A DNA stretch of 64,000 nucleotides from Euryarchaeota archaeon UBA103 (GTDB lineage: Archaea > Thermoplasmatota > Poseidoniia > Poseidoniales > Thalassarchaeaceae), in the NCBI GenBank assembly GCA_002506825.1, contig DAYH01000023.1:5593-69592 (forward strand), written 5' to 3'. Positions 1 through 64,000 of the stretch are shown piece after piece; the first letter of the stretch is position 1; the number at the start of each line of letters is the position of its first letter. The translations under genes and the position numbers were made by a program. The notes under the pieces were generated by a model that saw only the letters and a list, made by a program, of their open reading frames with translations, was not told the DNA's origin and did no database searches.

Positions 1-721
1 TTTCACCGATAGAGGCCGCTGTAGCGCTCTTAACATCATTTACGGTCCTCTGGAGATGTAGGGACTGTAGGAGGAACGAGGATTCGCTGGATCCTGCTGA
101 CACTGTTACGGTGTAATCGTTATTTGAATCAGAGTTTCCAGAGTACCAATCCGAGACCATGAGAGTAATTTCCCCATAGTCCCCTATCCCATCTGATCTG
201 TCCATCGAGAACGCGACTGTTTCCTCATAGACCAATGATCCATCGTACGCGATAGAAACATCGGCAGTACTTGCGGGGGACGAGCCACGGATGGTAAGGG
301 TGATTTCTGAGGAATCGTCAGAAAGCTCGCTCTCGGATATGGTGATTGATTCCGAGAAAGACATTCCAGCGATATATGGCACTCCAGCCATCAATAGGTA
401 GCATACCACTAGGACCGCAGTCTTCTGCTTCCCCAGACCGCTCCAAACCATGTAGAATGAGCCTCCGAACATGATAGCTGGAATTAATCCGAATGGAATC
501 GGATCGACGACGTCCTGGAGAGTGTAACTGTCCAAGAACCACATTAACACAAAAGCGATTAGACCAATTCCAGCACCAAGCTTTACCGACATTGAGAATT
601 CTAATTTTGAGGATGGTAAAGACTGAGGTAGAGCCTCTGCTACCACCTCATCGACCATTGACTCATCATCAGATGACATCTGCTGTCCCATCGCCTTCTC
701 CAACAGTCCGCCGCCACTCAT
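1..721 (-). CDS. hypothetical multi-pass membrane protein, partial (runs off left edge)
   Basis: Not in the ORF track because it leaves the window. My reverse-strand translation from the ATG at 721 reads MSGGGLLEKAMGQQMSSDDES. Hydrophobic helices follow (GAGIGLIAFVLMWF, FGLIPAIMFGGSFYMVW, VLVVCYLLMAGVPYIAGM), then a beta-rich acidic region. The frame stays open to position 1. Confidence 0.5.
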   Translation of the reverse strand, partial: MSGGGLLEKAMGQQMSSDDESMVDEVVAEALPQSLPSSKLEFSMSVKLGAGIGLIAFVLMWFLDSYTLQDVVDPIPFGLIPAIMFGGSFYMVWSGLGKQKTAVLVVCYLLMAGVPYIAGMSFSESITISESELSDDSSEITLTIRGSSPASTADVSIAYDGSLVYEETVAFSMDRSDGIGDYGEITLMVSDWYSGNSDSNNDYTVTVSAGSSESSFLLQSLHLQRTVNDVKSATAASIGE

Positions 722-799
722 CGCAATACCTCTGACAATTAAGGAAGGAGCTCCCGTTATCAACCCGTTGCTACATGGGGACTGAGAAAATGGAATACG

Positions 800-1756
800 T
801 CAGAATATCCTAGAGTCTGGTGGGCTCAGAGTTCCATCTTCACTAACTTCTAGAATCTCTTCATCTCTCCTTCCTCCGACGATTGCGGCCGCGGCTAGTG
901 CGGTCATCATCATCGAACCGAGCATTTCGAAACCTGGAAGGTAGACTCCACGGATGTATATCGTCATTGACTGAACCATGTAATTAGGTATGCCCTCAGT
1001 CCTCACGGAATACTCGGATGTCGCCTTGAATTGCAAATTGAAGAACTTATCAGTCCAGCCTTGGTTCTTTGGGGTTCGAATCTGAACCCTTACCTTTTCC
1101 GCAGGAGCAGATGACTCTATCTCTACCGAAACTAGAGGGAGGCTGATTTGGAATCCCTCGTCGTTTAGCTCGTCATAATTTACGATCTCGACATTGAATC
1201 TATCCATGGCATTACCATCATTGTAGACGTCGAAAGACATCATGACATCAACCTTTGGCCTTAGTTGCATGAATGCGGAATCAGATGCAACTCTCAGCCT
1301 GCTGAATTGCTTGATTACAGCCAGGACCTTGTACGTAGTTGGAGCGCCGTTTGGCCATGTGATCCCATCTGCTTGAACCACCTGAGCGGTAATAGATATC
1401 TGGTGCTGACCCTCTGGCATCCTCAGATCTGCCCTGAGTATAACTTGGAAGCTGACATCCGCTCCTGAACCTACTGACATAGATGCCGGGCCAGCGGAAA
1501 TCAGTGCACCAGACTGGATCTGTAGGTCTACTTTCTCACTGTGAACAGTTGGATTTTGAAGCGTACAGTATACGATAGAAGTCCTTGTCGCGCCTGGATA
1601 TACCTCGATAGGCTGTGGGTTATCACAGGTCAATGTAATGTCAGGAGTGGGGTTGGTCTGAGCGTGTACTGCTGCCGCCCCCGACCATGTACTCAAGAAG
1701 TACACCATGAGAATTAACATGCTAGTCCTCACAGAGCTTCGGCTTGACATCAGCAT
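800..1756 (-). CDS. secreted, membrane-anchored surface protein (CARDB/COG1470-like beta-sandwich ectodomain), hypothetical
   Basis: The track ORF starts at a TTG at 1768; I prefer the ATG at 1756. It has a signal-like N-terminus (MLILMVYFLSTWSGAAAVHA/QT) and a beta-rich ectodomain. The C-terminus reads LPGFEMLGSMMMTALAAAAIVGGRR, a hydrophobic anchor followed by an acidic tail. Confidence 0.6.
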   Translation of the reverse strand: MLMSSRSSVRTSMLILMVYFLSTWSGAAAVHAQTNPTPDITLTCDNPQPIEVYPGATRTSIVYCTLQNPTVHSEKVDLQIQSGALISAGPASMSVGSGADVSFQVILRADLRMPEGQHQISITAQVVQADGITWPNGAPTTYKVLAVIKQFSRLRVASDSAFMQLRPKVDVMMSFDVYNDGNAMDRFNVEIVNYDELNDEGFQISLPLVSVEIESSAPAEKVRVQIRTPKNQGWTDKFFNLQFKATSEYSVRTEGIPNYMVQSMTIYIRGVYLPGFEMLGSMMMTALAAAAIVGGRRDEEILEVSEDGTLSPPDSRIF

Positions 1757-1834
1757 GATGGCCGCCAAGACCGTATTTTAGACTTCGCCCCAGTCGCATA
1801 CAAAAATAGCCGAATATACAGGTTGGGTATAGAG

Positions 1835-1912
1835 TGGTGGACCCGACCGGATTTGAACCGATGACCACTCGGTTATGAGCCGAGCGCTCTAACCAACTGA
1901 GCTACGGGTCCC
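1835..1912 (-). tRNA. tRNA with CAT anticodon (elongator Met or Ile2-CAU), CCA encoded
   Basis: The reverse strand reads GGGACCCGTAGCTCAGTTGGTTAGAGCGCTCGGCTCATAACCGAGTGGTCATCGGTTCAAATCCGGTCGGGTCCACCA. It has a 7-bp acceptor stem, a GTTCAAATC T-loop and a CT-CAT-AA anticodon loop. Confidence 0.9.
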
Positions 1913-2013
1913 GTCTCCTGTGGCCGGCCATGGAGTCAAGAACCTTGCCGAAGAAAACCCTGCTAGTTTGTGAATGGGAACCATCAAGCGTCGCGCGCCC
2001 CCCCGCCCTTCAC

Positions 2014-3567
2014 ATGGCAAAGCTATGGGTGATGTTTTTCACATCGCTTCTCCTTGTTTCAGCTATGAACTTCTATGCTGTAATCAGAGAGCCGGATATG
2101 ATTGAAATTGATGAGATACGTAATTTCCCTCGTGAAACTGTAAAAATCGAGGGGATTCTGACAGGATACGTCAGAGACCCATATGGAGAGGGCGCGGATA
2201 GGATTGACCTACAAGTTCAGGAAATCGATGGGCACTCTGTTGCCAAGGTAAGATGGAACGTTGACTGGAATAACGAGGTTCCCCCGATTGGGACGGTAGT
2301 CACTGTCGAGGGAGAGGTATCGGAGTGGAATGGGAGAATCTGGATTCAGTCCAACGGCTATGGTGCAATTATAGCCCAGGATGGTTTTATTGATTTCTCT
2401 GAGACAAAGTTGGTAGAGGTAGGAAGGGACCCACAATCTTTTGCTAATACCTCTCTGCAAATTGATGGATGGATTAGTGAGGCATTGGCTCCGGATGTTA
2501 CATATCATTCGCTATACTTGATGGACAATCATGTGTATGGGGGTGCTGATCACCTACTCTACATCCAGATAGAGGGAAGGGTAATCGATTGGGTCGAAGC
2601 AGGGAGTCATGTCAGGGTAAACGGATGGCTTCAGTTTGATGAACGCTCATACAGATGGAGGCTATTGGTTCAAGCTAGTGAGGTTGAGGTCCTAAGTCAG
2701 GGAATTCCATCAAGTATCAACTGGGAGGCAGACCCATATTCATTGACTTACGATATCGGAAAGATGGTTTTCGCTACGGGCACGGTTGTTAACGAAGGGG
2801 ATGAATGGCTGCTAAGAGGCCCGTCTCCCAATGATAGCATATGCTTCCTTCCTTCAGAGGAGGATATTGGAGAGTCCAATCTCAGTGGGACGACAGGAGT
2901 CTGGGCTGGAAGACTGGCATGGGCAATAGATGAAGCTGAGGTCTGCCTAGACAGAGGTTACGATCTGATGTCAGAGAGAGAGACAGGGGAATTCGGAGAT
3001 GGGACGACCGAGCTTTCGGACGTGGCCTCTGACCCATTCTCATACGTAGGCGGCAACTACACGTTCGAAGGGTGGATTACTGATCCTATTTCTCCTGACT
3101 ACGACAAGGGTTACGTGGGGGATGGAGCTGATTATTATGAGAGGCAGACCAAAATAAGATTACTACTAGTAGGGGAGCACTCTGAGTATATCGAGGCTAA
3201 CCAAGAAATCAGATTCAACGCTACCGTACTATGGTCTGATGCAGATGGAAGAGTTGTTCTGGAAGCCCGATCATGGACATTGGGAGAAACCCCTGACCCC
3301 ATAGTTCTCAACTGGGGAGATGGTTACAACTCTTGGAGATGGGACCTAGGTAAAATGGTCCAGCTAAGTGGTGAAGCGATAACAGACGAAGACGGAATTG
3401 ATTGGATTTCCAGATCCGGATCGGATGAGAAGGTGTGTCTGCTAGGGGATGGGGCAGAATCTATTGAGCAGATTTCTATCGGGGAACCGGTGGATTGGGT
3501 TGGAAGACTTAGTATGGAAGAGTTTGGAATGGAGAGCACGGCTAGATTTTGCATAGACGTCAGATAG
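2014..3567 (+). CDS. membrane-anchored extracellular protein with repeated OB-fold-like modules, hypothetical
   Basis: The track ORF is 1930..3567. Its first 28 codons abut the tRNA, so the likely start is the ATG at 2014 (MAKLWVMFFTSLLLVSAMNFYAV, a TM anchor). It carries a recurring pattern, such as VKIEGILTGYV, VVTVEGEVSEWNGRIWIQ, YIQIEGRVIDWVEAGSHVRVNGWL and MVQLSGEAITDEDG. Confidence 0.6.
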   Translation: MAKLWVMFFTSLLLVSAMNFYAVIREPDMIEIDEIRNFPRETVKIEGILTGYVRDPYGEGADRIDLQVQEIDGHSVAKVRWNVDWNNEVPPIGTVVTVEGEVSEWNGRIWIQSNGYGAIIAQDGFIDFSETKLVEVGRDPQSFANTSLQIDGWISEALAPDVTYHSLYLMDNHVYGGADHLLYIQIEGRVIDWVEAGSHVRVNGWLQFDERSYRWRLLVQASEVEVLSQGIPSSINWEADPYSLTYDIGKMVFATGTVVNEGDEWLLRGPSPNDSICFLPSEEDIGESNLSGTTGVWAGRLAWAIDEAEVCLDRGYDLMSERETGEFGDGTTELSDVASDPFSYVGGNYTFEGWITDPISPDYDKGYVGDGADYYERQTKIRLLLVGEHSEYIEANQEIRFNATVLWSDADGRVVLEARSWTLGETPDPIVLNWGDGYNSWRWDLGKMVQLSGEAITDEDGIDWISRSGSDEKVCLLGDGAESIEQISIGEPVDWVGRLSMEEFGMESTARFCIDVR

Positions 3568-5237
3568 GTGATTACTTGGATCCGATTCTAGTCGACTTTG
3601 CATGGTTAATAGCCTCGTTCGTTTTTGGCGTGGCACTGGGTTGCTTGACAGGTCTTATCCCAGGCTTTCACGTCAATAACGTTGCATTAATTGCCCTCAG
3701 TCTCTCACCTGTGGCAGTGGGAATAGGAATTCCACTTGATGCGGTTGCAGGGATTATTGTGGCTTGTGGGACAGTCCACACTTTCTTGAATTACATTCCA
3801 AGCGCGCTGGTAGGCGCCCCTGATGACAATATGGCACTTGCACTTCTTCCAGGGCATAGGATGCTGATTTCCGGGCAGGCGGCCCAAGGAGTTGCATACT
3901 CTGCTAGAGGCTCGCAGATGGGGATGCTGATGTCAATCCCCCTCCTAATAGTAGCTAGATTACTATTCGGCGAGAACCCCGGTCTTGGGCTGTATGAATC
4001 TAGCAGGGATATTCTCCCTTGGCTATTGCTAATCATCTCCATATTCCTAATCATGACTGAAACAACAAGGTTGGCGTGGCCTGAGTGGATGCAAAGGGCG
4101 ACTAGGAATTTCAAGATCCCCCTTCCGAGACCCATAAATATCGATTTACCGGTTGGAAGGTTCAGGTATAAGAGAAACTGGAATGAAATCGATATGAGTA
4201 TGGGGCCTAGCTCCAGAGTGGCGGGGATCCTGGTCGCTACGGCATTCTTCCTGATATGCGGATTCTACGGATGGGCGGTTTTCGAACTACCAGGACGATC
4301 CCCCGTAGGGATGCCATCTGCAACCTTATTATTCCCAGGTTTGGCTGGGTTATTTGGGATAGCTAATCTCATAGATATCTACGTTACAACCTCAGAAATC
4401 CCCCCTCAGAAGCAGAACTGGGAAATGCCTCCGATGAGGCCCTTAGCAGTGCCGACTTTTCTATCGGCAGTGGTTTCCTCAGTAATGGCCATTCTCCCAG
4501 GAATGACTGCGGCTCAGGCCACTGTAGTGGTCATGAGCGCCAGAAATTTGTGGGGCAGGTTGACTGACCCGAACTATATCCCTGCAGACTTCGAGCATGG
4601 GATACAGCCTGGATTCGTTCCTAAGCAATCTTTCACCAGTATCTCGGGCGATTTGGATGGCCTTACTCAAGAGGAGAGGGAGCTCTTCGAATCAGCACTT
4701 GGGGAAGCCGCTGAGGCTAGTCCGGACCTAGACCTTAGTGCCCAGAGTCAGCAACAGGACCTCGAGGTGATTGCTGTTCTTTCTTCGGTGAACACAGCTG
4801 TGACTGTAATGGTACTAGGATTCCTGTACATGGTTGGAAGGCCGAGGAGCGGTGCTGCTTTGGCACTCAACATGATGTATCCTATTGATGGGTGGAATGC
4901 GGTTGATCCACCAGCAGATTTCGTTAGGTTGCTTGGAATTACAATAGCGGCTGGGCTATTTGCGGTCCCTGTGATGATAGAAGTCGGAAAGGGTATGCTA
5001 AAAATGCATGAGATTGTACCTCTGAGAACTCTTGTTTTCTCTGTTGCTGGTTTCGTAAGCATACTCGTCTGGCTTTCCACTGGATGGGTCGGAGTGGGCG
5101 TACTCATAGTAGGGACTGGCCTCGGACTGATGCCCCCTAGAATAGGAATAAGGAGAAGTCATGCCATGGGAATTATACTAGTTCCCATCATGCTCTACAC
5201 ATTCGCGCAGACCTTCGACAGCTTCGGATTCATATAG
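3549..5237 (+). CDS. polytopic membrane protein, TctA/DUF112-like (COG1784-type) with large hydrophilic insertions
   Basis: The 562-aa ORF contains many hydrophobic helices. The N-terminal motif GCLTGLIPGFHVNNVALIAL resembles the TctA-family G..G.lPG signature. The start is uncertain (TTG at 3549 or TTG at 3576). It overlaps the upstream gene by 19 nt. Confidence 0.45.
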   Translation: MHRRQIGDYLDPILVDFAWLIASFVFGVALGCLTGLIPGFHVNNVALIALSLSPVAVGIGIPLDAVAGIIVACGTVHTFLNYIPSALVGAPDDNMALALLPGHRMLISGQAAQGVAYSARGSQMGMLMSIPLLIVARLLFGENPGLGLYESSRDILPWLLLIISIFLIMTETTRLAWPEWMQRATRNFKIPLPRPINIDLPVGRFRYKRNWNEIDMSMGPSSRVAGILVATAFFLICGFYGWAVFELPGRSPVGMPSATLLFPGLAGLFGIANLIDIYVTTSEIPPQKQNWEMPPMRPLAVPTFLSAVVSSVMAILPGMTAAQATVVVMSARNLWGRLTDPNYIPADFEHGIQPGFVPKQSFTSISGDLDGLTQEERELFESALGEAAEASPDLDLSAQSQQQDLEVIAVLSSVNTAVTVMVLGFLYMVGRPRSGAALALNMMYPIDGWNAVDPPADFVRLLGITIAAGLFAVPVMIEVGKGMLKMHEIVPLRTLVFSVAGFVSILVWLSTGWVGVGVLIVGTGLGLMPPRIGIRRSHAMGIILVPIMLYTFAQTFDSFGFI

Positions 5238-5330
5238 GGAATTCGTTCAAAAAATCGACTTCATTAGAAAACTCGGGCACTGTAACCCTTATGTTTAGTA
5301 CATGACTCCCGAGGAAGGAGTGTGGCGAAA

Positions 5331-7994
5331 ATGACGGACAAAAGGACAATGGCAATTGGGATAGGGGTTCTGCTCTTGCTGGTTAATTTAGGACTGATAG
5401 TTACTGGTTTTGTCGATGGACAAATTGAGAGTACTGTAGAAGGTGCTGTTTCTGATGGGATGGACGGCTTGGACGAGAATAGGGAAGAAGACTATACCTA
5501 TGATTATGATGACGACTGGCTAAACGTCTCGTCTGAAAAGGCGTACTTTGCCAACTCGATCTCAAACCTTGAAGACGTACAAGCTAACGGGGCGGATCCT
5601 GCTTACGAAATGATTGGGCCTTTCATCTACTACGAGAACACTACACGTGAGATACTGGACTTCGATTACGAAGATGATACAGTAACATACACTGGTTACG
5701 AGATATACGAGTGGTGTGAGGACTGCACTTGGATGGATGATGAAGGCGTTGAGCATGCTTCCGTATCGGGAGATACCCTCACAAATCAAGTGAACATTCT
5801 TTGGAACACCCAGAGAGTAGCTGGAATGAATACCGGTATCGAGTATCTTGAGATTTTCGCCCAGGGCATGTTCGCGGCACAGATGATCGAGTTCGATCTC
5901 GCCAACAGGGCCCCTAGCATATGGGCATCCGAGGACATCAGCGCAATGATGACAGATACCGTGACTGGGGATGCGGCTCTAGCTGGCGCATATCTTGCAG
6001 CTGGAGGATCTAATGACATGGCCTCGGCTTTCCAAAATCTTGAGCAGTCAGTGATGTACGATGCAGTTGATCCATCCAATCCTGATACTTGCATCGCGCT
6101 AACCTGTGACATAGGCCCAGTCCTTGTGGCTGGAATGGGGGCTCCTGATGGCGGAGAAGTTACTCAGACAAGAGCCGCCCTATACGGATATGGCGATAGG
6201 AGCGAGCCAGAACTATCGGCAATTGACCTAGGGGTCTACGCCTTGGCCGCCAACACTTTCCTAGCCAGGGGAGGGGGCGACGAGATAAACAATGAGACCC
6301 CTCAGCTAAGAGAGAGGTTCCAAGAGGTAAGCGGAGTCAATATAATCAACCCAGATACACTAGATTTCCTTCTTTTCGATGATTTCAACGGACTACTAGG
6401 GACGTTCACACTCTCTGGCGTTACTCTTCCAGGGATGGTCGTAGGACTCCTGCTTCCACTTCAGAGCGGGGACTACTTCACCGCAATGGAGACGTACAAC
6501 GTCGGACTGCTTACGGTAGTAGACATCGCTGGCTATGCAGAGACATGGGTCGGTTTAGGCCTACTCGGATCACCGACTGAGTTCGAGAATATTCTCCTAG
6601 GAGGGCAGGGTACCCTGACCGCTGGAGAATGGTGGATGGGTGCTTTCGGAGGCCTAGACCCGCTAGCTGGAACCTATATCGAGGTGGGACTCAATATTGG
6701 AGATTATGTCGGGATGGCGGCACTAACCGCTGAGAAGGCTGACTTCATCCTTAATGATGAGAACATCGGACTGAAGACTACTTTCTCAAGAGAGTTCGTG
6801 TATGGTGAGCTAGCTGGAATGTCGCTTCCCGATGAGGATGGAGTTCAGTGGGTTTGGCATGATGCTTATGTTGCGAGTCTGTATGACATCGATGAGGACT
6901 CAGCGGGTGCCCTGAGATCGTGGGTTGGGGACTTCGTTTTCGAAGTTGTAATGCCTGTCCTCATTACCTTCCTCAGTGGTAACACCGAGTATTACTCGAT
7001 GCCGATAACGCATTGGCTGTTCGGCTTCAGTGATGCAGCAAGCGCATCCTTCGGATTCTTCCCATGGGTCAGCTTGGAGACCAATCTGACTTACTACGGT
7101 TCAGATGGAATAGGCACTGGCGACTTCTCAGCGTACAAGATGAGTACTGCTGGAGAGACCAAGGGTCAGAGGCTTGCGCAGGGGTACATCAACTCTGATG
7201 GAGATGGCCTGTGCGACTATGACTACGATTCAAGTGGCGTATTCATAGGGTACGACCTTCCCTGTGAAGAAGGTCAAGTATACGGCATGACCGAGCATCT
7301 AACTTGGAGAGCACCTCACAGAGAGGACGGTTCACTAGGTCTGCTTTCTGGCCACGCTGGGAATACAGACACATCGCTGATGGGAACCATTGGCGGCGTC
7401 TCCGCTCCACTGGCAAGTCCTAGTGACCCATTCTTAGTGAATGTCGCGGGATACGCTATTGCAACTTCTGAAGTCGGCGATGAAGTTGACTACAAAGGAA
7501 TCCCTATGGTAGAGCACAGAGTTAGCTTGGATCCAGCCAATACACAAATCCAAGGTAAAATCCTAGGGGCTGGAAATTGGGTGGATGCGCTCCCAGGGGC
7601 ATTGCCTGTTTACCTTGGTGCGGACATCGACATGAAAGTCGAGCCAATCTCTAATGCAGTTATGTACGGTAAGGTGAAAGTGACCTTCCACCTAGACATG
7701 AGAGGTACTGGTTCATTTGATCCTGTCATCGGAGTAGATACAATGCCAGTGTTCGAGATTCACACTTACAGCGAGATAGCTGATGAGGATGCTTCTGACT
7801 TCAATGCGCAAGTCACCGATAACATGGGGCCATTTGGGTGGACCAACTTCGGTGGCAGTAACGGCGGAATCCTTCTAGTGATTTCAGTCGTACAGGCTAT
7901 GTTCTACGTAATCGGAATCGGATTGATGGCATATGGCGGACTAGTCATGAAGGATGAAGACGAAGGATCCCTGATTGCGGAAGACGAGGAATAA
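5331..7994 (+). CDS. two-TM large-ectodomain protein with CD36/LIMP-2/SR-B-like motifs (candidate lipid-binding or transfer ectodomain)
   Basis: The track ORF starts at a GTG at 5322. The ATG at 5331 is better spaced from GAAGGAG (5314-5320). There are N- and C-terminal TM helices and a cytoplasmic acidic tail. Motifs read by eye are YFANSISNLEDV..P.YEMIGPFIYYE..(ILDF)..DDTVTY, THWLFGFSD, GIPMVEHRV and MPVFEIHTYSEIADEDASDFNAQV. They are colinear with CD36-family blocks. Confidence 0.5.
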   Translation: MTDKRTMAIGIGVLLLLVNLGLIVTGFVDGQIESTVEGAVSDGMDGLDENREEDYTYDYDDDWLNVSSEKAYFANSISNLEDVQANGADPAYEMIGPFIYYENTTREILDFDYEDDTVTYTGYEIYEWCEDCTWMDDEGVEHASVSGDTLTNQVNILWNTQRVAGMNTGIEYLEIFAQGMFAAQMIEFDLANRAPSIWASEDISAMMTDTVTGDAALAGAYLAAGGSNDMASAFQNLEQSVMYDAVDPSNPDTCIALTCDIGPVLVAGMGAPDGGEVTQTRAALYGYGDRSEPELSAIDLGVYALAANTFLARGGGDEINNETPQLRERFQEVSGVNIINPDTLDFLLFDDFNGLLGTFTLSGVTLPGMVVGLLLPLQSGDYFTAMETYNVGLLTVVDIAGYAETWVGLGLLGSPTEFENILLGGQGTLTAGEWWMGAFGGLDPLAGTYIEVGLNIGDYVGMAALTAEKADFILNDENIGLKTTFSREFVYGELAGMSLPDEDGVQWVWHDAYVASLYDIDEDSAGALRSWVGDFVFEVVMPVLITFLSGNTEYYSMPITHWLFGFSDAASASFGFFPWVSLETNLTYYGSDGIGTGDFSAYKMSTAGETKGQRLAQGYINSDGDGLCDYDYDSSGVFIGYDLPCEEGQVYGMTEHLTWRAPHREDGSLGLLSGHAGNTDTSLMGTIGGVSAPLASPSDPFLVNVAGYAIATSEVGDEVDYKGIPMVEHRVSLDPANTQIQGKILGAGNWVDALPGALPVYLGADIDMKVEPISNAVMYGKVKVTFHLDMRGTGSFDPVIGVDTMPVFEIHTYSEIADEDASDFNAQVTDNMGPFGWTNFGGSNGGILLVISVVQAMFYVIGIGLMAYGGLVMKDEDEGSLIAEDEE

Positions 7995-8056
7995 TTACCC
8001 ACTGTTGCTGATATTTGGCACGAAGGGTTTGAACCCCCTCGTATGAACGGAGTGCC

Positions 8057-11000
8057 ATGCAAGCAGGCCGGAGGGGTTTTTCCCTACTCGTGCTCATGTC
8101 CCTGATGCTCTGGTCTTCCAGTGGCATGGCATCTCCTGGAAAGGAAGATGGAGGTGTTGGGTCAGCGGATTGCGAATCAATATGCATTAGCGAGGTAATG
8201 CCCAATGCTGATGGCTCGGACCAGGGAATGTTTCCCCAGGGAGAATGGGTCGAGTTAGTTAACTCCGGAGACTCTGATGTGAATCTGTATGGTTGGGCAG
8301 TTGTTGATATTGGAGGGTGGTATCATCCAATTAATGAGCAGAGCTGGGTTGGTTTTGATGACTTGGAGACCCCATACGTCCTTCAGCCCGGGGGATATGC
8401 CATAATCGCGGAGAATGAGATTGGTACACTCCGTCTAAATAACGCAGGGGAAACTGTGTACTTATTTGATGATCACAACCAGACTATTGACGAGGTTGTA
8501 ACGGGCTCGGCATCCAATGGCATATCCAAAATTGCGGATCCTTCCAATGCAGGAGGGGTTTGGATTAATTCACTGGAGCCTAGTCCTGGAAACACAAATC
8601 CAAGCGAAACGGGGGGCGGAGATCCAGTAGATATCGGAGCCTCATGGTGGGATGGAGAGTTCGATGTGAAATTCACCAGAATAATGCCGGGCGAGGTCCC
8701 CAATAGAAACAATGACTGGTTTGAAATCACTAATGTCGGAGACGATGCCATTAATCTGGAAGGTTGGAATATTACGAGAATAAGTGCCTCTGGAGAGTTT
8801 CATTCGACGATAAAATCATTGGAAATACAACCTCAGTCTTCAGTGGTAATATCAGAGAATCCATACAATCTACTACTGGATGGCGGAATAGTCGCGTTAG
8901 ATGCCAATCAGGTATTGACTGCCGCTCCTTGGCTGGTAAATTCAGGTGGCTCACTAATCCTAGCTGAACCCAATGGAACTGCAGTCGACTCGATAGTCTA
9001 CGGAAATGGAATTGCTGGAATCGATGGGTGGAGCGGTCCTGCCATATCTGTCCCTGGGGACGGATCGCCTGGGCTGATACTCATGAGGGGTCTGGGTTGC
9101 GGCGAATATCCAGATTCTGACATCGGGTCAGATTGGGAGCAAAGATGGATACGGATAGGTGCTTCGACATTCTGCGATGGAGGTGACTTCCTTACCGAGG
9201 AGGGGTCCACTGCGACTGCCTCCATTGGCCCTCAATCAGCATATAACGACCTAAGATACTGGATTGACACGGCGCAAAGTGAATTGCATCTGCATACATA
9301 TCAGTTCATGAGTACGGAATTGACTGGTGCTGTTATTGACGCTATTGAGAGGGGAGTAGAAGTGACAATACTGTTGGAGGAGGGAATTCTAGATGGGGCC
9401 AGTACTGTCGATAATCAGAGAGGGCATGCCCAGGCCATCCACGATGCGGGGGGTTTGGTGCTTTGGATGGATGACCCATCTCAGATAAGCTCGCCCTACA
9501 GGTACATCCACAGTAAAGTAGCTGTGAAGGATTCAGAAAGTGTCTGGATTTCCTCTGGGAACTGGAAGGAATCCAGTGTCCCAGTAGATCAAACCGGAAA
9601 CCGTGAATGGTCTTTGATTGTAAACTCAGTAGAATTGGCAGACTTAGTTATGTCAAGAATGGATTGGGATGAGAATCAGAATAGCCTCCACATCTCCACC
9701 CATCAACCTAGGCATTCACCCTCATCGGAATGGACAATGGCGCCCGAACAGAATAGCACCCCTACTAACGCTCCTGAATATGTCTCAGGACCATTCGATG
9801 GGAATCTGATGACCTGTCCGGACGATTGTGTATACTCTGTAGTGCGAATGATTTCATCCGCAGAATCATCAATTGAGCTTTCAGTTCAGTATCTTGATTT
9901 AGACTGGTACTGGGGGTTCGGTGAAAATCCAATGATTGAGGCGCTTCATGAAGCGGCAACAAGGGGAGTCCAGATTCGACTCCTGCTGAATGGATTTTAT
10001 GCGGAATGGGATGAGGAAATCAGAGATACGATTCATCTTTTCAATACAGAATGGAATGGTACTCAAGGTTTGGACACTACTGCCAGACTAATGTCAACAT
10101 CGGAAAATATCACCAAACTTCACAATAAGGGTGCTATAATTGACGATTCCAGTGTCCTTGTGGGGAGTATGAATTGGGGCTCGAGCGCGGCCTTGAGGAA
10201 TAGGGAGATGGGAATTCTAATTCATGATGATCAGATTACTTCTGAGTTTCTTTCTTCCTTTAATTCGGATTGGGCAAGGATGGACTCCAGTACTGACTCT
10301 GATGGAGATTTAATGCCTGACTTCTGGGAGGAGCTATATGGACTGAATCGTCACTCTGCCGCTATTATTGGAACCGCTTTGAGTGAGCAGTCAATGGATC
10401 CTGATTCAGATGGTTTGAATAACCTGAACGAGTATCTTCTTGGTGGAAATCCACTGATCAGAGATACGGATGGAGATTGTATTTTTGATGGCAGTGAAGA
10501 GGGTTTCGCGCAGAGTGTGCTTCGATCTCCCAACATAGCGATGCTCTCTGGAGATGTCGATGAGAATGGAATACCGGATGGAGAGCAATGGGGGTGTGAT
10601 GAACTGGAACCCATCGATCCCGTGGGGGATGAAACCGATGAGGATCCTGTTGAAGAGCAGATAGTTGATGAGGGCGAAGAAGATGGTTTACTTGAATTCA
10701 GAGAAGACGCTATGACTCGCCCTGGTGCTAGAGTTCTATTTGGCTTGATGGCCCTATCTGCAGTATCTCTTGTTATTGCTTCATGGATCTCATTCAGGAG
10801 GCCCAAGAGTGCGACTGATGAAATTCTAGTAGATGACTCCGGATATAGGTTTGATGACTCTGGATCGAACTTAGCAATTCTGAAAGGAACCAGCTTCGAT
10901 ACTGGTTCTGCTGATTCGAGGTCCCTAACCAGAGGAAAGGATGATGGTTCTCATGGCGATATAATTCTAGATGGATTTGGATTCGATAGAGATAAAACTA

Positions 11001-11080
11001 GTAGAGACGAGATTCAGTGGATGCTTGATTCTGGGAAGACTATGGAAGAGATTAGGCAGGAACTCGGAGAGGAAGAGTGA
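8057..11080 (+). CDS. secreted lamin-tail-domain (x2) / phospholipase-D-superfamily (2 HKD motifs) enzyme, extracellular nuclease or phospholipase, C-terminal TM anchor
   Basis: It has a signal peptide (MQAGRRGFSLLVLMSLMLWSSSG). Two LTD-like modules are present (ISEVMPNADG..EWVELVN.GD..VNLYGW and FTRIMPGEV..NDWFEITNVGDDAINLEGW). The HKD motifs are IHSKVAVKDSESVWISSGNW (about 9509-9532) and LHNKGAIIDDSSVLVGSMNW (about 10121-10144). TSP3-like DxDxDG loops, a TM helix (LFGLMALSAVSLVIASWI) and a cytoplasmic tail follow. Confidence 0.8.
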   Translation: MQAGRRGFSLLVLMSLMLWSSSGMASPGKEDGGVGSADCESICISEVMPNADGSDQGMFPQGEWVELVNSGDSDVNLYGWAVVDIGGWYHPINEQSWVGFDDLETPYVLQPGGYAIIAENEIGTLRLNNAGETVYLFDDHNQTIDEVVTGSASNGISKIADPSNAGGVWINSLEPSPGNTNPSETGGGDPVDIGASWWDGEFDVKFTRIMPGEVPNRNNDWFEITNVGDDAINLEGWNITRISASGEFHSTIKSLEIQPQSSVVISENPYNLLLDGGIVALDANQVLTAAPWLVNSGGSLILAEPNGTAVDSIVYGNGIAGIDGWSGPAISVPGDGSPGLILMRGLGCGEYPDSDIGSDWEQRWIRIGASTFCDGGDFLTEEGSTATASIGPQSAYNDLRYWIDTAQSELHLHTYQFMSTELTGAVIDAIERGVEVTILLEEGILDGASTVDNQRGHAQAIHDAGGLVLWMDDPSQISSPYRYIHSKVAVKDSESVWISSGNWKESSVPVDQTGNREWSLIVNSVELADLVMSRMDWDENQNSLHISTHQPRHSPSSEWTMAPEQNSTPTNAPEYVSGPFDGNLMTCPDDCVYSVVRMISSAESSIELSVQYLDLDWYWGFGENPMIEALHEAATRGVQIRLLLNGFYAEWDEEIRDTIHLFNTEWNGTQGLDTTARLMSTSENITKLHNKGAIIDDSSVLVGSMNWGSSAALRNREMGILIHDDQITSEFLSSFNSDWARMDSSTDSDGDLMPDFWEELYGLNRHSAAIIGTALSEQSMDPDSDGLNNLNEYLLGGNPLIRDTDGDCIFDGSEEGFAQSVLRSPNIAMLSGDVDENGIPDGEQWGCDELEPIDPVGDETDEDPVEEQIVDEGEEDGLLEFREDAMTRPGARVLFGLMALSAVSLVIASWISFRRPKSATDEILVDDSGYRFDDSGSNLAILKGTSFDTGSADSRSLTRGKDDGSHGDIILDGFGFDRDKTSRDEIQWMLDSGKTMEEIRQELGEEE

Positions 11081-12351
11081 TGGTTATTTCTATCGGAGAT
11101 TTCATCGACGGAGTTGTCGATGGGAGCCTTTCCGATGAGCAGGTCATACTATGGTTGAAGGCGGTCTATGAGAATGGTATGAGTGACTCCGAGGTCGCGG
11201 AGCTGACCATTAAAATGAGGGATTCCGGGAAAATACTTGCTTGGGGCGACAATAAGAAAGTAGGGGACAAGCACTCAACAGGTGGAGTAGGGGACAAGGT
11301 ATCGATTCCTCTGGCTCCTGCTTTAGCCGCCTGCGGACTTAGCGTCCCTATGGTATCAGGTAGGAGCTTGGGGCATACGGGAGGGACCTTGGACAAGCTT
11401 GAGTCTATTCCAGGATTCAATACTGATATTGGGAATGAGGAATTAACGCATCAGGTTAGCGAGATAGGACTAGGCATTGTTGGCCAGAAGAGCGATTTAG
11501 TTCCCGCCGACAAACGCCTATATTCCCTCAGAGACGTCACGGGCACAGTGGCTTCGATACCCCTAATTTCATCATCAATAATATCCAAGAAGGCGGCAGA
11601 GGGAATTTCAGCCCTCGTACTTGATGTGAAATTTGGAAGAGGCGCGTTCATGAAGAATATTGATTCTGCTAGAGAGTTGGCAGAGTCGATGGTCGGTGTT
11701 TCAAAGGAATTGGGGATATCTACAATTTCTGTACTATCATCCATGGATCAACCGATTGGATATAGTGTTGGAAATTCTTTAGAAATTCTCGAGAGTGTTG
11801 AAACATTACTTGGAAGGGGGCCAGCTGATCTAGAGGAATTAGTTTGTGTATTGGGAGGGTTGCTTCTGGAATCCTCTGGAATTTCAAGTGATTTCGAGGA
11901 CGGAGCGGCTATGATCCTCGATAGCCTCTATGACGGTTCGGCTTTCCGAAAATTCGTCGATATGGTAGTTTCGCAAGGAGGGAGTGCTGATTTGTTCGAG
12001 AGTGAAGTTTCACTTCTGGAGGGATTGGGAATACTTGATCAGAGCCTAAAATCAAATCCCCTTGAAGCGAGGAAGGACGGATGGGTTGTAGATATTGATG
12101 CTATGGTCATTGCCGAGATATGTCTTCAAATGGGCGCGGGCAGGATTCGTCTCGAGGACAAAATAGATCATCAGGTAGGCATGGTCATGGAGGTTCAAGT
12201 TGGAGACGCCGTTGAAATGGGGGAAGTTCTTGCTACCGTATACCACCGAGAGGGGGATATTGCCACTATTATGAGGAGGTTAGAGTCGGCTTTCTCATTT
12301 TCTGATTCTGAGCCAGAGGTGACTTCAAGAGTTGTTGAGGTAATCAGATGA
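11077..12351 (+). CDS. deoA: thymidine / pyrimidine-nucleoside phosphorylase
   Basis: It contains the HSTGGVGDKVS phosphate-binding motif. The 424-aa length matches the family and is shorter than AMP phosphorylase. The start is GTG at 11077 or ATG at 11080, overlapping the upstream stop (TGATG). Confidence 0.9.
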   Translation: MMVISIGDFIDGVVDGSLSDEQVILWLKAVYENGMSDSEVAELTIKMRDSGKILAWGDNKKVGDKHSTGGVGDKVSIPLAPALAACGLSVPMVSGRSLGHTGGTLDKLESIPGFNTDIGNEELTHQVSEIGLGIVGQKSDLVPADKRLYSLRDVTGTVASIPLISSSIISKKAAEGISALVLDVKFGRGAFMKNIDSARELAESMVGVSKELGISTISVLSSMDQPIGYSVGNSLEILESVETLLGRGPADLEELVCVLGGLLLESSGISSDFEDGAAMILDSLYDGSAFRKFVDMVVSQGGSADLFESEVSLLEGLGILDQSLKSNPLEARKDGWVVDIDAMVIAEICLQMGAGRIRLEDKIDHQVGMVMEVQVGDAVEMGEVLATVYHREGDIATIMRRLESAFSFSDSEPEVTSRVVEVIR

Positions 12352-13430
12352 GGCTCTCTCATATCGATAGAATAAGGGCGATAGCGGTCTTATGCATGGT
12401 AGAGGTCCATACTGCTGCCATCATCCCCCCTGCTGGCATGTCCGTGGGGGATCCAGCGGCATTTGTTGCCGCCGCCTTTGGAGGAATGGCCGCCCCCCTA
12501 TTCGTGATGATTTCGGGATGGGCGATATACATGAGTGCCTCTCGGAGGATGATGGGCGGACTCACCAGCGCAGATGAGTGGGCATCATGGATGGTACCAC
12601 GGGTTGCATTACTGGCATCATGCCAGCTTTTGGTGAACCTATTGCTAAATACTGACAGAGGAGGTAGATTCGAAGTACATACCCCGGGAGTGCTAACCCT
12701 GCTTGCAATCGCCGCACTTCTAGCACCCGTGCTAGTTAGGCTGGGGATGGAAATCAGGATTTTTTTGATGCTGGTAATGATTTCATCTCCAATGATAATG
12801 GGGGATGTCTCGGGTACTGATTGGTCTTGGTGGGACAGGGTTGCCTCTGACGGCATGTCAGAATGGCTATCCAGGCTTCTTTGGAATGGAACATATCCTG
12901 CTGTTCCTTGGATGTTCTACGTTCTCCTAGGGACTCTAGTGTATGATCTATCTGACAGTCCGAGAACTAGGGAACGAATCATCGCCATTGGCTTGATAGC
13001 TACCATCATAACCTTGCTAATTTCTGTGAGTGAGAAAGTCCCTTGGGCACTGACTGAGGGAGATGCTGTTCTGACTTTCTTTCCTGCAAGTTCGTCTTTT
13101 CTGGTGGTTTCGGGTTTCTTTGCCCTTCTAGCACATAGAATTTTGGAAGGCGAAGAAAGTTCCGGAGGTGAGCCTTTTGGAGGAGATAAGCTGTCCTTCC
13201 TCGAACCACTTGGAAGGATCACTCTGACAGTTTATGTCGCGCATTTTGCCGTTTTGGGGCTTGTGGCATATGCCATGCAAGGAGAGCCTAGATTGGAACT
13301 AGTTCCTGCTTTCGCAGTTACTATCGGTCACACATTGATGTGGATACCCTTGGCAAAAGCGCACCAAGAATTAATCCCTGAAATCTCCTTTGAAGGGTTA
13401 CTACGGAAACTGAGTCAGTTGACAAGGTAA
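12348..13430 (+). CDS. DUF1624 / heparan-alpha-glucosaminide N-acetyltransferase-like polytopic membrane protein
   Basis: The N-terminus MRLSHIDRIRAIAVLCMVEVHTA matches the R..iD..RG.a...M...H signature. About 10 hydrophobic helices are present. It shares an ATGA overlap with deoA. Confidence 0.6.
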   Translation: MRLSHIDRIRAIAVLCMVEVHTAAIIPPAGMSVGDPAAFVAAAFGGMAAPLFVMISGWAIYMSASRRMMGGLTSADEWASWMVPRVALLASCQLLVNLLLNTDRGGRFEVHTPGVLTLLAIAALLAPVLVRLGMEIRIFLMLVMISSPMIMGDVSGTDWSWWDRVASDGMSEWLSRLLWNGTYPAVPWMFYVLLGTLVYDLSDSPRTRERIIAIGLIATIITLLISVSEKVPWALTEGDAVLTFFPASSSFLVVSGFFALLAHRILEGEESSGGEPFGGDKLSFLEPLGRITLTVYVAHFAVLGLVAYAMQGEPRLELVPAFAVTIGHTLMWIPLAKAHQELIPEISFEGLLRKLSQLTR

Positions 13431-16400
13431 TCAGTGGACCATGAAATTGGTCCGAACCAGACTGATCCTTCCTCGTTTGTAGCCTGAATTCTACCATAGT
13501 ATGTCGTTCCGCAACATGTCAATCCTGACACCGTTTGTGAGTGGTTTCCAACAGATGCACTGCCGAAGCCTGTACTATCGCTCCAACCGGATGTCTGGTT
13601 TCCCATATCCGCCGTACCATAGTAGAACGTGAGGTTCGTATTCGTCCCATTGTCATAAGTCTCCCATGAAATTGTAGTGGATGTAGCTCCCGATGGATCG
13701 GGAGAAGAAATATTGCGAATAATGGCATCATAAACGAAGAACTCCTCCCTCAGGGGGTCATCTACCCACACTGGAAGGTGAGCGAGAGAGTCGTGAGTAT
13801 TCCAAGTCAGTGGGAACCCCCAAGCGGCGTGATAAGGAGCTAGGTTGTAGCCAGTAGCGTTAGAGAGGTGCAATACCCATGCGTTGAACTCCTCATTATC
13901 AGTAGACGGAACCTCGGCTGGAGGGAGTGTGTAATACACCGTCAATGCCTCAGTTATAGGTCTCCAATCCCATTCCTCCTTGATCAGGATATAGGTATCC
14001 AATGCAATCCAAACAGACCAGTTGGAAATGTTTGAACCGTCATTAAAGTATGAATGCATCCTAGTTGCTCTCTGTTCGGGATCTACTGCGCTATGCCCTT
14101 GGATGCCGACCAGTTCCTCCATAAGGTAAACACTGGCGAAGTTACAACTAGTTTCAGTGGTCCCTGGAAGAGTGGATGGCATCCATTGGTGGTTGTGTCC
14201 CAACTCATGGAACATCCCCCAATCGCCGTTCTCATCCATATATGAGAGGTTGACCACCCCTTCTACACTTAGATCATGCGCCATGAAGGGGTATCCAGAA
14301 TGCATCCATCCTGCGGAAATCTGAACATCAAAAACCGCTCTCTCCACCCTTGGCCATGGCTCATATCCATACAACTCGTGTTCCATTGCGAGGGCTTCAT
14401 CCCACCATTCCATTAGGGCGGATGGATTATTCAAATCCCTAATCTCATGACTAGGGACCGTCATGATGAAATTGTTGGAAATCAACTCTGCCCAAGGGGC
14501 CGGATTGTCTCTCTCCGAGTATATCCACTCAAAGTCTGATGTCTCATTGAGAACAAACATTGGAGCCCTTATGGCGCCAGATATTGTGACATCGAATTCC
14601 CCGAATTCTGATCCAGCAGGAATAGCAACATAAATCGGACCCCCGAATGCATTTCCTACCTGTGTTGCAGAAGTACAAACCCCAGATTCATCGCATGCAA
14701 GTGATGCGGTCGTGTTGTCTATCCACCAGTACCTGTGAATCTTAGAGTGCCTCTTGATCACATCCTTGTCCCAGAGGCCATCTGTATGAGCGCCAATCAG
14801 TATCCAGAACCCCAACTCGGAGGCTTGCGGGCTGACTGAAACTGAGATAACCTCTCCTGGGGGTGCATAGAGTCCTGTGGACATTCTGATACTGCTTCTC
14901 GCACCAGAATAACCGAAATTAGAGGGGAGGCCGGATTGATTTCCATCAATGGAAACAGTACGTGAAATCCTAGAGGCATTAGAGGGGACCTCTCCTGGGA
15001 ATTCCGTATTACTTGGATGGATGGGTAAATCGTCCGCATCGAGACCCTGGGTGAGAGCCTCCTCCAACCTAAGGATCACATCGGCAACTGGATCCGCGCC
15101 TAAATCATGACCTGTTGAGCTCCATAGTGTGCTGTATGGGATCACTGTCCATCCTGTGGAATTTACCAATTCCCTCAACGGACTCCAGAACTCCAGAAAG
15201 TCCAGTGGAACGATTACGGTGCAGTCGGAAATTGAGGAGTAGGCGATTTCTGCTTCCTCTGCTGACAGATCGATTCCCTCGAACCTGTCTGCAAAAATCC
15301 CTTGAATAGCGTTATGTGGGGTGTAATACTGATCAGGGATATCGAAATCTATGTCGTTGTACCCCCAATCCGAGGATACCATCAGGCCAGTGGTCTGGGA
15401 TATCTTGTTTCCGGGGTAGTTGTGGGGAACATCGCTGTTCGAGTATGACCAGTACCATGCATGGCCCCCCATTATCAACCCCCCTCCGGCAAGAAGGAAC
15501 TGCTCTATAGCCAAGTTGTCTTCATCATCGTGTCCATTCCAGAACTCATCGAGCAGGCAATCCACTTGGGATAGATCATCTGGAGTTACCGAAAGATGTA
15601 CAGAATGCCCCTCGGCCCGGAGTTCGTCTTCCCAGTGATCAAACCCAGCCCCAAAGGCTAGGCCGACATTTGCATACTCGCCACAGACCCACTCCACTGC
15701 TCTGAAGTTAAATTCATGATTCTGTGTGACCCAACTCTCGTGTCCGAGGCCGATCATCTTGCCCCTACCTACGTGACTAGCTGATACCACAGTAGAGTCA
15801 GTGGAGTCCATGCCTAGTGGGAAAGACCATTTTCCCACAGGTAAAATTAGTGATGACCACCCTCCCCAATCTGCTTCATCGAGGCCTCTTAGCAACTCAT
15901 TCTGGTCGGCCCTCAAGTCATGAACGGCGATCCAAATATTCAGGCCTACTGACCCTCCTGTATTATTCGCCCATATCGTATACTGTTGCCAATCTGATCT
16001 CGCTATGGGGGTACCTGAAATTGTTCCATTCTGGAGTATTGTAATGCCCTCTGGCAGTGAAGGAAAAACTTCCCAAGTATCGATCTGAGGGCCGTTGTTG
16101 TTGGCTATAATGGCTATGCTTTCGTTTGACTTGAGTGCAAATTCATTACTTGGCCAGTGAATATCATTTGGAGGCATACTGGTAATCCTAAATCGAACCT
16201 CTGTAGTGGTTGAGCCACCTGAATTATTGGCCCAAATAATGTGGTCCCCCCATGGTTGTAAGGAAGTTGAGTTGCCACTGATTGCTCCTGTTTCTGAGTC
16301 GAAAGAGAAGCCTTCTGGTAGACTTGGACTAATCTCCCATGTCGATGGGCCACCCCCTTCAATGAATGGAAAAACCACGCCGATCCCCTCGCCGATTCTG

Positions 16401-17440
16401 AGGTCGAACTCAGAAGGCTCGTAAATCAGTCCAATAGGCGATTCTTCGTATATCTGAATCAGGATATTAACTGATGATTCCCCCCCTGTATTGAAAGCGG
16501 TTACAGTGTACTCCAGTACATGTTGTGGGTTCAGAGGGATCCCCGTGAGAGAGCCGTCAGACTGGTCGATGTTCATCCCATCGGGCAGAGACGGGGATAC
16601 CGACCATGTTAGATGGCCTCCTCCCTCTACAATGGGGGTCGTGGCTACTTCGTGACCGGTCGACCAAAAGAATGGATGATCCGGATAATGGAGGGCGCTG
16701 GGTGGCTCATGCAACGTGGTGATCCGTATCTGTGTAGATGCCGCTCCTCCTGGACTTGAGGCCGTAATTGTGTGGTTAGAATCGCCTAATGATGAAGGGG
16801 TTCCTTGTATTGACCCATCGTCCATAATTTGGAAGCCCTCGGGGAATGGGGGCTCGACCCCCCAATATTCTACGTCCCCCCCAAGAATCAATGGGGCATA
16901 GACCTCGCAATAACCGCCTATCTCGCACGGCAGTATCTCAATCTGATACTGAATAGAGTAGGGGCCCGGTGCAACAATCTCAATTTCGATTAACGAAGTT
17001 GACTGCCCTGCCCAATTGGAGGCGATTATAGTATAGCTAGCCATAATTGTCGGTACTACGGGAGTTCCGCTAATCACCCCCGTTTGTCGATTCAGTGAGA
17101 GCCCTTCTGGGAGCCTTGGGTTGACCAGCCAATTTTGCGGCCCGTCTCCAATGAAACTAGGAGTTAGAGGTTGAATCTCGACACCCGAACTGAGGGTCAT
17201 TTCCTCGATCCCGTAGGAAAGCGATGAAGGCATTATCATATCTCTGCAGTGATCTCCAGCGAAAATTTGCGATGTAGAGCAGTCATCTTCTGTAATCACT
17301 GGGACGAAGCATTCCTGATGGGATGGTTGTTCCTGGCAATCGATGACGACTGGATTTCCGCCCTGGTCGAATATACCCATGCAACCAGAGGCTAGCATCA
17401 GAAAAGTCAGCATCAGAGCGGATGCCCTCTTGCCACGCAT
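13415..17440 (-). CDS. giant secreted lipoprotein: 5 cadherin-like/He_PIG Ig repeats + GATase1-like domain + M60-like (enhancin/TCAF-type) zinc metallopeptidase + FN3
   Basis: It has a signal plus lipobox (LMLASGCMG). Five repeats of about 88 aa carry W.V.P.LPEG(L/F)....G.ISGTP. The zincin motif FHELGHNHQW lies at about 14195-14209. The C-terminus has an FN3-like region (TTISWETYDNGT..YYGRIQATNEEG). Confidence 0.8.
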   Translation of the reverse strand: MRGKRASALMLTFLMLASGCMGIFDQGGNPVVIDCQEQPSHQECFVPVITEDDCSTSQIFAGDHCRDMIMPSSLSYGIEEMTLSSGVEIQPLTPSFIGDGPQNWLVNPRLPEGLSLNRQTGVISGTPVVPTIMASYTIIASNWAGQSTSLIEIEIVAPGPYSIQYQIEILPCEIGGYCEVYAPLILGGDVEYWGVEPPFPEGFQIMDDGSIQGTPSSLGDSNHTITASSPGGAASTQIRITTLHEPPSALHYPDHPFFWSTGHEVATTPIVEGGGHLTWSVSPSLPDGMNIDQSDGSLTGIPLNPQHVLEYTVTAFNTGGESSVNILIQIYEESPIGLIYEPSEFDLRIGEGIGVVFPFIEGGGPSTWEISPSLPEGFSFDSETGAISGNSTSLQPWGDHIIWANNSGGSTTTEVRFRITSMPPNDIHWPSNEFALKSNESIAIIANNNGPQIDTWEVFPSLPEGITILQNGTISGTPIARSDWQQYTIWANNTGGSVGLNIWIAVHDLRADQNELLRGLDEADWGGWSSLILPVGKWSFPLGMDSTDSTVVSASHVGRGKMIGLGHESWVTQNHEFNFRAVEWVCGEYANVGLAFGAGFDHWEDELRAEGHSVHLSVTPDDLSQVDCLLDEFWNGHDDEDNLAIEQFLLAGGGLIMGGHAWYWSYSNSDVPHNYPGNKISQTTGLMVSSDWGYNDIDFDIPDQYYTPHNAIQGIFADRFEGIDLSAEEAEIAYSSISDCTVIVPLDFLEFWSPLRELVNSTGWTVIPYSTLWSSTGHDLGADPVADVILRLEEALTQGLDADDLPIHPSNTEFPGEVPSNASRISRTVSIDGNQSGLPSNFGYSGARSSIRMSTGLYAPPGEVISVSVSPQASELGFWILIGAHTDGLWDKDVIKRHSKIHRYWWIDNTTASLACDESGVCTSATQVGNAFGGPIYVAIPAGSEFGEFDVTISGAIRAPMFVLNETSDFEWIYSERDNPAPWAELISNNFIMTVPSHEIRDLNNPSALMEWWDEALAMEHELYGYEPWPRVERAVFDVQISAGWMHSGYPFMAHDLSVEGVVNLSYMDENGDWGMFHELGHNHQWMPSTLPGTTETSCNFASVYLMEELVGIQGHSAVDPEQRATRMHSYFNDGSNISNWSVWIALDTYILIKEEWDWRPITEALTVYYTLPPAEVPSTDNEEFNAWVLHLSNATGYNLAPYHAAWGFPLTWNTHDSLAHLPVWVDDPLREEFFVYDAIIRNISSPDPSGATSTTISWETYDNGTNTNLTFYYGTADMGNQTSGWSDSTGFGSASVGNHSQTVSGLTCCGTTYYGRIQATNEEGSVWFGPISWSTDYLVN

Positions 17441-17473
17441 ATACCTCCATAAAGGGAGGACATGAATAAGTTG

Positions 17474-18754
17474 TCATATTCCCGGATATGCTGGTCCTTC
17501 CTCAAAGCAGTATTTGACAGTCTGGAAATCGGACTTGAAGACTGAGACTTCGGATCTTATGGCGGATGGGTCATCCTTGTGTATCAGAGCCCTTGCGAAA
17601 AAGCGTGCCACATCCTGCATTTCATCGACGCCCATGCCAATACGTGTCAGTTCGGGGACCCCTAACCTGAGACCGCTTGGCCCTGACATTGCCTTGGTGT
17701 CGCCTGGCAGCATATTCATGTTGGAAATTATTCCACAGTCCTCCAGGGTCTGCGCCGCCCTCAATCCGGATCCTGAATCAGGGGCCCCGTGCCGGGTCAA
17801 AATCTGGTGGCTCTCTGTGAAGCCCCTCTCCTCAGCAATAACATCGAAACCCTCTGAAGAAAGTGCCGCACCCAGGGCCTGTGCATTTGCCACTATGTCC
17901 CTAGCATAATCTGATCCGAACTCTTCGAATTCTGCTAAAGCTACTGCTTTACCAGCCACGTGGTGAAGGTGATATGAAGAGCATACTCCCGGGAAGATAG
18001 AATTGTTGAGTTTCTTGTGAAGGCCTGGATCATCGGAGTCCGAGAGAAGGAAGCCTCCTTGCGGGCCTGGGAATGTTTTGTGACTACTTCCAGTCATCAC
18101 ATCTGCACCTTCCCTTAGCGGATCTTGGAACATCCCTCCGGCGATTAGCCCCATCACGTGAGCACCATCATACATCACCATTGATCCAGCTTCATGGGCG
18201 GCATCTGATAATTCCTGTAAGGGTGTGGGGAAAAGGAATACAGACTGGCCAAATAAAACAAGATTGGGCTCATTCTTCCTGATTAGTGACAATGAGGCAT
18301 CTATGTCTGGCTCCATTCTTTCGTCGTCCCATGGGTATGTTACTAAATTCAATCCCCTGACTCCCACGGCCCCCATCCTGGCATGAGAAATATGGCCTCC
18401 GTCCGCTGTAGAAACAGCAGTAATTGTATCTCCTGGATTTGTAAGGGCCTTCAGTGCGGCTATGTTAGACACGGTTCCAGAGGTAGATTGGATATTAGCA
18501 AAACTACAGTTAAAGACTCGTCTCGCGGATTTGATTCCGATCTCCTCTATTGTATCAAAATCATCACAGCCTTGGTAATATCTCTTGCCTGGAAGGCCCT
18601 CAGCATACCTGCCGTGAAGATCAGAATCGCACGCCCTACGGACCAAGGGACTCAGTATATTCTCGCTGGCAATCATAGGGATACTGTGACGATAGTGATT
18701 ACCCGAATCTTCGACTGCTTGCAGAATCTCCGATGTCGCATCCCTTGGATTCAT
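17474..18754 (-). CDS. glyA: serine hydroxymethyltransferase
   Basis: It carries the PLP-lysine motif SSHKTFPGPQGG and shows family-wide similarity. I prefer the ATG at 18754 (MNPRDATSEIL) over the track start at 18826. Confidence 0.9.
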   Translation of the reverse strand: MNPRDATSEILQAVEDSGNHYRHSIPMIASENILSPLVRRACDSDLHGRYAEGLPGKRYYQGCDDFDTIEEIGIKSARRVFNCSFANIQSTSGTVSNIAALKALTNPGDTITAVSTADGGHISHARMGAVGVRGLNLVTYPWDDERMEPDIDASLSLIRKNEPNLVLFGQSVFLFPTPLQELSDAAHEAGSMVMYDGAHVMGLIAGGMFQDPLREGADVMTGSSHKTFPGPQGGFLLSDSDDPGLHKKLNNSIFPGVCSSYHLHHVAGKAVALAEFEEFGSDYARDIVANAQALGAALSSEGFDVIAEERGFTESHQILTRHGAPDSGSGLRAAQTLEDCGIISNMNMLPGDTKAMSGPSGLRLGVPELTRIGMGVDEMQDVARFFARALIHKDDPSAIRSEVSVFKSDFQTVKYCFEEGPAYPGI

Positions 18755-18848
18755 GATACTGCATCGAAAGAAGGTCAAAGAGTTTAACGGAAGAGCGTTT
18801 TCTTTGAATATAATTTCAATACGCAATTGTTATTGAATTGTCCCCCTA

Positions 18849-21227
18849 ATGAATGGTATGGACACGCGCCGCTTGCTGAGGCCGATATTGATTGCAACGA
18901 TGCTTCTGGCCTCGACCTATGTGGCCTCGGCTACTGATACTGATGGAGACGGTACCGATGACACCAATGATGACTTTCCCAATGATCCGTGCGCCGATAC
19001 CGATACTGATTCTGACGGGATGCCGGACAACCTAGTTCCCGGATGCTCGGTGACCAACATTGTAGCACATACGTCATTTGAAGATCCATTCACGGTGTCT
19101 AGTGTGAAGTATACGGATAGCGGCAATGAGAGTATCGATCGATATCTATGGAATAACCTGGACCAACCTCATGTTTCTCACAATCAGACTATCGGAGGCG
19201 AGATGGGCTTCTCACTTTACTATGAGTCCAATGGAGGGGTCGGACTCACTGATGGCGATTATTTTGGAACGGTAAACTACTCTGGAACTGTAGGGAACTT
19301 TACAGATGGCAATAATGGGTACCAGATGTCCGATGTAGATGGGGTGACTACTCTGATTTTTGATAGTGTGGATGCAGATTATCTGACCTTTGATATGTTC
19401 CTTCAAGATACATCGTACGAGACATCTACCCCTATTGATTACCTTGTTATTTCATTCAATGGTTCATTATCAGAGGTTTCGATATTGAATACTACAGGTT
19501 TCGATATTGATTCTGACTTTCAGTCTTATCTGGGGAACTGGACCAGTATGGTTACAGATATCTCCTCCGCTGGAGCTGGCGTCCTTGAGGTAAAATTCAG
19601 CTCCAATGCAGCTACCGAATCTTTATTCTTGGACAATATCGAATTTACTTCCTCATCACAGCTTGTAGAGGATGACGACGATGATAATGACGGGGTTCTG
19701 GATGATTTCGATAGTTGTCCGATCGGAGATATTGGCTGGATCTCAGATAATAGCACAGATGCGGACTCGGACGGATGTAGAGATTCTAGTGAAGATCCCG
19801 ATGGAGGTAATAACCAAGGAGGCAATAATCCCGATTCACAGGATGATTCGCATTGCCTGACTGTAAGTAACTTTACGATGAACTCAACTTACTTTGTAAC
19901 AATAGATATCGTCAATATCTGCAGTGATGCGATTCAATACCCCGGGGCCAATGCAAGTGCTGATCACAATGGAGTCATTGGATTTTATAATTACACCAAT
20001 TGGTTTTATGTGATAGAGGGAAACGCTTCTTACAACCTCGGTTGGCAGCTGTCATTTGATCAATCTGTCATAGATGGAACCACAATTACTCTTGAGTTTG
20101 CGGCTTCGGTACTGAATTGTGGCGCTAATAATTCATGGTCGCATGAATGTCCAAACTCGGTTCTGTCACATCAATTCATATTCATCGACACTGACTCAAG
20201 TGGAAATAATTCAGATCTTGACGACGACGACGACGGAGTGAATAATTCGGAAGATGCGTTTCCACTAGATCCGAATGAGTGGGATGACACAGATAATGAC
20301 GGAATCGGTGACAATTCTGATGGTGATGATGATGATGACGGTTACACAGACCAGGTGGAAGGGTGGTGTGGTTCCGATCCGTTAGACGTCAATTCTGTTC
20401 CAACCGACTCTGATGGCGATGGAGAATGTGATGCCATGGATGCCGATGGTGACAATGATGGAGTCGATGATGGCGATGATGCGTTCCCAAATGATAGTAC
20501 TGAGTGGGTAGACACAGACATGGACGGATGGGGAGACAACGCTGACTACGACGATGATGGAGATGGTTGGATGGATACCGACGAGGACTCCTGTGGTAGC
20601 GACTCGATGGATTCGGTCTCTGTTCCTGCAGACTCAGACAGCGATGGCGAATGCGATGTTATGGACCCAGATGATGACAATGATTCGGTTGTGGATATTG
20701 ACGATGCCTTTCCTCTCGACCCCAGCGAGTCATCGGACCTTGACATGGACGGCATTGGGAACAATGCCGATGATGATATTGATGGCGATGGGTGGGCCAA
20801 CTCCGTTGAGGAGGAATGTGCCGGAGCTGGCGGGGAAGGCGACCCGAATAGCGCCAACGAGCGACCTAGTGACATCGATGGCGATGGCGATTGCAATGCA
20901 TTCGACCCTGATGACGACGGAGATGGAGTGGCCGATGGTGATGATGCGTTTCCCTTGGATGCAACTGAATGGCTAGACACGGATAAGGATGGAACAGGCG
21001 ATAATACCGACCCTGATGATGATGGGGATATGTTCGCCGATGAGTATGAGGCCGAATGTAATAGCGATCCATTGGACTCGGACTCATCTCCGGGGGACTT
21101 AGATGATGATGGTATTTGTGATGGGATGGATGATTTCAATGATATCAAGAGTGACAATACTCCAGGATTTGGCCTAATTTCGGCTATATCTGTCCTGGCC
21201 CTTGCTGCGCTGACCAGAAGGGATTGA
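18849..21227 (+). CDS. secreted thrombospondin-type-3-repeat (Ca-binding) surface protein with PGF-CTERM-like sorting signal
   Basis: It has a signal peptide (LLRPILIATMLLASTYVASA). Dozens of DxDxDGxxDxxD loops are present (for example DTDSDGMPD, DSDGDGECDAMDADGDNDGVDD). The C-terminus reads NTPGFGLISAISVLALAALTRRD. Confidence 0.75.
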   Translation: MNGMDTRRLLRPILIATMLLASTYVASATDTDGDGTDDTNDDFPNDPCADTDTDSDGMPDNLVPGCSVTNIVAHTSFEDPFTVSSVKYTDSGNESIDRYLWNNLDQPHVSHNQTIGGEMGFSLYYESNGGVGLTDGDYFGTVNYSGTVGNFTDGNNGYQMSDVDGVTTLIFDSVDADYLTFDMFLQDTSYETSTPIDYLVISFNGSLSEVSILNTTGFDIDSDFQSYLGNWTSMVTDISSAGAGVLEVKFSSNAATESLFLDNIEFTSSSQLVEDDDDDNDGVLDDFDSCPIGDIGWISDNSTDADSDGCRDSSEDPDGGNNQGGNNPDSQDDSHCLTVSNFTMNSTYFVTIDIVNICSDAIQYPGANASADHNGVIGFYNYTNWFYVIEGNASYNLGWQLSFDQSVIDGTTITLEFAASVLNCGANNSWSHECPNSVLSHQFIFIDTDSSGNNSDLDDDDDGVNNSEDAFPLDPNEWDDTDNDGIGDNSDGDDDDDGYTDQVEGWCGSDPLDVNSVPTDSDGDGECDAMDADGDNDGVDDGDDAFPNDSTEWVDTDMDGWGDNADYDDDGDGWMDTDEDSCGSDSMDSVSVPADSDSDGECDVMDPDDDNDSVVDIDDAFPLDPSESSDLDMDGIGNNADDDIDGDGWANSVEEECAGAGGEGDPNSANERPSDIDGDGDCNAFDPDDDGDGVADGDDAFPLDATEWLDTDKDGTGDNTDPDDDGDMFADEYEAECNSDPLDSDSSPGDLDDDGICDGMDDFNDIKSDNTPGFGLISAISVLALAALTRRD

Positions 21228-21305
21228 TGGCGCCGACAGCAGGACTCGAACCTGCGACCTGTGGATTAACAGTCCACCGCTCCACCAACTAAGCTATGTC
21301 GGCCC
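21228..21305 (-). tRNA. tRNA-Asn (GTT), CCA encoded
   Basis: The reverse strand reads GGGCCGACATAGCTTAGTTGGTGGAGCGGTGGACTGTTAATCCACAGGTCGCAGGTTCGAGTCCTGCTGTCGGCGCCA. It forms a cloverleaf with a CT-GTT-AA anticodon loop. Confidence 0.9.
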
Positions 21306-21345
21306 AAGCTGGGCGCGGCATAACACATTCATCAATGAATCGGAG

Positions 21346-22302
21346 TCATTCCCACTCAATCGTGCCTGGTGGTTTATGTGTAATATCATACACTACCCTG
21401 TTTACTTGTCCTTTCAGAGAGTTAGTTATCTCGGTGCTAATGGATGCTAGAACCTCATGAGGTATGTCAGAATACTTGGCGCTCATCCCGTCCAGACTAG
21501 CTACAGCTCGAACAACTACAGTCTCGCCGTGGACCCTAGTGTCTCCGTGTACTCCGACGCTCCTTACTGGCAGTAATGCAGCGAAATATTGCCAAGGAAG
21601 GTCGCATTTTCCTGCGGCCGCGGCTTCCTGAAGTCTAATCTCCACGATATGACAGGCTTCACGGCAGGACTCGACTCTTTGCCTGGTCAGATCCCCCAAG
21701 ACCCTGACAGCTAGGCCGGGACCAGGGAAAGGTTGTCTCTCGCTAGATTTTATCCCTAGGCGACGGGCAATTTGTCTAACCTCATCCTTGTAGAATTCAC
21801 GAAGTGGTTCGACTATCTTAAGATCGACATCATCTGGCAACCCTCCGACATTATGATGACTCTTGATGACGTCCCTCTCTCCTCCTCCGGACTCGATCCA
21901 ATCTGGCGCTATGGTGCCCTGCACTAGGAATTTTGCGCCGCACTTTTCCTGCTCTTCCTCGAAGACTCTGATAAATTGCTCACCGATAACCTTCCTCTTC
22001 TCTTCAGGATCGGTGACCCCATCTAAGTTACTGAAGAATCTTTCAGATGCGTCGACAACCTGCAGATCAATACCCATCTCCTTGAACATCTCCCTGACCT
22101 CCTCGGTCTCCCCCTTGCGCATGAATCCGGTATCGACATAGACGCAGTGGAGTAAACTTCCAACAGCACGGTGAGCGAGTACTGCGGCTACAGTACTGTC
22201 AATACCCCCCGAACAAGCTATAATTGCTGTATCGTCAATCTGGGAGTCCAATGCTTCGATAGCCTCATCGACCAGCATCTGAGTGTCCATCACTGGATTC
22301 AC
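21346..22302 (-). CDS. guaA: GMP synthase, ATP-pyrophosphatase subunit B (archaeal two-subunit type)
   Basis: It has the PP-loop motif [11 protein letters not shown]. The C-terminus KPPGTIEWE is typical of GMP synthase. The 318-aa protein lacks a GATase domain. Confidence 0.9.
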
Positions 22303-22772
22303 CCCTGAATGGACTCGTCGTCAGAGATTACCTTCGCGGTCATTGCTTCCCTGTAATCTCTGTAAGCACCAGAAAGTGTTTCGTCCGAGGTGGCGAGTAT
22401 CTGTACTGCTAATGCGCCTGCATTATCGCCACGATCTACACCTACGGTTGCCACAGGCATTCCGGGTGGCATTTGAACGATAGAGAGCAAGGAGTCCATC
22501 GGCACCTTTCCCCCGACTGGCACACCTATTACTGGCTTACTAGTCATTGAGGCTATCACTCCCGGAAGGGCGGCGGCGACACCTGCCATTCCAATGAAAA
22601 CTTGGCATCCTGAATCCTCAGCGGCGCTGATGATACCCTCGAGATATTTGGGTGCCCTGTGTGCGGAAGCAACCCTGATTTCGAAGGTTACATCGAACTT
22701 CTCCAGCACGGAGCGGCATTTCTCAGCGATAGGCAAATCTGATTTCGAACCAAGCACGACACATATGTCCAT
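22299..22772 (-). CDS. purE: 5-(carboxyamino)imidazole ribonucleotide mutase (PurE)
   Basis: The motifs [14 protein letters not shown]...ASAHRAP and GVPV match the PurE family over 157 aa. It shares an ATGA overlap with guaA. Confidence 0.9.
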
Positions 22773-22810
22773 GACTCTCGGGACGTAAGGAGGTTCAAAT
22801 GCCTGCCGTT

Positions 22811-23713
22811 CTATTCTTCCTCATCAGAGACTATGAGGCCAATTGGCCACTCAGTATCGGGACTAATGAATTGAAGACCTCCGATTACCCTCATTATGTC
22901 TCCAGAGAATTTGTGCCCTTCGAAAAGACAGTCTTGTACGAAGCCAAATTTACAGATGTAAGACAATGAAATGTAATCCATATTGGCCCTTGAAAGCCCA
23001 TAAAGTACCATTTCTCCTTCTCCAAGGGGCACTGAAGCTATTTTGCCCCTGTTCCATACTTCTGAATATACCTGCCATTCATCGGAAAGTTTTCCCGAGT
23101 CCCATGAAGATTTATTGATAGGGAGGATGATTCTGGCTGGGGGTATTGAAAACACCTCTGATATCATCTCAATAGACCTAATGAAGGCAATCAAGAAAAC
23201 AGCATAAGCGGCCCATCCCAGCATTGACGAGTAGTAAATATGTGCCAAAAATAGAACTCCTCCGATGGCCAAGAGTATCCAATCTATTGGCAGAATAATG
23301 AAGGCATCACTAGAAGTTGGTTGGGCGTTTCTTGCATTAGAAACAGGAACAATTAGCAAAATCCATGAAATTATGAAAAGTACTCCTGAAACAATCTGAT
23401 CGTCTGGTGTTCTACCTGTAAAGATCAGTGGAAAAATGCTTGAGATAAGGAAGAACGGCGACCATGCAACTGGTTTCAGTATAGGCCACGCCAGAGGTCG
23501 CATTCTCTGTCTCGCCCAACCAAATCTATGCTCGAACGTCGGGGTTGCCATCCCCGGTGGGAAATGCATCTCTGAATTCCTAATCAGGGGCACATTGTGC
23601 GTTCTCTGCATGTCCCACCAAGCTGGATCTCCGCGTAGCCAGTTCCTATCACCATGCGCCTCCATTGAATAGCGACGGAGGAGTTTAGCATATGAATTAG
23701 GACGAGTGTTCAT
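22811..23713 (-). CDS. hypothetical membrane protein (about 4 TM) with C-terminal soluble domain and -DEEE tail
   Basis: The 300-aa ORF sits inside the gcvP-purE-guaA co-directional string. It overlaps the gcvPB 3' end by 17 nt. I recognised no family. Confidence 0.55.
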
Positions 23714-25205
23714 CCTTCGGATATCTCAGAATGAGATTTCGAGCGGCCCAAACTTCGTCCACTCTTCCCACCGGAGTGGTATGAGGGGCGGTTAGAACCA
23801 CCTCTGGGTCCTCTGCTAGGATGGCATGGAAGTCTTCGGCGAACTTATCCAAAACTTCCTTCGACTCAGTCTCTGTGGGTTCGAACATTAGGCATTCGGG
23901 AACTATCTGGGGGAAGTATAGTGTGGGCGCCATATAGCCAAAATCTAGGAGCCTCTTTGCTACGTCCTTCCCGCTAACTCCTGTCAACTCCTTTAGAGGA
24001 GACATTGAAAGCGTGAATTCATGCTTAACTACGTCAGCCGGACAGCCTTCAATTGGCATGGCATGAATATTCAGCTCTGGATTGGGATTCATTATCCTAT
24101 GTCTGAGGTAGTTTGCATTGAGAACCGCATGCTCACTCATCCTCTCCAAATCACGACCATATCTCCGATAGAAGGCCCATGCCCTTACTACTGCCCCTGC
24201 ATTTCCGTTCCACTGCTGGACCTTTCCTATAGATTGCTCAGGAGAGACCCAATGATACCAGAAACCGTCTCCCACAGTACCGGATTCATCAGAGGGGAGC
24301 TCTTTACGCCCTACCAAAGGAGTTGGGAGGAACTTCGAGAGATGTTCCTTTACTCCTATGGGGCCGCTTCCCGGCCCACCTCCGCCATGTGGCTGACTGA
24401 AGGTTTTGTGGAGATTATAGTGTACTGCATCGAAACCCATCCTTCCGGGGTCGGTCTTACCCAGAATCGCATTGAAATTAGCGCCATCGTAGTACATCTG
24501 TCCTCCCGCAGAATGGACAATCTCTGTTGCTTCGGCGATTTCGGGCTCGAAAACGCCTAATGTACTTGGATTAGTAATCATCATCGCAGCAGTATCTTCG
24601 CCCACCGCTGAGCGGAGCGCATCCAGATCAATACGGCCGTCTTTCGCACTTGGAATCTCTATTATCTGATATCCGCACATCGAAGCGGATGCAGGGTTTG
24701 TTCCATGTGCCGAATCGGGCACAATCACCTTATCGCGATGGCCTTCTCCTCGTTCTCTGTGGAACTCTTGGATACATCTAATTGCAGTGAATTCTCCTTG
24801 TGCGCCTGCGACTGGCTGGAGTGTCACTGTATCCATTCCAGAGCATATTGCTAGCATCTCCTGCATCTCGTAGTATATTGCAAGAAGGCCCTGAACCTGA
24901 GCCTCGGGCTGCAAAGGATGGATACGGTCGATTCCTGGATTCTGTACTATCTTCTCGTTTAGCCTCGGATTATGCTTCATCGTACAGGAGCCCAACGGGT
25001 AGAAGCCGGTATCTATTCCAAAATTTTTCTGAGAAAGTTTGGTGTAATGTCTGACTAGCTCCGGCTCGCTAGCTCTAGGCCACTCCGGCAGGCTATTTCT
25101 CCTCAGAGATTCTGGAATCTGACTAATGGAGTCATCTGTTAGAGGGGGTGGTTGGGACCAACCAGCGCTCTTGGAGCCGTTGAAGTCAAAAATTGTATCA
25201 GTCAT
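23697..25205 (-). CDS. gcvPB: glycine dehydrogenase (decarboxylating) subunit 2
   Basis: It resembles the P-protein C-terminal half (HLNLHKTF..PHGGGGPG). I prefer the ATG at 25205 (MTDTIFDF), which forms an ATGA overlap with the gcvPA stop. The track start is 25295. Confidence 0.9.
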   Translation of the reverse strand: MTDTIFDFNGSKSAGWSQPPPLTDDSISQIPESLRRNSLPEWPRASEPELVRHYTKLSQKNFGIDTGFYPLGSCTMKHNPRLNEKIVQNPGIDRIHPLQPEAQVQGLLAIYYEMQEMLAICSGMDTVTLQPVAGAQGEFTAIRCIQEFHRERGEGHRDKVIVPDSAHGTNPASASMCGYQIIEIPSAKDGRIDLDALRSAVGEDTAAMMITNPSTLGVFEPEIAEATEIVHSAGGQMYYDGANFNAILGKTDPGRMGFDAVHYNLHKTFSQPHGGGGPGSGPIGVKEHLSKFLPTPLVGRKELPSDESGTVGDGFWYHWVSPEQSIGKVQQWNGNAGAVVRAWAFYRRYGRDLERMSEHAVLNANYLRHRIMNPNPELNIHAMPIEGCPADVVKHEFTLSMSPLKELTGVSGKDVAKRLLDFGYMAPTLYFPQIVPECLMFEPTETESKEVLDKFAEDFHAILAEDPEVVLTAPHTTPVGRVDEVWAARNLILRYPKDEHSS

Positions 25206-26566
25206 GATGACGCCTCCACCCAAGAAGAGAGTGACTTCTTCAACGAGGAAATGTCGGATTCTGAGGTCCTCTCGTCGCATCCGATTAGTATCCATGATTC
25301 CTTTTCAGGCCACCACTGGCTGATATCAAACCCGCCGATAACACCCAGTTCGAATATGTGAGACAGGGCTTCGGAAGATTTACCCGGAACCTTGACCGCG
25401 AACTCCCTGAAAACCGGAGATTTTGGAAATGCGAATTCGAGCCCTTCTAAAGAAGACAGCTCATCGATCGCCATCCTAGTTGAGGACAATATCCTAGTTG
25501 AGAGAGTTTCTAACCCGACGGGACCGAGAAGAGCCATGTGCATCGCACCCATTAATGCAATTAGAGTCTCATTGGAACAGATGTTTGAGGTAGCCCTATG
25601 TCTGCGGATATGCTGCTCCCTAGTAGACAGAGTGAGGGTGTAAGCAGTCTTTCCCGCAGTATCTATACTCTGTCCGACTATTCTACCTGGCATCAGACGC
25701 AAGAAGTCTTTTTTACAGGCGAAAATACCGTAAATTGGACCGCCGGCAGTTGGCCCTATCCCGAAAGGTTGGCCCTCCCCGACTACTATATCTGCTCCCC
25801 AATTTCCTGGTGGCTCGACTAATCCAAGGGAAGTAACGTCGACTCCCACAATGATGGCGGTTTTTTCCCCCACGGTATCCCTCAGCCTCAGTAGTCCCTC
25901 GTCAAGAATTCCAAATGCATTAGGCTGCTCGACATAAATAGCACAAGATCCTGCGGCACCGGAGGCGGCTTCCAAATCCAAGAAACCGTCTTCATTGTGT
26001 GGTATTTTTCTAATTTCTATACCCACTCCTTGCGTATAATTCTCAATTACTGACATCCTGTGAGGAGGGACTAACTCGGAAACATAAACAGTATTTGGCA
26101 TCTCTACCTTCTTCGACTTGACTCTGACGGCACAGGTTATCGCTTCAGCGGCAGATGTACTAGCATCGTACATTGAAACATTTGAGATTGGAAGGCCTAC
26201 TAGCTCTGAAATCATTGTCTGGAACTCCCACATAGCCTGGAGCATCCCTTGACTGACTTCGGGCTGATAGGGAGTATACGAGGTAAGGAATTCACCTCTT
26301 GTAGCGATCATCGGCACCATTGATGGTACGAAATTTCTAGCCAGCCCTGCTGAAATGAAGGATGGCCTGCTATCGAGATTAACATTGGCCCCCAAGAGCT
26401 TCTCGGCATCTCTGAGTATCTCTTCCTCTGACTGAGGGGGAGGCAAAGGGAGCGGTCCTTCTGATCTTATTGCGGCGGGGATGTCTTCGAACAAATCTTC
26501 CATGGAAGATACCCCCATAATGTCAAGCATTTCCTGCTCTCTTCCGAGGTTTGGCAATTGGTCCAT
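25202..26566 (-). CDS. gcvPA: glycine dehydrogenase (decarboxylating) subunit 1
   Basis: It resembles the P-protein N-terminal half (TSYTPYQPEVSQG, REQHIRR..ATSNICS) over 454 aa. Confidence 0.9.
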   Translation of the reverse strand: MDQLPNLGREQEMLDIMGVSSMEDLFEDIPAAIRSEGPLPLPPPQSEEEILRDAEKLLGANVNLDSRPSFISAGLARNFVPSMVPMIATRGEFLTSYTPYQPEVSQGMLQAMWEFQTMISELVGLPISNVSMYDASTSAAEAITCAVRVKSKKVEMPNTVYVSELVPPHRMSVIENYTQGVGIEIRKIPHNEDGFLDLEAASGAAGSCAIYVEQPNAFGILDEGLLRLRDTVGEKTAIIVGVDVTSLGLVEPPGNWGADIVVGEGQPFGIGPTAGGPIYGIFACKKDFLRLMPGRIVGQSIDTAGKTAYTLTLSTREQHIRRHRATSNICSNETLIALMGAMHMALLGPVGLETLSTRILSSTRMAIDELSSLEGLEFAFPKSPVFREFAVKVPGKSSEALSHIFELGVIGGFDISQWWPEKESWILIGCDERTSESDISSLKKSLSSWVEASS

Positions 26567-26674
26567 GGTAGCCCTCAGCTAATTGGAGGCATAGGGAGTT
26601 TATGATTATCTTTGGTAGGGATTCTGCATGGGAGACCGACACACTCTTATTACTCCCAAGTTAGTCAGTGCACC

Positions 26675-27520
26675 ATGAAGGTCGCAATTACTGCCTCAGA
26701 TGCATTCGTGGCGCCTTACATTATTGATGCCCTAGGGGATGCGGCGGTGGTAATTCCAGATGAGGCCTTGGGAGATAGTATGACTCTTGACGTGATGCTG
26801 ACTCCCTGTAATGCATTGATACATATTAATTCAAGACCTGTTAATACCAGTGTTGCCAGAAATGATCGTGAAGCCAAAATTATGATGAGAGAGGCCGCGA
26901 GACCTGTTTTAGATGCAGTGAACAGGCATGGAGAGCTTCACATGATCATAGTCGGGACACTGCGAGTATACACTCATTGGTCTCCTGGTGATGACTATTA
27001 TGGCCCGGAATCGTCACTATCTCCAAGAGATACTGCTGCAGAAGGTCAGCTATGGATTGAGGAGAATGCCCTAGAGAGAGCAGAGTCAGGGAGACCAGTT
27101 AGTGTCATCAGGGCATCTAACGTTCAGGGCGTCCCTCTGGAAGGCCCACCTGGCAATGGAATTCTTCATCGATGGGCGAATGAGAGTCAAATTGGTTGGA
27201 TAAACGTACCTGGATCGGGGGAGGATGTCAAGGACTTGGTCCATGTCCAGGATTTGGTACAAACCGTACTATCTGTTCTTGAAAACCCCCCTCTAACGAG
27301 GGAGAGCTTTGCCGTTGGCTCTGGCAAGGGAATCACTATGAGTGAACTTGCGAATATCTACAATAGCAAAACTGGTGCTTCTGTGGAGCTGAACCAGAAT
27401 TCCGATGGAGAGGTTTGGGGGATCGTAGATGCTTGGTTCCTAGAGCATAGATGTGGGTTCAGACCCACGGTTAGCCTCGAGGAAATGATTGATGAGTCAC
27501 TTGCCGCCTCTGGTTACTGA
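26675..27520 (+). CDS. NAD-dependent epimerase/dehydratase-like protein with degenerate cofactor and catalytic motifs
   Basis: Its extended-SDR-like layout starts at MKVAITASDAFVAPYIIDAL, where TGxxGxxG would normally sit. The region corresponding to YxxxK reads PRDTAAEGQLWIEE. The start is taken as M22 of track ORF 26612..27520. Confidence 0.45.
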   Translation: MKVAITASDAFVAPYIIDALGDAAVVIPDEALGDSMTLDVMLTPCNALIHINSRPVNTSVARNDREAKIMMREAARPVLDAVNRHGELHMIIVGTLRVYTHWSPGDDYYGPESSLSPRDTAAEGQLWIEENALERAESGRPVSVIRASNVQGVPLEGPPGNGILHRWANESQIGWINVPGSGEDVKDLVHVQDLVQTVLSVLENPPLTRESFAVGSGKGITMSELANIYNSKTGASVELNQNSDGEVWGIVDAWFLEHRCGFRPTVSLEEMIDESLAASGY

Positions 27521-28986
27521 GCGTCGAGAATGAGTCTCTTCCTGATTCCGTTCCAGCCAGATACCTCGCATGACACTTCGCCCTCATACCCAGTCTTCAA
27601 GACTGAATCGCCGGCATCTGATGGGACTCTGATCTCTACTGCATGTCCTGATAGCACCCCTTTCTCATAGAGAGAGGCCACTGCTGTATTCCCGCCTCTG
27701 TATCTTTCAGAAATACCGATACCGAATGTCCTTTCTACAGACGTTATCTTGATTGAAATGTCAACCAGTGTGCCAGATAGCTCCTCCTTCAATGCGTTTT
27801 GTTCTGATAACATTCGAGCTTGTGAGAAAGACTCGACCATGGAGAAAATTGTCAGAGCCTCGGGGATTGCTTGTTCGACTGTAGGCTGTTCGACCTTTGT
27901 GACCTCCGACTCAGCTTTGGAATCAGCAGTTGCCTCTTCTGGTTTTTCCCCCGTATTTGTAGTTCCTGAGTAGGTTTCATTCGTGCTTTCCGATGCGACT
28001 TTCTGTATCTGAACTTGTTCGTTTTCCTCGTTTGAGGATATAGTCGACACTCCCAAAGCACCTGCCGACAGGCCTGCGACCGCGGACGCCCCAATTACTA
28101 GATTGGAAAGTGCGATTTCCTGCAATGAGTCTGCCTTGGCCTTCCATAGCTCCCTCGCAGGGGGCTGTAAGAAGCTTGGGAGCTTTGAGATGCTTAATTC
28201 TGCCCTTTCATCCATACTTGATCTTGCTGCCTCTAATCCCGCGGCATCTGAAATATCTGAGCCCTTCATATCCCCTAGTATCTCTGAGAATTCAACGGAA
28301 ACAGAATCCATTAGATTACTCGCATTGGAACTATCGTCACTCTGACTGACAGCTGGTTCCACAAGTTCCGCCGATGGCATATCTCTGGAAGGTTGGCTTT
28401 CTTCTTCATCCCTTGCCATTCGGATTGTTATCCTACCTACTCCGACCCATCTCCTGGTTCCAATAGGTAGGCCGCCCCCAGCAGGAGGCCTTGTCCACCC
28501 GCCCCCGTAGAAATCTTGTGTTCCGTCCAATTCCCTATTGTCGAGACTCCAAGAGGGAGCTCCCCCTGACCCGGCATTATAGTAGAACAATTTGGCCGAA
28601 TTTCTATTCACGAACAATGGTTTTCCGTTCAGCTCCCCCTGTAATTCATATGAGCCATTGTAGAGGTTGTTTGGATGATCAGAAACTGTAAGAGATGACT
28701 CATTGTCGTATGACTCAGAGGGACCAGTCTCAATCAGTACGAGAATTTCCTGTAGATCAATAAATCCATTGCCATCCGAATCCAATACGGAGAAGATTGC
28801 GTTGACAATTGATGCGGGTGCCTTCTGTCCTGTTATTGACGCTAGGGCCGCCCCGAATTCATCATAGCTCAGGCTTCCATTTCCATCTAGATCGTACTTG
28901 GAGAATAATGCCTCGGAGGAAATCCCTCTGGACTTCAAAATTGTTTGTAGATTCTTAATCGCTACAGCCTCGATGCCACCATTCAA
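27514..28986 (-). CDS. EF-hand pair-containing single-TM protein, hypothetical
   Basis: Two canonical 12-residue Ca loops are present (DLDGNGSLSYDE and DSDGNGFIDLQE). A mid-protein hydrophobic helix (LVIGASAVAGLSAGALGV) and a C-terminal beta-rich domain follow. It lies 57 nt downstream of gcvT on the same strand. Confidence 0.65.
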   Translation of the reverse strand: MNGGIEAVAIKNLQTILKSRGISSEALFSKYDLDGNGSLSYDEFGAALASITGQKAPASIVNAIFSVLDSDGNGFIDLQEILVLIETGPSESYDNESSLTVSDHPNNLYNGSYELQGELNGKPLFVNRNSAKLFYYNAGSGGAPSWSLDNRELDGTQDFYGGGWTRPPAGGGLPIGTRRWVGVGRITIRMARDEEESQPSRDMPSAELVEPAVSQSDDSSNASNLMDSVSVEFSEILGDMKGSDISDAAGLEAARSSMDERAELSISKLPSFLQPPARELWKAKADSLQEIALSNLVIGASAVAGLSAGALGVSTISSNEENEQVQIQKVASESTNETYSGTTNTGEKPEEATADSKAESEVTKVEQPTVEQAIPEALTIFSMVESFSQARMLSEQNALKEELSGTLVDISIKITSVERTFGIGISERYRGGNTAVASLYEKGVLSGHAVEIRVPSDAGDSVLKTGYEGEVSCEVSGWNGIRKRLILDAQ

Positions 28987-29043
28987 GATATCGCCTCGGA
29001 TAGTGACAGAGGCTGTTCAGCAATGAGTGTTGTCACTGCGGGG

Positions 29044-30192
29044 CTACAAAAATGGTGCCTGAATGACCTCTGCCTTGATTGCCCTCCTTGGGCTTGGCCT
29101 GATCCAAACGAATTGTCCCAATACGGCCCCGGACAGGTATGCCATTGCAATACCAACTCCTCCAAGACTGGGAGATGGGGCCCCGCTAGTCACGTATCCG
29201 ATTATTTTGGCATCCTCTGAGTCTGAATCCATCACAGGATGGCCGGGCCTTGGAGATGGGCCTCTTGAAACACAACGGATTGCCGACCATTTTTCTGATT
29301 TTTTATGCGATTCGATGGTTCTTTCCCTTCCGATGAACTCATGGTCCATGTTGAGTCCGAATGGCACGGATGTTTCTGCGCTATTTCTAGACAGGAATCC
29401 TTCGGGGAGATTCGAATCAACCGATTCTCCGAGACCTGGCCAATGGAAATCCTGCCCGGACAACAGATACCCCTTCTCAAGTCTGAGAGTGTCTCTGGCG
29501 CCTAATCCAACTGGCATCAATCCCAATCTTGAACCCGCCTCTATAACCTCCCTCCATAGTAGATTTGCTTGATCGTTCGGAATAAAAATCTCTACACCTG
29601 CCTCGCCGGTATATCCCGTTCCTTGAATCCATCCCGATATCGAGAGATTGTTTTGACTAATGTCTTGGCACTTGAACCTCGCAACATTGTTTGAATGGCC
29701 CAAAACCTGTGATACTATTTCCCTAGATTTAGGACCTTGGATGGCAATGATACTTGTTTCTTCTGAGTCGTTGAGTATTTTTATCGAGCCATCACTCGGT
29801 AACAATTCAGTGAACCAGTCCAGCATTACAGATACCATTGATGCATTTGGGACTCCTAGAATCTCTTCTTCAGTTCTGATTGCAAATATCATATCATCGA
29901 TTATATTTCCATCTTCATCAAGAAAATGAGTATATCCGCAAGTACCCCTTTGAAATTTCGTAAAGTCTTGGGTCCCTATGCCAGTTAGCCACTCAGAAAC
30001 CCCTCTGCCGACAAATCTGAAAAGCCCCATATGAGATACATCGAACATCCCTGCTCCTGATCTGGTAGCCAGATGTTCCTCTTTGATGGATGAGTACCAT
30101 ATTGGAAGCTCGAATCCATGGAAATCTACCAACTTCGCCCCTGATTCAACATGTGAATTGTATAATGCCGTTCGCACAGGTGCGTTTCCCAT
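29044..30192 (-). CDS. gcvT: aminomethyltransferase (glycine cleavage T protein)
   Basis: The N-terminus RTALYNSHVESGAKLVDFHGFELPIWY and the motif MFDVSHMG are typical of GcvT. Length is 382 aa. Confidence 0.9.
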   Translation of the reverse strand: MGNAPVRTALYNSHVESGAKLVDFHGFELPIWYSSIKEEHLATRSGAGMFDVSHMGLFRFVGRGVSEWLTGIGTQDFTKFQRGTCGYTHFLDEDGNIIDDMIFAIRTEEEILGVPNASMVSVMLDWFTELLPSDGSIKILNDSEETSIIAIQGPKSREIVSQVLGHSNNVARFKCQDISQNNLSISGWIQGTGYTGEAGVEIFIPNDQANLLWREVIEAGSRLGLMPVGLGARDTLRLEKGYLLSGQDFHWPGLGESVDSNLPEGFLSRNSAETSVPFGLNMDHEFIGRERTIESHKKSEKWSAIRCVSRGPSPRPGHPVMDSDSEDAKIIGYVTSGAPSPSLGGVGIAMAYLSGAVLGQFVWIRPSPRRAIKAEVIQAPFL

Positions 30193-30285
30193 GGCCCGAG
30201 GGAAGGGAACAGGGAGAATAAGTTTAGGGAGATGCCAAAATACATTATTTGGATATGGGCATAATCTAATCTTTTAATCCGTGGG

Positions 30286-30293
30286 TTTAAATA
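30286..30293 (+). promoter_or_regulatory. candidate archaeal TATA box for tfb
   Basis: TTTAAATA lies 36 nt upstream of the ATG at 30329. This spacing is compatible with a short leader. Confidence 0.35.
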
Positions 30294-30328
30294 GTTCGAC
30301 TATGACTATACAACTACAGGTTGATAAG

Positions 30329-31354
30329 ATGAAAGAGATCGCTGAGAGTCGGGATGAATCCAAACCCTCTAGTTCATCAAGAACTAGTGGGAGAAGGGCT
30401 ATCGTGCCGTCGATGCGGCCCTCTACTAGCAGAAAGACCGAGGGCGTATCTAGGCCCTGTACGGTTTGTGGATCGAATTCATGGGATACCGATGAAGTTC
30501 GGGGAGAGACGTCTTGCTCCGAGTGTGGTTATGTTGCAGAGGAGAATATGATGGATCTCGGAGCAGAGTGGACCAATCATTCTGGAGGGGATGACAGGAG
30601 CAGGGTAGGGGCACCCAGTACGCTGACACTCTCTGACAAGGGACTCTCTACTGAGATAAGAAGATCGGATTTGACATCTGGAGCGGCTAAGAGACATGGG
30701 ATGTCCGGGAAGGCCCTCAGGGACTGGCGAAGAAGGCAACGAGTCGATCAACGAAGTAAGACCAGGGACAGTAGGAGCAGGAATTTGGCCAAGGCGATGC
30801 AGTTCATTAGGGACAGAGGTGACCTTCCCCCCCAGATTGAGCAAGAGGCCGCCGGACTATACAGGCACTCTGTAGACAGGGGGCTAGTCACCGGAAGAAG
30901 TATCAGAGGAGTTTCGGCTGCGTGTGTTTATGTAGCCGCTCGTGAGGCCAGAATTCCAAGAAGGATAGAAGATGTAGCAGAATCTTTCGACATGACAAAG
31001 GATGTGGATCTAAAAGAGTTAAAACGCACAATAAGGCTAGTTTCTAGGTTCCTTGGTGCGCACCACATTACCGGTCCCGAAGAGTATTTTGAGAAATTTC
31101 ATTCCGATTTAGGAATGAGGCCCGAGGTCTTAGGCAGAGTCAGGAAGATGTGGGATTCGGTGAAAGGCGATCTTTCCTGGCAGGGCAAGAAACCATCTGG
31201 CATCGCCGGTGTTATAATTTACAGGGCATCTCAAGAAAGCGACTCTCCAAGAACTCAGAGTGAGGTGTGTAAGGTCTCGGGAATCAGTGAAGTAACCCTC
31301 AGGGGTCTTCTAAAAATACTGAATCAAAAACTTATAGAAAAATCATTTGAGTAA
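30329..31354 (+). CDS. tfb: transcription initiation factor IIB (TFB)
   Basis: It has an N-terminal Zn ribbon (CTVCGSNSWDTDEVRGETSCSECG), a B-finger/linker and two cyclin-fold repeats. The track start (GTG at 30281) would contain the TATA box, so I chose the ATG at 30329. An unusually long Ser/Arg-rich segment precedes the ribbon. Confidence 0.85.
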   Translation: MKEIAESRDESKPSSSSRTSGRRAIVPSMRPSTSRKTEGVSRPCTVCGSNSWDTDEVRGETSCSECGYVAEENMMDLGAEWTNHSGGDDRSRVGAPSTLTLSDKGLSTEIRRSDLTSGAAKRHGMSGKALRDWRRRQRVDQRSKTRDSRSRNLAKAMQFIRDRGDLPPQIEQEAAGLYRHSVDRGLVTGRSIRGVSAACVYVAAREARIPRRIEDVAESFDMTKDVDLKELKRTIRLVSRFLGAHHITGPEEYFEKFHSDLGMRPEVLGRVRKMWDSVKGDLSWQGKKPSGIAGVIIYRASQESDSPRTQSEVCKVSGISEVTLRGLLKILNQKLIEKSFE

Positions 31355-31504
31355 AAAAACGACTCTATATATGCTCATCCTAAGATGTATAGTCATGAGT
31401 GTGTCAGTGAGTGCAGATAGCCTTTGGAATCGACTAGAGAGTCAACTTGAGTCGTGGGATTTCCCGATTATCCCCGCAGAAGCGTGATTTTAGGAGCTGA
31501 TTTA

Positions 31505-32233
31505 ATGGGTTCTTATCTTGTTGTTGGTGGCAGTAGCGATATTGGCCGTATCCTCTGCAGGAGGCTATTAGATGAAGGAAACACAGTGACGGCGATTGGG
31601 AGAGATTTCTCCCGGATGGACGATTTAGAAAATCTGGGTGCCAGAGTATACGTCGGAGATGCCTCTGACGAGCTCTTTGTTTCGGAAGTTGTGAGCAGTT
31701 TTTCCGAAGTAGGAGATGGTAAAATTGACGGTGTTGCACATTTAGTAGGTTCGCTACTAATCAGACCCCCTCATGCACTGACTTCGGAAGCATTCAATGA
31801 GGTCATCAATACCAATCTCACATCTGCATTCGTGATACTCTCCAAGGCGTGCAAGTACATGTTACGCAACGGGGGCGGAAGAATAGTGTTCACCTCAAGC
31901 GTAGCGGCAAGTGTTGGCCTGGTCAATCACGAGGCTGTCTCAGCCGCGAAAGGAGGTATTGAGTCGATGGCGAGATCTGCTGCGGCCACATATAGTAAAA
32001 GAGGGATAAGGGTGAATGTAGTAGCTCCGGGGCTTACTGACACCAGAATGGCACTTCCAATAACAAAATCCGAATCTTCTAAGGAAGCCGCGGTGAGTAA
32101 GATACCACTAAACAGAATTAATCTCCCTGAGGAGGTGTCTGATTCTATTTTTTGGTTATTGACGAATGCCCCTGACAACATCACAGGGCAGGTATTACAC
32201 CTAGATGGCGGGATGTCTCAAGTCAGGGGATAG
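31505..32233 (+). CDS. short-chain dehydrogenase/reductase family protein (catalytic Tyr position reads Val)
   Basis: The cofactor-binding motif is VVGGSSDIGRIL, with an NNAG-like region. The expected YxxxK reads AVSAAKGG. I chose the ATG at 31505; the track ORF begins at 31454. Confidence 0.7.
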   Translation: MGSYLVVGGSSDIGRILCRRLLDEGNTVTAIGRDFSRMDDLENLGARVYVGDASDELFVSEVVSSFSEVGDGKIDGVAHLVGSLLIRPPHALTSEAFNEVINTNLTSAFVILSKACKYMLRNGGGRIVFTSSVAASVGLVNHEAVSAAKGGIESMARSAAATYSKRGIRVNVVAPGLTDTRMALPITKSESSKEAAVSKIPLNRINLPEEVSDSIFWLLTNAPDNITGQVLHLDGGMSQVRG

Positions 32234-32234
32234 T

Positions 32235-32591
32235 ATGGACTGGCAGAACGCGATAAGAGCCGGAAAGCTCAGAGAAGGAAAGAGTAAGATGGTCACTGTA
32301 GGTTCAAAAATACTTATGATAGTGAATCTAGAGGGAGTCTTCCATGCCACTGAGGGACTTTGTAAACACATGAAATGGCCCTTGTCATGGGGCGGTAAGA
32401 TTGAGAATGGATGCGTAAGATGCCCCCTTCATCAGACCACCCATTGTATCTCAGACGGGAGCTTGGTCGAATGGGCGCCATTTCCCCTCTTTCCACCATA
32501 CGGGAGGCTTGTTGGTTCTATGGTCTCTAAGAAGGATCTAGGAATTTTTGAGACTCGAGTTGAGAGTGGTTATGTTCAGGTACTAATCTAA
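32235..32591 (+). CDS. small Rieske [2Fe-2S] domain protein
   Basis: The motifs CKH...(17)...CPLH match the Rieske CxH/CxxH ligand pattern. The ATG at 32235 lies directly after the SDR stop at 32233. Confidence 0.7.
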   Translation: MDWQNAIRAGKLREGKSKMVTVGSKILMIVNLEGVFHATEGLCKHMKWPLSWGGKIENGCVRCPLHQTTHCISDGSLVEWAPFPLFPPYGRLVGSMVSKKDLGIFETRVESGYVQVLI

Positions 32592-32655
32592 TCCCTCAAA
32601 CCTGTCCGGAACTAGTAATCCTGAATAGTGTCAACAAATCGGGAAGCATGTTGGT

Positions 32656-34575
32656 ATGATAGAGGGGGTCATGATTGATGATGAGGGAAATACCCTCTAC
32701 ACACCTGTAGATGACTCTCTGATTAACTCACCCGCCCCTACAAGATGGAAAATATGGCTATCAGCGACTGGACTGGTTTCGCTAATGATCCTGGTCTCCC
32801 TACAGGGATGGATAATTGATGATGTTGTTGACGATATCAAAAAGGAGTTGGGCATATATGATAGAGTTCCTGTTTGGGAAAGATCAGAGTGGCCTTACTT
32901 GACCAGCTACTCCAATGGTTATGTTATGGAATACGGCCAATACGATGTATTGGAGACTGAAAATGAGTGGAACTCTACACATCATTTTGTGGAGTTCGTA
33001 TTGCCCTTGAGTGAGGGGGGATCTGCTCCCAACGGCTTGGTGAGTCTCGCTATCTGGCTGCCTGATGTTCCAGAAGGGACAGAAGTCCCTGTGATTGCTG
33101 AATTCGGACCTTATTTCGACGAAGTGAGTGTTGAGACCCCGTCTATTGAAGTTCCTGGAACATGGCTTGGACAGATGATAATTGATCAGCTACTCCCGCA
33201 TGGATATGCTTTCGCGCAGGTATCCGTGATGGGAACAGGGCGGTCAAACCACTGCATGGACCTGATGGGCAATGCCGAACAATTGGGCGTGGATGCGGCT
33301 GTTACGTGGTTAGGGACTCAGGACTGGAGTAATGGCAGGGTAGCTATGATTGGGAAGTCCTATGATGGCTCTACGCCTTGGCAGGCGGCCACCTTTGGAA
33401 ATCCACATTTAGCTACTATCGTACCAATTTCAGGTTTGATAGGCGTAATGGAACTAATGTGGAAAAACGGTAGTAGCGAAGCTCGAGCGGCGATAATGCA
33501 CAATGGCGTCTACGGCTCGTACGGAATTGATGGGGATCAGGAGGATGTAGGAAATATGTGCCCAGATTATATTATTGGGCCGGGCACTGGAGTCTCAGCC
33601 TATATGTGGGGGAGTGAATTTGCAGGAACTTATTGGGAGGAGAGGTACTTCCTCGACAGAGTGCTTCAGAACTATCAGGGCTCTGTATATTTGATCCAAG
33701 GTATGCATGACTGGAACGTGGATCCACATATGGCAATCCCAGTAATCAATCAACTGAAGGATTCTGGAATTGAATCTAAAGGCCTATTTGGACAGTGGGA
33801 TCATGACTACCCGGATAGGCCAGATTATCACTTTGATCGCTCCGGAGATGGACGAGGGAGAGAGGCATATCCAGAAATGGTCCGCTTTGACTGGATGCAA
33901 GACCTATTGGAGTGGTTCGACTGGTATCTGAAGGATTTGGGAGACCAACCCGGTTTATTCGTTGAGATTCAATCGAATCAAGGACAGTGGAGGATAGAGG
34001 ATAGGTACCCTCCTGAAGGAATGGAGTCAATATCCCTAGATCTGGGAGGCGCACTTTCCAATGTTGCTGGAGGGGTGACGAATATCCTCCCCAATGGAAA
34101 TTTTGGACCTATTTATGAGAGCTCTCCCCTGACTGAAGATATTTGGATTTCTGGCCTTCCGAGACTACATATAGACGTTACAACGACGACTTTGGGAGGA
34201 CAGGTTTACGCCCTCCTAGAAGATTGCTCAGATCAAGGAGAGTGCATCCATATCGGTCACGCCATCATGGATCTGAGATATCACGAGGGAGGTTCGGAAG
34301 AGCAGGCTTGGATTCCCATTCTGGAAACAATAAATGCAAAAATGGAGTTCTTCGCAATGGATGTGCAAATCGAGACCGGTCATACCATCAGACTCTCCTT
34401 AGCGAGTACAGGCGAGGACTACCTTCCAGCGTCCACGAGCTCAATAGTGAGTGTCCAGGAAGGAGTTGGTTCTAATCTTATAATCGATATCATAGATCCG
34501 GATTCTAAGCTCCTTTTTGACCCTCCTGAATGCACCCATAGCTCGTGTTTAGAATGGTTAAACCAGACTGCGTGA
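32656..34575 (+). CDS. membrane-anchored X-Pro dipeptidyl-peptidase / CocE-NonD family (S15) serine hydrolase
   Basis: It has an N-terminal TM helix (WKIWLSATGLVSLMILVSL). The nucleophile motif is IGKSYDGSTPW (GxSYxG). Length and C-terminal beta-sandwich are typical of S15. Confidence 0.75.
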   Translation: MIEGVMIDDEGNTLYTPVDDSLINSPAPTRWKIWLSATGLVSLMILVSLQGWIIDDVVDDIKKELGIYDRVPVWERSEWPYLTSYSNGYVMEYGQYDVLETENEWNSTHHFVEFVLPLSEGGSAPNGLVSLAIWLPDVPEGTEVPVIAEFGPYFDEVSVETPSIEVPGTWLGQMIIDQLLPHGYAFAQVSVMGTGRSNHCMDLMGNAEQLGVDAAVTWLGTQDWSNGRVAMIGKSYDGSTPWQAATFGNPHLATIVPISGLIGVMELMWKNGSSEARAAIMHNGVYGSYGIDGDQEDVGNMCPDYIIGPGTGVSAYMWGSEFAGTYWEERYFLDRVLQNYQGSVYLIQGMHDWNVDPHMAIPVINQLKDSGIESKGLFGQWDHDYPDRPDYHFDRSGDGRGREAYPEMVRFDWMQDLLEWFDWYLKDLGDQPGLFVEIQSNQGQWRIEDRYPPEGMESISLDLGGALSNVAGGVTNILPNGNFGPIYESSPLTEDIWISGLPRLHIDVTTTTLGGQVYALLEDCSDQGECIHIGHAIMDLRYHEGGSEEQAWIPILETINAKMEFFAMDVQIETGHTIRLSLASTGEDYLPASTSSIVSVQEGVGSNLIIDIIDPDSKLLFDPPECTHSSCLEWLNQTA

Positions 34576-34578
34576 AGA

Positions 34579-34656
34579 TGGTGGACGCTGGGGGATTTGA
34601 ACCCCCGGCCGCTTGGTTGCAAACCAAGCGCTCTTCCAAGCTGAGCTAAGCGCCCC
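34579..34656 (-). tRNA. tRNA-Ala (TGC), CCA encoded
   Basis: The reverse strand reads GGGGCGCTTAGCTCAGCTTGGAAGAGCGCTTGGTTTGCAACCAAGCGGCCGGGGGTTCAAATCCCCCAGCGTCCACCA. The G3:U70 identity pair is present, and the anticodon loop is TT-TGC-AA. Confidence 0.9.
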
Positions 34657-34708
34657 TGAGCTTCCGGATGGGTTTGGGGTTATTGAGGGCGACCGTTGTA
34701 ATCTGTAA

Positions 34709-35305
34709 TCAGACCTGACTTGAGAGAAGCTTGGGTAACAACAAAACTATTCCCACGAGCGACATTAGAAGTACAAATCTCAACAGTGACTCATTATTTG
34801 TTTCACCCAGAACTTCTTCATCTCCTCCCACTGGTAGTTCTTGACCTGAAATATGATTATCCTCTGAGAAAGAAACAAAGAAATAACTCTCCTGCATTGA
34901 TCCGTTTACGTCGATTTGATGCTTCATTGAGACATTAGAGGGCAACAATCCGTTAGAGGGGTCTAACAGAATCAGTGATGTAACTTCACAAGATGGGTCG
35001 ATCTTCTCACCGGACTCATCGAGATCGCAGTTACTACTCAACCATGGCGTGACGATATCGTCAACCCCATCGAAAATATCATCGCCTTCAACATCCACTA
35101 AAATCCTGTGAGTGACATTTTCCCTTCCATCTACATTGTAGAAGAACAAAGAGTCGGAAGACACAAGAATTCCGGGGGAAACCCCATTGGGGGTAATGCG
35201 GTCCTCCTTCAGTAGAATTGTGTATTCTTTGGGCTCATGAGCCGATACTGGAGCTATGAGCATTAGAGAAACTAATGCCATAGCCAACCCCACCTTTGTG
35301 TTCAT
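34709..35305 (-). CDS. small secreted beta-sandwich (cupredoxin-like pattern) protein with C-terminal TM anchor; paralog of 39112..39660
   Basis: I prefer the ATG at 35305 (MNTKVGLAMALVSLMLIAPVSA/HEP). The pattern ITPNGVSPGILVSSDSLFFYNVDGRENVTH resembles the cupredoxin form F.P..i.v..Gd.v.f.N.d...H. It has a conserved Cys pair and a C-terminal helix (LLRFVLLMSLVGIVLLL). Confidence 0.6.
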   Translation of the reverse strand: MNTKVGLAMALVSLMLIAPVSAHEPKEYTILLKEDRITPNGVSPGILVSSDSLFFYNVDGRENVTHRILVDVEGDDIFDGVDDIVTPWLSSNCDLDESGEKIDPSCEVTSLILLDPSNGLLPSNVSMKHQIDVNGSMQESYFFVSFSEDNHISGQELPVGGDEEVLGETNNESLLRFVLLMSLVGIVLLLPKLLSSQV

Positions 35306-35358
35306 GTCCCTGCGTGAGGGGGCGATGGCTTCAACATGACCTACACCCTCCGGATAAT

Positions 35359-37092
35359 ATGAGCTCAGAAAGGGCGGTTGCCGCAATCGGTTTGGCGGTT
35401 TGTATCATAGCCGCAATTTTAGCTACGGCAATGCTCTCAGATAATGAGTCAACAGATTCCAGTGGAGGTGAGGAGTTGATCGATCCCTTGATCCAAACCG
35501 AGGGGCACGATCATAGGAACGCTAGCCAGCATGTGATGTTCACAGAAAACATTAGGCCAGTTAGCTACAATCCCCTAACTGCCCCTGGAAATGCGGAGAT
35601 TCAAGTCGCGGACTCTCCCGATGGCAAGAGGTATGCCTACATTGCGGGATGGTCTGAGTTGCACATCGTGGATGTCACTAACCCTGAGAATACTACGGTA
35701 ACAGGAGTGTACTACGACCCCAATACCCAAGTCCTAGATGTAAAGTACTTGCAATACAATGCTAGGGAGTACGTTATAGTTCAGAATCAATTAGTAGACC
35801 CCGGGGCCGCAGATCCAAATGTTGGTTCATGGGAAGATCCTGCTCAAGTTACAGTTACATTGGTTGATGTGACGGACAAAAGCGATCCTAGTTGGGTCGA
35901 TTCGTGGTATGATGCTGATCACCCTAGCGGACCTCATAACCTCTACACCCACATGATTGACAATGAATGGTATATATTCGTAGCCAATCCAGATTACGAG
36001 CAATGTGATGTTGGACAGGGTGACGCTTGCGGCGGAATCACAATCGCTCACCTAAACTTCGCAGGGTATGGAGACCTTCCCAGAATTGTGAAGGTAGGGG
36101 AAGCCGAAGTGAGCTGGGAGTCTACCCTAGGGGGCTGGATATACATCCATGACATGACTGTTCAGACATGGCCGGGCGAGGACCCAAATGATCCTCGTTT
36201 CGATAGAACTTTCGTGTATGGTGCATATTGGGAAGCAGGACTGAGGATTTTCGACGTTTCTGATGTTCCACACCCTGGAAATGACCTTGCTGAGTATCTG
36301 GCGATAGCGGCCGCCTGCAGGGGGTCTTTCGGCACTCAACTGGGTTGCAACTGGAGAGCTCCTGAAGTTGGCCAGTGGATGGAGTTCGAAGACTTTGATG
36401 GTGATGGGGAGATTGACTGTGGCTGTACAGGAAATGAAAATGGTGGCAGAGCCTCATATATTCACTATGCTGAGCCCATAGACGATATGGTCGATGCTAG
36501 TCATTTGGGTTACCCTGCCGGTAAGCGCCACCTCACAATAGTCGCAACCGAGGTACTCAGCACCACAGTGGGAACAGGTATGAGCTACCTACTGGACACC
36601 ACTGGCTATGAAATGAATAACGGAAATTTCAGATTCCTCCCCGAGCTTATCCACGGGTGGGAAATACCATTTGCTATGGATCACCATATTCCCGAGGGAG
36701 AAGAATGGCTCCTATTTAGCCCCCATAATGCAGATACTCAGATTTTCCAAACTGGACTACCAGGGCTTCCTGACAATAGTTTCGGTGGTGCTTGGGATGG
36801 CAGAATTTACCTGAGTAGCTATCACGCAGGACTGTGGGTCATAGATATTGAAACTCTGATGTTTGAAGGATTACAAAGCAGTAACAAGACGGAGGCTCAT
36901 ACGTCTTCGACTATCGGTTATCACCTTCCCCATGGGGCTGACGGGACTCCTCTGGATAGCTCATTCTACGACTTCGGATGGACTCCTTTCCTATGGGCGG
37001 CAGAATACCATGATGGTTACACATACCTCTCGTGCATCACAAGTGGATTGTACATTGTCCAATTGGACATTGACGCGCCCTATGGAACCTAG
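35359..37092 (+). CDS. LVIVD-repeat beta-propeller protein, N-terminal TM anchor (paralog 1)
   Basis: The ATG at 35359 gives MSSERAVAAIGLAVCIIAAILATAML. LVIVD-type repeats are present (KRYAYIAGWSELHIVDVTNPENTTVTGVYY, AYWEAGLRIFDVSD, SYHAGLWVIDIE, SGLYIVQLD). It is His-rich. Confidence 0.75.
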   Translation: MSSERAVAAIGLAVCIIAAILATAMLSDNESTDSSGGEELIDPLIQTEGHDHRNASQHVMFTENIRPVSYNPLTAPGNAEIQVADSPDGKRYAYIAGWSELHIVDVTNPENTTVTGVYYDPNTQVLDVKYLQYNAREYVIVQNQLVDPGAADPNVGSWEDPAQVTVTLVDVTDKSDPSWVDSWYDADHPSGPHNLYTHMIDNEWYIFVANPDYEQCDVGQGDACGGITIAHLNFAGYGDLPRIVKVGEAEVSWESTLGGWIYIHDMTVQTWPGEDPNDPRFDRTFVYGAYWEAGLRIFDVSDVPHPGNDLAEYLAIAAACRGSFGTQLGCNWRAPEVGQWMEFEDFDGDGEIDCGCTGNENGGRASYIHYAEPIDDMVDASHLGYPAGKRHLTIVATEVLSTTVGTGMSYLLDTTGYEMNNGNFRFLPELIHGWEIPFAMDHHIPEGEEWLLFSPHNADTQIFQTGLPGLPDNSFGGAWDGRIYLSSYHAGLWVIDIETLMFEGLQSSNKTEAHTSSTIGYHLPHGADGTPLDSSFYDFGWTPFLWAAEYHDGYTYLSCITSGLYIVQLDIDAPYGT

Positions 37093-37159
37093 ACTTCGGC
37101 CCCTATGGGGCCGGGCGTAAAGGGGGGAATTTGATAGGGTAGGTTTGTCCCGGCGTGGC

Positions 37160-39115
37160 ATGAACCTACGCCCGGTATGGCTGCTCACCGCTCTGATGAT
37201 ACTAGCACCTCTTTCTGGGTGCCTATCATTTTCCAATGATTCAGGGAGATCAGGCGATGGCAGTATGGATTGGATAGATCCTGTGACAGAAATAGAGGAT
37301 GACAATCACTCGCACAATGATTTGCTTGCACACCGTCTTGCTACTCCAAATGCAAAATTAATTGACTATCACAACCTAAATTGTGATGGAAACGTAAAGC
37401 CCCCAGCGGACTTGGACAACGTGGCAGGTAGGCCTTGTTTTGATGAATTCAAAAATGTGGGACCGACCCCCGGAGATAGCTCGGAGATAGCAATTGAAGG
37501 TAATTTTCTCGATGACTGTGAGATATATGGAGATGGTACTGGGGGGTGTTTCGCCTACGTCTCTTCATACAACCAATTTGAGATTCTAGACATTAGTAAG
37601 CCCAACGAAATTAGACTATTATCTACATACTACGCAGAAATTGCCAGAATGATCGATATCAAAGTCACGTCCGATAACAACTGGGTGCTAGTGAATCATG
37701 AATTGACTAATTCTGAGTTAGACCCGATTCCCAATGATGATGATGCCAATAGCGGTGCAAACCGACTAGATCTAATCTATGTTGGTGACAAGACTAGCCC
37801 CATAAAGGTCGCAGAATGGGATAATCCTCCAGCTGGTTTTCACAATCAAGATCTGCACGTATACTGTGATTGGGAACCTGCAAACCCCACCGCTTTATGG
37901 CAAGATGACTGTCACCTATTCCTGTTCGGCGCTGATCCCTATCCTGAAATGGTAGAAGGATCAAGTGGGACTTTCTACAAGGGAACACAGGTCTTCTACG
38001 CTCTTATTGATTTCGAGGGATTGAACCCGACAAACAACGAAGAACAACAAAATGCAAGCAGGGAAATAATCCGATGGGGCGGGTACACTCCTGAGCCGCA
38101 GACAACCTGTGGAGGATCCATATTCAACCATGACAATGTATTCTTCATCCACCCAATAACCAAGCAGAAAATGTTGGCAGTATCTTACTGGGGAGCTGGG
38201 TTGAGATTCGTTGATGTATCCGAGCCACCTCAAATTGCTGATCCTCTGGGGATTTCTTGGCCTCCTGAAACCGGACGATGGCTGGGTTGCTCCACCGATG
38301 ACTCGGGATGGTATGGTCCAGAGGGAGGGGGGCATGCCAACATGTCACCTGAAGTTTGGCTAGATGCGAATGATGGAAACGACAACATACATTATGCGGT
38401 CCCCCAGGATAATTTGATTTGCTCGGGAATTAGCGAGTATGACCCAGTGGAAACATGGCCTGATAAATGCGGAATAGGACCCTCCGATGCCACATATGGC
38501 GAGAATTGGAGGCATTACACTTACATCGCACCGGAATATGGATCTAACGCCAATCACACTGGCTACATATGGACAATTGATACCACGGACCCGGCTCAGC
38601 CTTTCCTAGTTTCCAAGTGGAAGCTACCTGGTGAAAGCACTCTTCCTGATGGAACCTCGCATCCTCACCATTACATCCCTGGAGGATATATTTTCAGTCC
38701 CCATAATGGGGATACTGGGTTGAATGGGCACGTTTACTGGACCCATTACCATGCCGGAGTTTGGATAACTGATCATGGCCACATTTGGGACGAGTTAGTT
38801 TGGGAAAATGGATATCCAGAACCGGAAAGAGGATTTCAGGCAATATCAGAGTTAGCACCATCACACACACTTGGATACTACCTACCGGCAGGACCAGATT
38901 GGATTGATGACCCTGCTAATACATTGGGTTATGACATGGCTGATTGCTGGGCTTCTTGTATGATACCTTTCGATTGGGGTCTACAATATGACCCTCGTGG
39001 TTTCGTCTTTATTTCCGAGATGGTCTCAGGAGTATATGTTGTTCAGTTCGATGAGGATTATGATTCAAGATATGACTATCCACCTCTATGGAAGGCGGAG
39101 GCTAGTGACGAATGA
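37160..39115 (+). CDS. LVIVD-repeat beta-propeller lipoprotein (paralog 2)
   Basis: The ATG at 37160 gives a signal plus lipobox (LLTALMILAPLSGC). Repeats include CFAYVSSYNQFEILDISKPNEIRLLSTYY, SYWGAGLRFVDVSE, HYHAGVWITD and SGVYVVQFD. It is colinear with 35359..37092. Confidence 0.75.
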   Translation: MNLRPVWLLTALMILAPLSGCLSFSNDSGRSGDGSMDWIDPVTEIEDDNHSHNDLLAHRLATPNAKLIDYHNLNCDGNVKPPADLDNVAGRPCFDEFKNVGPTPGDSSEIAIEGNFLDDCEIYGDGTGGCFAYVSSYNQFEILDISKPNEIRLLSTYYAEIARMIDIKVTSDNNWVLVNHELTNSELDPIPNDDDANSGANRLDLIYVGDKTSPIKVAEWDNPPAGFHNQDLHVYCDWEPANPTALWQDDCHLFLFGADPYPEMVEGSSGTFYKGTQVFYALIDFEGLNPTNNEEQQNASREIIRWGGYTPEPQTTCGGSIFNHDNVFFIHPITKQKMLAVSYWGAGLRFVDVSEPPQIADPLGISWPPETGRWLGCSTDDSGWYGPEGGGHANMSPEVWLDANDGNDNIHYAVPQDNLICSGISEYDPVETWPDKCGIGPSDATYGENWRHYTYIAPEYGSNANHTGYIWTIDTTDPAQPFLVSKWKLPGESTLPDGTSHPHHYIPGGYIFSPHNGDTGLNGHVYWTHYHAGVWITDHGHIWDELVWENGYPEPERGFQAISELAPSHTLGYYLPAGPDWIDDPANTLGYDMADCWASCMIPFDWGLQYDPRGFVFISEMVSGVYVVQFDEDYDSRYDYPPLWKAEASDE

Positions 39116-39660
39116 GATTATCTCTGAAGAGTCAATTATCAATAGCAGTAGTTTTTCTCCTTCTCATCCCCGTCGCTTCGGCACATGGAGCAAACTCATT
39201 CTCTTTCATCATGAGGAATGGATCCCTGCAACCAGAATCAGCTGAAATCGTACAGAATGATACGCTGATATTTTACAATGTGGTCGAATATGAAAGGAGT
39301 CTGGAATTAGACAAGGACGAAGATGGAGTGATGGACTACCAGTGTACTGCTTCCGGCTTTAACTCGACCAATACAGACGATGAATGTAGACTTTGGCTCG
39401 ATCCAATTAATTGGACTGCCGGAGAATATGAGATAGACATTATCTCCAATGGAAGCCTGTGGAAAACTCTGATTTTCACACTGATAGAAGATGTACATAA
39501 TGAATCTGGTCCGCCCTCTGGGTACTCCTTTGGAGACACTCCGGAAGATCAGATTCAGTCCGGGGAAGGAGTTTCTGTATCAAATGAGTTTTTACTAATT
39601 GGTGCCTTAGCGGTTGTTGGAGTTGTATTGCTTACCAGAGGGAGGGGGAAAAATGAGTAG
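39112..39660 (+). CDS. small secreted beta-sandwich (cupredoxin-like pattern) protein with C-terminal TM anchor; paralog of 34709..35305
   Basis: Its signal is LSIAVVFLLLIPVASA/HGA. The pattern LQPESAEIVQNDTLIFYNV follows, with a Cys pair (YQC...DDEC) and a C-terminal helix (LLIGALAVVGVVLL). It shares an ATGA overlap with the upstream gene. Confidence 0.6.
   Translation: MRLSLKSQLSIAVVFLLLIPVASAHGANSFSFIMRNGSLQPESAEIVQNDTLIFYNVVEYERSLELDKDEDGVMDYQCTASGFNSTNTDDECRLWLDPINWTAGEYEIDIISNGSLWKTLIFTLIEDVHNESGPPSGYSFGDTPEDQIQSGEGVSVSNEFLLIGALAVVGVVLLTRGRGKNE
39641..39648 (+). promoter_or_regulatory. Shine-Dalgarno-like element for SCO1 paralog a
   Basis: GGAGGGGG lies 4 nt upstream of the ATG at 39653, inside the 3' end of the preceding gene. 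Confidence 0.3.
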
Positions 39661-40381
39661 GATATCGGGAATTCTTCTAGCGGTGATCATAATATCGTCG
39701 GGATGTATGGGAAGTGCCGATGAGGATGTCTTCTATGGAGAAGACATTTCTCCCCCAGTTCCGGTAACTGACTTTATACTGACAGACGAAAATGGAGATT
39801 TCTTCTCACTCTCTGGGTATGAAGGAAAGGTAGTCGTAGTAACCTTCCTATTCACTAGATGTCCGGACATCTGCCCAATTGTCAGCGCAAATCTAGACTA
39901 TCTCTCTGTCATGCTTGGGGATGACTATGGGACTGAGGTTGAGATTCTTACTATTACAGTAGATCCATGGACTGACAATAGCTCAGTCTTACATCAGTAT
40001 CGTGAACAGCGAGGACTTCATTGGCCCCATCTAACTGGTTCTGTGGAAGATCTTGAAGACATATGGCTGGAATTTGATGTTGGGCTACAAACCTATGATA
40101 CCGATACTGACGGCGATGGGGTTTCAGACGGCTTCGATACCTGTTTGGAAACTCCTGAAGGAGAGGAAGTCGATAATAACGGGTGTGGTTTAGAGACCCA
40201 ACAACAAGAAGAAGATGGCGTTACTGTCAAGCATCATCCTCTGGATTACTGGGTTGATCACACCACTGGTACGATAATTCTTGACAAGGAGCTTAGGCAG
40301 CGAGTTTGGTGGGGAGATACAGATTGGAATGTCGAGCTTGCGATAGAAGATATCAAGATTCTAATGGAAGAGGAGTCTTGA
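39653..40381 (+). CDS. SCO1/SenC-family copper chaperone / thiol-disulfide oxidoreductase lipoprotein with TSP3-like insertion
   Basis: It has a lipobox (IIISSGCMG). The thioredoxin-fold motif is KVVVVTFLFTRCPDICP (CxxxC at about 39860-39874). ITVDP and a distal His (WVDHTTGTIILD) are present. An insertion reads DTDTDGDGVSDGFDTCLETPEGEEVDNNGC. Confidence 0.8.
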   Translation: MSRISGILLAVIIISSGCMGSADEDVFYGEDISPPVPVTDFILTDENGDFFSLSGYEGKVVVVTFLFTRCPDICPIVSANLDYLSVMLGDDYGTEVEILTITVDPWTDNSSVLHQYREQRGLHWPHLTGSVEDLEDIWLEFDVGLQTYDTDTDGDGVSDGFDTCLETPEGEEVDNNGCGLETQQQEEDGVTVKHHPLDYWVDHTTGTIILDKELRQRVWWGDTDWNVELAIEDIKILMEEES

Positions 40382-40382
40382 A

Positions 40383-41483
40383 ATGAGCTTCTTAAGAGTG
40401 GCGGTAGTATCCTTGATATTACTTTCCTCGGGATGTCTTGGACAAGGAGAAGGAGACCTTGAGTTTCTCGGAATAGAATACAGGGACCCTCCTGAAGCGC
40501 CAAATTTTGTTCTTTTCGACCAGAACGGAGATGTCTTTGAATTGATCGAACATGAAGGCAAGGTGATTGTTGTTGCATTCGTCTACACCGCATGTCCCGA
40601 CATATGCCTGATAATTTCTTCTAACCTAGATTACGTAAACAAGAATCTTGGAGACAAATCAGATGATGTGGTGATAATTTCAGTGACAATTGACCCGGCC
40701 AGAGACACCATCTCTCATCTATCTGAGTGGACTGATAGTAGGGGATATGAATGGTATCATCTGACAGGTCCGGTATCGACACTTCAGCAGACATACCGTT
40801 CATGGAATGTCATAATCGATAACGAACACATATCTGCAAGTCAGCCTCCTGAAAGTGAGCTTAACAGACTGGTGTTGATGTACCCAGATAATTCTAGCTC
40901 AATTCTGGAACAGAAAGGATTCGGGAAGAACGGTTCTGATTTCATATCAGAAACAATGTCCGGATCAAACATCAGTAGCGATATTGGAAATGGACCGAAT
41001 AGTTCGGGAACAATTGGCGAATGGACGTCTAACGAAGACTGGTCCTGGATTCTTCACTACTGGGACTCGGACAATGAAAGCTGGGTCACTTCTCAAGAGC
41101 CAAGCTCAACCATCAACATGGGTATTGGGACTCACCTCGCATGGATGCCAAGCAATGCTAACATCAGTATGGCCCCTCCGGGGGAGGACTGTGATGGACA
41201 TGGATGGATTATGGGTTCTGGGAGCAGTGCTCACTGTATGTGTGATGACGGATATGAAAGATCTGATGCGGACTGGCTATCATGCTTCATCGAGGGATCT
41301 ATCAGTGGTAACGACACTGGCTCGGAAGACCCACATGATGAGTCCCTTGGGGAGTATGAAGTTGGCCACTCCACCACCACATTCATTGTAGGGAAAGAGA
41401 TGAGGAAGAGGGTTGCTTACTCTGGAATATTTTGGGATGCTGATAACTTCTTGCAAGATGTAATTACCCTCGCTGATGAGTGA
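40383..41483 (+). CDS. SCO1/SenC-family lipoprotein with about 190-aa inserted domain
   Basis: It has a lipobox (LLSSGCLG). The motif KVIVVAFVYTACPDICL carries CxxxC at about 40593-40607. ISVTIDP and a distal His (EVGHSTTTFIVGKE) are present. The inserted segment between HLTG and the distal His includes CDGHGWIMGSGSSAHCMCDDGY...LSC. Confidence 0.8.
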   Translation: MSFLRVAVVSLILLSSGCLGQGEGDLEFLGIEYRDPPEAPNFVLFDQNGDVFELIEHEGKVIVVAFVYTACPDICLIISSNLDYVNKNLGDKSDDVVIISVTIDPARDTISHLSEWTDSRGYEWYHLTGPVSTLQQTYRSWNVIIDNEHISASQPPESELNRLVLMYPDNSSSILEQKGFGKNGSDFISETMSGSNISSDIGNGPNSSGTIGEWTSNEDWSWILHYWDSDNESWVTSQEPSSTINMGIGTHLAWMPSNANISMAPPGEDCDGHGWIMGSGSSAHCMCDDGYERSDADWLSCFIEGSISGNDTGSEDPHDESLGEYEVGHSTTTFIVGKEMRKRVAYSGIFWDADNFLQDVITLADE

Positions 41484-41531
41484 TTCTCACCTTTCGACAC
41501 TTTTTTCGGGTTTTTACACTGTTCCAATTAT

Positions 41532-43580
41532 ATGCTATTTCATTCACTTGGGAACATGGCAGAAGATAATGGGATGGCGAGGTCGATATTTCTCTCGGCT
41601 CTGATGGTTACTAGCGTGATGACTGGCTTACTGTTCTTCGGTATTGAAGATGAGGGTTTGAACGACTCGCCAACTATTGACTCTGATGTCCCTGACACTA
41701 TGTTGATTGGCGAGATTGAAACGGTGAATATAACAATCTCAGATGAGGAGATGGGGGGCCTGTCTGTCTTGATTACTCTGAACGGAGAGCAGGTCATGGA
41801 CCCTCTTGACGCTAATGGGGTTGTAACTTTGGATATTTCATCACTCGAAGTAGGCAGTCATGCACTTCAGGTAGTGGCCACCGATAGCCTTGGACAGGAT
41901 TCAACATGGACCAAAGTTTTCTCCATTAATTACCCCGAAGAGAGTGGGACGATAATCACTCTCTCTGCGACTGAGCTTGAGATTGTAAGAGGTGGAATAG
42001 CTCCAATTAATGGGCAGGTCCTTCATGACTCTATCGAAACTTGCTCCCTAAGGTGGTCTACTGGAGATGTCTCCGAGTCGAGCCTGGGGCTTCCAATAGG
42101 CGAAGATGGCAGTTTCGAGCTAGAACTATCCAACATACAGGATAATACTACGTTGTCTCTATCGTCGGTATGCGGGGTTTGGACTGAAAGTTCATTCTTA
42201 GTAACAACTACCATTACTGTAATCGAGGGAGTCACAGAAGGTTGTACTGATCCAAGTGCCAGTAACTATGACGAGGGCGCAGAAGAGGATGATGGATCCT
42301 GCGAATATGAAAATGAGCCTGTTCCTGAATCGGGTTGTACTGATTCAAGTGCCAGTAACTATGACGAAGGCGCAGAAGAGGATGATGGATCCTGCGAATA
42401 TGAAAATGAGCCTGTGGATAATGGAACTGGATCTCAGTCATGGTGGGAGGAAGTACTTCTTTGCGATTCTACCGAACAAGTAGAGCCCGTGGATGATTAC
42501 AATACCACGGAATCTGATAATCATCTTTGCCAATTGCGTTTTGAGATTGGAGAGACTGAGGTTGTAATCAGTTCTAATGGGATTCCTAATCATGATTTGG
42601 AGTCAGGGCCGGGTTGCTGTACCAGTGAGCAAGACCTGGAATGGAGGATTCCCCTTGTCCCCACCAACCAGACTGGGTGCGATCCTTCTATCTCTACAGA
42701 TGGATGCACGATGGCACCAGAGAGAGATGCTGTCGCCTTCGCTGTAAATGGAGTTCCCATCTTCGGACCTGAAGACGGCCCCGGAGGGGATGCAGTTGCA
42801 GGACATGAGGGGGAATATGAGGAAGATAGGCAACATATCTGGCTAGGGATATGTCACGGTCATTCAGGACCAGGTGGCGCTTATCATTACCACGCAGATG
42901 CAAATTGCGCACACTGGCACCCCGATGAAGATAGCAATCAAACATGGAGGGACTACAGTATTGACTCTTCTAGGTCCTTGTCTGAGCATTCACCTATTGT
43001 TGGATTCGCTTTTGATGGCTATCCCATATATGGATTCGTAGGCTGGGACGATGACGAGAACATATCTGAAATGAAATCATCATACCGTCTAAAGGAGGGG
43101 GAAACTGGTTACAATGGGATTGATGATTACGAGTATGTAGCAGGACTCGGCGATCTAGACTCTTGTAATGGGCACTTTGGACCCACTCCAGATTACCCCG
43201 AAGGAGTATACCACTATCATACCACATGGGAGAATGGAGAGGGAGAGATTGGATTCCCCTATTTCATCAACTGCTACAGGGGCGAAGTATCCCTAGGAAG
43301 CGAGAATGGAGGAGGGGATGATGGGGTCGATTGCTCGGGACATGGAGATACATGGGGGCCGGGCATAGGCCCTCCTCCAGAAGGATGCGGAGGTGGCCCC
43401 CAGGGCCAGTCTTCCGACTTTTCTACAGCATTCGGAGCCATACATCGAATTGCCCCCCCTAGTGGAGGCATGTTAGCATTGATGCTACTGGGAGTTGTTT
43501 TTGTCAGAGTATTGGCATTTGCCCCAGTTTCTCCAAGTCGGGCTGGTATAATTGCCTTATATCGTCAAGCTCAAGTATGA
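41532..43580 (+). CDS. membrane-anchored Ig-like-repeat protein with C-terminal YHYH domain
   Basis: An N-terminal TM helix is followed by Ig-like segments and a duplicated Cys-bounded acidic linker. Two half-domains follow, ICHGHSGPGGAYHYHADANCAHWH (YHYH at about 42882-42893) and CNGHFGPTPDYPEGVYHYHTT..FPYFINCYRG (about 43209-43220). It ends in a C-terminal hydrophobic helix. The start could also be 41556 or 41574. Confidence 0.7.
   Translation: MLFHSLGNMAEDNGMARSIFLSALMVTSVMTGLLFFGIEDEGLNDSPTIDSDVPDTMLIGEIETVNITISDEEMGGLSVLITLNGEQVMDPLDANGVVTLDISSLEVGSHALQVVATDSLGQDSTWTKVFSINYPEESGTIITLSATELEIVRGGIAPINGQVLHDSIETCSLRWSTGDVSESSLGLPIGEDGSFELELSNIQDNTTLSLSSVCGVWTESSFLVTTTITVIEGVTEGCTDPSASNYDEGAEEDDGSCEYENEPVPESGCTDSSASNYDEGAEEDDGSCEYENEPVDNGTGSQSWWEEVLLCDSTEQVEPVDDYNTTESDNHLCQLRFEIGETEVVISSNGIPNHDLESGPGCCTSEQDLEWRIPLVPTNQTGCDPSISTDGCTMAPERDAVAFAVNGVPIFGPEDGPGGDAVAGHEGEYEEDRQHIWLGICHGHSGPGGAYHYHADANCAHWHPDEDSNQTWRDYSIDSSRSLSEHSPIVGFAFDGYPIYGFVGWDDDENISEMKSSYRLKEGETGYNGIDDYEYVAGLGDLDSCNGHFGPTPDYPEGVYHYHTTWENGEGEIGFPYFINCYRGEVSLGSENGGGDDGVDCSGHGDTWGPGIGPPPEGCGGGPQGQSSDFSTAFGAIHRIAPPSGGMLALMLLGVVFVRVLAFAPVSPSRAGIIALYRQAQV
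42240..42415 (+). repeat. near-perfect 93-bp tandem duplication inside the YHYH gene
   Basis: Copy 1 runs from about 42240 and copy 2 from about 42333. Both encode GCTD(P/S)SASNYDEGAEEDDGSCEYENEPV, and only a few nucleotide differences were seen by eye. Confidence 0.85.
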
Positions 43581-45003
43581 GCATTGCTAGCCTCTCTAGG
43601 CCCATGCCCCATGCACATACTGGCCATTCTGTGCCCAATGGCTCAGTTACTTCTGGGCGGAAAATTCCTGCCCCTCCAAGCTCAAGCCACTCGCCCCTCC
43701 AAAGAATGTCCACTTCAACACTAGGCTCAGTATATGGGAAGTAAGCCGGCCTTACTCTGACGTCACCGTATCCCATCTTGGAATAGAAAGTTTTGAGTGT
43801 CGTTATTAGCATTGGAAGATTGGCGTTTTCTTCGTGAATGATTCCTTCGATCTGGTGAAACTCTGGTAAATGAGTTCGGTCTATGGTTTCTTGTCTGAAT
43901 ACTCTTCCAATTCCAAAAACTCTTGAGGGCTCGCCTGGATTCTCTGCGATGTGCCTGACGGTATTCACAGTAGTGTGCGTCCTGAGAAGTCCCTTCTGGG
44001 CCTCTTCCCTATCGAATCTCCCTCCCCATCCCCTGCTTCCGGTATCGTGACCATGCTCGTGGACCTTCGACCATAAATCGAGATATTCTTCTCTGACCTC
44101 TACTTTTTCTGGGCTCGAGAGATAGAATGTGTCCTGCATTGTTCTTGCAGGATGAGATTGGGGTATGTACAATGCATCCATATTCCAACCTGCTGATTGT
44201 ACGAAATTTCCCTCTATCTCGGAGAATCCCATTTCCAAGAAGACCTTTCTGATTCTTTCAATCAGGGCTTGCATGGGATGGGGCCTGCCGCCAGTAGGAG
44301 TTACAGTTGGTGCGTTGACATCGAAGGGCTTGAACTTGGCACCCCTCCAACTGTCCCCTTGTAAGAGCTCTGTGGTCACCTCCCCGATCATCTCAACATG
44401 GGATAGTAGTTCACTGTCTACTAATGCTCCCTCCTCGGTCAGAGACCATGTTCGGGAAACTTGGACGTCTACAGAAATTAGGCCCTTCCTACTCGAGAAG
44501 TGCCGTATAAGTTGTGCACTCAGTTCTGAATCTTCGACACCGCGATTTGAAATCTTAGAAATAAAATCCTGTCTCTCGGAAATTATAGATGCTATAGCCC
44601 CTTCATCATCGACGACTAGATTGCCAGACTCTAGTGTCATCCCAATTGATTTCAGAAGTCCTATTCCTGGTCCTGCTTCGTTTCTCTGAAACCCTGCTTG
44701 GAAAAGATCCTCCATATTCCTCTTATCCTCATCGGACCCGATGTACCATTTCCAAATTCTTTCCTCTAGTAGCCCGTGTTCAAGTGCTTTTTTTCCCTCT
44801 GAGTCTAATGAAATAGTCCTAATTTGAGTTTCAGATACAGTGACTAGTCCCAATTCCGACAATGATTGACCAGAACCGGCTACGTGGACTTGATCATTCC
44901 ATCCTGTTGACTCAAGTAGTTCCTTGATTGCCCATTCTCTACTTGGATCGGTAAGCATGGCCCTGAGCATGGCTCTGTCATTATTGCTCAAATCCACAGT
45001 CAT
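43504..45003 (-). CDS. pheS: phenylalanine--tRNA ligase alpha subunit (archaeal type)
   Basis: The 499-aa protein has N-terminal winged-helix repeats. Its class II core motifs include HPARTMQDTFY, LLRTHTT and GAGIFRPEV..WGMGLERL. Confidence 0.9.
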   Translation of the reverse strand: MTVDLSNNDRAMLRAMLTDPSREWAIKELLESTGWNDQVHVAGSGQSLSELGLVTVSETQIRTISLDSEGKKALEHGLLEERIWKWYIGSDEDKRNMEDLFQAGFQRNEAGPGIGLLKSIGMTLESGNLVVDDEGAIASIISERQDFISKISNRGVEDSELSAQLIRHFSSRKGLISVDVQVSRTWSLTEEGALVDSELLSHVEMIGEVTTELLQGDSWRGAKFKPFDVNAPTVTPTGGRPHPMQALIERIRKVFLEMGFSEIEGNFVQSAGWNMDALYIPQSHPARTMQDTFYLSSPEKVEVREEYLDLWSKVHEHGHDTGSRGWGGRFDREEAQKGLLRTHTTVNTVRHIAENPGEPSRVFGIGRVFRQETIDRTHLPEFHQIEGIIHEENANLPMLITTLKTFYSKMGYGDVRVRPAYFPYTEPSVEVDILWRGEWLELGGAGIFRPEVTEPLGTEWPVCAWGMGLERLAMLILELDDIRQLYQPDLEKLGQMPIL

Positions 45004-45047
45004 TAACTACTCGATTAGGGCCTCACTATTGAGGCTACCGAGAAAAA

Positions 45048-45455
45048 TCACTCTTCTTCCCACAGTAGGATTTCACATTTATCGCAGAAATATTTACTAG
45101 GCTTAGGGCCGTTCAAAATTTCTAAATTGCCGCATCTTCCACAAAGTATAGAAGTTTTCACAGGAGCAATCAGAGTAGTATCTACTCGGAACATTGGACC
45201 TCCTGCATCGGGAAGTAAATCCGTATCTGGAGTCCAAGCCTGAATCTCCTCAGGATCAATTTCCTCAGTCTGGCCCATACCTATCGCGGCCATTAACAAA
45301 GCTAGTCCTGAAATGGAAATAGGAGCGGCTACGGCTAGCACTATACTTGAGGGGCCAGAGCTCAGAATTATTCCGCTTCCGACCACTATACAAGCCCAGC
45401 CCGATATAGCAAGGTTGACTCTACTGTTGTTCTGTTTGGTCACGCCCACGAACAC
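45048..45455 (-). CDS. small membrane protein with C-terminal zinc ribbon, hypothetical
   Basis: Two hydrophobic helices are followed by CGRCG...(14)...CDKC. It ends in -LLWEEE. Confidence 0.5.
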   Translation of the reverse strand: MFVGVTKQNNSRVNLAISGWACIVVGSGIILSSGPSSIVLAVAAPISISGLALLMAAIGMGQTEEIDPEEIQAWTPDTDLLPDAGGPMFRVDTTLIAPVKTSILCGRCGNLEILNGPKPSKYFCDKCEILLWEEE

Positions 45456-45532
45456 GCCAAGGGGTTCTACGCATCAAAGTCCCCCCTAATCGCCTATAGG
45501 TTTCAATAGTGGTTTGCCTTCCAAGGGTCGCC

Positions 45533-45609
<77 letters not shown>

Positions 45610-45650
45610 AAATACGTCAAGGTCAAAGGGCGGGAGCTAGACGGCGTTAT

Positions 45651-46520
45651 ATGGCGGCGATAGTTCTTGATGGGAAAGAAATAGCCCGTGAGATTGAAGA
45701 AGAGCTGAAGGGCCGAATTGGCGATTTATCGAAAGATGGTGTGACGCCCTGTCTTGCAGTCGTAATAGTCGGAAATGACCCAGCTTCTCACGTCTATGTC
45801 GGTGCAAAGGAGCGTGCTTGCGCACGGTTAGGAATTAGGAGCTTGCGAGTGGATATAGCCCCTGATGCCGAGTATGGGGAAGTTGTTTCAACAGTTAGGC
45901 GCCTCAATGAAGATCCGGGGGTCAACGGGGTCCTAGTTCAGTCCCCACTTCCATCGGGAATGGATGAGATCTCAATCACAGATCTTATTGACCCAATCAA
46001 GGATGTTGACGGCTTTCATGCGCAAAACCTTGGGAGGCTGGTTCAAGGAGATGTGAGTGGGTTGCTTCCCTGTACCCCTGCCGGAGTAATGCGGATGCTC
46101 GAAAGAGCAGAATTAGATTTGAGAGGGAAGAGAGCTGTCGTCATAGGACGTAGTAGGATAGTTGGTATGCCCCAGTCCCTCCTACTGGCGCAGAGAGGAG
46201 TAGATGCAACAGTCACAATAGCTCATTCGAGAACTGCCGATATGGCTGATTTATGTCGGGATGCAGATTTGATAGTTGCCGCCGTTGGAAGTCCAAACAT
46301 GATCACCGCAGAATGGGTAAAACCGGGAGCGACTGTTATTGATGTTGGTGTGAATCGTGTGGCTGATAATTCAGAGAAGGGGTACTATCTTACTGGGGAC
46401 GTTCATCCTGATGTTTTGGATGTTGCTGGTGCCCTCTCTCCAGTCCCGGGGGGAGTGGGGCCGATGACTATCGCGATGCTGATGTCAAACACCGTCAGAG
46501 CTACTGAGATGCAACATTGA
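45651..46520 (+). CDS. folD: bifunctional methylenetetrahydrofolate dehydrogenase / methenyl-THF cyclohydrolase
   Basis: The N-terminus AAIVLDGKEIAREIEEELK, the motifs YVGAKERAC and DVDGFH, and the C-terminal PVPGGVGPMTIAMLM are typical of FolD. Confidence 0.9.
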   Translation: MAAIVLDGKEIAREIEEELKGRIGDLSKDGVTPCLAVVIVGNDPASHVYVGAKERACARLGIRSLRVDIAPDAEYGEVVSTVRRLNEDPGVNGVLVQSPLPSGMDEISITDLIDPIKDVDGFHAQNLGRLVQGDVSGLLPCTPAGVMRMLERAELDLRGKRAVVIGRSRIVGMPQSLLLAQRGVDATVTIAHSRTADMADLCRDADLIVAAVGSPNMITAEWVKPGATVIDVGVNRVADNSEKGYYLTGDVHPDVLDVAGALSPVPGGVGPMTIAMLMSNTVRATEMQH

Positions 46521-46522
46521 TT

Positions 46523-46840
46523 TCAGAAAATACCCATGTCTATTCTGGCATCCTCTGATGCATGTTTCCTCGGATCCCAAAGAGGGGAGAATGTAAGATT
46601 GACATGTACCGAGCCAACTCCTTCTGTCTGTTCAGTGGCCCTATGGACGGCCGCCATCAATTCTGGGGCAATTGGGCAACCAGGACTAGTTAGTGTCATA
46701 TCCACCTCTATATGGGTGCCGCCATCTTTGTCCTCGGCCCTTATTCCATAAATTAGACCGAGCTCTATAACTGAAATTTTCATCTCAGGGTCCTCTACTG
46801 ACCTCAGAGACTCCCTAACATCGGATTCTACAGACATCAT
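46523..46840 (-). CDS. DUF59 / MIP18-family Fe-S assembly protein (SufT-like)
   Basis: The motifs VEDPEMKISVIELGLIYGI and LTSPGCPIA are diagnostic of DUF59. Length is 105 aa. Confidence 0.8.
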   Translation of the reverse strand: MMSVESDVRESLRSVEDPEMKISVIELGLIYGIRAEDKDGGTHIEVDMTLTSPGCPIAPELMAAVHRATEQTEGVGSVHVNLTFSPLWDPRKHASEDARIDMGIF

Positions 46841-46841
46841 A

Positions 46842-47270
46842 TCACATCAGGGTTGAGGCTTCTTCCTTCACTTTCTTGACCATGTTCATGAATCCATTGG
46901 CCCTGCTAGGAGTCAAAATCTGACTTAGTCCCATTTCTTCAACATATGAGGGATCGTGATTAGCCACCTCGCTAGGAGGGAGTCCATTTACTGCGATTGC
47001 AGTAATTGCCATCAGACCCTGTACAATCTGGGCATCTGCGCCCCCTTTGGCGACAAATCCACCTTGAGAGTCGAGACTGCATTCGACATGGGCCCTCGAT
47101 TGGCATCCATGGACCATGTTCTCGTCGTCCCATTCATCAATGGCTAGTGATGACGGATGCTTGTTAGCATACTCAAATAGCAGTTCATACCTCTCCATGG
47201 TATCGAAACAAGATTGGAATCTATCGATGATACTAGTCACCTCTTCGGACCATTGGTCGGAGTCACCCAT
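46842..47270 (-). CDS. sufE: SufE-like sulfur acceptor
   Basis: It has the motif VHGCQSRAHV (active-site Cys loop) and the SufE-like N-terminus RFQSCFDTMERYELLFEY. I chose the ATG at 47270. The track start (TTG at 47315) would overlap the sufS stop. Confidence 0.75.
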   Translation of the reverse strand: MGDSDQWSEEVTSIIDRFQSCFDTMERYELLFEYANKHPSSLAIDEWDDENMVHGCQSRAHVECSLDSQGGFVAKGGADAQIVQGLMAITAIAVNGLPPSEVANHDPSYVEEMGLSQILTPSRANGFMNMVKKVKEEASTLM

Positions 47271-47311
47271 GCCTGTGCGAAAGGCGATTAGGATTTCACA
47301 ATTCTGGCGCT

Positions 47312-48541
47312 TCAACCAAATTTAGAAACGATTGATTCGAGATGGGTAACAAAAGCTTCAGCCTCTTCCATGGTATTGTATATCCAAACAGATGCACGAT
47401 TGGTTGAGCCCACTCCCATAGCCTCCATCAGGGGCTGGGCGCAGTGATGCCCGGTCCTTACTGCAAAACCTCCAGCATCCAGCAAGTATCCTAAATCTTG
47501 GGCTTGGATTGTATCGTGTAAGAAAGAGACAACCCCGATTGCTTCTTCCATCTCTGGGAATCCAAAGACTGTGATGCCGGGTATTTTACGCATCCTAGTG
47601 GCCATCCATGAAGCGATACTCTGAACATGTTTGTGTGCCTCCTCGAAGTCGATATTCTCCTCTAGCCAGTCAACAGCTACTCCCCATCCAATTGCTTCTG
47701 CCATTCTTGGAGTTCCGGTCTCAAACATTGCATATCCTTCTTGGAACTGAGTCCCTTCTAGTGAGACCCTCTTGACTATCGATCCCCCCGTCAGGAATGG
47801 CCCCATTTCTGATAAAGCGTCTTTACTCACCAGAAGGCATCCTATTCCAGTGGGCCCGCCCATCTTGTGTGCCGCGACCGACAAGAAATCGGCGCCTAAG
47901 TCGTCGAAGAAGATCTTCTCATGAGGAGCCCCTTGGGCACTATCTATTGCCACTCTGGCACCCTGTGAATGTGCCATTTTGATAACTCTCTCAATATCAT
48001 TCCTAACTCCTAGAACATTACTTACATGGCCCACACATACTAGTGATGATCCTTCAATTGCTACTTCCATGGCATCGTAGTCAAGAGTGAATTTTTCAGT
48101 ATCTATTGGAACATATCTTAGCTCTATACCTCGTTCCTTGGATAGCTCTTGCCATGGAACAATATTTGCATGGTGCTCCATTTCCGTAGTTACTACTACA
48201 TCGCCTTCATTCAGATTGTATCTCGCCCACCCATATGCAACTAAGTTCATCGCCTCTGTAGCGCTACCAGTGTAAATCATCTGTCCCTCGGATGTTCCTA
48301 AGAACTTCGAAATCCTATCTCTGGCACCCTCGAGTGCCGCTGTAGATTCATCTGCTAGAGTATGATTTGCCCTGTGGGCATTTGCGTGATAGTTCTTGTA
48401 AAAATCGGACATAGCATCAATGACAGCAAGTGGTTTCTGAGAGGTTGCGGCATTGTCAAAGTAGACTAGCTTTTTTCCATTCGGTAGTGTTCTCTGCAAG
48501 ATTGGGAACTGAGAACGAATCAATTCAACGTCTAGAGGCAT
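47312..48541 (-). CDS. sufS: cysteine desulfurase, SufS type (class V aminotransferase)
   Basis: The N-terminus FPILQ...VYFDNAATSQKP is typical. The PLP lysine region is SVAAHKMGGPTGIGCL, and the active-site region is RTGHHCAQP. Confidence 0.9.
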   Translation of the reverse strand: MPLDVELIRSQFPILQRTLPNGKKLVYFDNAATSQKPLAVIDAMSDFYKNYHANAHRANHTLADESTAALEGARDRISKFLGTSEGQMIYTGSATEAMNLVAYGWARYNLNEGDVVVTTEMEHHANIVPWQELSKERGIELRYVPIDTEKFTLDYDAMEVAIEGSSLVCVGHVSNVLGVRNDIERVIKMAHSQGARVAIDSAQGAPHEKIFFDDLGADFLSVAAHKMGGPTGIGCLLVSKDALSEMGPFLTGGSIVKRVSLEGTQFQEGYAMFETGTPRMAEAIGWGVAVDWLEENIDFEEAHKHVQSIASWMATRMRKIPGITVFGFPEMEEAIGVVSFLHDTIQAQDLGYLLDAGGFAVRTGHHCAQPLMEAMGVGSTNRASVWIYNTMEEAEAFVTHLESIVSKFG

Positions 48542-48640
48542 GGCATCTTCCCCATGTGCTGGTCGGGGTTCAGAATATCAATTCGACCGTGTAGAATTCT
48601 CAAGAAATCCTTTCTAAGTTGATTTTTCAGGAATGGATTT

Positions 48641-49117
48641 ATGTTTCCAGACCCTGTTAGCTCTGCTATGAAGGACGGGAGGGGGCAGGATGTTGTTGAA
48701 CGGCTCGGGAGCAGGGACCTGAATGATGATGGGGAAATAATCAACCTAGCGATTGTTGGGTCAAGTAGGTACTATGACTATGCAAACTTCGAAGCTTTGA
48801 TTGATTCATGGATAGAGATTAACGGTTATCCAGACTTGATTATTGTCGGAGGCGCCAGTGGTGTTGACTACATGGCAGAGAGGTGGGCAGTGAATAATTC
48901 AATTCCAATAGCCATATTCTCTGAGGAATGGGATGATCCGAGGAGGGGGCTTGAAGACTCGGGTAGACCCGAGGCGCCGAACTCCCTAACTGAGAAGATT
49001 CTGTTATCTTCCAGCCATATATTTGCAATGCCCTCTGCAACCAGTAAATGGACCAGAGTGGTAATCAGAGAGGCCAAAGATAGAGGAGTTCCTATTGAGG
49101 TACATGAATTAGAGTAA
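48641..49117 (+). CDS. DUF2493 / SLOG-superfamily Rossmann-like protein
   Basis: LAIVGSSRYYDYANFEALID...LIIVGGASGVDYMAERWAVNNSIPIAIFSEEW matches the DUF2493 pattern (GGA.G.D..a..WA). Confidence 0.6.
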   Translation: MFPDPVSSAMKDGRGQDVVERLGSRDLNDDGEIINLAIVGSSRYYDYANFEALIDSWIEINGYPDLIIVGGASGVDYMAERWAVNNSIPIAIFSEEWDDPRRGLEDSGRPEAPNSLTEKILLSSSHIFAMPSATSKWTRVVIREAKDRGVPIEVHELE

Positions 49118-49119
49118 AT

Positions 49120-49197
49120 TGGTGCTCCTGCCGGGATTTGAACCCGGGTCGCCGGGATGAAAACCCGGTATGATGGACCGAACTACACCACAGGAGC
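49120..49197 (-). tRNA. tRNA-Glu (TTC), CCA encoded
   Basis: The reverse strand reads GCTCCTGTGGTGTAGTTCGGTCCATCATACCGGGTTTTCATCCCGGCGACCCGGGTTCAAATCCCGGCAGGAGCACCA. The anticodon loop is TT-TTC-AT. Confidence 0.9.
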
Positions 49198-49273
49198 TGA
49201 AGCATCGGACACACGGCCCACACATAATCGAATCGGGTAGAAGGACACTCTAAGTAACCTATATGGAAGCAGA

Positions 49274-49885
49274 TTACTCCTCTTCATCCAGCAGTGAATC
49301 CCACCAGCGTATAGCTGGCAAGAAAACTATCAGGGAAATTACAGTTAATGCAATCCAAACCAAAGGACTCGCTAGGAATTTTAGTAATTGATCCCCCCAG
49401 ACCCCGATCACGATTCCTTGGATTCCAAATCTCAATCCCCTCCCCCACAAACCTGCAATGATAAATTGACGCTTGTCCATTTCTCCCATGCCTGCTATCC
49501 AAGCCAGAGCCTTGTAGGGAATAGGCGATAATGCGGCAATGAATATCCCTGCACTCCCATATCTGTCAATAAGATTATCCAATCTAACAATGTGTTTTTT
49601 ATTGATTATCCTCTCAGCGAAATTACGCCCCAGAATCTTGCCGAGCCACCATCCAACAACCGCTCCCGCTACACTAGTCAGCGTCACTACGAGCCATATC
49701 AGGAATATTTCCATAGGCTGTCCTTGTGCGTCTAAGTACATTGGCAATGTTAGTGCTTCAGGAGGAATCGGTTGCAAAACTGCTTCGGTGAATGACAGGA
49801 TTCCCAACCCGGGAAGGCCTAGATCTAGTGACCACTCAATGTAGGAATCCCATGCATCCCAAAATTGACCGGGCAACAGTCCCAT
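49274..49885 (-). CDS. DedA/YqaA-family (VTT-domain) membrane protein
   Basis: GILSFTEAVLQPIPPEALTLPM matches the YqaA/DedA re-entrant-loop signature. It has about 5 TM helices and ends in -LLDEEE. Confidence 0.7.
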   Translation of the reverse strand: MGLLPGQFWDAWDSYIEWSLDLGLPGLGILSFTEAVLQPIPPEALTLPMYLDAQGQPMEIFLIWLVVTLTSVAGAVVGWWLGKILGRNFAERIINKKHIVRLDNLIDRYGSAGIFIAALSPIPYKALAWIAGMGEMDKRQFIIAGLWGRGLRFGIQGIVIGVWGDQLLKFLASPLVWIALTVISLIVFLPAIRWWDSLLDEEE

Positions 49886-49979
49886 ACATGGTCGTCGATG
49901 TCATTGCATTATGAAATAGTGGTATTTGTGAGGATTTCCATAGGCAAAACCAATGAAAGGGATGTGTGGCGTCTAGATT

Positions 49980-50474
49980 ATGGGAGAGGGCACGGTCTTG
50001 GATACATCAGCCTTGATTTCTTGGCCACTATCAGAACTAAGTGGATCCATGATTGTAAGTTCCCAGGTTAGCGAGCTGGAGAAGCATTCTCCCACACGAG
50101 CAGATATCATCGAGTCATTGGGATTGATAATTTCGGAACCCAGCATAGAGTCCCTCGCTACTATATCGGAGCTTGCAATGGAGACTGGAGATATGACTGG
50201 GATTTCTCAAACCGATCTGAGCTTGGTTGCGTTAGCACATTGTAGAGGTGCGACTCTGGTTACTGATGACTACAGAATGCAAAATCTGGCTGAGATTCTC
50301 GGAATGGAGTGGAGAGGGGCGATAATGGATGGAATCTCTGAAACCTGGAGATGGGAATTGAAATGCATTGGCTGTGGGACTGTATATGGATCTCCTGAGT
50401 CCCCCAGCCGTAACAAGAGAGTTTTGAAAGAGTGCAAAAATTGCGGAAGTGTGCTTAAACTGAGAAAGAAATGA
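49980..50474 (+). CDS. nob1: archaeal Nob1-like endonuclease (PIN domain + zinc ribbon)
   Basis: The PIN-like N-terminus reads VLDTSALI...LVTDDYRMQN. The C-terminal ribbon is CIGCG...CKNCG. Length is 164 aa. Confidence 0.75.
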   Translation: MGEGTVLDTSALISWPLSELSGSMIVSSQVSELEKHSPTRADIIESLGLIISEPSIESLATISELAMETGDMTGISQTDLSLVALAHCRGATLVTDDYRMQNLAEILGMEWRGAIMDGISETWRWELKCIGCGTVYGSPESPSRNKRVLKECKNCGSVLKLRKK

Positions 50475-50684
50475 TCACTCGCTTTCCATATCCACTTCAG
50501 CAGTCATTCCGCCCCTATCCATATCCTGTTCGGCCTTTGAAGGATTTGTTACTTCACTTACAGCCTTCTGATACTCGCCTTTTGCCAAACCGACATTCCT
50601 TGCAAGCTTCGGTATCTTATCTACTCCGAAAATTAGTACTCCAAAAACGACTAGCGCCACTATTTCGACGGTGCCAAGTGCCAT
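50475..50684 (-). CDS. tatA: twin-arginine translocase subunit TatA/E
   Basis: MALGTVEIVALVVFGVLIFGVDKIPKLARNVGLAKGEYQKA shows a TM helix plus amphipathic helix with the FG..K.P motif. Length is 69 aa. Confidence 0.8.
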   Translation of the reverse strand: MALGTVEIVALVVFGVLIFGVDKIPKLARNVGLAKGEYQKAVSEVTNPSKAEQDMDRGGMTAEVDMESE

Positions 50685-50738
50685 AGTATCAGAAGGTGGT
50701 AGGGGACATATCGATTCAATGCTTCGGAGGAAAAATGT

Positions 50739-51008
50739 CTAACCTCCTGAAACAGGAGGGAGAAATGCTACTTCTGAATGATCTTTGAGAGGGATTTCAA
50801 AATCTGAATAAATATTTCCATCTAGAGCCACTCTAAGTCCTTTAGAGACAAGATCTTCCAGATTTAATCGTGAAATCAGATCGATTAATTTTGTATCTTT
50901 GGATAAAGCGATTTCAACTTCTCTTTCCCCTATAGATTCGGCTAGTGGGCCGAAGAATAGCACTCTAACTATAATCGCACTACCACCTGGATGAGCTGGT
51001 GCGTCCAT
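50739..51008 (-). CDS. MoaD/ThiS-family ubiquitin-like protein (SAMP-like)
   Basis: The 89-aa beta-grasp-sized protein ends in PPVSGG (C-terminal diglycine). Confidence 0.75.
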   Translation of the reverse strand: MDAPAHPGGSAIIVRVLFFGPLAESIGEREVEIALSKDTKLIDLISRLNLEDLVSKGLRVALDGNIYSDFEIPLKDHSEVAFLPPVSGG

Positions 51009-51087
51009 GTTAATCTTAGAAGGTCCTCAGCAATCAATTCATCGATTACGAACTATACTAAATTAACATGGAGTGCCTGCGATAATC

Positions 51088-51789
51088 ATGAATAGCGTGA
51101 CTGCTGTCGTTTTCGACTGTGACGGCGTGCTCACTGATAATGGATCTTCTTGGCAAAATATTCATAGTAAATTTGGCACAGATTCCGCAGATGGCGGATC
51201 CCATAAAAAAACCTTAGAGATGTTCCTTGATGGGAAAATAACCGAAGAAGAATTTGTCGAACATGATATCAGGCTATGGAAGAGTGTGAAGTCTGACATA
51301 CACAGAGATGACATAATGAGGTGTTACAGCGGTGTGGGACTTATGGAAGGGGCCAGGGATGTTGTCGAGGAGCTTCATAACAGAGGAATATATGTCGCGA
51401 TAGTATCTTCTGGGGTCGACCTGTTTGTAGGTGCGATAGCAAATATGCTGAAGGTCGATGATTGGGCTGCCAATGGTTTTGAATGGGACGAAAACGGTTT
51501 CTTGGAGAGGGGGCTTCCGACTAGGGTATACTCTCATAATAAAGGACTAATGGTAGAGAAGCTTGCAAGGATAAATGGCTTTGAATCAAGTACAATCATA
51601 TCAATAGGAGACTCGAGTACTGACTTGTCTATGAAAATCGGTAAATCTTCTTTCGTTGGATTTAATCCGGCTAGGGAAAGAGCCTTGGAAGCGTTCATCG
51701 AATCAGGAGTTCCTGTAGTAGAAAGTAAGGACCTCAGAGATATTTGGCCATACATATTCAGTGGGGAAGAGTTTCCCAGAGAAGATTAA
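51088..51789 (+). CDS. HAD-superfamily hydrolase (phosphoserine-phosphatase-like, subfamily IB)
   Basis: Motif I is AVVFDCDGVLTD, motif II is VSSG, and motif IV is GDSSTD. I chose the ATG at 51088; the track start is a GTG at 51073. Confidence 0.6.
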   Translation: MNSVTAVVFDCDGVLTDNGSSWQNIHSKFGTDSADGGSHKKTLEMFLDGKITEEEFVEHDIRLWKSVKSDIHRDDIMRCYSGVGLMEGARDVVEELHNRGIYVAIVSSGVDLFVGAIANMLKVDDWAANGFEWDENGFLERGLPTRVYSHNKGLMVEKLARINGFESSTIISIGDSSTDLSMKIGKSSFVGFNPARERALEAFIESGVPVVESKDLRDIWPYIFSGEEFPRED

Positions 51790-53417
51790 GCGAAAGGAAT
51801 CGAGGCAGTGGCGAAGGTATGCAAATTAACTACAGTTAAGATACATGGTTTGGGTTGGAATCCCAGCATCCTCTGGAAATCTGTTTGATTCTGCCACGTC
51901 GAACTGTGTACCATGGTTGTTCCTTTGTAATTACCAACAAAATGACCATGTACATGCCCGGTAACAAAAATATCCGGCACTGTTGAAATTACCAAGTTAT
52001 CTTCTGGTTCTGGAGAAAGCGGAGTTTTTCCACCCCACGATGGGGCTAAGTGCCTTCTCTCCAGCATCGCTTGCATTGCTCTTTCTGGCTGAGAGTATGA
52101 AACAGATCTCAAAGTTGCAACGAAATCATCTATGCTCTTTCCATGATATGACAGCACCCTCACCCCATGTAAGCTGAAATCACATGGATTTCCTACAAAG
52201 GTAGCATCTGAATAGTCCTGCTGAACCTCTGGATCGAGCGCTGGTTGTGGCTCTGCGGGCCTTACCGCATCATGGTTCCCAGGAAGTATGATGACATCTA
52301 CCCAGTCTGGTAGTCCTTCGAGAAGTTTCGCAAGCTCCGAATACTGATTGAATAGATCCTTGATCGACAAGTGCCTGTCTTGACCGGGATAAATTCCAAC
52401 CCCATCAACTCCATCTCCACTTAGAACAAAATACTTGATTGTTTTAGCCAGTGGATCGTTATTGAACCATGTAATCATTTTCTCCCATTGGGGACCTAGG
52501 AATGTCATACTCCCGACATGCGTATCTGATAGGAAGGCGGCGGATACTGCTTGATCTTCTGCCGCCATAGATTTGGAATGCACGCCTAATGGAGGTAGGT
52601 GAATATCTTGAACGAAGAAAATTGGATCCCCCTCGCCTACAAGAAAATATCCACTAACCCCTACGACATCATCATCCATTAGTCCGTCCAAAGCTGGATG
52701 TACTTCAGAAGCATCCGATGGCGGCTTTACTATGCATCTAACCTGGGCTGTTTCGTCCTCGATAACGAACATCAAATTCTTACTCTTGGCCCACCGCATA
52801 TCAGTAGCGAGACCGACCATTGTCACCTCGTAGTCCCTGCTGGAATGTCTCTGGCGATTTCTCCAAGCTTCCGAGGCCGGAGTTGGCCTCCTTGGAAGCG
52901 AGTTTGCGGACAACATCATCGATCTGATCTTCTTTAGTCTGTCTGTGAAGCAGGATTTCATGTCTGACATCTTACCCTCGGTCACTGAGTTTCCAGTAAT
53001 ATCGAAATGAATCTCAATCTCAGAGTCTACATCAGTGGCGTGCATCGGAAAATCTGCCAGATTATATTGCTCCAAACCGTGTGGTCTAGGAGGAGGAGCT
53101 AGTTCGAGAGTCTCTGAAGGGGCTACAGTCCTACCCATGGATGAGTGACTATTAGGATTTGGAAGAGTAACTTGTCGTGTTTTTGGAGATTCTGCTTGCA
53201 TATTTTCGACTGATGTAGATGCTGTAATGGAAAGTAGTTCGCTAATAGTTCGGAAGTCTAGAATTTTCACTCCAGACGCCCTAGCGGCTTGGATAAGAGG
53301 CTGTAGGTCTTCCAATTCCTGTATTATTTGCTGTGACTTCCTGCCGATTACAAGAATACCTGAAGAAGCCAAAATTCGCTGTCTTGCAGGCCAATCGTCC
53401 GAGACCATGTCAGTCAA
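51786..53417 (-). CDS. DNA polymerase II (PolD) small subunit DP1
   Basis: Calcineurin-like phosphoesterase motifs are present (FLSDTHVGS, LSGDGVDG, LPGNHD, VTGHVH). They are preceded by an OB-fold region. Length and layout are typical of archaeal DP1. Confidence 0.85.
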   Translation of the reverse strand: MTDMVSDDWPARQRILASSGILVIGRKSQQIIQELEDLQPLIQAARASGVKILDFRTISELLSITASTSVENMQAESPKTRQVTLPNPNSHSSMGRTVAPSETLELAPPPRPHGLEQYNLADFPMHATDVDSEIEIHFDITGNSVTEGKMSDMKSCFTDRLKKIRSMMLSANSLPRRPTPASEAWRNRQRHSSRDYEVTMVGLATDMRWAKSKNLMFVIEDETAQVRCIVKPPSDASEVHPALDGLMDDDVVGVSGYFLVGEGDPIFFVQDIHLPPLGVHSKSMAAEDQAVSAAFLSDTHVGSMTFLGPQWEKMITWFNNDPLAKTIKYFVLSGDGVDGVGIYPGQDRHLSIKDLFNQYSELAKLLEGLPDWVDVIILPGNHDAVRPAEPQPALDPEVQQDYSDATFVGNPCDFSLHGVRVLSYHGKSIDDFVATLRSVSYSQPERAMQAMLERRHLAPSWGGKTPLSPEPEDNLVISTVPDIFVTGHVHGHFVGNYKGTTMVHSSTWQNQTDFQRMLGFQPKPCILTVVNLHTFATASIPFA

Positions 53418-53462
53418 GGGAGAAGGTCACCTCATGATGATATCGCTAAAGGACTTGTGAAA

Positions 53463-54173
53463 CTACTCTTTGTCGTCCCAATCGGTCAAAGATGCTAAGT
53501 CCACCTTTCCTATATCTTCTGCGACTGTTCTAGGACTTTTCTGCCACTCTAAGCTCCCCTCCCACTCCTCAGAAGAGGGATCTAGCTGAGAAGTGTCAAA
53601 TGATCCTTCGGATGCATCTTTGTTCAATGCCTCCTCCACAACGGCCTCATTCTCATCAACCCTATCCAAGGCCTCAAGAGTTAGTCTAAGGGCGAAGGCA
53701 GCGAATGACCTTTTGTTGTCTAATCTATCATTGTCTCCAAAATCCATTCTCCTCGACAGGAAGTAGTCTCCCGCTATGACTGCAACATGGACCCTGCCTA
53801 CTTCCTTGTTACTTGTTGACCCCCCGGGTCCGGCAATTCCCGTAATTCCTATCGAAACATTGGAGTCGGATTGAAATTTAGCCCCCTGGGCCATCTGAAT
53901 TGCAACCTCATGGGATACTGCGCCCGCATCATCACTATCGAATGCCGTCTTTTCTACGCCTAGTTCCCTCATCTTAGATTCATTGGAATAGGTAATCCAA
54001 CCTTGATTGAACCATGCAGAAGCCCCGGAAATATCCGTTATCAGGGAAGCTACTAGTCCTCCTGTGCAGGATTCCGCCACAGAAACGGTCCAGTCCCTCT
54101 TCCTAAGCCTTCTAGCAACGCGGGACGCTAGTCCAGCTGTCTCTTCAACCACGCAACGTCCCGCCGGCATCAC
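53463..54173 (-). CDS. CinA C-terminal domain / nicotinamide-nucleotide amidohydrolase (PncC-like) with acidic C-terminal extension
   Basis: The motifs SVAESCTGGLVASLITDISGAS and GITGIAGP are diagnostic of the CinA-C domain. Confidence 0.8.
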   Translation of the reverse strand: MMPAGRCVVEETAGLASRVARRLRKRDWTVSVAESCTGGLVASLITDISGASAWFNQGWITYSNESKMRELGVEKTAFDSDDAGAVSHEVAIQMAQGAKFQSDSNVSIGITGIAGPGGSTSNKEVGRVHVAVIAGDYFLSRRMDFGDNDRLDNKRSFAAFALRLTLEALDRVDENEAVVEEALNKDASEGSFDTSQLDPSSEEWEGSLEWQKSPRTVAEDIGKVDLASLTDWDDKE

Positions 54174-54230
54174 TTATTGAATATTCAGTAAATTGAATGA
54201 TTCCACCTGTACTTGAATTACGAAAAATAT

Positions 54231-54306
54231 TGGTGGGTCCGGCAGGAATTGAACCTGCGATCTTCGCTTTGTAAGAGCAACGTCATAACCCCTAGACCAC
54301 GGACCC
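54231..54306 (-). tRNA. tRNA-Val (TAC), CCA encoded
   Basis: The reverse strand reads GGGTCCGTGGTCTAGGGGTTATGACGTTGCTCTTACAAAGCGAAGATCGCAGGTTCAATTCCTGCCGGACCCACCA. The anticodon loop is CT-TAC-AA. Confidence 0.88.
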
Positions 54307-54368
54307 TATACAGTCGGGGGGGCGTTGTGTTCAAATGGACTGCGGCTAAAGGAGTGCTGAGAGAAACC

Positions 54369-55355
54369 ATGTCCGAAGTAACTGATCTAGTAGAAATGCT
54401 AGAAAAAACAGGGATTCCAATGAGTAATGAGGTAATTGAAGCGTTACTAAATACTAAACCTTCAGATTTTACAGATTTTCCTTTGGAAAGCTTCTGGCAT
54501 GACTTTCCTGTCCCTTTTCTTGTAACCGATTCGGGAGTAACAAAAACGATTTCTGCCCCTCACATGATAGTGACCATGCTTCATCACCTAGAGCTGGATG
54601 AGGGACTTCACGTTCTTCTTATGGGGTCCAAAGGAGGATATTTGGCCACTCTGATAGATTTGATTTGCGGACATGGCGGTAAAGTCACCATAATAGAGCC
54701 GCATGATGAGATAGCCGAACATACTTCGAATGTTCTTGAGGGCCGTGAGCAATGTGGTTTAATCCGTGTTCTGGGGAAGGAGGCTTTGGAAGATCCATTC
54801 TGGGATAGGGACGTAGACAGGGTTCTTTTCACAGGCTCCATCAGAGAAATACCAAGTTTTGTCGAGTTGCTAATTGAGGAGGGCGGATTTATTCTAGGAC
54901 CATTTGGCGGCAGGATTCAACAGAGGCTAATGAAAAAGGAGTGGCAAGGTGGCACTTGGCTTGAAACCGATTTAGGAGGGGTGGTTTTCGGACCCATGGA
55001 CATCAGAGAGTCGGAAAGGGGTTTTCCCGACCCTTTGTTCATAGCAGATGAGTTCGAGGATGCATTGATATTGATTTCATCGGTTCTCGGCGAGAGTTCC
55101 GAGGAGGTTTACAGACTGGAAAGACTTGTAGAATCACTAAGAGGACTCCCCCCTGGGCTTCCAGAGATCACTGATAGCTTCACTGAAGAGGAAATTATTG
55201 AACATCCAGTAATCGAGCTGCTGATGACTGAAGCTGAATGGCTAAATGACCTATGGCCGACTTTCGTCGACATACTTGGATTCGATCTTGAGGGAAGAGT
55301 TCCAGATTTAGAAGAGCCACTTTTTGGAAAAAGGCATGCAGACTTCACCCCCTAG
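54369..55355 (+). CDS. pcm: protein-L-isoaspartate O-methyltransferase-family protein with C-terminal extension
   Basis: TISAPHMIVTMLHHLELDEGLHVLLMGSKGGYLATLI matches the PIMT signature (tiSaPhm...l.l..g..vLeiGsGsGY). The first 52 codons of the track ORF overlap tRNA-Val, so I chose the ATG at 54369. Confidence 0.65.
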   Translation: MSEVTDLVEMLEKTGIPMSNEVIEALLNTKPSDFTDFPLESFWHDFPVPFLVTDSGVTKTISAPHMIVTMLHHLELDEGLHVLLMGSKGGYLATLIDLICGHGGKVTIIEPHDEIAEHTSNVLEGREQCGLIRVLGKEALEDPFWDRDVDRVLFTGSIREIPSFVELLIEEGGFILGPFGGRIQQRLMKKEWQGGTWLETDLGGVVFGPMDIRESERGFPDPLFIADEFEDALILISSVLGESSEEVYRLERLVESLRGLPPGLPEITDSFTEEEIIEHPVIELLMTEAEWLNDLWPTFVDILGFDLEGRVPDLEEPLFGKRHADFTP

Positions 55356-55364
55356 CTATATTCT

Positions 55365-56696
55365 TTGTTAATCCGAAGAAGTGATGTCTACGAGTCCTTA
55401 CGATATGGCATGGAGGGGCCGACGCGGGAGTCTATCGATCGTGCGCTTGGGAGCCTAACAAGTGTGGACAATATTGTACTGAAGAGGCTCGGAGATAATG
55501 GCAAGGCTTGGATTGTCGGTGGGTGGGTGAGGGATTCTCTTTCAGGCGGGAGTCCCGAGGACATGGATATTGCAACAACCCTTAATCCTGAACAAATAAA
55601 ATCAATTTTTCCTAAGTCACTAATGGTCGGAGCCAGCTTTGGGACTGTAATAGTTAGATTAGATGATGATCTTGGAGATGGCTCAGAGTGGCAAGTCACG
55701 ACACTAAGAAGCGAGGGCGAATATTCCGATGGCAGAAGGCCCGGCAAAGTGAGTTTCCTTGAGGGAGGAGAAGAAAATAGCGGAATTATTGCAGACCTAG
55801 GCCGGAGGGATTTCACAATTAATTCAATGGCAATTGATGCAGAAGGTGGATTCTTAGACCCTCATGGCGGATTAAATGACTTAGAATCGGGCGTTCTGAA
55901 ATCAGTGGGCGATGCTAAAGAGAGATTCAAGGAAGACGGTTTGAGAGTACTTCGTGCATTTAGGTTCCTTGATGGCGGGAGAATGGGCATAAGGGAGATG
56001 GACGATTCGCTCAGAAACGGTATTTTGTCGTCCAAAGAATTTCTATCCGGAATATCTAGGGAAAGAGTGGGCATGGAGATGTCCAAGATACTGAGTGGTG
56101 AAAATACACATTCTATTGCCTCCCAGATGTTATCATTGGGAGTATTGAGTAGAGTATTCGAGGACCTCCCTCTGGATTTGCCCCCCGAATTATCTACAAA
56201 ATATTTAGTCAATCTAGCTTTATTGCTTAGAGGCAGTGAGCTTTCTGGTGAAATGCTCTCGGCTAGGTTGAGGGACCTATTAGTTCTCTCCAAGAATGAT
56301 CTCTTGGAAGTATCCATAATGCACGAATGTAGGAACATGATTCTAGATTCGTCAATAAAGTCCTCCAGGAGATTCACTGCCGCTGTTCCGGACGAGAGAA
56401 AGGAGATGCTTCTCGATTATCTACAGAAATCTGGAACAGACACAGAGGATTTCGTGAAATCGATTGAAGACATAAATGGCCATGGACTACATCTAGATCC
56501 GCTCGTAAAAGGGGCGAGACTGGTCAGTGTAACTGGCCTTCAGCCGGGACCGCGTCTGGGGAGGCTAAAGGGGTGGCTCCACAGAAGGCAGATTGAAGAG
56601 GCATCCAAATCCGAAGAGGAGGTACTAGAGTTCCTTTCAGATATTGACTGGGAGCTATCCGATTACCGAGAATGGGAACACCTAAGCTGGCCCTAG
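55365..56696 (+). CDS. cca: class II tRNA nucleotidyltransferase (CCA-adding enzyme / poly(A) polymerase family)
   Basis: Class II head-domain motifs are present: VGGWVRDSL, DMDIAT, GRRDFTINSMA and EDGLRVLRAFRF. The start is TTG at 55365 or ATG at 55410. Confidence 0.8.
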   Translation: MLIRRSDVYESLRYGMEGPTRESIDRALGSLTSVDNIVLKRLGDNGKAWIVGGWVRDSLSGGSPEDMDIATTLNPEQIKSIFPKSLMVGASFGTVIVRLDDDLGDGSEWQVTTLRSEGEYSDGRRPGKVSFLEGGEENSGIIADLGRRDFTINSMAIDAEGGFLDPHGGLNDLESGVLKSVGDAKERFKEDGLRVLRAFRFLDGGRMGIREMDDSLRNGILSSKEFLSGISRERVGMEMSKILSGENTHSIASQMLSLGVLSRVFEDLPLDLPPELSTKYLVNLALLLRGSELSGEMLSARLRDLLVLSKNDLLEVSIMHECRNMILDSSIKSSRRFTAAVPDERKEMLLDYLQKSGTDTEDFVKSIEDINGHGLHLDPLVKGARLVSVTGLQPGPRLGRLKGWLHRRQIEEASKSEEEVLEFLSDIDWELSDYREWEHLSWP

Positions 56697-57230
56697 TCAG
56701 GGCAACTCGTTTAGCATAACCAAGTACTCATCCTTGTCCATGAATTGGTCTTCGTCGAAATCATCAGAGAACGTCTTGACAATTACGCACCACGCATCCC
56801 CATAGGCGTCCTCATTTACTATGTCGGGATTATCCTCGACATGTCCGTTTAATTCAACAATTGTACACGAAATTGGAGCATTAATCAGCATTCTATCAAA
56901 TTCGCCATCGTACCTAGTAGTTACTGTAATCAAAAGCTCATCAGTATCCACTTGCCCTCCCATTGTTTCGGATTTAGGAGATTTTTGTTCGTCGTCGTCC
57001 TCGGATAGGCCAGAGTCGGCCTCGATTTCAAAATCACTATCATCACGAGGTCGCGCCAGAACCACTTGTATCACTTCTCCGAACTCAGCCATCAGAAATT
57101 CACTGAGTCCTATCTTGATACTAGTCGTTCCTTCGTCCTTATCCTCATCCAAAACTTGCATCCAAAGATGGTCAAGCGTGTATAGGCGGTCGTGTGCAAT
57201 GCTGAACTCTGCGTAGTCGCTGTCGGCCAT
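56697..57230 (-). CDS. glycine-cleavage H-protein-like protein, atypical (acidic insert, no lysine at the lipoyl position)
   Basis: H-protein framework motifs are present: YTLDHLWMQV, IKIGLSEFLMAEFGEVIQV, APISCTIVELN and EDAYGDAWCVIVK. The segment aligned to ESVKA reads TVTTRYDGEFDRML. Confidence 0.6.
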   Translation of the reverse strand: MADSDYAEFSIAHDRLYTLDHLWMQVLDEDKDEGTTSIKIGLSEFLMAEFGEVIQVVLARPRDDSDFEIEADSGLSEDDDEQKSPKSETMGGQVDTDELLITVTTRYDGEFDRMLINAPISCTIVELNGHVEDNPDIVNEDAYGDAWCVIVKTFSDDFDEDQFMDKDEYLVMLNELP

Positions 57231-57333
57231 GTTACCCGCACCGCCGCCCTCAATATCTCATTTCAACTATTCGTTTCTAGAGATTTGAGAATTACCCAAC
57301 AAGATATTAACAATGTAGTGCCTTTCGGATGTT

Positions 57334-58518
57334 ATGAGCACTATGAATTTTCAAGAGTCAGAAGAGCAGAATATGATTAGAAATATGGTCAGAAGCTTTG
57401 CCGAGGAGGTCCTTCTTCCGACCACACTGGTGAGAGATAAAGAGCAGATGGCCCCTTTGGAAGAATGGGCCAGTTTCTGTGAAACTAGCCTTCAAGGAAT
57501 TACCATAGAAGAGGAGTATGGCGGAAGTCCGGTCGATGATATCACCGAAGCGATAATTGTGGAAGAGTTAGCCAGAGTTGATCCGTCCTTCTCAGTGATG
57601 TATTGTGTACATGTGGGACTGTGCGCCAAGACGATTTCCATTCATGGTAATGAAGAACAGAAGAATAAGTATCTTACTAGGCTAGCAGGCAAAGAAATAG
57701 GCGCGTATTCTCTTTCTGAGGCTGGTTCGGGTACAGATGCGGCGGCAATGGTTTGCAAAGCTAAAATGAGCGAGGATGGGACTCATTACATCTTGAATGG
57801 TGAAAAAATGTGGGTTACTAACGGCTCCAGTGCAGATATATATGTCCTATTCGCCAAAGATGTTGATCATCCCGAGTATGGCGTAAAGAAACATGGGGGA
57901 ACCACTGCCTTCATTGTTGAGAAGGGATTCAAGGGATTCTCAGTCGGAAAAAAGGAAGACAAACTGGGAATTCGTTCCTCGGATACTTGCTCTCTCCTGC
58001 TAGAGGATTGTATGGTGCCGGTCGAGAATGTGTTGAAGGGCGCAGGAGAAGGATTTCCAATCGCCATGAATGCTTTAGACAATTCTCGCATAGGGATTGC
58101 CGCTCAGGCACTTGGAATAGCTCAGGGGTCGTTTGAATCGGCATTAAACTACTCACAGGAACGCCAGACTTTCGGAAAGCCGATTTCCTATCACCAGAGT
58201 ATAGGAAATATTCTCGCGGATATGTCAACACAGATTGAAGCGGCCAGAATGATGGTTTACAAGGCGGCATGGGCTAAACAGGTTCACTACGAAGAGGGCG
58301 GGCCTAGGCATACCAAGGAGGCTAGTATGGCAAAGTTATTTGCCGGGGATACGGCAATGTGGGTCTCTGAAAGAGCGGTTCAAGTGTTGGGAGGTTATGG
58401 ATATACTACTGATTTCCCTGTTGAGAGATTCTTTAGGGATGCTAAGATAACTCAAATTTACGAAGGTACTCAGGAAGTCCAGAGGATTGTCATCAACAGG
58501 GCGATTCAACCTAAGTGA
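57334..58518 (+). CDS. acyl-CoA dehydrogenase (short/branched-chain type)
   Basis: ACAD motifs are present: GAYSLSEAGSGTDAAAM, KMWVTNGS, QIYEGTQEVQR, and the catalytic Glu region YEGT. Length is 394 aa. Confidence 0.88.
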   Translation: MSTMNFQESEEQNMIRNMVRSFAEEVLLPTTLVRDKEQMAPLEEWASFCETSLQGITIEEEYGGSPVDDITEAIIVEELARVDPSFSVMYCVHVGLCAKTISIHGNEEQKNKYLTRLAGKEIGAYSLSEAGSGTDAAAMVCKAKMSEDGTHYILNGEKMWVTNGSSADIYVLFAKDVDHPEYGVKKHGGTTAFIVEKGFKGFSVGKKEDKLGIRSSDTCSLLLEDCMVPVENVLKGAGEGFPIAMNALDNSRIGIAAQALGIAQGSFESALNYSQERQTFGKPISYHQSIGNILADMSTQIEAARMMVYKAAWAKQVHYEEGGPRHTKEASMAKLFAGDTAMWVSERAVQVLGGYGYTTDFPVERFFRDAKITQIYEGTQEVQRIVINRAIQPK

Positions 58519-58543
58519 TGTGTTTTATTCGGCAACTAGGGAT

Positions 58544-60094
58544 CTAATTGACCCATGCATATCGCCTCTGGCCTTCCAGATCACCTTCAGCACCGATTCC
58601 CATTAGGGCGAATTCGCCACTCGGGGGTACCACAGATTCTTTTCTCGAACCCCTGTGTAGAGATTCGTAAATCGTCTTGTCGATTGGTTTCCTTGATGAG
58701 AGCCTCTCAAATAGTTCGAATTTAGAAGATATCTCCTTCCATTCTGGCTGGACCTCTCCCTCGAAGACCTTGGCCTTGGCCCCAGATCCGTAGCCGCAAA
58801 GCCCTACCTTATGCCCTCCCATTTCTGTCCCATCCAGATAGTCACTCTCCATAGCGGACATTAGTGCTAAGAAAATTGAGCCTGTATATTGATTTCCAAT
58901 CAAGCTTGATGCCCTCTGTGTCTTCTCAATCCTCTGCTCAGCGAACTGTTTGAATTCATCTGTCTTGGAAATCAGTCTCCTGTAATAATCATTGGCGCGC
59001 TCAAATTCATCCAATCCTTCTGCAGTGTCGGGGAAGGAACCAGGGAGCGGTTCCGGGCCGATCTCTTCTGTTATAGCATCCCAAACTGGGAGATCCCTTC
59101 TGTCATGCCTGAAGACATCCGGAAACATTCTCTTGCCCTGAAATGCATAGGGGAGGTGTACGATAATCCTCAGCCACTGCTCAGTCAGTATCTCATCGAC
59201 CTCTGGATCGTATCTTCCATCCCTGATGGCCTTAGATCTAAAGTCAATAAATGCTGTTTTTACTGATTCAGAATAGCACCGATTAGAGAATTGCCCATCA
59301 AAAACTGGCATATCCTTATGGATCATCAGCTTTTCATTTTCGAACATTATGTCGTCCTTTTTTGACGACATTGGGAGGAATTTGAGGATTTTCTCTGCTA
59401 GGCCGTCTTTCACCCTCTCACCACTCTCCTTGGCGATTTCTAGTACGTTTTCTATTATCATCCTAGTATTTACTTCTCTTCTCGGCTTGAAGAAGTCGTG
59501 GACGGGCATTGTGGAGACTCCCCAAATATCTGGAATAGTGAGAAGTCTCGGGTTGTGCCTGATTAGAATTGCACCTCCTCCTGCCCCTTGGGTATACTCT
59601 CCACTGGAGCCTAGGTCATACTTGGCATTATCAGCGAAAACCACTATGCCGATCCTGTCCTTATCTGGGCCTCCTCTGGCCACCCAATCCAATGTATTGT
59701 GCATGGCATCTACAGCACCAATACATGCGAATGTCAAATCTACGACATCACAGTTTCTGAAGCAATTTTCACCATATTTTTCAGAATACCTCTGCTCTAG
59801 CATGTCCATTATGTAGGTGGCAGTTGGTTTGGCCCCATCTAGAGCGGACTCTGTGCCCAGATAAATACGGCCGATTTTATTGGGATCAATATCATTCCGA
59901 TCAATTAGCCTAGAGGTTGCATTGGCGCCCATAGTAGCAGTATCCTCATGAACATCTGGAATCGCCATCGCAGATAGTCCGAGTCCCTTGTTTAACTTCG
60001 CAAAATCTGCACCACGGAACTCAGCAAAGTCCTTCATATCGAAGTAGAGCCTAGGAAAATGAATAGCAATATCATCTATACCGACATCTGACAT
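58544..60094 (-). CDS. hydroxymethylglutaryl-CoA synthase, long form
   Basis: HMGCS catalytic motifs are present: YLGTESALD (Glu), TFACIGAVDAM (Cys), VHLPY (His), NQYTGSIFLAL and CGYGSG. At 516 aa it is much longer than typical archaeal HMGCS of about 350 aa. Confidence 0.8.
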   Translation of the reverse strand: MSDVGIDDIAIHFPRLYFDMKDFAEFRGADFAKLNKGLGLSAMAIPDVHEDTATMGANATSRLIDRNDIDPNKIGRIYLGTESALDGAKPTATYIMDMLEQRYSEKYGENCFRNCDVVDLTFACIGAVDAMHNTLDWVARGGPDKDRIGIVVFADNAKYDLGSSGEYTQGAGGGAILIRHNPRLLTIPDIWGVSTMPVHDFFKPRREVNTRMIIENVLEIAKESGERVKDGLAEKILKFLPMSSKKDDIMFENEKLMIHKDMPVFDGQFSNRCYSESVKTAFIDFRSKAIRDGRYDPEVDEILTEQWLRIIVHLPYAFQGKRMFPDVFRHDRRDLPVWDAITEEIGPEPLPGSFPDTAEGLDEFERANDYYRRLISKTDEFKQFAEQRIEKTQRASSLIGNQYTGSIFLALMSAMESDYLDGTEMGGHKVGLCGYGSGAKAKVFEGEVQPEWKEISSKFELFERLSSRKPIDKTIYESLHRGSRKESVVPPSGEFALMGIGAEGDLEGQRRYAWVN

Positions 60095-60175
60095 TATTTC
60101 ACCAGCCTCGCGTAGTAATGGGGGTTATGATACCTGTCCCTAAAGAAACGTTCCAAAAGCGGAAAATCGGATGAA

Positions 60176-61291
60176 TCACTTTGATGCGGAGAGTGATTCC
60201 ATCCTATCGAGTAATTCTGGATTACTTTGAAAATGCTTGGAAAGTGGCGAAAGTATCTCGGAAAGAGCATCTGCGACTGCTATTTTAGCATCTAATGGAT
60301 GTACATTTCCATCGGAAACTGATGTTGCAAACTCACTTGAACTGGAGAAACTAGAGGGAGTACCATACTTTGGGTCGGGAGTTACGACTATTTTCCCTGT
60401 CCTTGGTATGATAACATGCTCCACTATCTCAAAGACAGCGGAGGACTCGTTTCCTACCTCTAGAAATGCTTTCTTCATTTTCTTACGAAGGGAATCTTTG
60501 GAGTCATGTAGAATTATGGCATTATTTGGATCTGACTTGGACATTTTGTATTCGAAGGAGTCCATTCTGCCTCCAGAGCCTTTCAATCCAGAAAGCATAG
60601 GCGTATGGATACAAGTTGGCTTGGTCCATCCATTACGATCTGCTACCTCCCTCATGTACATGTGAGCTTTTCTCTGATCCATCCCTCCAAACGCTATGTC
60701 CACCTCTAGTTCGAAGATATCTGCGGCCTGTAAGGCAGGATAATAGAAGGCAGATAAATCGTGATCAGATGAGTCCTCATCCCTTCCCATTATACTGAAT
60801 GTCCTCCTGACTCGTGAGAGACTCATATTCTTGGAACATCTTAGTACCCTCTCCCAGTATTTCCCGGAGTCCATCACCTCTGATGCGCGAACAAATCTAA
60901 CCTGTCCGGGGCCACTGCCCAACTCTGGATAGTCGAGTAGAGCCGAGAAGACATCTGACATATAATCCGCAGCCAGGGATATCTTCTCCATATCTCGTCC
61001 GAATTTGTCATTCACCCACGCATGCCAATCCGCAAGTAGGATAATCACATTTACTCCTTCATCCAACATTTTCTTTATCGTTCCTGAAAGAAGCAACCAG
61101 CCTAGGTGAGCTTTGCCACTGGGCTCAAGACCAATGTAAGCGACCAGTTGATCGTCCCCCGAGTGAGACGGCGCACCAGATAGTACAGACTCTACATGTT
61201 CTATTCCGACGACCTCAGCGCAATCTGAGAACATCCTATCTGCGACGGGATATCGAATCTCATCATCTGACTGGTTTTCGTCGGCGGGCAT
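60176..61291 (-). CDS. tyrS: tyrosine--tRNA ligase (archaeal type)
   Basis: YIGLEPSGKAHLGW carries the HIGH-type motif and KMSKSDP the KMSKS motif. ILLADWHAWVNDK and GGMDQRKAHM are colinear with archaeal TyrRS as I recall it for M. jannaschii. Confidence 0.85.
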   Translation of the reverse strand: MPADENQSDDEIRYPVADRMFSDCAEVVGIEHVESVLSGAPSHSGDDQLVAYIGLEPSGKAHLGWLLLSGTIKKMLDEGVNVIILLADWHAWVNDKFGRDMEKISLAADYMSDVFSALLDYPELGSGPGQVRFVRASEVMDSGKYWERVLRCSKNMSLSRVRRTFSIMGRDEDSSDHDLSAFYYPALQAADIFELEVDIAFGGMDQRKAHMYMREVADRNGWTKPTCIHTPMLSGLKGSGGRMDSFEYKMSKSDPNNAIILHDSKDSLRKKMKKAFLEVGNESSAVFEIVEHVIIPRTGKIVVTPDPKYGTPSSFSSSSEFATSVSDGNVHPLDAKIAVADALSEILSPLSKHFQSNPELLDRMESLSASK

Positions 61292-61299
61292 TCTTTCAC

Positions 61300-61911
61300 C
61301 TAATTGAATAGCTTGTTTAGCTTCTCCGCCCTTCCGGCCGCTTTCGTATTTTCACTGGATTCGAGAGCTTCCTCGATTTCAGAAATCAGATTCTCTGCTT
61401 GATCGACCTTGTCCTGAGGAACGGAGTCAGACATTGACATAAAATGCCGGGCGGCGGAGACGGCGGATTTCGCCTTGGATGCTTTTTTGGCCCACTCCTT
61501 CGCTTTATCGCCCCTCTGCTTTGAGTTATACCCAGTGGCGTCATCCAGGAACGTTGTCCATCTCCTTCGATCATCCATAGCAGATTTCATAGCATCGGGA
61601 TTTTCAAAGTCGGGAGCAACATTGGTTACATCAATTATTAGTGCGTTTCCTTCGAATCTTCCAGAAATGGAAGTCATAATGCCATGAGAGCCTTTGAACG
61701 AGGTGTCATCAGTAGACTGTACGTCATCAAAATACTTGCCAGCCAATGCCGATAGCCCTCCTTCTTCAATAATTTGCTTAACCATTCCGCGTCGTACATC
61801 GAATCGCTCCATGCTTCCCGGCTTACTAGGGCATTCTTCAATTCTGCCATCATGAAGGGCCGGATATTGAGTTACGAACGGGCTATAGTCAAAGGGCATA
61901 TCGGAAAACAT
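61300..61911 (-). CDS. hypothetical cytoplasmic protein, co-directional with and 8 nt upstream of tyrS
   Basis: The 203-aa ORF has ordinary composition and a Lys/Ala-rich helical C-terminus. I recognised no family. Confidence 0.5.
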   Translation of the reverse strand: MFSDMPFDYSPFVTQYPALHDGRIEECPSKPGSMERFDVRRGMVKQIIEEGGLSALAGKYFDDVQSTDDTSFKGSHGIMTSISGRFEGNALIIDVTNVAPDFENPDAMKSAMDDRRRWTTFLDDATGYNSKQRGDKAKEWAKKASKAKSAVSAARHFMSMSDSVPQDKVDQAENLISEIEEALESSENTKAAGRAEKLNKLFN

Positions 61912-63103
61912 GCGTTCGAGACTGGCGATAGTTCTGTTGATGATTTTTCTCGTATCAAACGTATCATCGTTGTCATCTGGTAGCTCTGCAGTAGAACTGG
62001 ATAATTTTGAGTCACTTCCGGGTGAAGATCTGGGGCTGAATGGAGCTACTCTTAGCCCCTCAAGAGAACTTGTGATAACATTTGGAGAAGAGTCAAAAGT
62101 AGTTATTTTCTCTTCTTCTGACCCTTCTGATTACATTGAAACCCCGTCGTTAGGAAACGATTCTCTCAATGACGCGAGTTTTCACCCCAGTGGAAACTCT
62201 GCATTAATAGTCGGAGATAACGGGACAGTTCTGAGATACTCTGATGTAGATAAATCACTAACTCATGCGGGAGCTGTAAATCTATCTGGATCGGACCTTT
62301 TATCCGTCTCATGGAGTGCTTCTGGGTCGTGGGCATACATTGGCTCCGCAGAAGGAGAAATATGGAGAATAAGGGCGTCTGGAGACGGTGGAACCGAAAC
62401 TCATCTGCTAGAAGGGCTTGCTGGACAAAGTCCTGTGACTTCCATAGATTGTATTTCCGAAGGAATAGTTTGTGTTGCTTCGACTTCATTTAACGGGATA
62501 GCAATAATACAAAGGGACCATTCTTTGAATTGGATCGGGGGTGCGTCGACCCCTTGGGACGACATGAAATGTCTTGATTCTGGTAGTTCATGTGTGGCCA
62601 TATCATCTAATATTTTAGGGACGATCAATGTCAACACTTCCAGTCCTGAGAAGTCTTCTATCTCAGGAGTTGAAATTCTCGGTTTGGATGGCTTTTTCAG
62701 CTCTTTGACGCAACATACAGAAGTTAAATTTTTGATATCCATGGCCCCATTTGGCATCGTAGAACATGATTTGGAGAAGAATGCTACTTTCCCATGGTTA
62801 GAAAATTCAGATGTAGCGGATGAAAATGTTCTTCTATCAGGGGAGAGGATTGTTTCGACGTGGTCTCTAGATGAAAATAACGGTTGGATTCTGACAGATA
62901 GGGGGAATCTAGTATCTTTCTACCCTGTATATAATGCTGAAGAAAACTCTGTCCTTTCATTGATAATTTCGATAGCTGTACTTTTGGCTATAGTCGGTTT
63001 TATCGCCAGCATAATGATGTCCATCTTCGGCTGGGGAACAGACACTAGACCAGATAGGGTCAGAAAAAGGACCAAGTCGAAAGACAGTTATCGAAAGAGA
63101 TAG
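61910..63103 (+). CDS. secreted beta-propeller-like protein with C-terminal TM anchor, hypothetical
   Basis: It has a signal peptide (MRSRLAIVLLMIFLVSNVSS). Repeated strands resemble Ycf48/BNR-like blades (ALIVGDNGTVLRYS, AYIGSAEGEIWRI). A C-terminal helix and basic tail follow. Confidence 0.5.
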   Translation: MRSRLAIVLLMIFLVSNVSSLSSGSSAVELDNFESLPGEDLGLNGATLSPSRELVITFGEESKVVIFSSSDPSDYIETPSLGNDSLNDASFHPSGNSALIVGDNGTVLRYSDVDKSLTHAGAVNLSGSDLLSVSWSASGSWAYIGSAEGEIWRIRASGDGGTETHLLEGLAGQSPVTSIDCISEGIVCVASTSFNGIAIIQRDHSLNWIGGASTPWDDMKCLDSGSSCVAISSNILGTINVNTSSPEKSSISGVEILGLDGFFSSLTQHTEVKFLISMAPFGIVEHDLEKNATFPWLENSDVADENVLLSGERIVSTWSLDENNGWILTDRGNLVSFYPVYNAEENSVLSLIISIAVLLAIVGFIASIMMSIFGWGTDTRPDRVRKRTKSKDSYRKR

Positions 63104-63151
63104 TTTATTCCATACCTTGATGAGTGAAAGTACTACGCGAGGGCTGAGAAC

Positions 63152-64000
63152 ATGCCATTCGATGCTCTGGACTTCTATGATGTTGATTCGCTCCTGACCG
63201 AAGATGAGAGAATGGTAAGGGATATGGTACGTGACTTCGTCGATAAAGATGTCCTTCCAGAGATTGAGCATGCTTGCAGAGATGGTGTTTTTCCAGATGA
63301 ATGGCGAGTTACCCTCGGTGAGATGGGAGTCCTAGGCGCTCCCCTGAAGGGATACGGGTGCCCCGGGCTCTCGTATGCGGCATACGGAGTTATCTGCAGG
63401 GAGCTCGAGAGGGGAGATAGCGGCCTTCGATCGTTTGCGTCCGTGCAGGGGTCATTGGCGATGTATCCAATTTGGGACTTTGGTTCTGAGGATCAGAAGA
63501 ACTACTACCTGCCCAAGATGGCAAGTGGGGAATGGATTGGATGCTTTGGACTGACAGAACCTGACTACGGATCTAATCCAGGCGACATGATCACTAAGGC
63601 AGAAGACATGGGCGATCATTACCTTCTGAATGGTGCCAAGATGTGGATTACTAACGGATCCATTGCCCAATTAGCAGTAGTCTGGGCGAAATTGGATGGT
63701 GTGATTAGAGGATTCATTGTCGAGAAGGATGATGAGGGTTTCTCTGCTCCCGAGATGAAGGGTAAGCACTCACTCAAGGCATCGGTGACCAGTGAACTGG
63801 TTTTCCAAGACTGTAAGATTCCCAAGGATAGGATACTTCCCGGGGTGAAGGGCCTCAGAGGTCCCTTTTCTTGCCTTAACAATGCCAGATATGGAATATC
63901 CTGGGGAGCCATAGGGTCCGCTCAGGCGTGCTTCGACTCGGCGAAGGAGTACTCCCTCAGTAGGATTCAGTTCGAACATCCGATAGCTTCCTATCAACTA
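63152..64000 (+). CDS. gcdH: glutaryl-CoA dehydrogenase-like acyl-CoA dehydrogenase, partial (runs off right edge)
   Basis: Not in the ORF track. My translation from the ATG at 63152 reads MPFDALDFYDVDSLLTEDERMVRDMVRDFVDKDVLPEI...GCFGLTEPDYGSNPGDMITKAE...LNGAKMWITNGSIAQLAVVWAK. The frame is open to 64000 (283 codons). Confidence 0.85.
   Translation, partial: MPFDALDFYDVDSLLTEDERMVRDMVRDFVDKDVLPEIEHACRDGVFPDEWRVTLGEMGVLGAPLKGYGCPGLSYAAYGVICRELERGDSGLRSFASVQGSLAMYPIWDFGSEDQKNYYLPKMASGEWIGCFGLTEPDYGSNPGDMITKAEDMGDHYLLNGAKMWITNGSIAQLAVVWAKLDGVIRGFIVEKDDEGFSAPEMKGKHSLKASVTSELVFQDCKIPKDRILPGVKGLRGPFSCLNNARYGISWGAIGSAQACFDSAKEYSLSRIQFEHPIASYQL

Follow-up and report, generated by a model that had tools for sequence, protein, structure and literature searches.

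In the mtoX operon, the SBP56 methanethiol oxidase (MTO), which is a copper-dependent beta-propeller, is co-operonic with SCO1/senC and mauG. In Pseudomonas putida GB-1, the mnxG operon includes a gene for a beta-propeller repeat protein of the YVTN type, which is followed by two SCO1/SenC genes; its copper enzyme is the multicopper oxidase MnxG. The gene cluster for thiocyanate dehydrogenase (TcDH) carries copCD, and in both TcDH and the CuZ domain of N2O reductase (N2OR), a seven-bladed propeller holds several copper ions as one centre in its central tunnel. CopC itself binds Cu(II) via His1, Asp83 and His85. More broadly, the histidine-brace relatives CopC, YcnI and X325 are mostly involved in copper transport, and "Anglerase"-type proteins use an N-terminal His in metal capture. 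An N-terminal His is not specific to copper: DUF4198 binds Ni. The LVIVD repeat, which is the repeat of the propellers described here, appears in the literature as a cell-surface or attachment module. Sphingobium sp. TCM1 has another seven-bladed propeller, the haloalkylphosphorus hydrolase Sb-PTE, with solved structures 5hrm and 5ioj in the PDB.

We analysed a 64,000-nt window (the whole stretch of DNA under study) from Euryarchaeota archaeon UBA103, a member of the MGIIb group of Poseidoniales. It contains a tight cluster of genes, which we call A to G:

34709-35305, minus strand: gene A, counted from its ATG start (the longest ORF reaches 35386)
35321-35339, no strand assigned: conserved element GCGATGGCTTCAACATGAC, inside the divergent intergenic region between A and B
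35359-37092, plus strand: gene B, 577 aa, an LVIVD beta-propeller with seven blades and a TM anchor at its N-terminus
37160-39115, plus strand: gene C, an LVIVD propeller lipoprotein of about 650 aa with an LSGC lipobox, paralog of B
39112-39660, plus strand: gene D, paralog of A; the stop of C and the start of D share ATGA
39653-40381, plus strand: gene E, a SCO1/SenC lipoprotein with an 8-nt overlap with D
40383-41483, plus strand: gene F, a SCO1/SenC lipoprotein after a 1-nt gap from E
41532-43580, plus strand: gene G, a membrane-anchored YHYH protein after a 48-nt gap from F

When we re-checked the ORFs, the gene calls and spacings were the same as in an earlier, sequence-only reading of this DNA. 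That reading had also named three pairs of similar proteins, and pairwise comparisons bear out that they are paralogs: B and C are 24% identical (E = 1e-33), A and D are 26% identical (E = 2e-8), and E and F are 42% identical (E = 3e-35). We read the export signals of A to G by eye (LSGC or SSGC lipoboxes, AxA sites, and TM segments). The overlap of D with E and the short gap between E and F suggest that these genes are co-translated as one unit. Gene A is the divergent partner of B, with 53 nt between them. The core of the GCGATGGCTTCAACATGAC element in this region is at least 90% conserved across 97 distinct loci, and any further matches to it in the window are no more than chance would give. 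The element is a candidate for a promoter or operator shared by A and B. Just upstream in the window is a gene for an S15 peptidase.

About 100 related MGIIb loci share the order of divergent A followed by B, C, D, E and F, and in 78 of the 85 complete loci, the genes have this order and overlap or abut. The overlap between the stop of C and the start of D is consistent across loci, and the A-B pair is kept in a divergent lineage (loci L087 and L088). Because this operon-like arrangement is conserved, we rejected chance adjacency of the cluster's genes. The cluster had been described as a self-contained module of seven genes. It is real, tight, and conserved in order across the MGIIb loci, but the seventh gene is not a fixed part of it: YHYH is present in only 41 of the 85 complete loci, and is absent or truncated in the others. 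G is an accessory part of the cluster. In the lineage of locus L119, YHYH is kept directly after C.

Outside the MGIIb-type loci, the cluster is less complete. In one lineage of Poseidoniales, the locus reads A-B-C-YHYH, and D, E, and F are missing. In several Poseidoniales lineages, the propellers have no SCO pair, or no D, beside them, and C stands alone in many loci. We saw the SCO pair in MGIIb-type loci only. The proposed linkage of SCO genes to the propellers is lineage-specific. Elsewhere in Thermoplasmatota, and in Haladaptatus, a propeller homolog stands by itself or comes after an S8 peptidase gene, and we found no copper genes near these distant homologs. For the homolog at locus L083, we considered whether the neighbours might be a Sco protein and a small protein like A or D, and rejected this: they are a thioredoxin-like protein with WCGPC and a protein without the N-terminal His. 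The propeller also shares synteny with PheRS and gcv genes across Thermoplasmatota, so synteny alone is no proof of function.

The Pfam families that had been suggested for the cluster (PF08309, PF02630, and PF14240) all gave matches. For LVIVD (PF08309), both propellers score above the curated cut-off of 20.2 bits (B: 4.2e-8, 32.8 bits; C: 1.4e-4, 21.5 bits). An AlphaFold2 (AF2) model of B (pLDDT 82.9, pTM 0.86) has 28 strands, four in each of seven groups, and all of its Foldseek matches are propellers. The sequence-only reading had noticed His motifs shared by B and C, and we found them in both sequences. Among the conserved putative metal ligands of B, H50, H52, H58, D127, H193, H369, E398, H456 and H489 are near-invariant in the propeller family, while H264(D265) is less conserved (H264 is His in 51 of 61 sequences). 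The equivalent set in C is H51, H53, H59, D167, H229, H325-D326, H412, E460, H516 and H532. These motifs stay conserved in alignments of 29 and of 61 sequences. Since the mean column identity of these alignments is just 21-22%, this conservation is far beyond chance. In the model of B, according to DSSP, five successive blades each have one strand that opens with one of D127, H193, H264, H369 and H456, and E398 and H489 are just past the following strand; the assignment to blades is our interpretation of the DSSP strands. Judging from sequence matches, the family is narrow, with members in Thermoplasmatota and Halobacteria. The distant homologs were found by querying with distant members only (alignment A3), as a mixed alignment (A2) returned only the abundant MGIIb orthologs.

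The LVIVD family had been said to have no assigned function. This needs correction: the closest solved relative, the Mn-dependent phosphotriesterase Sb-PTE, has been characterised. In Foldseek, the model of B matches this enzyme best (E = 1.5e-11, TM 0.47/0.54), and it is also the only significant PDB match of the family's profile (E = 4.1e-19); hhalign of the propeller family against Sb-PTE gives a global probability of 98.7%. Sb-PTE and B are about 17% identical, and the LVIVD score of Sb-PTE is just under the Pfam cut-off.

We take the ligands of the binuclear Mn site of Sb-PTE to be E201, H258, H317, H389, E407 and H475, as Mabanglo et al. 2016 reportedly describe. In the sequence, the residue types at these numbers do fit metal ligands. 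With this list, hmmalign and hhalign place four ligands in one collinear register: H193, H264, H369 and E398 of B match H258, H317, H389 and E407, respectively. D127 is within 2 residues of E201, in a masked stretch. H456 shares a blade with H475, which lies inside an insertion. The local domains that HMMER finds in 5hrm fall in several repeat registers, so they do not fix the ligand mapping on their own. An alignment of Sb-PTE to the A3 profile with hmmalign was partial and out of register, and we rejected it in favor of the full-length, collinear register that hmmalign and hhalign gave with alignment A4. In this register, invariant His, Asp, and Glu of B and C would fall at or near the positions of the central-channel metal site of Sb-PTE, the only solved homolog. 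The proteins also differ. Sb-PTE is a soluble bacterial Mn hydrolase of xenobiotic triesters, while B and C are archaeal and are predicted to be membrane-tethered. Sb-PTE has no counterparts of H489 or of the N-terminal HxHx5H segment of B, and the papers that we consulted mention no chaperone genes for the enzyme.

TcDH and the CuZ domain of N2OR offer a functional analogy for B and C, which have eight His plus acidic residues and are encoded beside putative copper chaperones. This analogy concerns the architecture and the gene context only: neither protein was a PDB profile match, and neither was among the top 50 Foldseek matches of B. The SBP56 MTO, whose linkage to SCO1 the sequence-only reading had stated correctly (the literature agrees), belongs to a different propeller family with four conserved His. 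We detected no homology between MTO/SBP56 and B; PF05694 only co-matches some generic LVIVD proteins. Unlike the mtoX operon, the cluster has no mauG, and unlike the mnxG operon, it has no multicopper oxidase and its propellers are of the LVIVD rather than the YVTN type.

The small proteins A and D matched no family in the Pfam scan or in the PDB profile search. A has an AxA signal, a predicted mature N-terminus of HEPKEY..., an invariant H44, a Cys pair, and D127-x-H129 (in mature numbering), followed by a linker and a C-terminal TM anchor. D, whose predicted mature N-terminus reads HGA..., likewise has a Cys pair, as well as D103-x-H105 and a TM anchor at its C-terminus. The residue H1 is conserved in 101 of 101 orthologs of A and in 95 of 95 orthologs of D, where we counted the orthologs with a located AxA-H junction and cleavage is predicted. 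The D-x-H motif is nearly as conserved (99/101 for D127 and H129 of A; 94/95 for D103 and H105 of D). In a joint alignment of A and D, H1 and H105 (numbered as in D) are the only invariant columns.

A and D resemble CopC in being small, predicted to be exported, and having a mature N-terminal His with a distal Asp-x-His; they also have an acidic or amide residue near position 26-29, which is comparable to Glu27 of CopC. In contrast to CopC, their D-x-H is at the very end of the domain, and they bear a Cys pair and, at the C-terminus, a TM anchor. We do not class them as members of the CopC family because they have no similarity to CopC (PF04234) in Pfam or in PDB profile searches and because an AF2 model of D, from an alignment of two sequences, was unusable (pLDDT 41). 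We liken them to CopC only in how they might work, with a CopC-type ligand set. Going by these motifs, the N-terminal His and the D-x-H favor a role in a metal relay.

E and F match SCO1-SenC (PF02630) with 84-85 bits (9.6e-24 and 6.5e-24, respectively). The residues C70-x3-C74 and the distal H203 of E are each at least 97% conserved (n = 86 orthologs), as are C71-x3-C75 and the distal H329 of F (n = 78 orthologs). Unlike ordinary SCO1/SenC proteins, both have large insertions between the core and the strand that bears the His. The insert in E is an Asp-rich, TSP3-like segment (Ca-binding type), and the insert in F is about 170 aa with a conserved C270, H284-C285-M286-C287, and C301. SCO1/SenC proteins tied to CuA assembly differ in their gene context as well, as E and F have no adjoining cox genes in the loci examined. 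We scanned 43 of the window's 48 ORFs of at least 110 aa and found no cox, nos, or multicopper-oxidase domains, as had been claimed; these ORFs also include no permease or P-type ATPase. A concern raised earlier was that these SCO genes might usually be linked to cox genes. They are never adjacent to them in these loci, and COX1/COX2 signature motifs are absent from the window and from 2.2 Mb of flanking sequence (about 165 loci). MGIIb cells do express other cuproproteins, such as halocyanin.

G combines a YHYH domain (PF14240; residues 370-584, 1.2e-36, 127 bits, full length of the model) with Ig-like domains and two CTD..NYDEGAEEDDGSCEYE repeats. The "double" YHYH domain that had been reported corresponds to two internal GH...YHYH halves, but it is a single Pfam domain.

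Overall, the cluster probably encodes a surface enzyme system, possibly copper-dependent, in which metalloenzymes and their chaperones form a module. From the modelled fold, the homology, the conservation of residues and the linkage of the genes, we infer that the propellers bind metal and are catalytic, that their metal leans towards copper, and that other products relay it to them. This reading as a whole is tentative, as we rate its chances a little short of even. B and C would be membrane-tethered, extracytoplasmic, seven-bladed propeller metalloenzymes, and their central channel would hold a carboxylate-bridged site for two metals that is homologous to that of Sb-PTE. In B, D127 would bridge the metals, H193 and H264 would bind one of them, and H369, E398, and H456 would bind the other. 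H489 and the N-terminal H-x-H-x5-H (together four more invariant His) would extend the site, as a cap or as ligands for an additional metal. A would be paired with B and D with C; in MGIIb, the small proteins would be tethered to the membrane, and their processed N-terminal His and D-x-H would form a CopC-like metal site, most likely for Cu(II). The two Sco-type lipoproteins (CxxxC...H) would complete the relay, either for metal delivery or for thiol redox, and G would be an optional extra. Copper in B and C is plausible given the gene context and the ligand motifs, and it would be their most likely metal. TcDH with copCD, MTO with SCO1, and the mnxG operon with its propeller and two SCO1 genes are precedents for such a clustering of propellers and copper chaperones. 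As for chemistry, B and C would most likely oxidise or hydrolyse a small substrate that is dissolved at the cell surface.

Against this reading stand the Mn and the hydrolase activity of Sb-PTE, the distant members of the family without nearby copper genes, the Poseidoniales lineages whose propellers have no SCO pair or no D beside them, the limited copper specificity of an N-terminal His, the lack of similarity of A and D to CopC, and the possibility that the chaperones serve other cuproproteins of MGIIb, such as halocyanin. Because the closest solved relative is a Mn-dependent phosphotriesterase, a serious rival is that B and C are surface hydrolases of the Sb-PTE type with a binuclear site for Mn, Zn, Fe, or Co (for example, hydrolyzing phosphoesters or other esters or amides for nutrient scavenging). 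The Sco proteins and A and D would then be general factors for copper handling or thiol redox, serving respiration and halocyanins, and would be neighbours of the propellers by inherited synteny in MGIIb. We consider this somewhat unlikely. The apparent conservation of the Sb-PTE ligand positions fits this rival, as do the homologs outside MGIIb, which lack copper genes and stand by themselves or come after an S8 peptidase gene, the S15 peptidase gene upstream, the synteny of PheRS and gcv genes with the propeller, and the other clients for copper in MGIIb. It explains less well why there are four extra invariant His that are absent from or unmatched in Sb-PTE, or why the pairings are so specific, since A-B survives in a distant lineage and C and D overlap consistently. 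The apparent co-translation of D, E, and F also speaks against it, and the two Sco proteins and two N-terminal-His proteins mirror the two propellers. At the other extreme, B and C might found a class of their own among multinuclear copper enzymes. An Sb-PTE-like two-metal site in an LVIVD propeller would have given rise to their centre of eight His and two carboxylates. Its maturation would fall to A and D, as a new family of membrane-tethered histidine-brace metallochaperones, and to two modified Sco proteins, and the enzymes would oxidise a dissolved substrate at the surface of planktonic archaea that are among the ocean's most abundant. This bolder proposal is unlikely.

The propellers might also not be enzymes. 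If the cluster were an island for copper acquisition or homeostasis, the CopC-like and Sco proteins would capture copper and pass it on, and the propellers and YHYH would be metal-binding, buffering, or receptor proteins. All of the products are His-rich and, by their signals as read by eye, exported, and the roles of CopC, YcnI, and X325 in copper transport and of "Anglerase"-type proteins in metal capture are in keeping with this. We nevertheless think it quite improbable: in the alignments and the model, the conserved residues appear to mirror a catalytic binuclear site rather than a surface patch of His, the propeller family is widespread without copper genes, and the scanned ORFs of the window include no permease or P-type ATPase. 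Finally, B and C could act at the surface, or in adhesion, without catalysing anything, as the literature on LVIVD repeats might suggest, and the other genes would be adjacent incidentally. This is very improbable. Invariant His, Asp, and Glu at 21-22% overall identity speak strongly against it, as do the family's homology to an enzyme active site and the conserved, operon-like arrangement. We rejected the reading of B and C as adhesins only, since the ligand set is conserved across the family.

Marine Group II archaea are uncultured, and their surface proteome is largely unannotated. The cluster, which is conserved in all of the MGIIb-type loci that we examined, is a concrete candidate for an extracellular metalloenzyme, and it defines two unannotated families: the His-rich propellers of Thermoplasmatota and Halobacteria, which are related to a phosphotriesterase without a described natural role, and the N-terminal-His proteins A and D. 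The Haladaptatus homologs are from cultured organisms, which gives an entry point for experiments. If the propellers are hydrolases, they would indicate what the Sb-PTE fold does in nature. If they do use copper, they would link archaeal heterotrophy to the availability of copper in the ocean, and their site would be a new type of copper centre.

All seven ORFs of the cluster, which a sequence-only reading had proposed as a self-contained maturation and enzyme module that was probably copper-dependent, are present with the spacings it described. Pfam also confirmed its domain calls for the propellers (B and C), the Sco proteins (E and F), and G:

34709-35305, reverse strand: gene A, small exported protein, divergent from B with a 53-nt spacer between them
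35359-37092, forward strand: gene B, LVIVD propeller (Pfam 4.2e-8, above the cut-off)
37160-39115, forward strand: gene C, LVIVD propeller (Pfam 1.4e-4, above the cut-off)
39112-39660, forward strand: gene D, small exported protein, ATGA overlap with C
39653-40381, forward strand: gene E, SCO1/SenC (Pfam ~1e-23), 8-nt overlap with D
40383-41483, forward strand: gene F, SCO1/SenC (Pfam ~1e-23), 1-nt gap after E
41532-43580, forward strand: gene G, one YHYH domain (Pfam 1.2e-36), 48-nt gap after F

The paralogous pairs are real (E = 1e-33 for B and C, 2e-8 for A and D, and 3e-35 for E and F), and the histidine motifs said to be common to B and C occur in both. Export signals of the cluster's proteins were assigned by eye. 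As the same reading had claimed, Pfam gave no cox, nos, or multicopper-oxidase domain (the scan covered 43 of the 48 ORFs in the window that reach 110 amino acids).

The neighbors in the window are housekeeping genes (glycine cleavage, SHMT, FolD, SufS/E, and PheRS) and secreted hydrolases. Just upstream of the cluster is an S15 X-Pro dipeptidyl-peptidase gene (32656-34575), preceded by a gene for a small Rieske [2Fe-2S] domain protein (32205-32591, 128 aa). The window also encodes an M60-like peptidase with Ig domains (13415-17440, 1341 aa) and a PLD-like protein with lamin-tail domains (8057-11080, 1007 aa). The large hydrolases fit a lifestyle of protein and lipid degradation. Downstream, G and the PheRS-alpha gene (reverse strand) are convergent and overlap at their 3' ends by 77 nt (43504-43580), a stretch that covers G's TM tail at the C-terminus.

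B shares 99% identity with a protein from the MAG "Euryarchaeota archaeon UBA170", and the best 80 genome loci for B are all from Poseidoniales/Thalassarchaeaceae (MGIIb). The arrangement A (reversed), B, C, D, E, F, sometimes G, and PheRS (reversed) recurs in them and in 80 loci from metagenomes. Of 85 loci with a complete C-to-PheRS interval, 78 contain D and at least two Sco genes, but the YHYH domain is present in just 41 (the N-terminal part of G is found alone in 21, and G is missing in 23), so the module is looser than had been proposed. Since PheRS is equally syntenic, a conserved gene order within a single family says little on its own.

More divergent Poseidoniales have other arrangements. 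In one lineage (loci L114-L121), A, B, and C are followed directly by the YHYH protein, without D, E, or F; in loci L087 and L088, the divergent A-B pair is kept, 2 kb from C; and in many loci, C is alone, flanked by asparaginase and FMN-reductase genes. These loci imply that the stable unit is the propeller and the small protein. The SCO pair was seen in MGIIb-type loci only. Where C is alone, an Asparaginase_2 gene precedes it (L125 8087-11354; L087 996-3403) and an NADPH-dependent FMN reductase gene follows, with a 2-nt gap or a 4-nt overlap. Glycine-cleavage genes and PheRS-alpha are near the propeller gene in the window (23697-30192 and 43504-45003), and two loci with distant homologs from Thermoplasmatota (L082 and L084) keep PheRS or glycine-cleavage genes near the propeller, which suggests that the propeller's position is old and vertically inherited (relic synteny) and that chaperone genes were inserted later.

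The divergent spacer between A and B contains GCGATGGCTTCAACATGAC (35321-35339), whose core stays at least 90% conserved in 97 distinct loci, even though the identity of protein A falls to ~40%. This element is a candidate promoter or operator; the window has no second copy beyond chance.

Among 1.84 billion representatives, a profile search gave just 36 proteins below 1e-30. Full-length relatives of the propellers outside Poseidoniales are lipoproteins of ~470-500 amino acids with a LAGC lipobox, and those with a named source are from Thermoplasmatota. Megaplasmids of Haladaptatus (Halobacteria) encode homologs with Tat-like signals, annotated as "hypothetical protein". The genes of distant homologs are solitary, and their neighbors are not conserved. 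In two Haladaptatus species, an S8 serine peptidase gene directly precedes the propeller gene (L167 9013-10614; L168 8911-10512). Some long generic LVIVD proteins also have precomputed matches to PF05694 (SBP56, the methanethiol oxidase family) and PF09826, which hints that LVIVD and SBP56 propellers may be related at the profile level.

At 21-22% mean column identity, H193, D265, H369, E398, H456, and H489 (numbered as in B) are present in 61/61 sequences and H50, H52, and H58 in 60/61. All sequences have an acidic residue at position 127 (57 Asp, 4 Glu), and position 264 is His in 51/61. An AlphaFold2 model of B, built from the 61-sequence alignment, is a confident seven-bladed propeller (pLDDT 82.9, pTM 0.86), with the N-terminal HxHx5H segment at pLDDT 73-85. 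According to the model's DSSP strand list, D127, H193, H264, H369, and H456 are each at a strand start, in five consecutive blades, while E398 and H489 are just past the next strand. We read this as the pattern expected if these residues were ligands around one mouth of the central channel.

The top Foldseek match of the model in PDB was 5hrm (E = 1.5e-11), which is Sb-PTE, the binuclear Mn phosphotriesterase of Sphingobium sp. TCM1; 5hrm and 5ioj were also the only PDB matches of the family profile (E = 4e-19). In Sb-PTE, Glu201 reportedly bridges the two Mn ions, and the other ligands are His258 and His317, and His389, Glu407, and His475 (Mabanglo et al. 2016). The residues of the 5ioj sequence at 258, 317, 389, 407, and 475 (H, H, H, E, and H) match these ligand types. 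Both hmmalign and hhalign gave the same full-length collinear alignment (hhalign probability: local 96.8%, global 98.7%).

Table. Conserved residues of B and where they fall in the alignment with Sb-PTE
H193: H258 (hmmalign and hhalign)
H264, with D265: H317, with E318 (hmmalign and hhalign)
H369: H389 (hmmalign and hhalign)
E398: E407 (hmmalign and hhalign)
D127: at most 2 residues from E201, where the Sb-PTE stretch is masked
H456: in the blade of H475, which is inside an Sb-PTE insertion

The alignment of these residues suggests that the core of the Sb-PTE site is conserved. Four other histidines that are invariant in the family (H489 and the three of the N-terminal segment) have no counterpart in Sb-PTE.

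In the small proteins, the predicted AxA cleavage site of signal peptidase is followed by His in 101/101 orthologs of A and 95/95 orthologs of D with a located junction; the few orthologs that the regular expression missed have the same junction by eye. A Cys pair and a D-x-H where the domain ends are conserved in both families, and A has an additional H44 (mature numbering). When A and D are aligned together, no column is invariant except H1 and the second His, of D-x-H. PfCopC binds Cu(II) by His1, Asp83, and His85 and has a conserved Glu27 near its N-terminus, where A and D have Asp or Asn-Asp at position 26-29 instead. A and D matched no Pfam or PDB family; what they share with CopC is a set of putative ligand residues. 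Most relatives with a histidine brace traffic copper and have other copper genes next to their own, but proteins with an N-terminal His can bind Ni or other metals too.

In the Sco proteins, CxxxC and the distal His are each conserved in no less than 97% of orthologs (n = 86 for E, n = 78 for F). E has an Asp-rich insert that resembles thrombospondin type 3 repeats (TSP3, Ca-binding type), with a Cys pair. F has an insert of ~170 amino acids (residues ~150-320) with conserved C270, W275, M277, H284-C285-M286-C287, C301, and H318, which may be a disulfide-knot domain or a further metal site of the Cu(I) type. The literature describes YHYH as enigmatic, with a predicted Zn-hydrolase site. At residues ~238-292 (42250-42420), G has a CTD(P/S)SASNYDEGAEEDDGSCEYENEPV repeat in two tandem copies; its sole similarity in PDB is weak, to part of macrophage-expressed gene 1 protein (E = 0.95).

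The reading with most support is a putative pair of surface metalloenzymes whose dedicated partners would handle the metal. B and C are likely to be metal-site enzymes of the Sb-PTE lineage. The odds that they use copper and receive it from A, D, E, and F are even at best. There are precedents for propeller enzymes encoded in clusters with copper chaperones: TcDH, a propeller enzyme, is clustered with copCD; SBP56 methanethiol oxidase is clustered with SCO1; and the mnxG operon encodes a propeller and two SCO1 genes. Our tests gave no homology between any of these and B or C. The main rival, that B and C are a non-copper hydrolase and that the neighboring chaperones serve other clients, is less likely but serious. 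MGIIb expresses halocyanin strongly, so there are other copper clients elsewhere in these genomes; 2.2 Mb of related loci contained no COX1 or COX2 signature.

Our literature search found no description of the cluster, the His-rich propeller family, or the A/D family, and no relevant papers on LVIVD. Overall, the cluster probably encodes an extracytoplasmic metallo-propeller system with chaperones. Haladaptatus hosts are cultured and could be used for experiments on the propeller homologs. The case, which is solid and open to experiment, bears on uncultured archaea that are abundant.

Follow-up and report, generated by a model that had tools for sequence, protein, structure and literature searches.

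Do the two small membrane proteins that flank a pair of β-propeller genes in a marine archaeon expose an N-terminal histidine, and might they use it to handle copper? The genes lie in a 64,000 nt stretch of DNA from Euryarchaeota archaeon UBA103 (assembly GCA_002506825.1, contig DAYH01000023.1, 5,593-69,592, forward strand), which we call the window and whose numbering is used throughout. UBA103 is placed by GTDB in Thermoplasmatota; Poseidoniia; Poseidoniales; Thalassarchaeaceae, that is, it is a marine Group II (MGII) archaeon. An earlier note had picked out the two proteins, here called small A and small B, as anchored paralogues in which predicted signal peptide cleavage leaves a His at the mature N-terminus. 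The translations confirm both open reading frames (Table 1) and, in each of them, a His at position +1 after an AxA-type site.

Table 1. Genes of the conserved cluster and features of the two small proteins, in window coordinates.
Feature	Position	Strand	Description or basis
Small B	34709..35305	-	198 aa from ATG at 35305; signal peptide 1-22
Small B Asp149-Asn-His151 (D-x-H)	34853..34861	-	
Small B His23 codon, predicted mature N-terminal His	35237..35239	-	
LVIVD1	35359..37092	+	Membrane-anchored seven-bladed β-propeller
LVIVD2	37145..39115	+	Propeller, paralogue of LVIVD1
Small A	39112..39660	+	182-aa type-I membrane protein
Small A signal peptide, residues 1-24	39112..39183	+	Read from sequence; cleavage predicted
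Small A His25 codon, predicted mature N-terminal His	39184..39186	+	His in 67/71 members
Small A cupredoxin-like ectodomain, residues 25-141	39184..39534	+	Structure model, Foldseek, weak profile matches
Small A Cys78...Cys92 on neighbouring strands	39343..39387	+	71/71 conserved; strand positions from model
Small A Asp127-Val-His129 (D-x-H)	39490..39498	+	Directly after last strand; D 67/71, H 70/71
Small A C-terminal TM helix, residues 158-177	39583..39642	+	Model; basic tail RGRGKNE follows
SCO1a lipoprotein	39653..40381	+	CPDIC motif
SCO1b lipoprotein	40383..41483	+	CPDIC motif
YHYH-domain (PF14240) protein	41532..43580	+	Final gene of conserved cluster

Small A consists of a signal peptide, a cupredoxin-like ectodomain, an acidic linker and a TM helix. 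Its signal peptide contains a basic n-region, a hydrophobic core, a Pro at −5 and A-S-A at −3 to −1; the predicted cleavage context is ...LLLIPVASA / HGANSF, with His25 at +1. In small B, the context is ...LIAPVSA / HEPKEY. The cleavage motif conforms to the −3/−1 rule throughout the 71 non-redundant family members (<80% identity) on which our conservation counts are based, with Ala at −1 in 70 and Val or Ala at −3 in 67. The TM helix at the C-terminus, also described in the earlier note, appears as a helix in the model of small A and lies at approximately residues 174 to 193 in small B (LLRFVLLMSLVGIVLLLPKL).

Small A and small B share 28% sequence identity (BLASTP, E 2e-8), and a family HMM run over the 1.31-Mb genome finds exactly these two genes, in agreement with the claimed paralogy. 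The pattern (I/L)xP...D.L.FYNV that had been noted in both proteins is real, and a three-residue gap is needed to bring small A into register with small B. The two Cys residues are separated by 13 residues in small A (Cys78/Cys92) and by 12 in small B (Cys93/Cys106), as had been reported; both are invariant in the family, and in small A they probably form a disulphide bond. The family is confined to the class Poseidoniia (MGII/MGIII). Long proteins of 700-1300 aa with cadherin/VCBS-like repeats (P0085, P0088 and others) also came up in a search of representative sequences; they were discarded as spurious because the match was limited to a 'NYHGADSFSF'-like stretch.

The His at +1 (hereafter His1; His25 in small A) is near-invariant in orthologues and paralogues alike and is one of the seven most conserved of ~120 positions. 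Since it is kept in 67/71 members while positions +2 and +3 vary, its conservation is beyond chance. His1, Asp127 and His129 rank just behind the two Cys residues and Pro41, and His25 and His129 are the only histidines of small A. Every one of the four members in which His1 is missing is also devoid of the canonical D-x-H motif (both present, 66; His1 only, 1; D-x-H only, 0; neither, 4; Fisher p 5e-6, not tree-corrected), and three of these four bear His/Asp-rich tails. The two MGIII members have an altered spacing between Asp and His (PDVGAGH and SPH).

Neither small A nor small B matches any family in Pfam (E ≤ 0.1) or NCBIfam. The AlphaFold model of small A is a cupredoxin Greek-key sandwich of nine strand segments (residues 29-35, 38-40, 43-47, 51-56, 62-66, 76-80, 91-95, 104-112 and 115-125), with a pLDDT of ~90 for the core comprising residues 29-125. 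A Foldseek search of the PDB with this model gave cupredoxins for all of the top 50 matches (E 1.5e-4 to 8e-4), the best being plastocyanin, pseudoazurin, the Cupredoxin_1 structure 4hcf (TMt 0.70), the cup domain of EfeO, and FtrB (TMt 0.71). At the sequence level, PF13473 produced sub-threshold matches to 7 of 28 members (best 18.3 bits, cut-off 27), none of the 28 reached the cut-off for PF00127 or PF13473, and the family profile found nothing meaningful among PDB sequences (best E 0.76). Judged by the model, small A has a genuine, very divergent cupredoxin fold, which corrects the generic β-sandwich of the earlier note.

Type-1 blue copper proteins (plastocyanin, pseudoazurin, halocyanin) have the same fold and are top structural matches, but the His-Cys-His-Met ligands are absent in small A, and a true type-1 domain is encoded separately in the genome. 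In small A, the loop that joins the last two strands and would hold the type-1 ligands has shrunk to a two-residue turn, Asn113-Gly114, and none of the His and Cys residues of the protein lies in it. Small B retains only the strand-4 His of the type-1 ligands, the invariant His66 (ENVTHRI). The earlier note was thus right that the classic Cys-His-Met triad is missing. The non-canonical cupredoxins among the closest structures, Cupredoxin_1 (PF13473; 4hcf/4hcg), EfeO cup (7wgu) and FtrB (8vuk), likewise have no type-1 triad, and PF13473 provides the only, weak sequence signal; FtrB is proposed to coordinate Cu(II) through a C-terminal pair of Asp and His (PMC11966278). These proteins lack the N-terminal His brace that is predicted for small A, as well as its invariant Cys pair and its TM anchor, and are components of systems for iron uptake.

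Brace-type copper binding has published precedents in CopC, in YcnI and in PmoF, where the PCuAC domains carry the site (PMC8424229). CopC/PcoC (PF04234) is a periplasmic Cu(II) chaperone described as cupredoxin-like. Its signal peptide exposes His1, as is predicted for small A and small B, and its second ligands are supplied by a D-x-H motif, which in all these proteins lies towards the C-terminus of a small Greek-key sandwich; the archaeal CopC domains that we fetched read A / H...D-G-H. From the sequences, the CopC ligand set of His1 plus Asp-x-His appears to be conserved in our family as H25, D127 and H129. However, homology to CopC was rejected: when 54 family members were compared by hhalign with 12 archaeal CopC domains, the probability was 0.1-0.2%, and PF04234 failed to match any of 28 members (E ≤ 10). 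The D-x-H motif lies before the last strand in CopC but after it in small A and small B. Furthermore, CopC is soluble or fused to CopD, whereas the small proteins have their own C-terminal TM helix and are encoded beside SCO1.

YcnI of Bacillus subtilis (DUF1775, PF07987) has a signal peptide, an N-terminal His copper site, a β-sandwich and a C-terminal TM helix (PMC8424229), the same architecture as small A and small B with their candidate copper site, and is encoded in a copper-homeostasis operon. Its site is a mono-histidine brace (His1 and Glu, with a nearby Trp), whereas our family has a second near-invariant His, and its partner genes are CopCD rather than SCO1, LVIVD and YHYH. The small copper chaperone PCuAC (PF04314) cooperates with SCO1 in the assembly of CuA and is of the N-terminal brace type in PmoF; its H(M)x10Mx21HxM motif is missing in small A, the mature form of which has only two Met, at 34 and 74, besides the two His. 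Neither PF07987, PF04314 nor any LPMO family matched the 28 members in Pfam (E ≤ 10), and no LPMO is found in the Foldseek top 50 of small A. Of the structural comparisons that the earlier note had suggested, that with cupredoxins is borne out; homology to CopC, PCuAC, YcnI or LPMOs was not detected. The sequence-level checks named in that note all turned out in its favour, and its interpretation is partly supported.

We propose that small A and small B are a new type of histidine-brace copper-handling protein, a reading of the sequences in which the brace and the copper role are predictions that we rate at an even chance. The analysis shows the fold, the architecture, the conservation, the joint loss of His1 and D-x-H, the synteny and the lack of CopC and PCuAC; signal cleavage, site geometry, metal and transfer direction are what we infer, as follows. 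The proteins would be type-I membrane proteins exposed at the outer surface of the archaeal membrane, and cleavage by signal peptidase I is predicted to occur behind the invariant Ala, such that His becomes residue 1. At the 'northern' end of the sandwich, the type-1 copper site that is usual for the fold would have been deleted, and the conserved polar residues (His1, Asp50, Asp67/Asp71 of a DxDxDG-like loop, Asp97, Asp127 and His129) should, by the alternating strand topology, all lie at the opposite 'southern' end, the likely meeting point of the N-terminus with the last strand's C-terminal end. The amino group and imidazole of His1 could there form a CopC-like Cu(II) histidine-brace site with His129 and Asp127, the candidate second His and carboxylate ligands. 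Points against such a site are the pLDDT of <50 for residues 21-25 of the small A model, the altered Asp-His spacing in MGIII and the position of D-x-H relative to the last strand, which differs from that in CopC; the presumed closeness of His1 to the D-x-H motif comes from strand-topology reasoning. Tethered near the membrane by a flexible acidic linker and a TM helix, the two proteins may capture scarce Cu(II) and hand it, either as such or once reduced, to the pair of co-translated SCO1 lipoproteins, which would pass copper on to extracytoplasmic clients, namely CuA of cytochrome oxidase and halocyanin. The His-rich LVIVD and YHYH proteins are possible further clients. The small proteins would thereby fill the place held in bacteria by CopC, PCuAC and YcnI.

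The gene neighbourhood is strongly conserved. The order small B (minus strand), LVIVD1, LVIVD2, small A, SCO1a, SCO1b, YHYH is the same in 58 loci, and the cluster is present in 121/151 Poseidoniales genomes and in 21/22 genera. In the sister order, the cluster is rearranged, and a small gene still adjoins SCO1 and LVIVD1. The adjacency to LVIVD and SCO1 genes pointed out in the earlier note thus holds well beyond the window, with two SCO1 genes linked throughout the class. SCO1a starts before small A has ended, with an overlap of 8 nt. The LVIVD propellers and the YHYH protein are the main enzymes of the cluster and are completely uncharacterised; a literature search found no paper that ties LVIVD, YHYH and SCO1 together. 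LVIVD2 is 24% identical to LVIVD1 by BLASTP and 32% by alignment. A homologue search with LVIVD1 returned only 'hypothetical' MGII orthologues of at least 76% identity, and a sequence search of the PDB gave no matches. By Foldseek, the best match of LVIVD1 is the Mn phosphotriesterase 5hrm from Sphingobium, followed by generic propellers. We also considered LVIVD1 as a relative of NosZ or methanethiol oxidase, neither of which is in the Foldseek top 50.

The Mn enzyme match speaks against the copper reading, as LVIVD1 does not have a copper enzyme as its closest structure, and it brings up an alternative: His1 and D-x-H may bind another metal (Ni, Zn, Co or Fe) for general metal capture or storage, with the SCO1 proteins acting as thiol-disulphide oxidoreductases. 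The metal bound at N-terminal His sites, Ni, Co or Cu, differs between families (DUF4198, DUF6702, Ang; PMC12537917), the variants without His1 carry generic His/Asp-rich tails, and the YHYH family has a predicted three-His site of the Zn type. We nevertheless think this alternative unlikely. Both SCO1 paralogues score 84-85 bits against the SCO1/SenC model and keep CxxxC, and the conserved His1 and Asp-x-His correspond to the Cu(II) ligand set of CopC. Moreover, the genome contains clear copper clients (COX1, COX2 with the CuA motif CTEYCGDAHSVM, and the type-1 copper domain) and no other periplasmic-type copper chaperone: CopC and PCuAC were not found in it, and CopC is in none of the sampled Poseidoniales, compared with 41/201 genomes of the phylum. 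For the handover step of the copper proposal, a point on the opposite side is that SCO1 handles Cu(I)/Cu(II) via Cys, and both the reductant and the partner interface are putative.

The pairing within the cluster suggests a different role. With two small proteins, two propellers and two SCO1 proteins, small A and small B could be non-metal structural partners, anchors or assembly subunits, one per LVIVD propeller, the conserved His and Asp residues contributing an interface or a structural Ca2+ site in the D-x-D-x-D-G loop, which is moderately conserved in the family. Small A is translationally coupled to LVIVD2, its ATG overlapping the LVIVD2 stop codon (ATGA), and small B is transcribed divergently from LVIVD1 even in a distant clade. 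The small proteins also diverge much faster across MGII (36-93% identity) than the propellers (77-97% for LVIVD1). We consider such a role improbable, given that an interface leaves unexplained why a His is placed exactly at +1 of the cleavage site and why His1 and D-x-H are lost together with the gain of a His-rich tail. The propellers, moreover, already have anchors of their own, LVIVD1 through a TM helix and LVIVD2 through a lipobox-like motif, LSGC.

The propellers themselves allow a broader reading, for which we see an outside chance: Marine Group II/III archaea may possess, as a core trait, an undescribed extracellular metalloenzyme system in which the small proteins are the dedicated subunits for metal delivery or redox chemistry. 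The system would be built around the two almost invariant seven-bladed propellers, which have ten invariant His in common, and YHYH. Placing a brace at the 'wrong' pole of a cupredoxin would then amount to a novel design for a copper centre, which might even be catalytic.

A redox-active brace copper, in electron carriers to the propellers or YHYH or in LPMO-like oxidases rather than chaperones, seems to us very unlikely. The cupredoxin fold and the location of small B His66 at the classic strand-4 ligand position would suit this function; FtrB, which belongs to the Cup-II cupredoxins and has C-terminal Asp/His as copper ligands, has been proposed to be an oxidase (PMC11966278), and histidine braces support the oxygen chemistry of LPMOs (PMC10952591). 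However, the 28 members yielded no LPMO or other oxidase family match in Pfam, the known non-LPMO brace proteins CopC, PmoF and YcnI show no catalysis, and the predicted site would be located beside a flexible linker and not on a flat substrate face. Finally, an uncleaved signal anchor, in which the His would be internal, form no brace and be conserved for another reason, is given some room by the unstudied specificity of MGII signal peptidase, but is highly improbable in view of the textbook c-region (Pro at −5 or −6, small residues at −3/−1 in 70/71) and of the C-terminal TM helix, which would leave both ends of a 115-residue domain tied to the membrane.

In the surface ocean, few archaea are more abundant than Marine Group II, which, to our knowledge, has never been cultured. 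Copper in surface waters is scarce and tightly complexed. Halocyanin is highly transcribed in Marine Group II (PMC9723583), and these organisms depend on a CuA/CuB oxidase and halocyanin yet are without CopC or PCuAC. If our copper proposal is true, the family-wide 115-residue domain with its predicted His1/Asp-x-His site, which should be easy to express, would be the missing copper link, and a cupredoxin with the site at the opposite pole would be a new scaffold in the list of histidine-brace proteins. On their sequences, small A and small B are good candidates for a new copper-capturing family, and they offer an experimental handle on a seven-gene cluster that spans the class.

Small A and small B share 28% identity (E 2e-8 in a pairwise protein alignment) and are the only two genes found by the family HMM in the 1.31-Mb, 83%-complete genome, which bears out the earlier note's view of them as paralogues. 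In each, a basic n-region leads into a hydrophobic core, and a proline stands at -5 or -4 relative to the predicted signal cleavage site, which reads A-S-A↓H (small A) or V-S-A↓H (small B); as had been claimed, a histidine stands directly behind an AxA-type site in either protein. This site is followed by a domain of ~115 residues, an acidic low-complexity linker, the C-terminal TM helix already noted for both proteins, and a short tail. No Pfam or NCBIfam model matches small A or small B, and the family profile found no PDB sequence. N-x-S/T sequons occur six times in small A (N36, N49, N84, N100, N113, N130) and four times in small B, suggesting that these may be glycosylated surface proteins. 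At residues 49-51 of small A, Asp50 is kept more than Asn49, so the conserved feature is the Asp and not the sequon.

Coordinates of the features discussed (window positions unless a contig or locus is named)
Feature	Position	Strand	Remark
Small A (P0001)	39112-39660	+	182-aa protein
Small B (P0002)	34709-35305	-	198-aa protein
Small B His66 (ENVTHRI)	35108-35110	-	
Small B His129 ('SMxHQ', strand 7)	34919-34921	-	kept in core MGII
Small A residues 67-75 (LDKDEDGVMD)	39310-39336	+	D-x-D-x-D-G-x-x-D loop
Small B/LVIVD1 intergenic region	35306-35358		53 bp; ATG at 35305 (minus) and 35359
COX1, contig C15, outside the window	6827-9148	-	773-aa ORF
MGIII-like locus L081 (G028:C22)	9354-12898		
MGIII-like locus L082 (G193:C19)	2515-8624		

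An AlphaFold2 model of small A, built on a 16-sequence alignment, has a core of nine strand segments (residues 29-125, pLDDT ~90) and is helical in the signal peptide (1-18) and the TM segment (158-177). The proposed structure search came out for the cupredoxin fold: the best 50 Foldseek matches in the PDB are all cupredoxins (E 1.5e-4 to 8e-4), with no LPMO among them. They include plastocyanin, pseudoazurin, a two-domain laccase, NirK and the EfeO cup domain; Cupredoxin_1 protein 4hcf from Bacillus anthracis (TMt 0.70) and Brucella FtrB (TMt 0.71) also match. PF13473 (Cupredoxin_1) gives weak sub-threshold matches in 7/28 family members (best 18 bits, cut-off 27). Small A contains only two His and two Cys, and the hairpin expected to bear Cys-His-Met is a two-residue turn, Asn113-Gly114. 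As the earlier note had it, there is no type-1 triad; on this model, the type-1 copper site is gone from small A.

The family is narrowly distributed. A word-indexed search gave 33 relatives, exhaustive HMMER over 1.84 billion representatives only 65 clusters at 50% identity, and a scan in which each GTDB species was represented by a single genome 54 loci, all from Poseidoniales/Marine Group II (MGII). Whole-genome searches placed it in 121/151 Poseidoniales genomes (48/58 high-quality ones, 21/22 genera). Outside the order, two genomes from within the class, resembling Marine Group III (MGIII), were the only others to carry it, leaving aside a doubtful match in G074 (E 3.9e-5) that spans only the N-terminal 55 model positions. 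Metagenomic member P0045 (274 aa) has two tandem domain copies before the TM helix, the second necessarily lacking an N-terminal His.

Conservation was assessed in 71 members, <80% identical to each other and covering both domain ends. Pro41 and the reported Cys pair, Cys78 and Cys92 (small A numbering), are kept in 71/71; Ala at -1 and His129 in 70; Val or Ala at -3, Asp127 and the predicted mature N-terminal histidine (His1; His25 in small A) in 67; Asn56 and Asp50 in 66. Positions +2 (G/D/E) and +3 (A/P/Q), directly after this conserved His1, vary. The four members without it have Asp (P0075, P0077, P0055) or nothing (P0076) at +1, and the canonical D-x-H motif (Asp127-Val-His129 in small A) is missing from each of them as well. 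The His1 versus D-x-H contingency is 66/1/0/4 (Fisher p 5e-6, a statistic that ignores relatedness), with at least two independent losses. In three of the four, long His/Asp-rich tails, lying between domain and TM helix, take the place of the site. These are the metagenomic P0075 (locus L074), P0077 and P0055, a sub-clade whose tail, e.g. GHDDDGHSHSHGEE, may be an alternative metal-binding solution on the same scaffold.

In cupredoxins, successive strands run in opposite directions and the 'northern' loops carry the type-1 ligands. Applying this alternation to the strand order of the small A model, the N-terminus (His25), the 48-50 loop (Asp50), the 67-75 loop, the 96-103 loop (Asp97-Pro98) and the segment after strand 8 (Asp127, His129) would all be southern, so that nearly all conserved polar residues would lie at the pole opposite the classic type-1 site. 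The 67-75 loop resembles calcium-binding DxDxDG loops and is moderately conserved (Asp67 59/71, Asp71 56/71, Gly72 54/71). Small B and its relatives have an extra invariant His, His66, at the classic cupredoxin strand-4 ligand position; with His129 of small B it may form a second, northern site absent from small A.

His1 and Asp-x-His are the residues that coordinate Cu(II) in CopC, and 12/12 archaeal CopC domains fetched read A↓H...D(G/T)H. However, Asp-x-His precedes the last strand in CopC and follows it here, and profile-profile comparison gives homology only 0.1-0.2% probability. YcnI shares the signal peptide, His1, sandwich and C-terminal TM helix, but has a mono-histidine brace; PmoF PCuAC domains have a histidine brace, and SCO1 is the working partner of PCuAC (PMC8424229). 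The PCuAC model matched none of 28 family members and its Met motif is absent from small A. FtrB is likewise a cupredoxin without the type-1 triad, with C-terminal Asp/His as proposed Cu(II) ligands (PMC11966278). The family is not among the four classes (DUF4198, DUF6702, Ang-1, Ang-2) of a 2025 'signal-strapping' survey of His-at-+1 proteins (PMC12537917). We reject membership in the CopC, YcnI, PCuAC or LPMO families.

The order small B (minus strand), LVIVD1, LVIVD2, small A, SCO1a, SCO1b, YHYH is found in 58/58 fetched loci. The LVIVD2 stop and small A start overlap (ATGA), as do the small A stop and SCO1a start (8 nt). No obvious TATA box was seen between the divergent small B and LVIVD1 starts; longer TTG-initiated ORFs of these two genes would overlap each other. 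Distant small-B-type member P0079 and its neighbouring LVIVD1 ortholog still point away from each other. MGIII-like genomes have a rearranged cluster; in one of them the small gene immediately adjoins an SCO1 gene, the pair being divergent from LVIVD1, and at L081 the small gene is small-B-type and on the SCO1 strand. In MGIII-like members, Asp and His at the end of the domain are spaced differently (PDVGAGH and SPH).

Across loci the small proteins are 36-93% identical, versus 77-97% for LVIVD1 and LVIVD2 across all MGII, far above their cluster neighbours. LVIVD1 and LVIVD2 have ten invariant His in common (LVIVD1 H50, H52, H58, H193, H264, H369, H391, H442, H456, H489). LVIVD1 was modelled as a seven-bladed propeller (pTM 0.78), best matched in the PDB by the binuclear-Mn Sphingobium phosphotriesterase 5hrm and then by generic propellers; neither NosZ nor methanethiol oxidase is among the best 50. 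The two look like an uncharacterised core metalloenzyme pair. YHYH, also uncharacterised, has a predicted three-His site. LVIVD1, LVIVD2 and YHYH are possible copper clients.

The genome encodes COX1, COX2 with the CuA motif CTEYCGDAHSVM, and a type-1 copper domain; neither CopC nor PCuAC was found in it. CopC occurs in 41/201 Thermoplasmatota genomes and in none of the sampled Poseidoniales. MGII transcribes halocyanin highly (PMC9723583). COX1 has an N-terminal extracytoplasmic extension of ~200 residues with a GCNCHG motif, and neighbours COX2, whose CuA motif is normal, and a 369-aa COX3-like protein.

The histidine-brace candidates have come through every sequence-level test that the earlier note had proposed, and the cupredoxin fold and co-varying D-x-H motif strengthen their standing. 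They very probably represent a family of secreted cupredoxins, tethered to the membrane and devoid of the type-1 site, that is found only in Poseidoniia. His1 is probably exposed and functionally essential; that small A and small B would be a Cu(II) histidine-brace carrier feeding SCO1 has an even chance of being right. The family is best described as a candidate variant within the histidine-brace copper-handling proteins, outside CopC, YcnI, PCuAC and LPMO.
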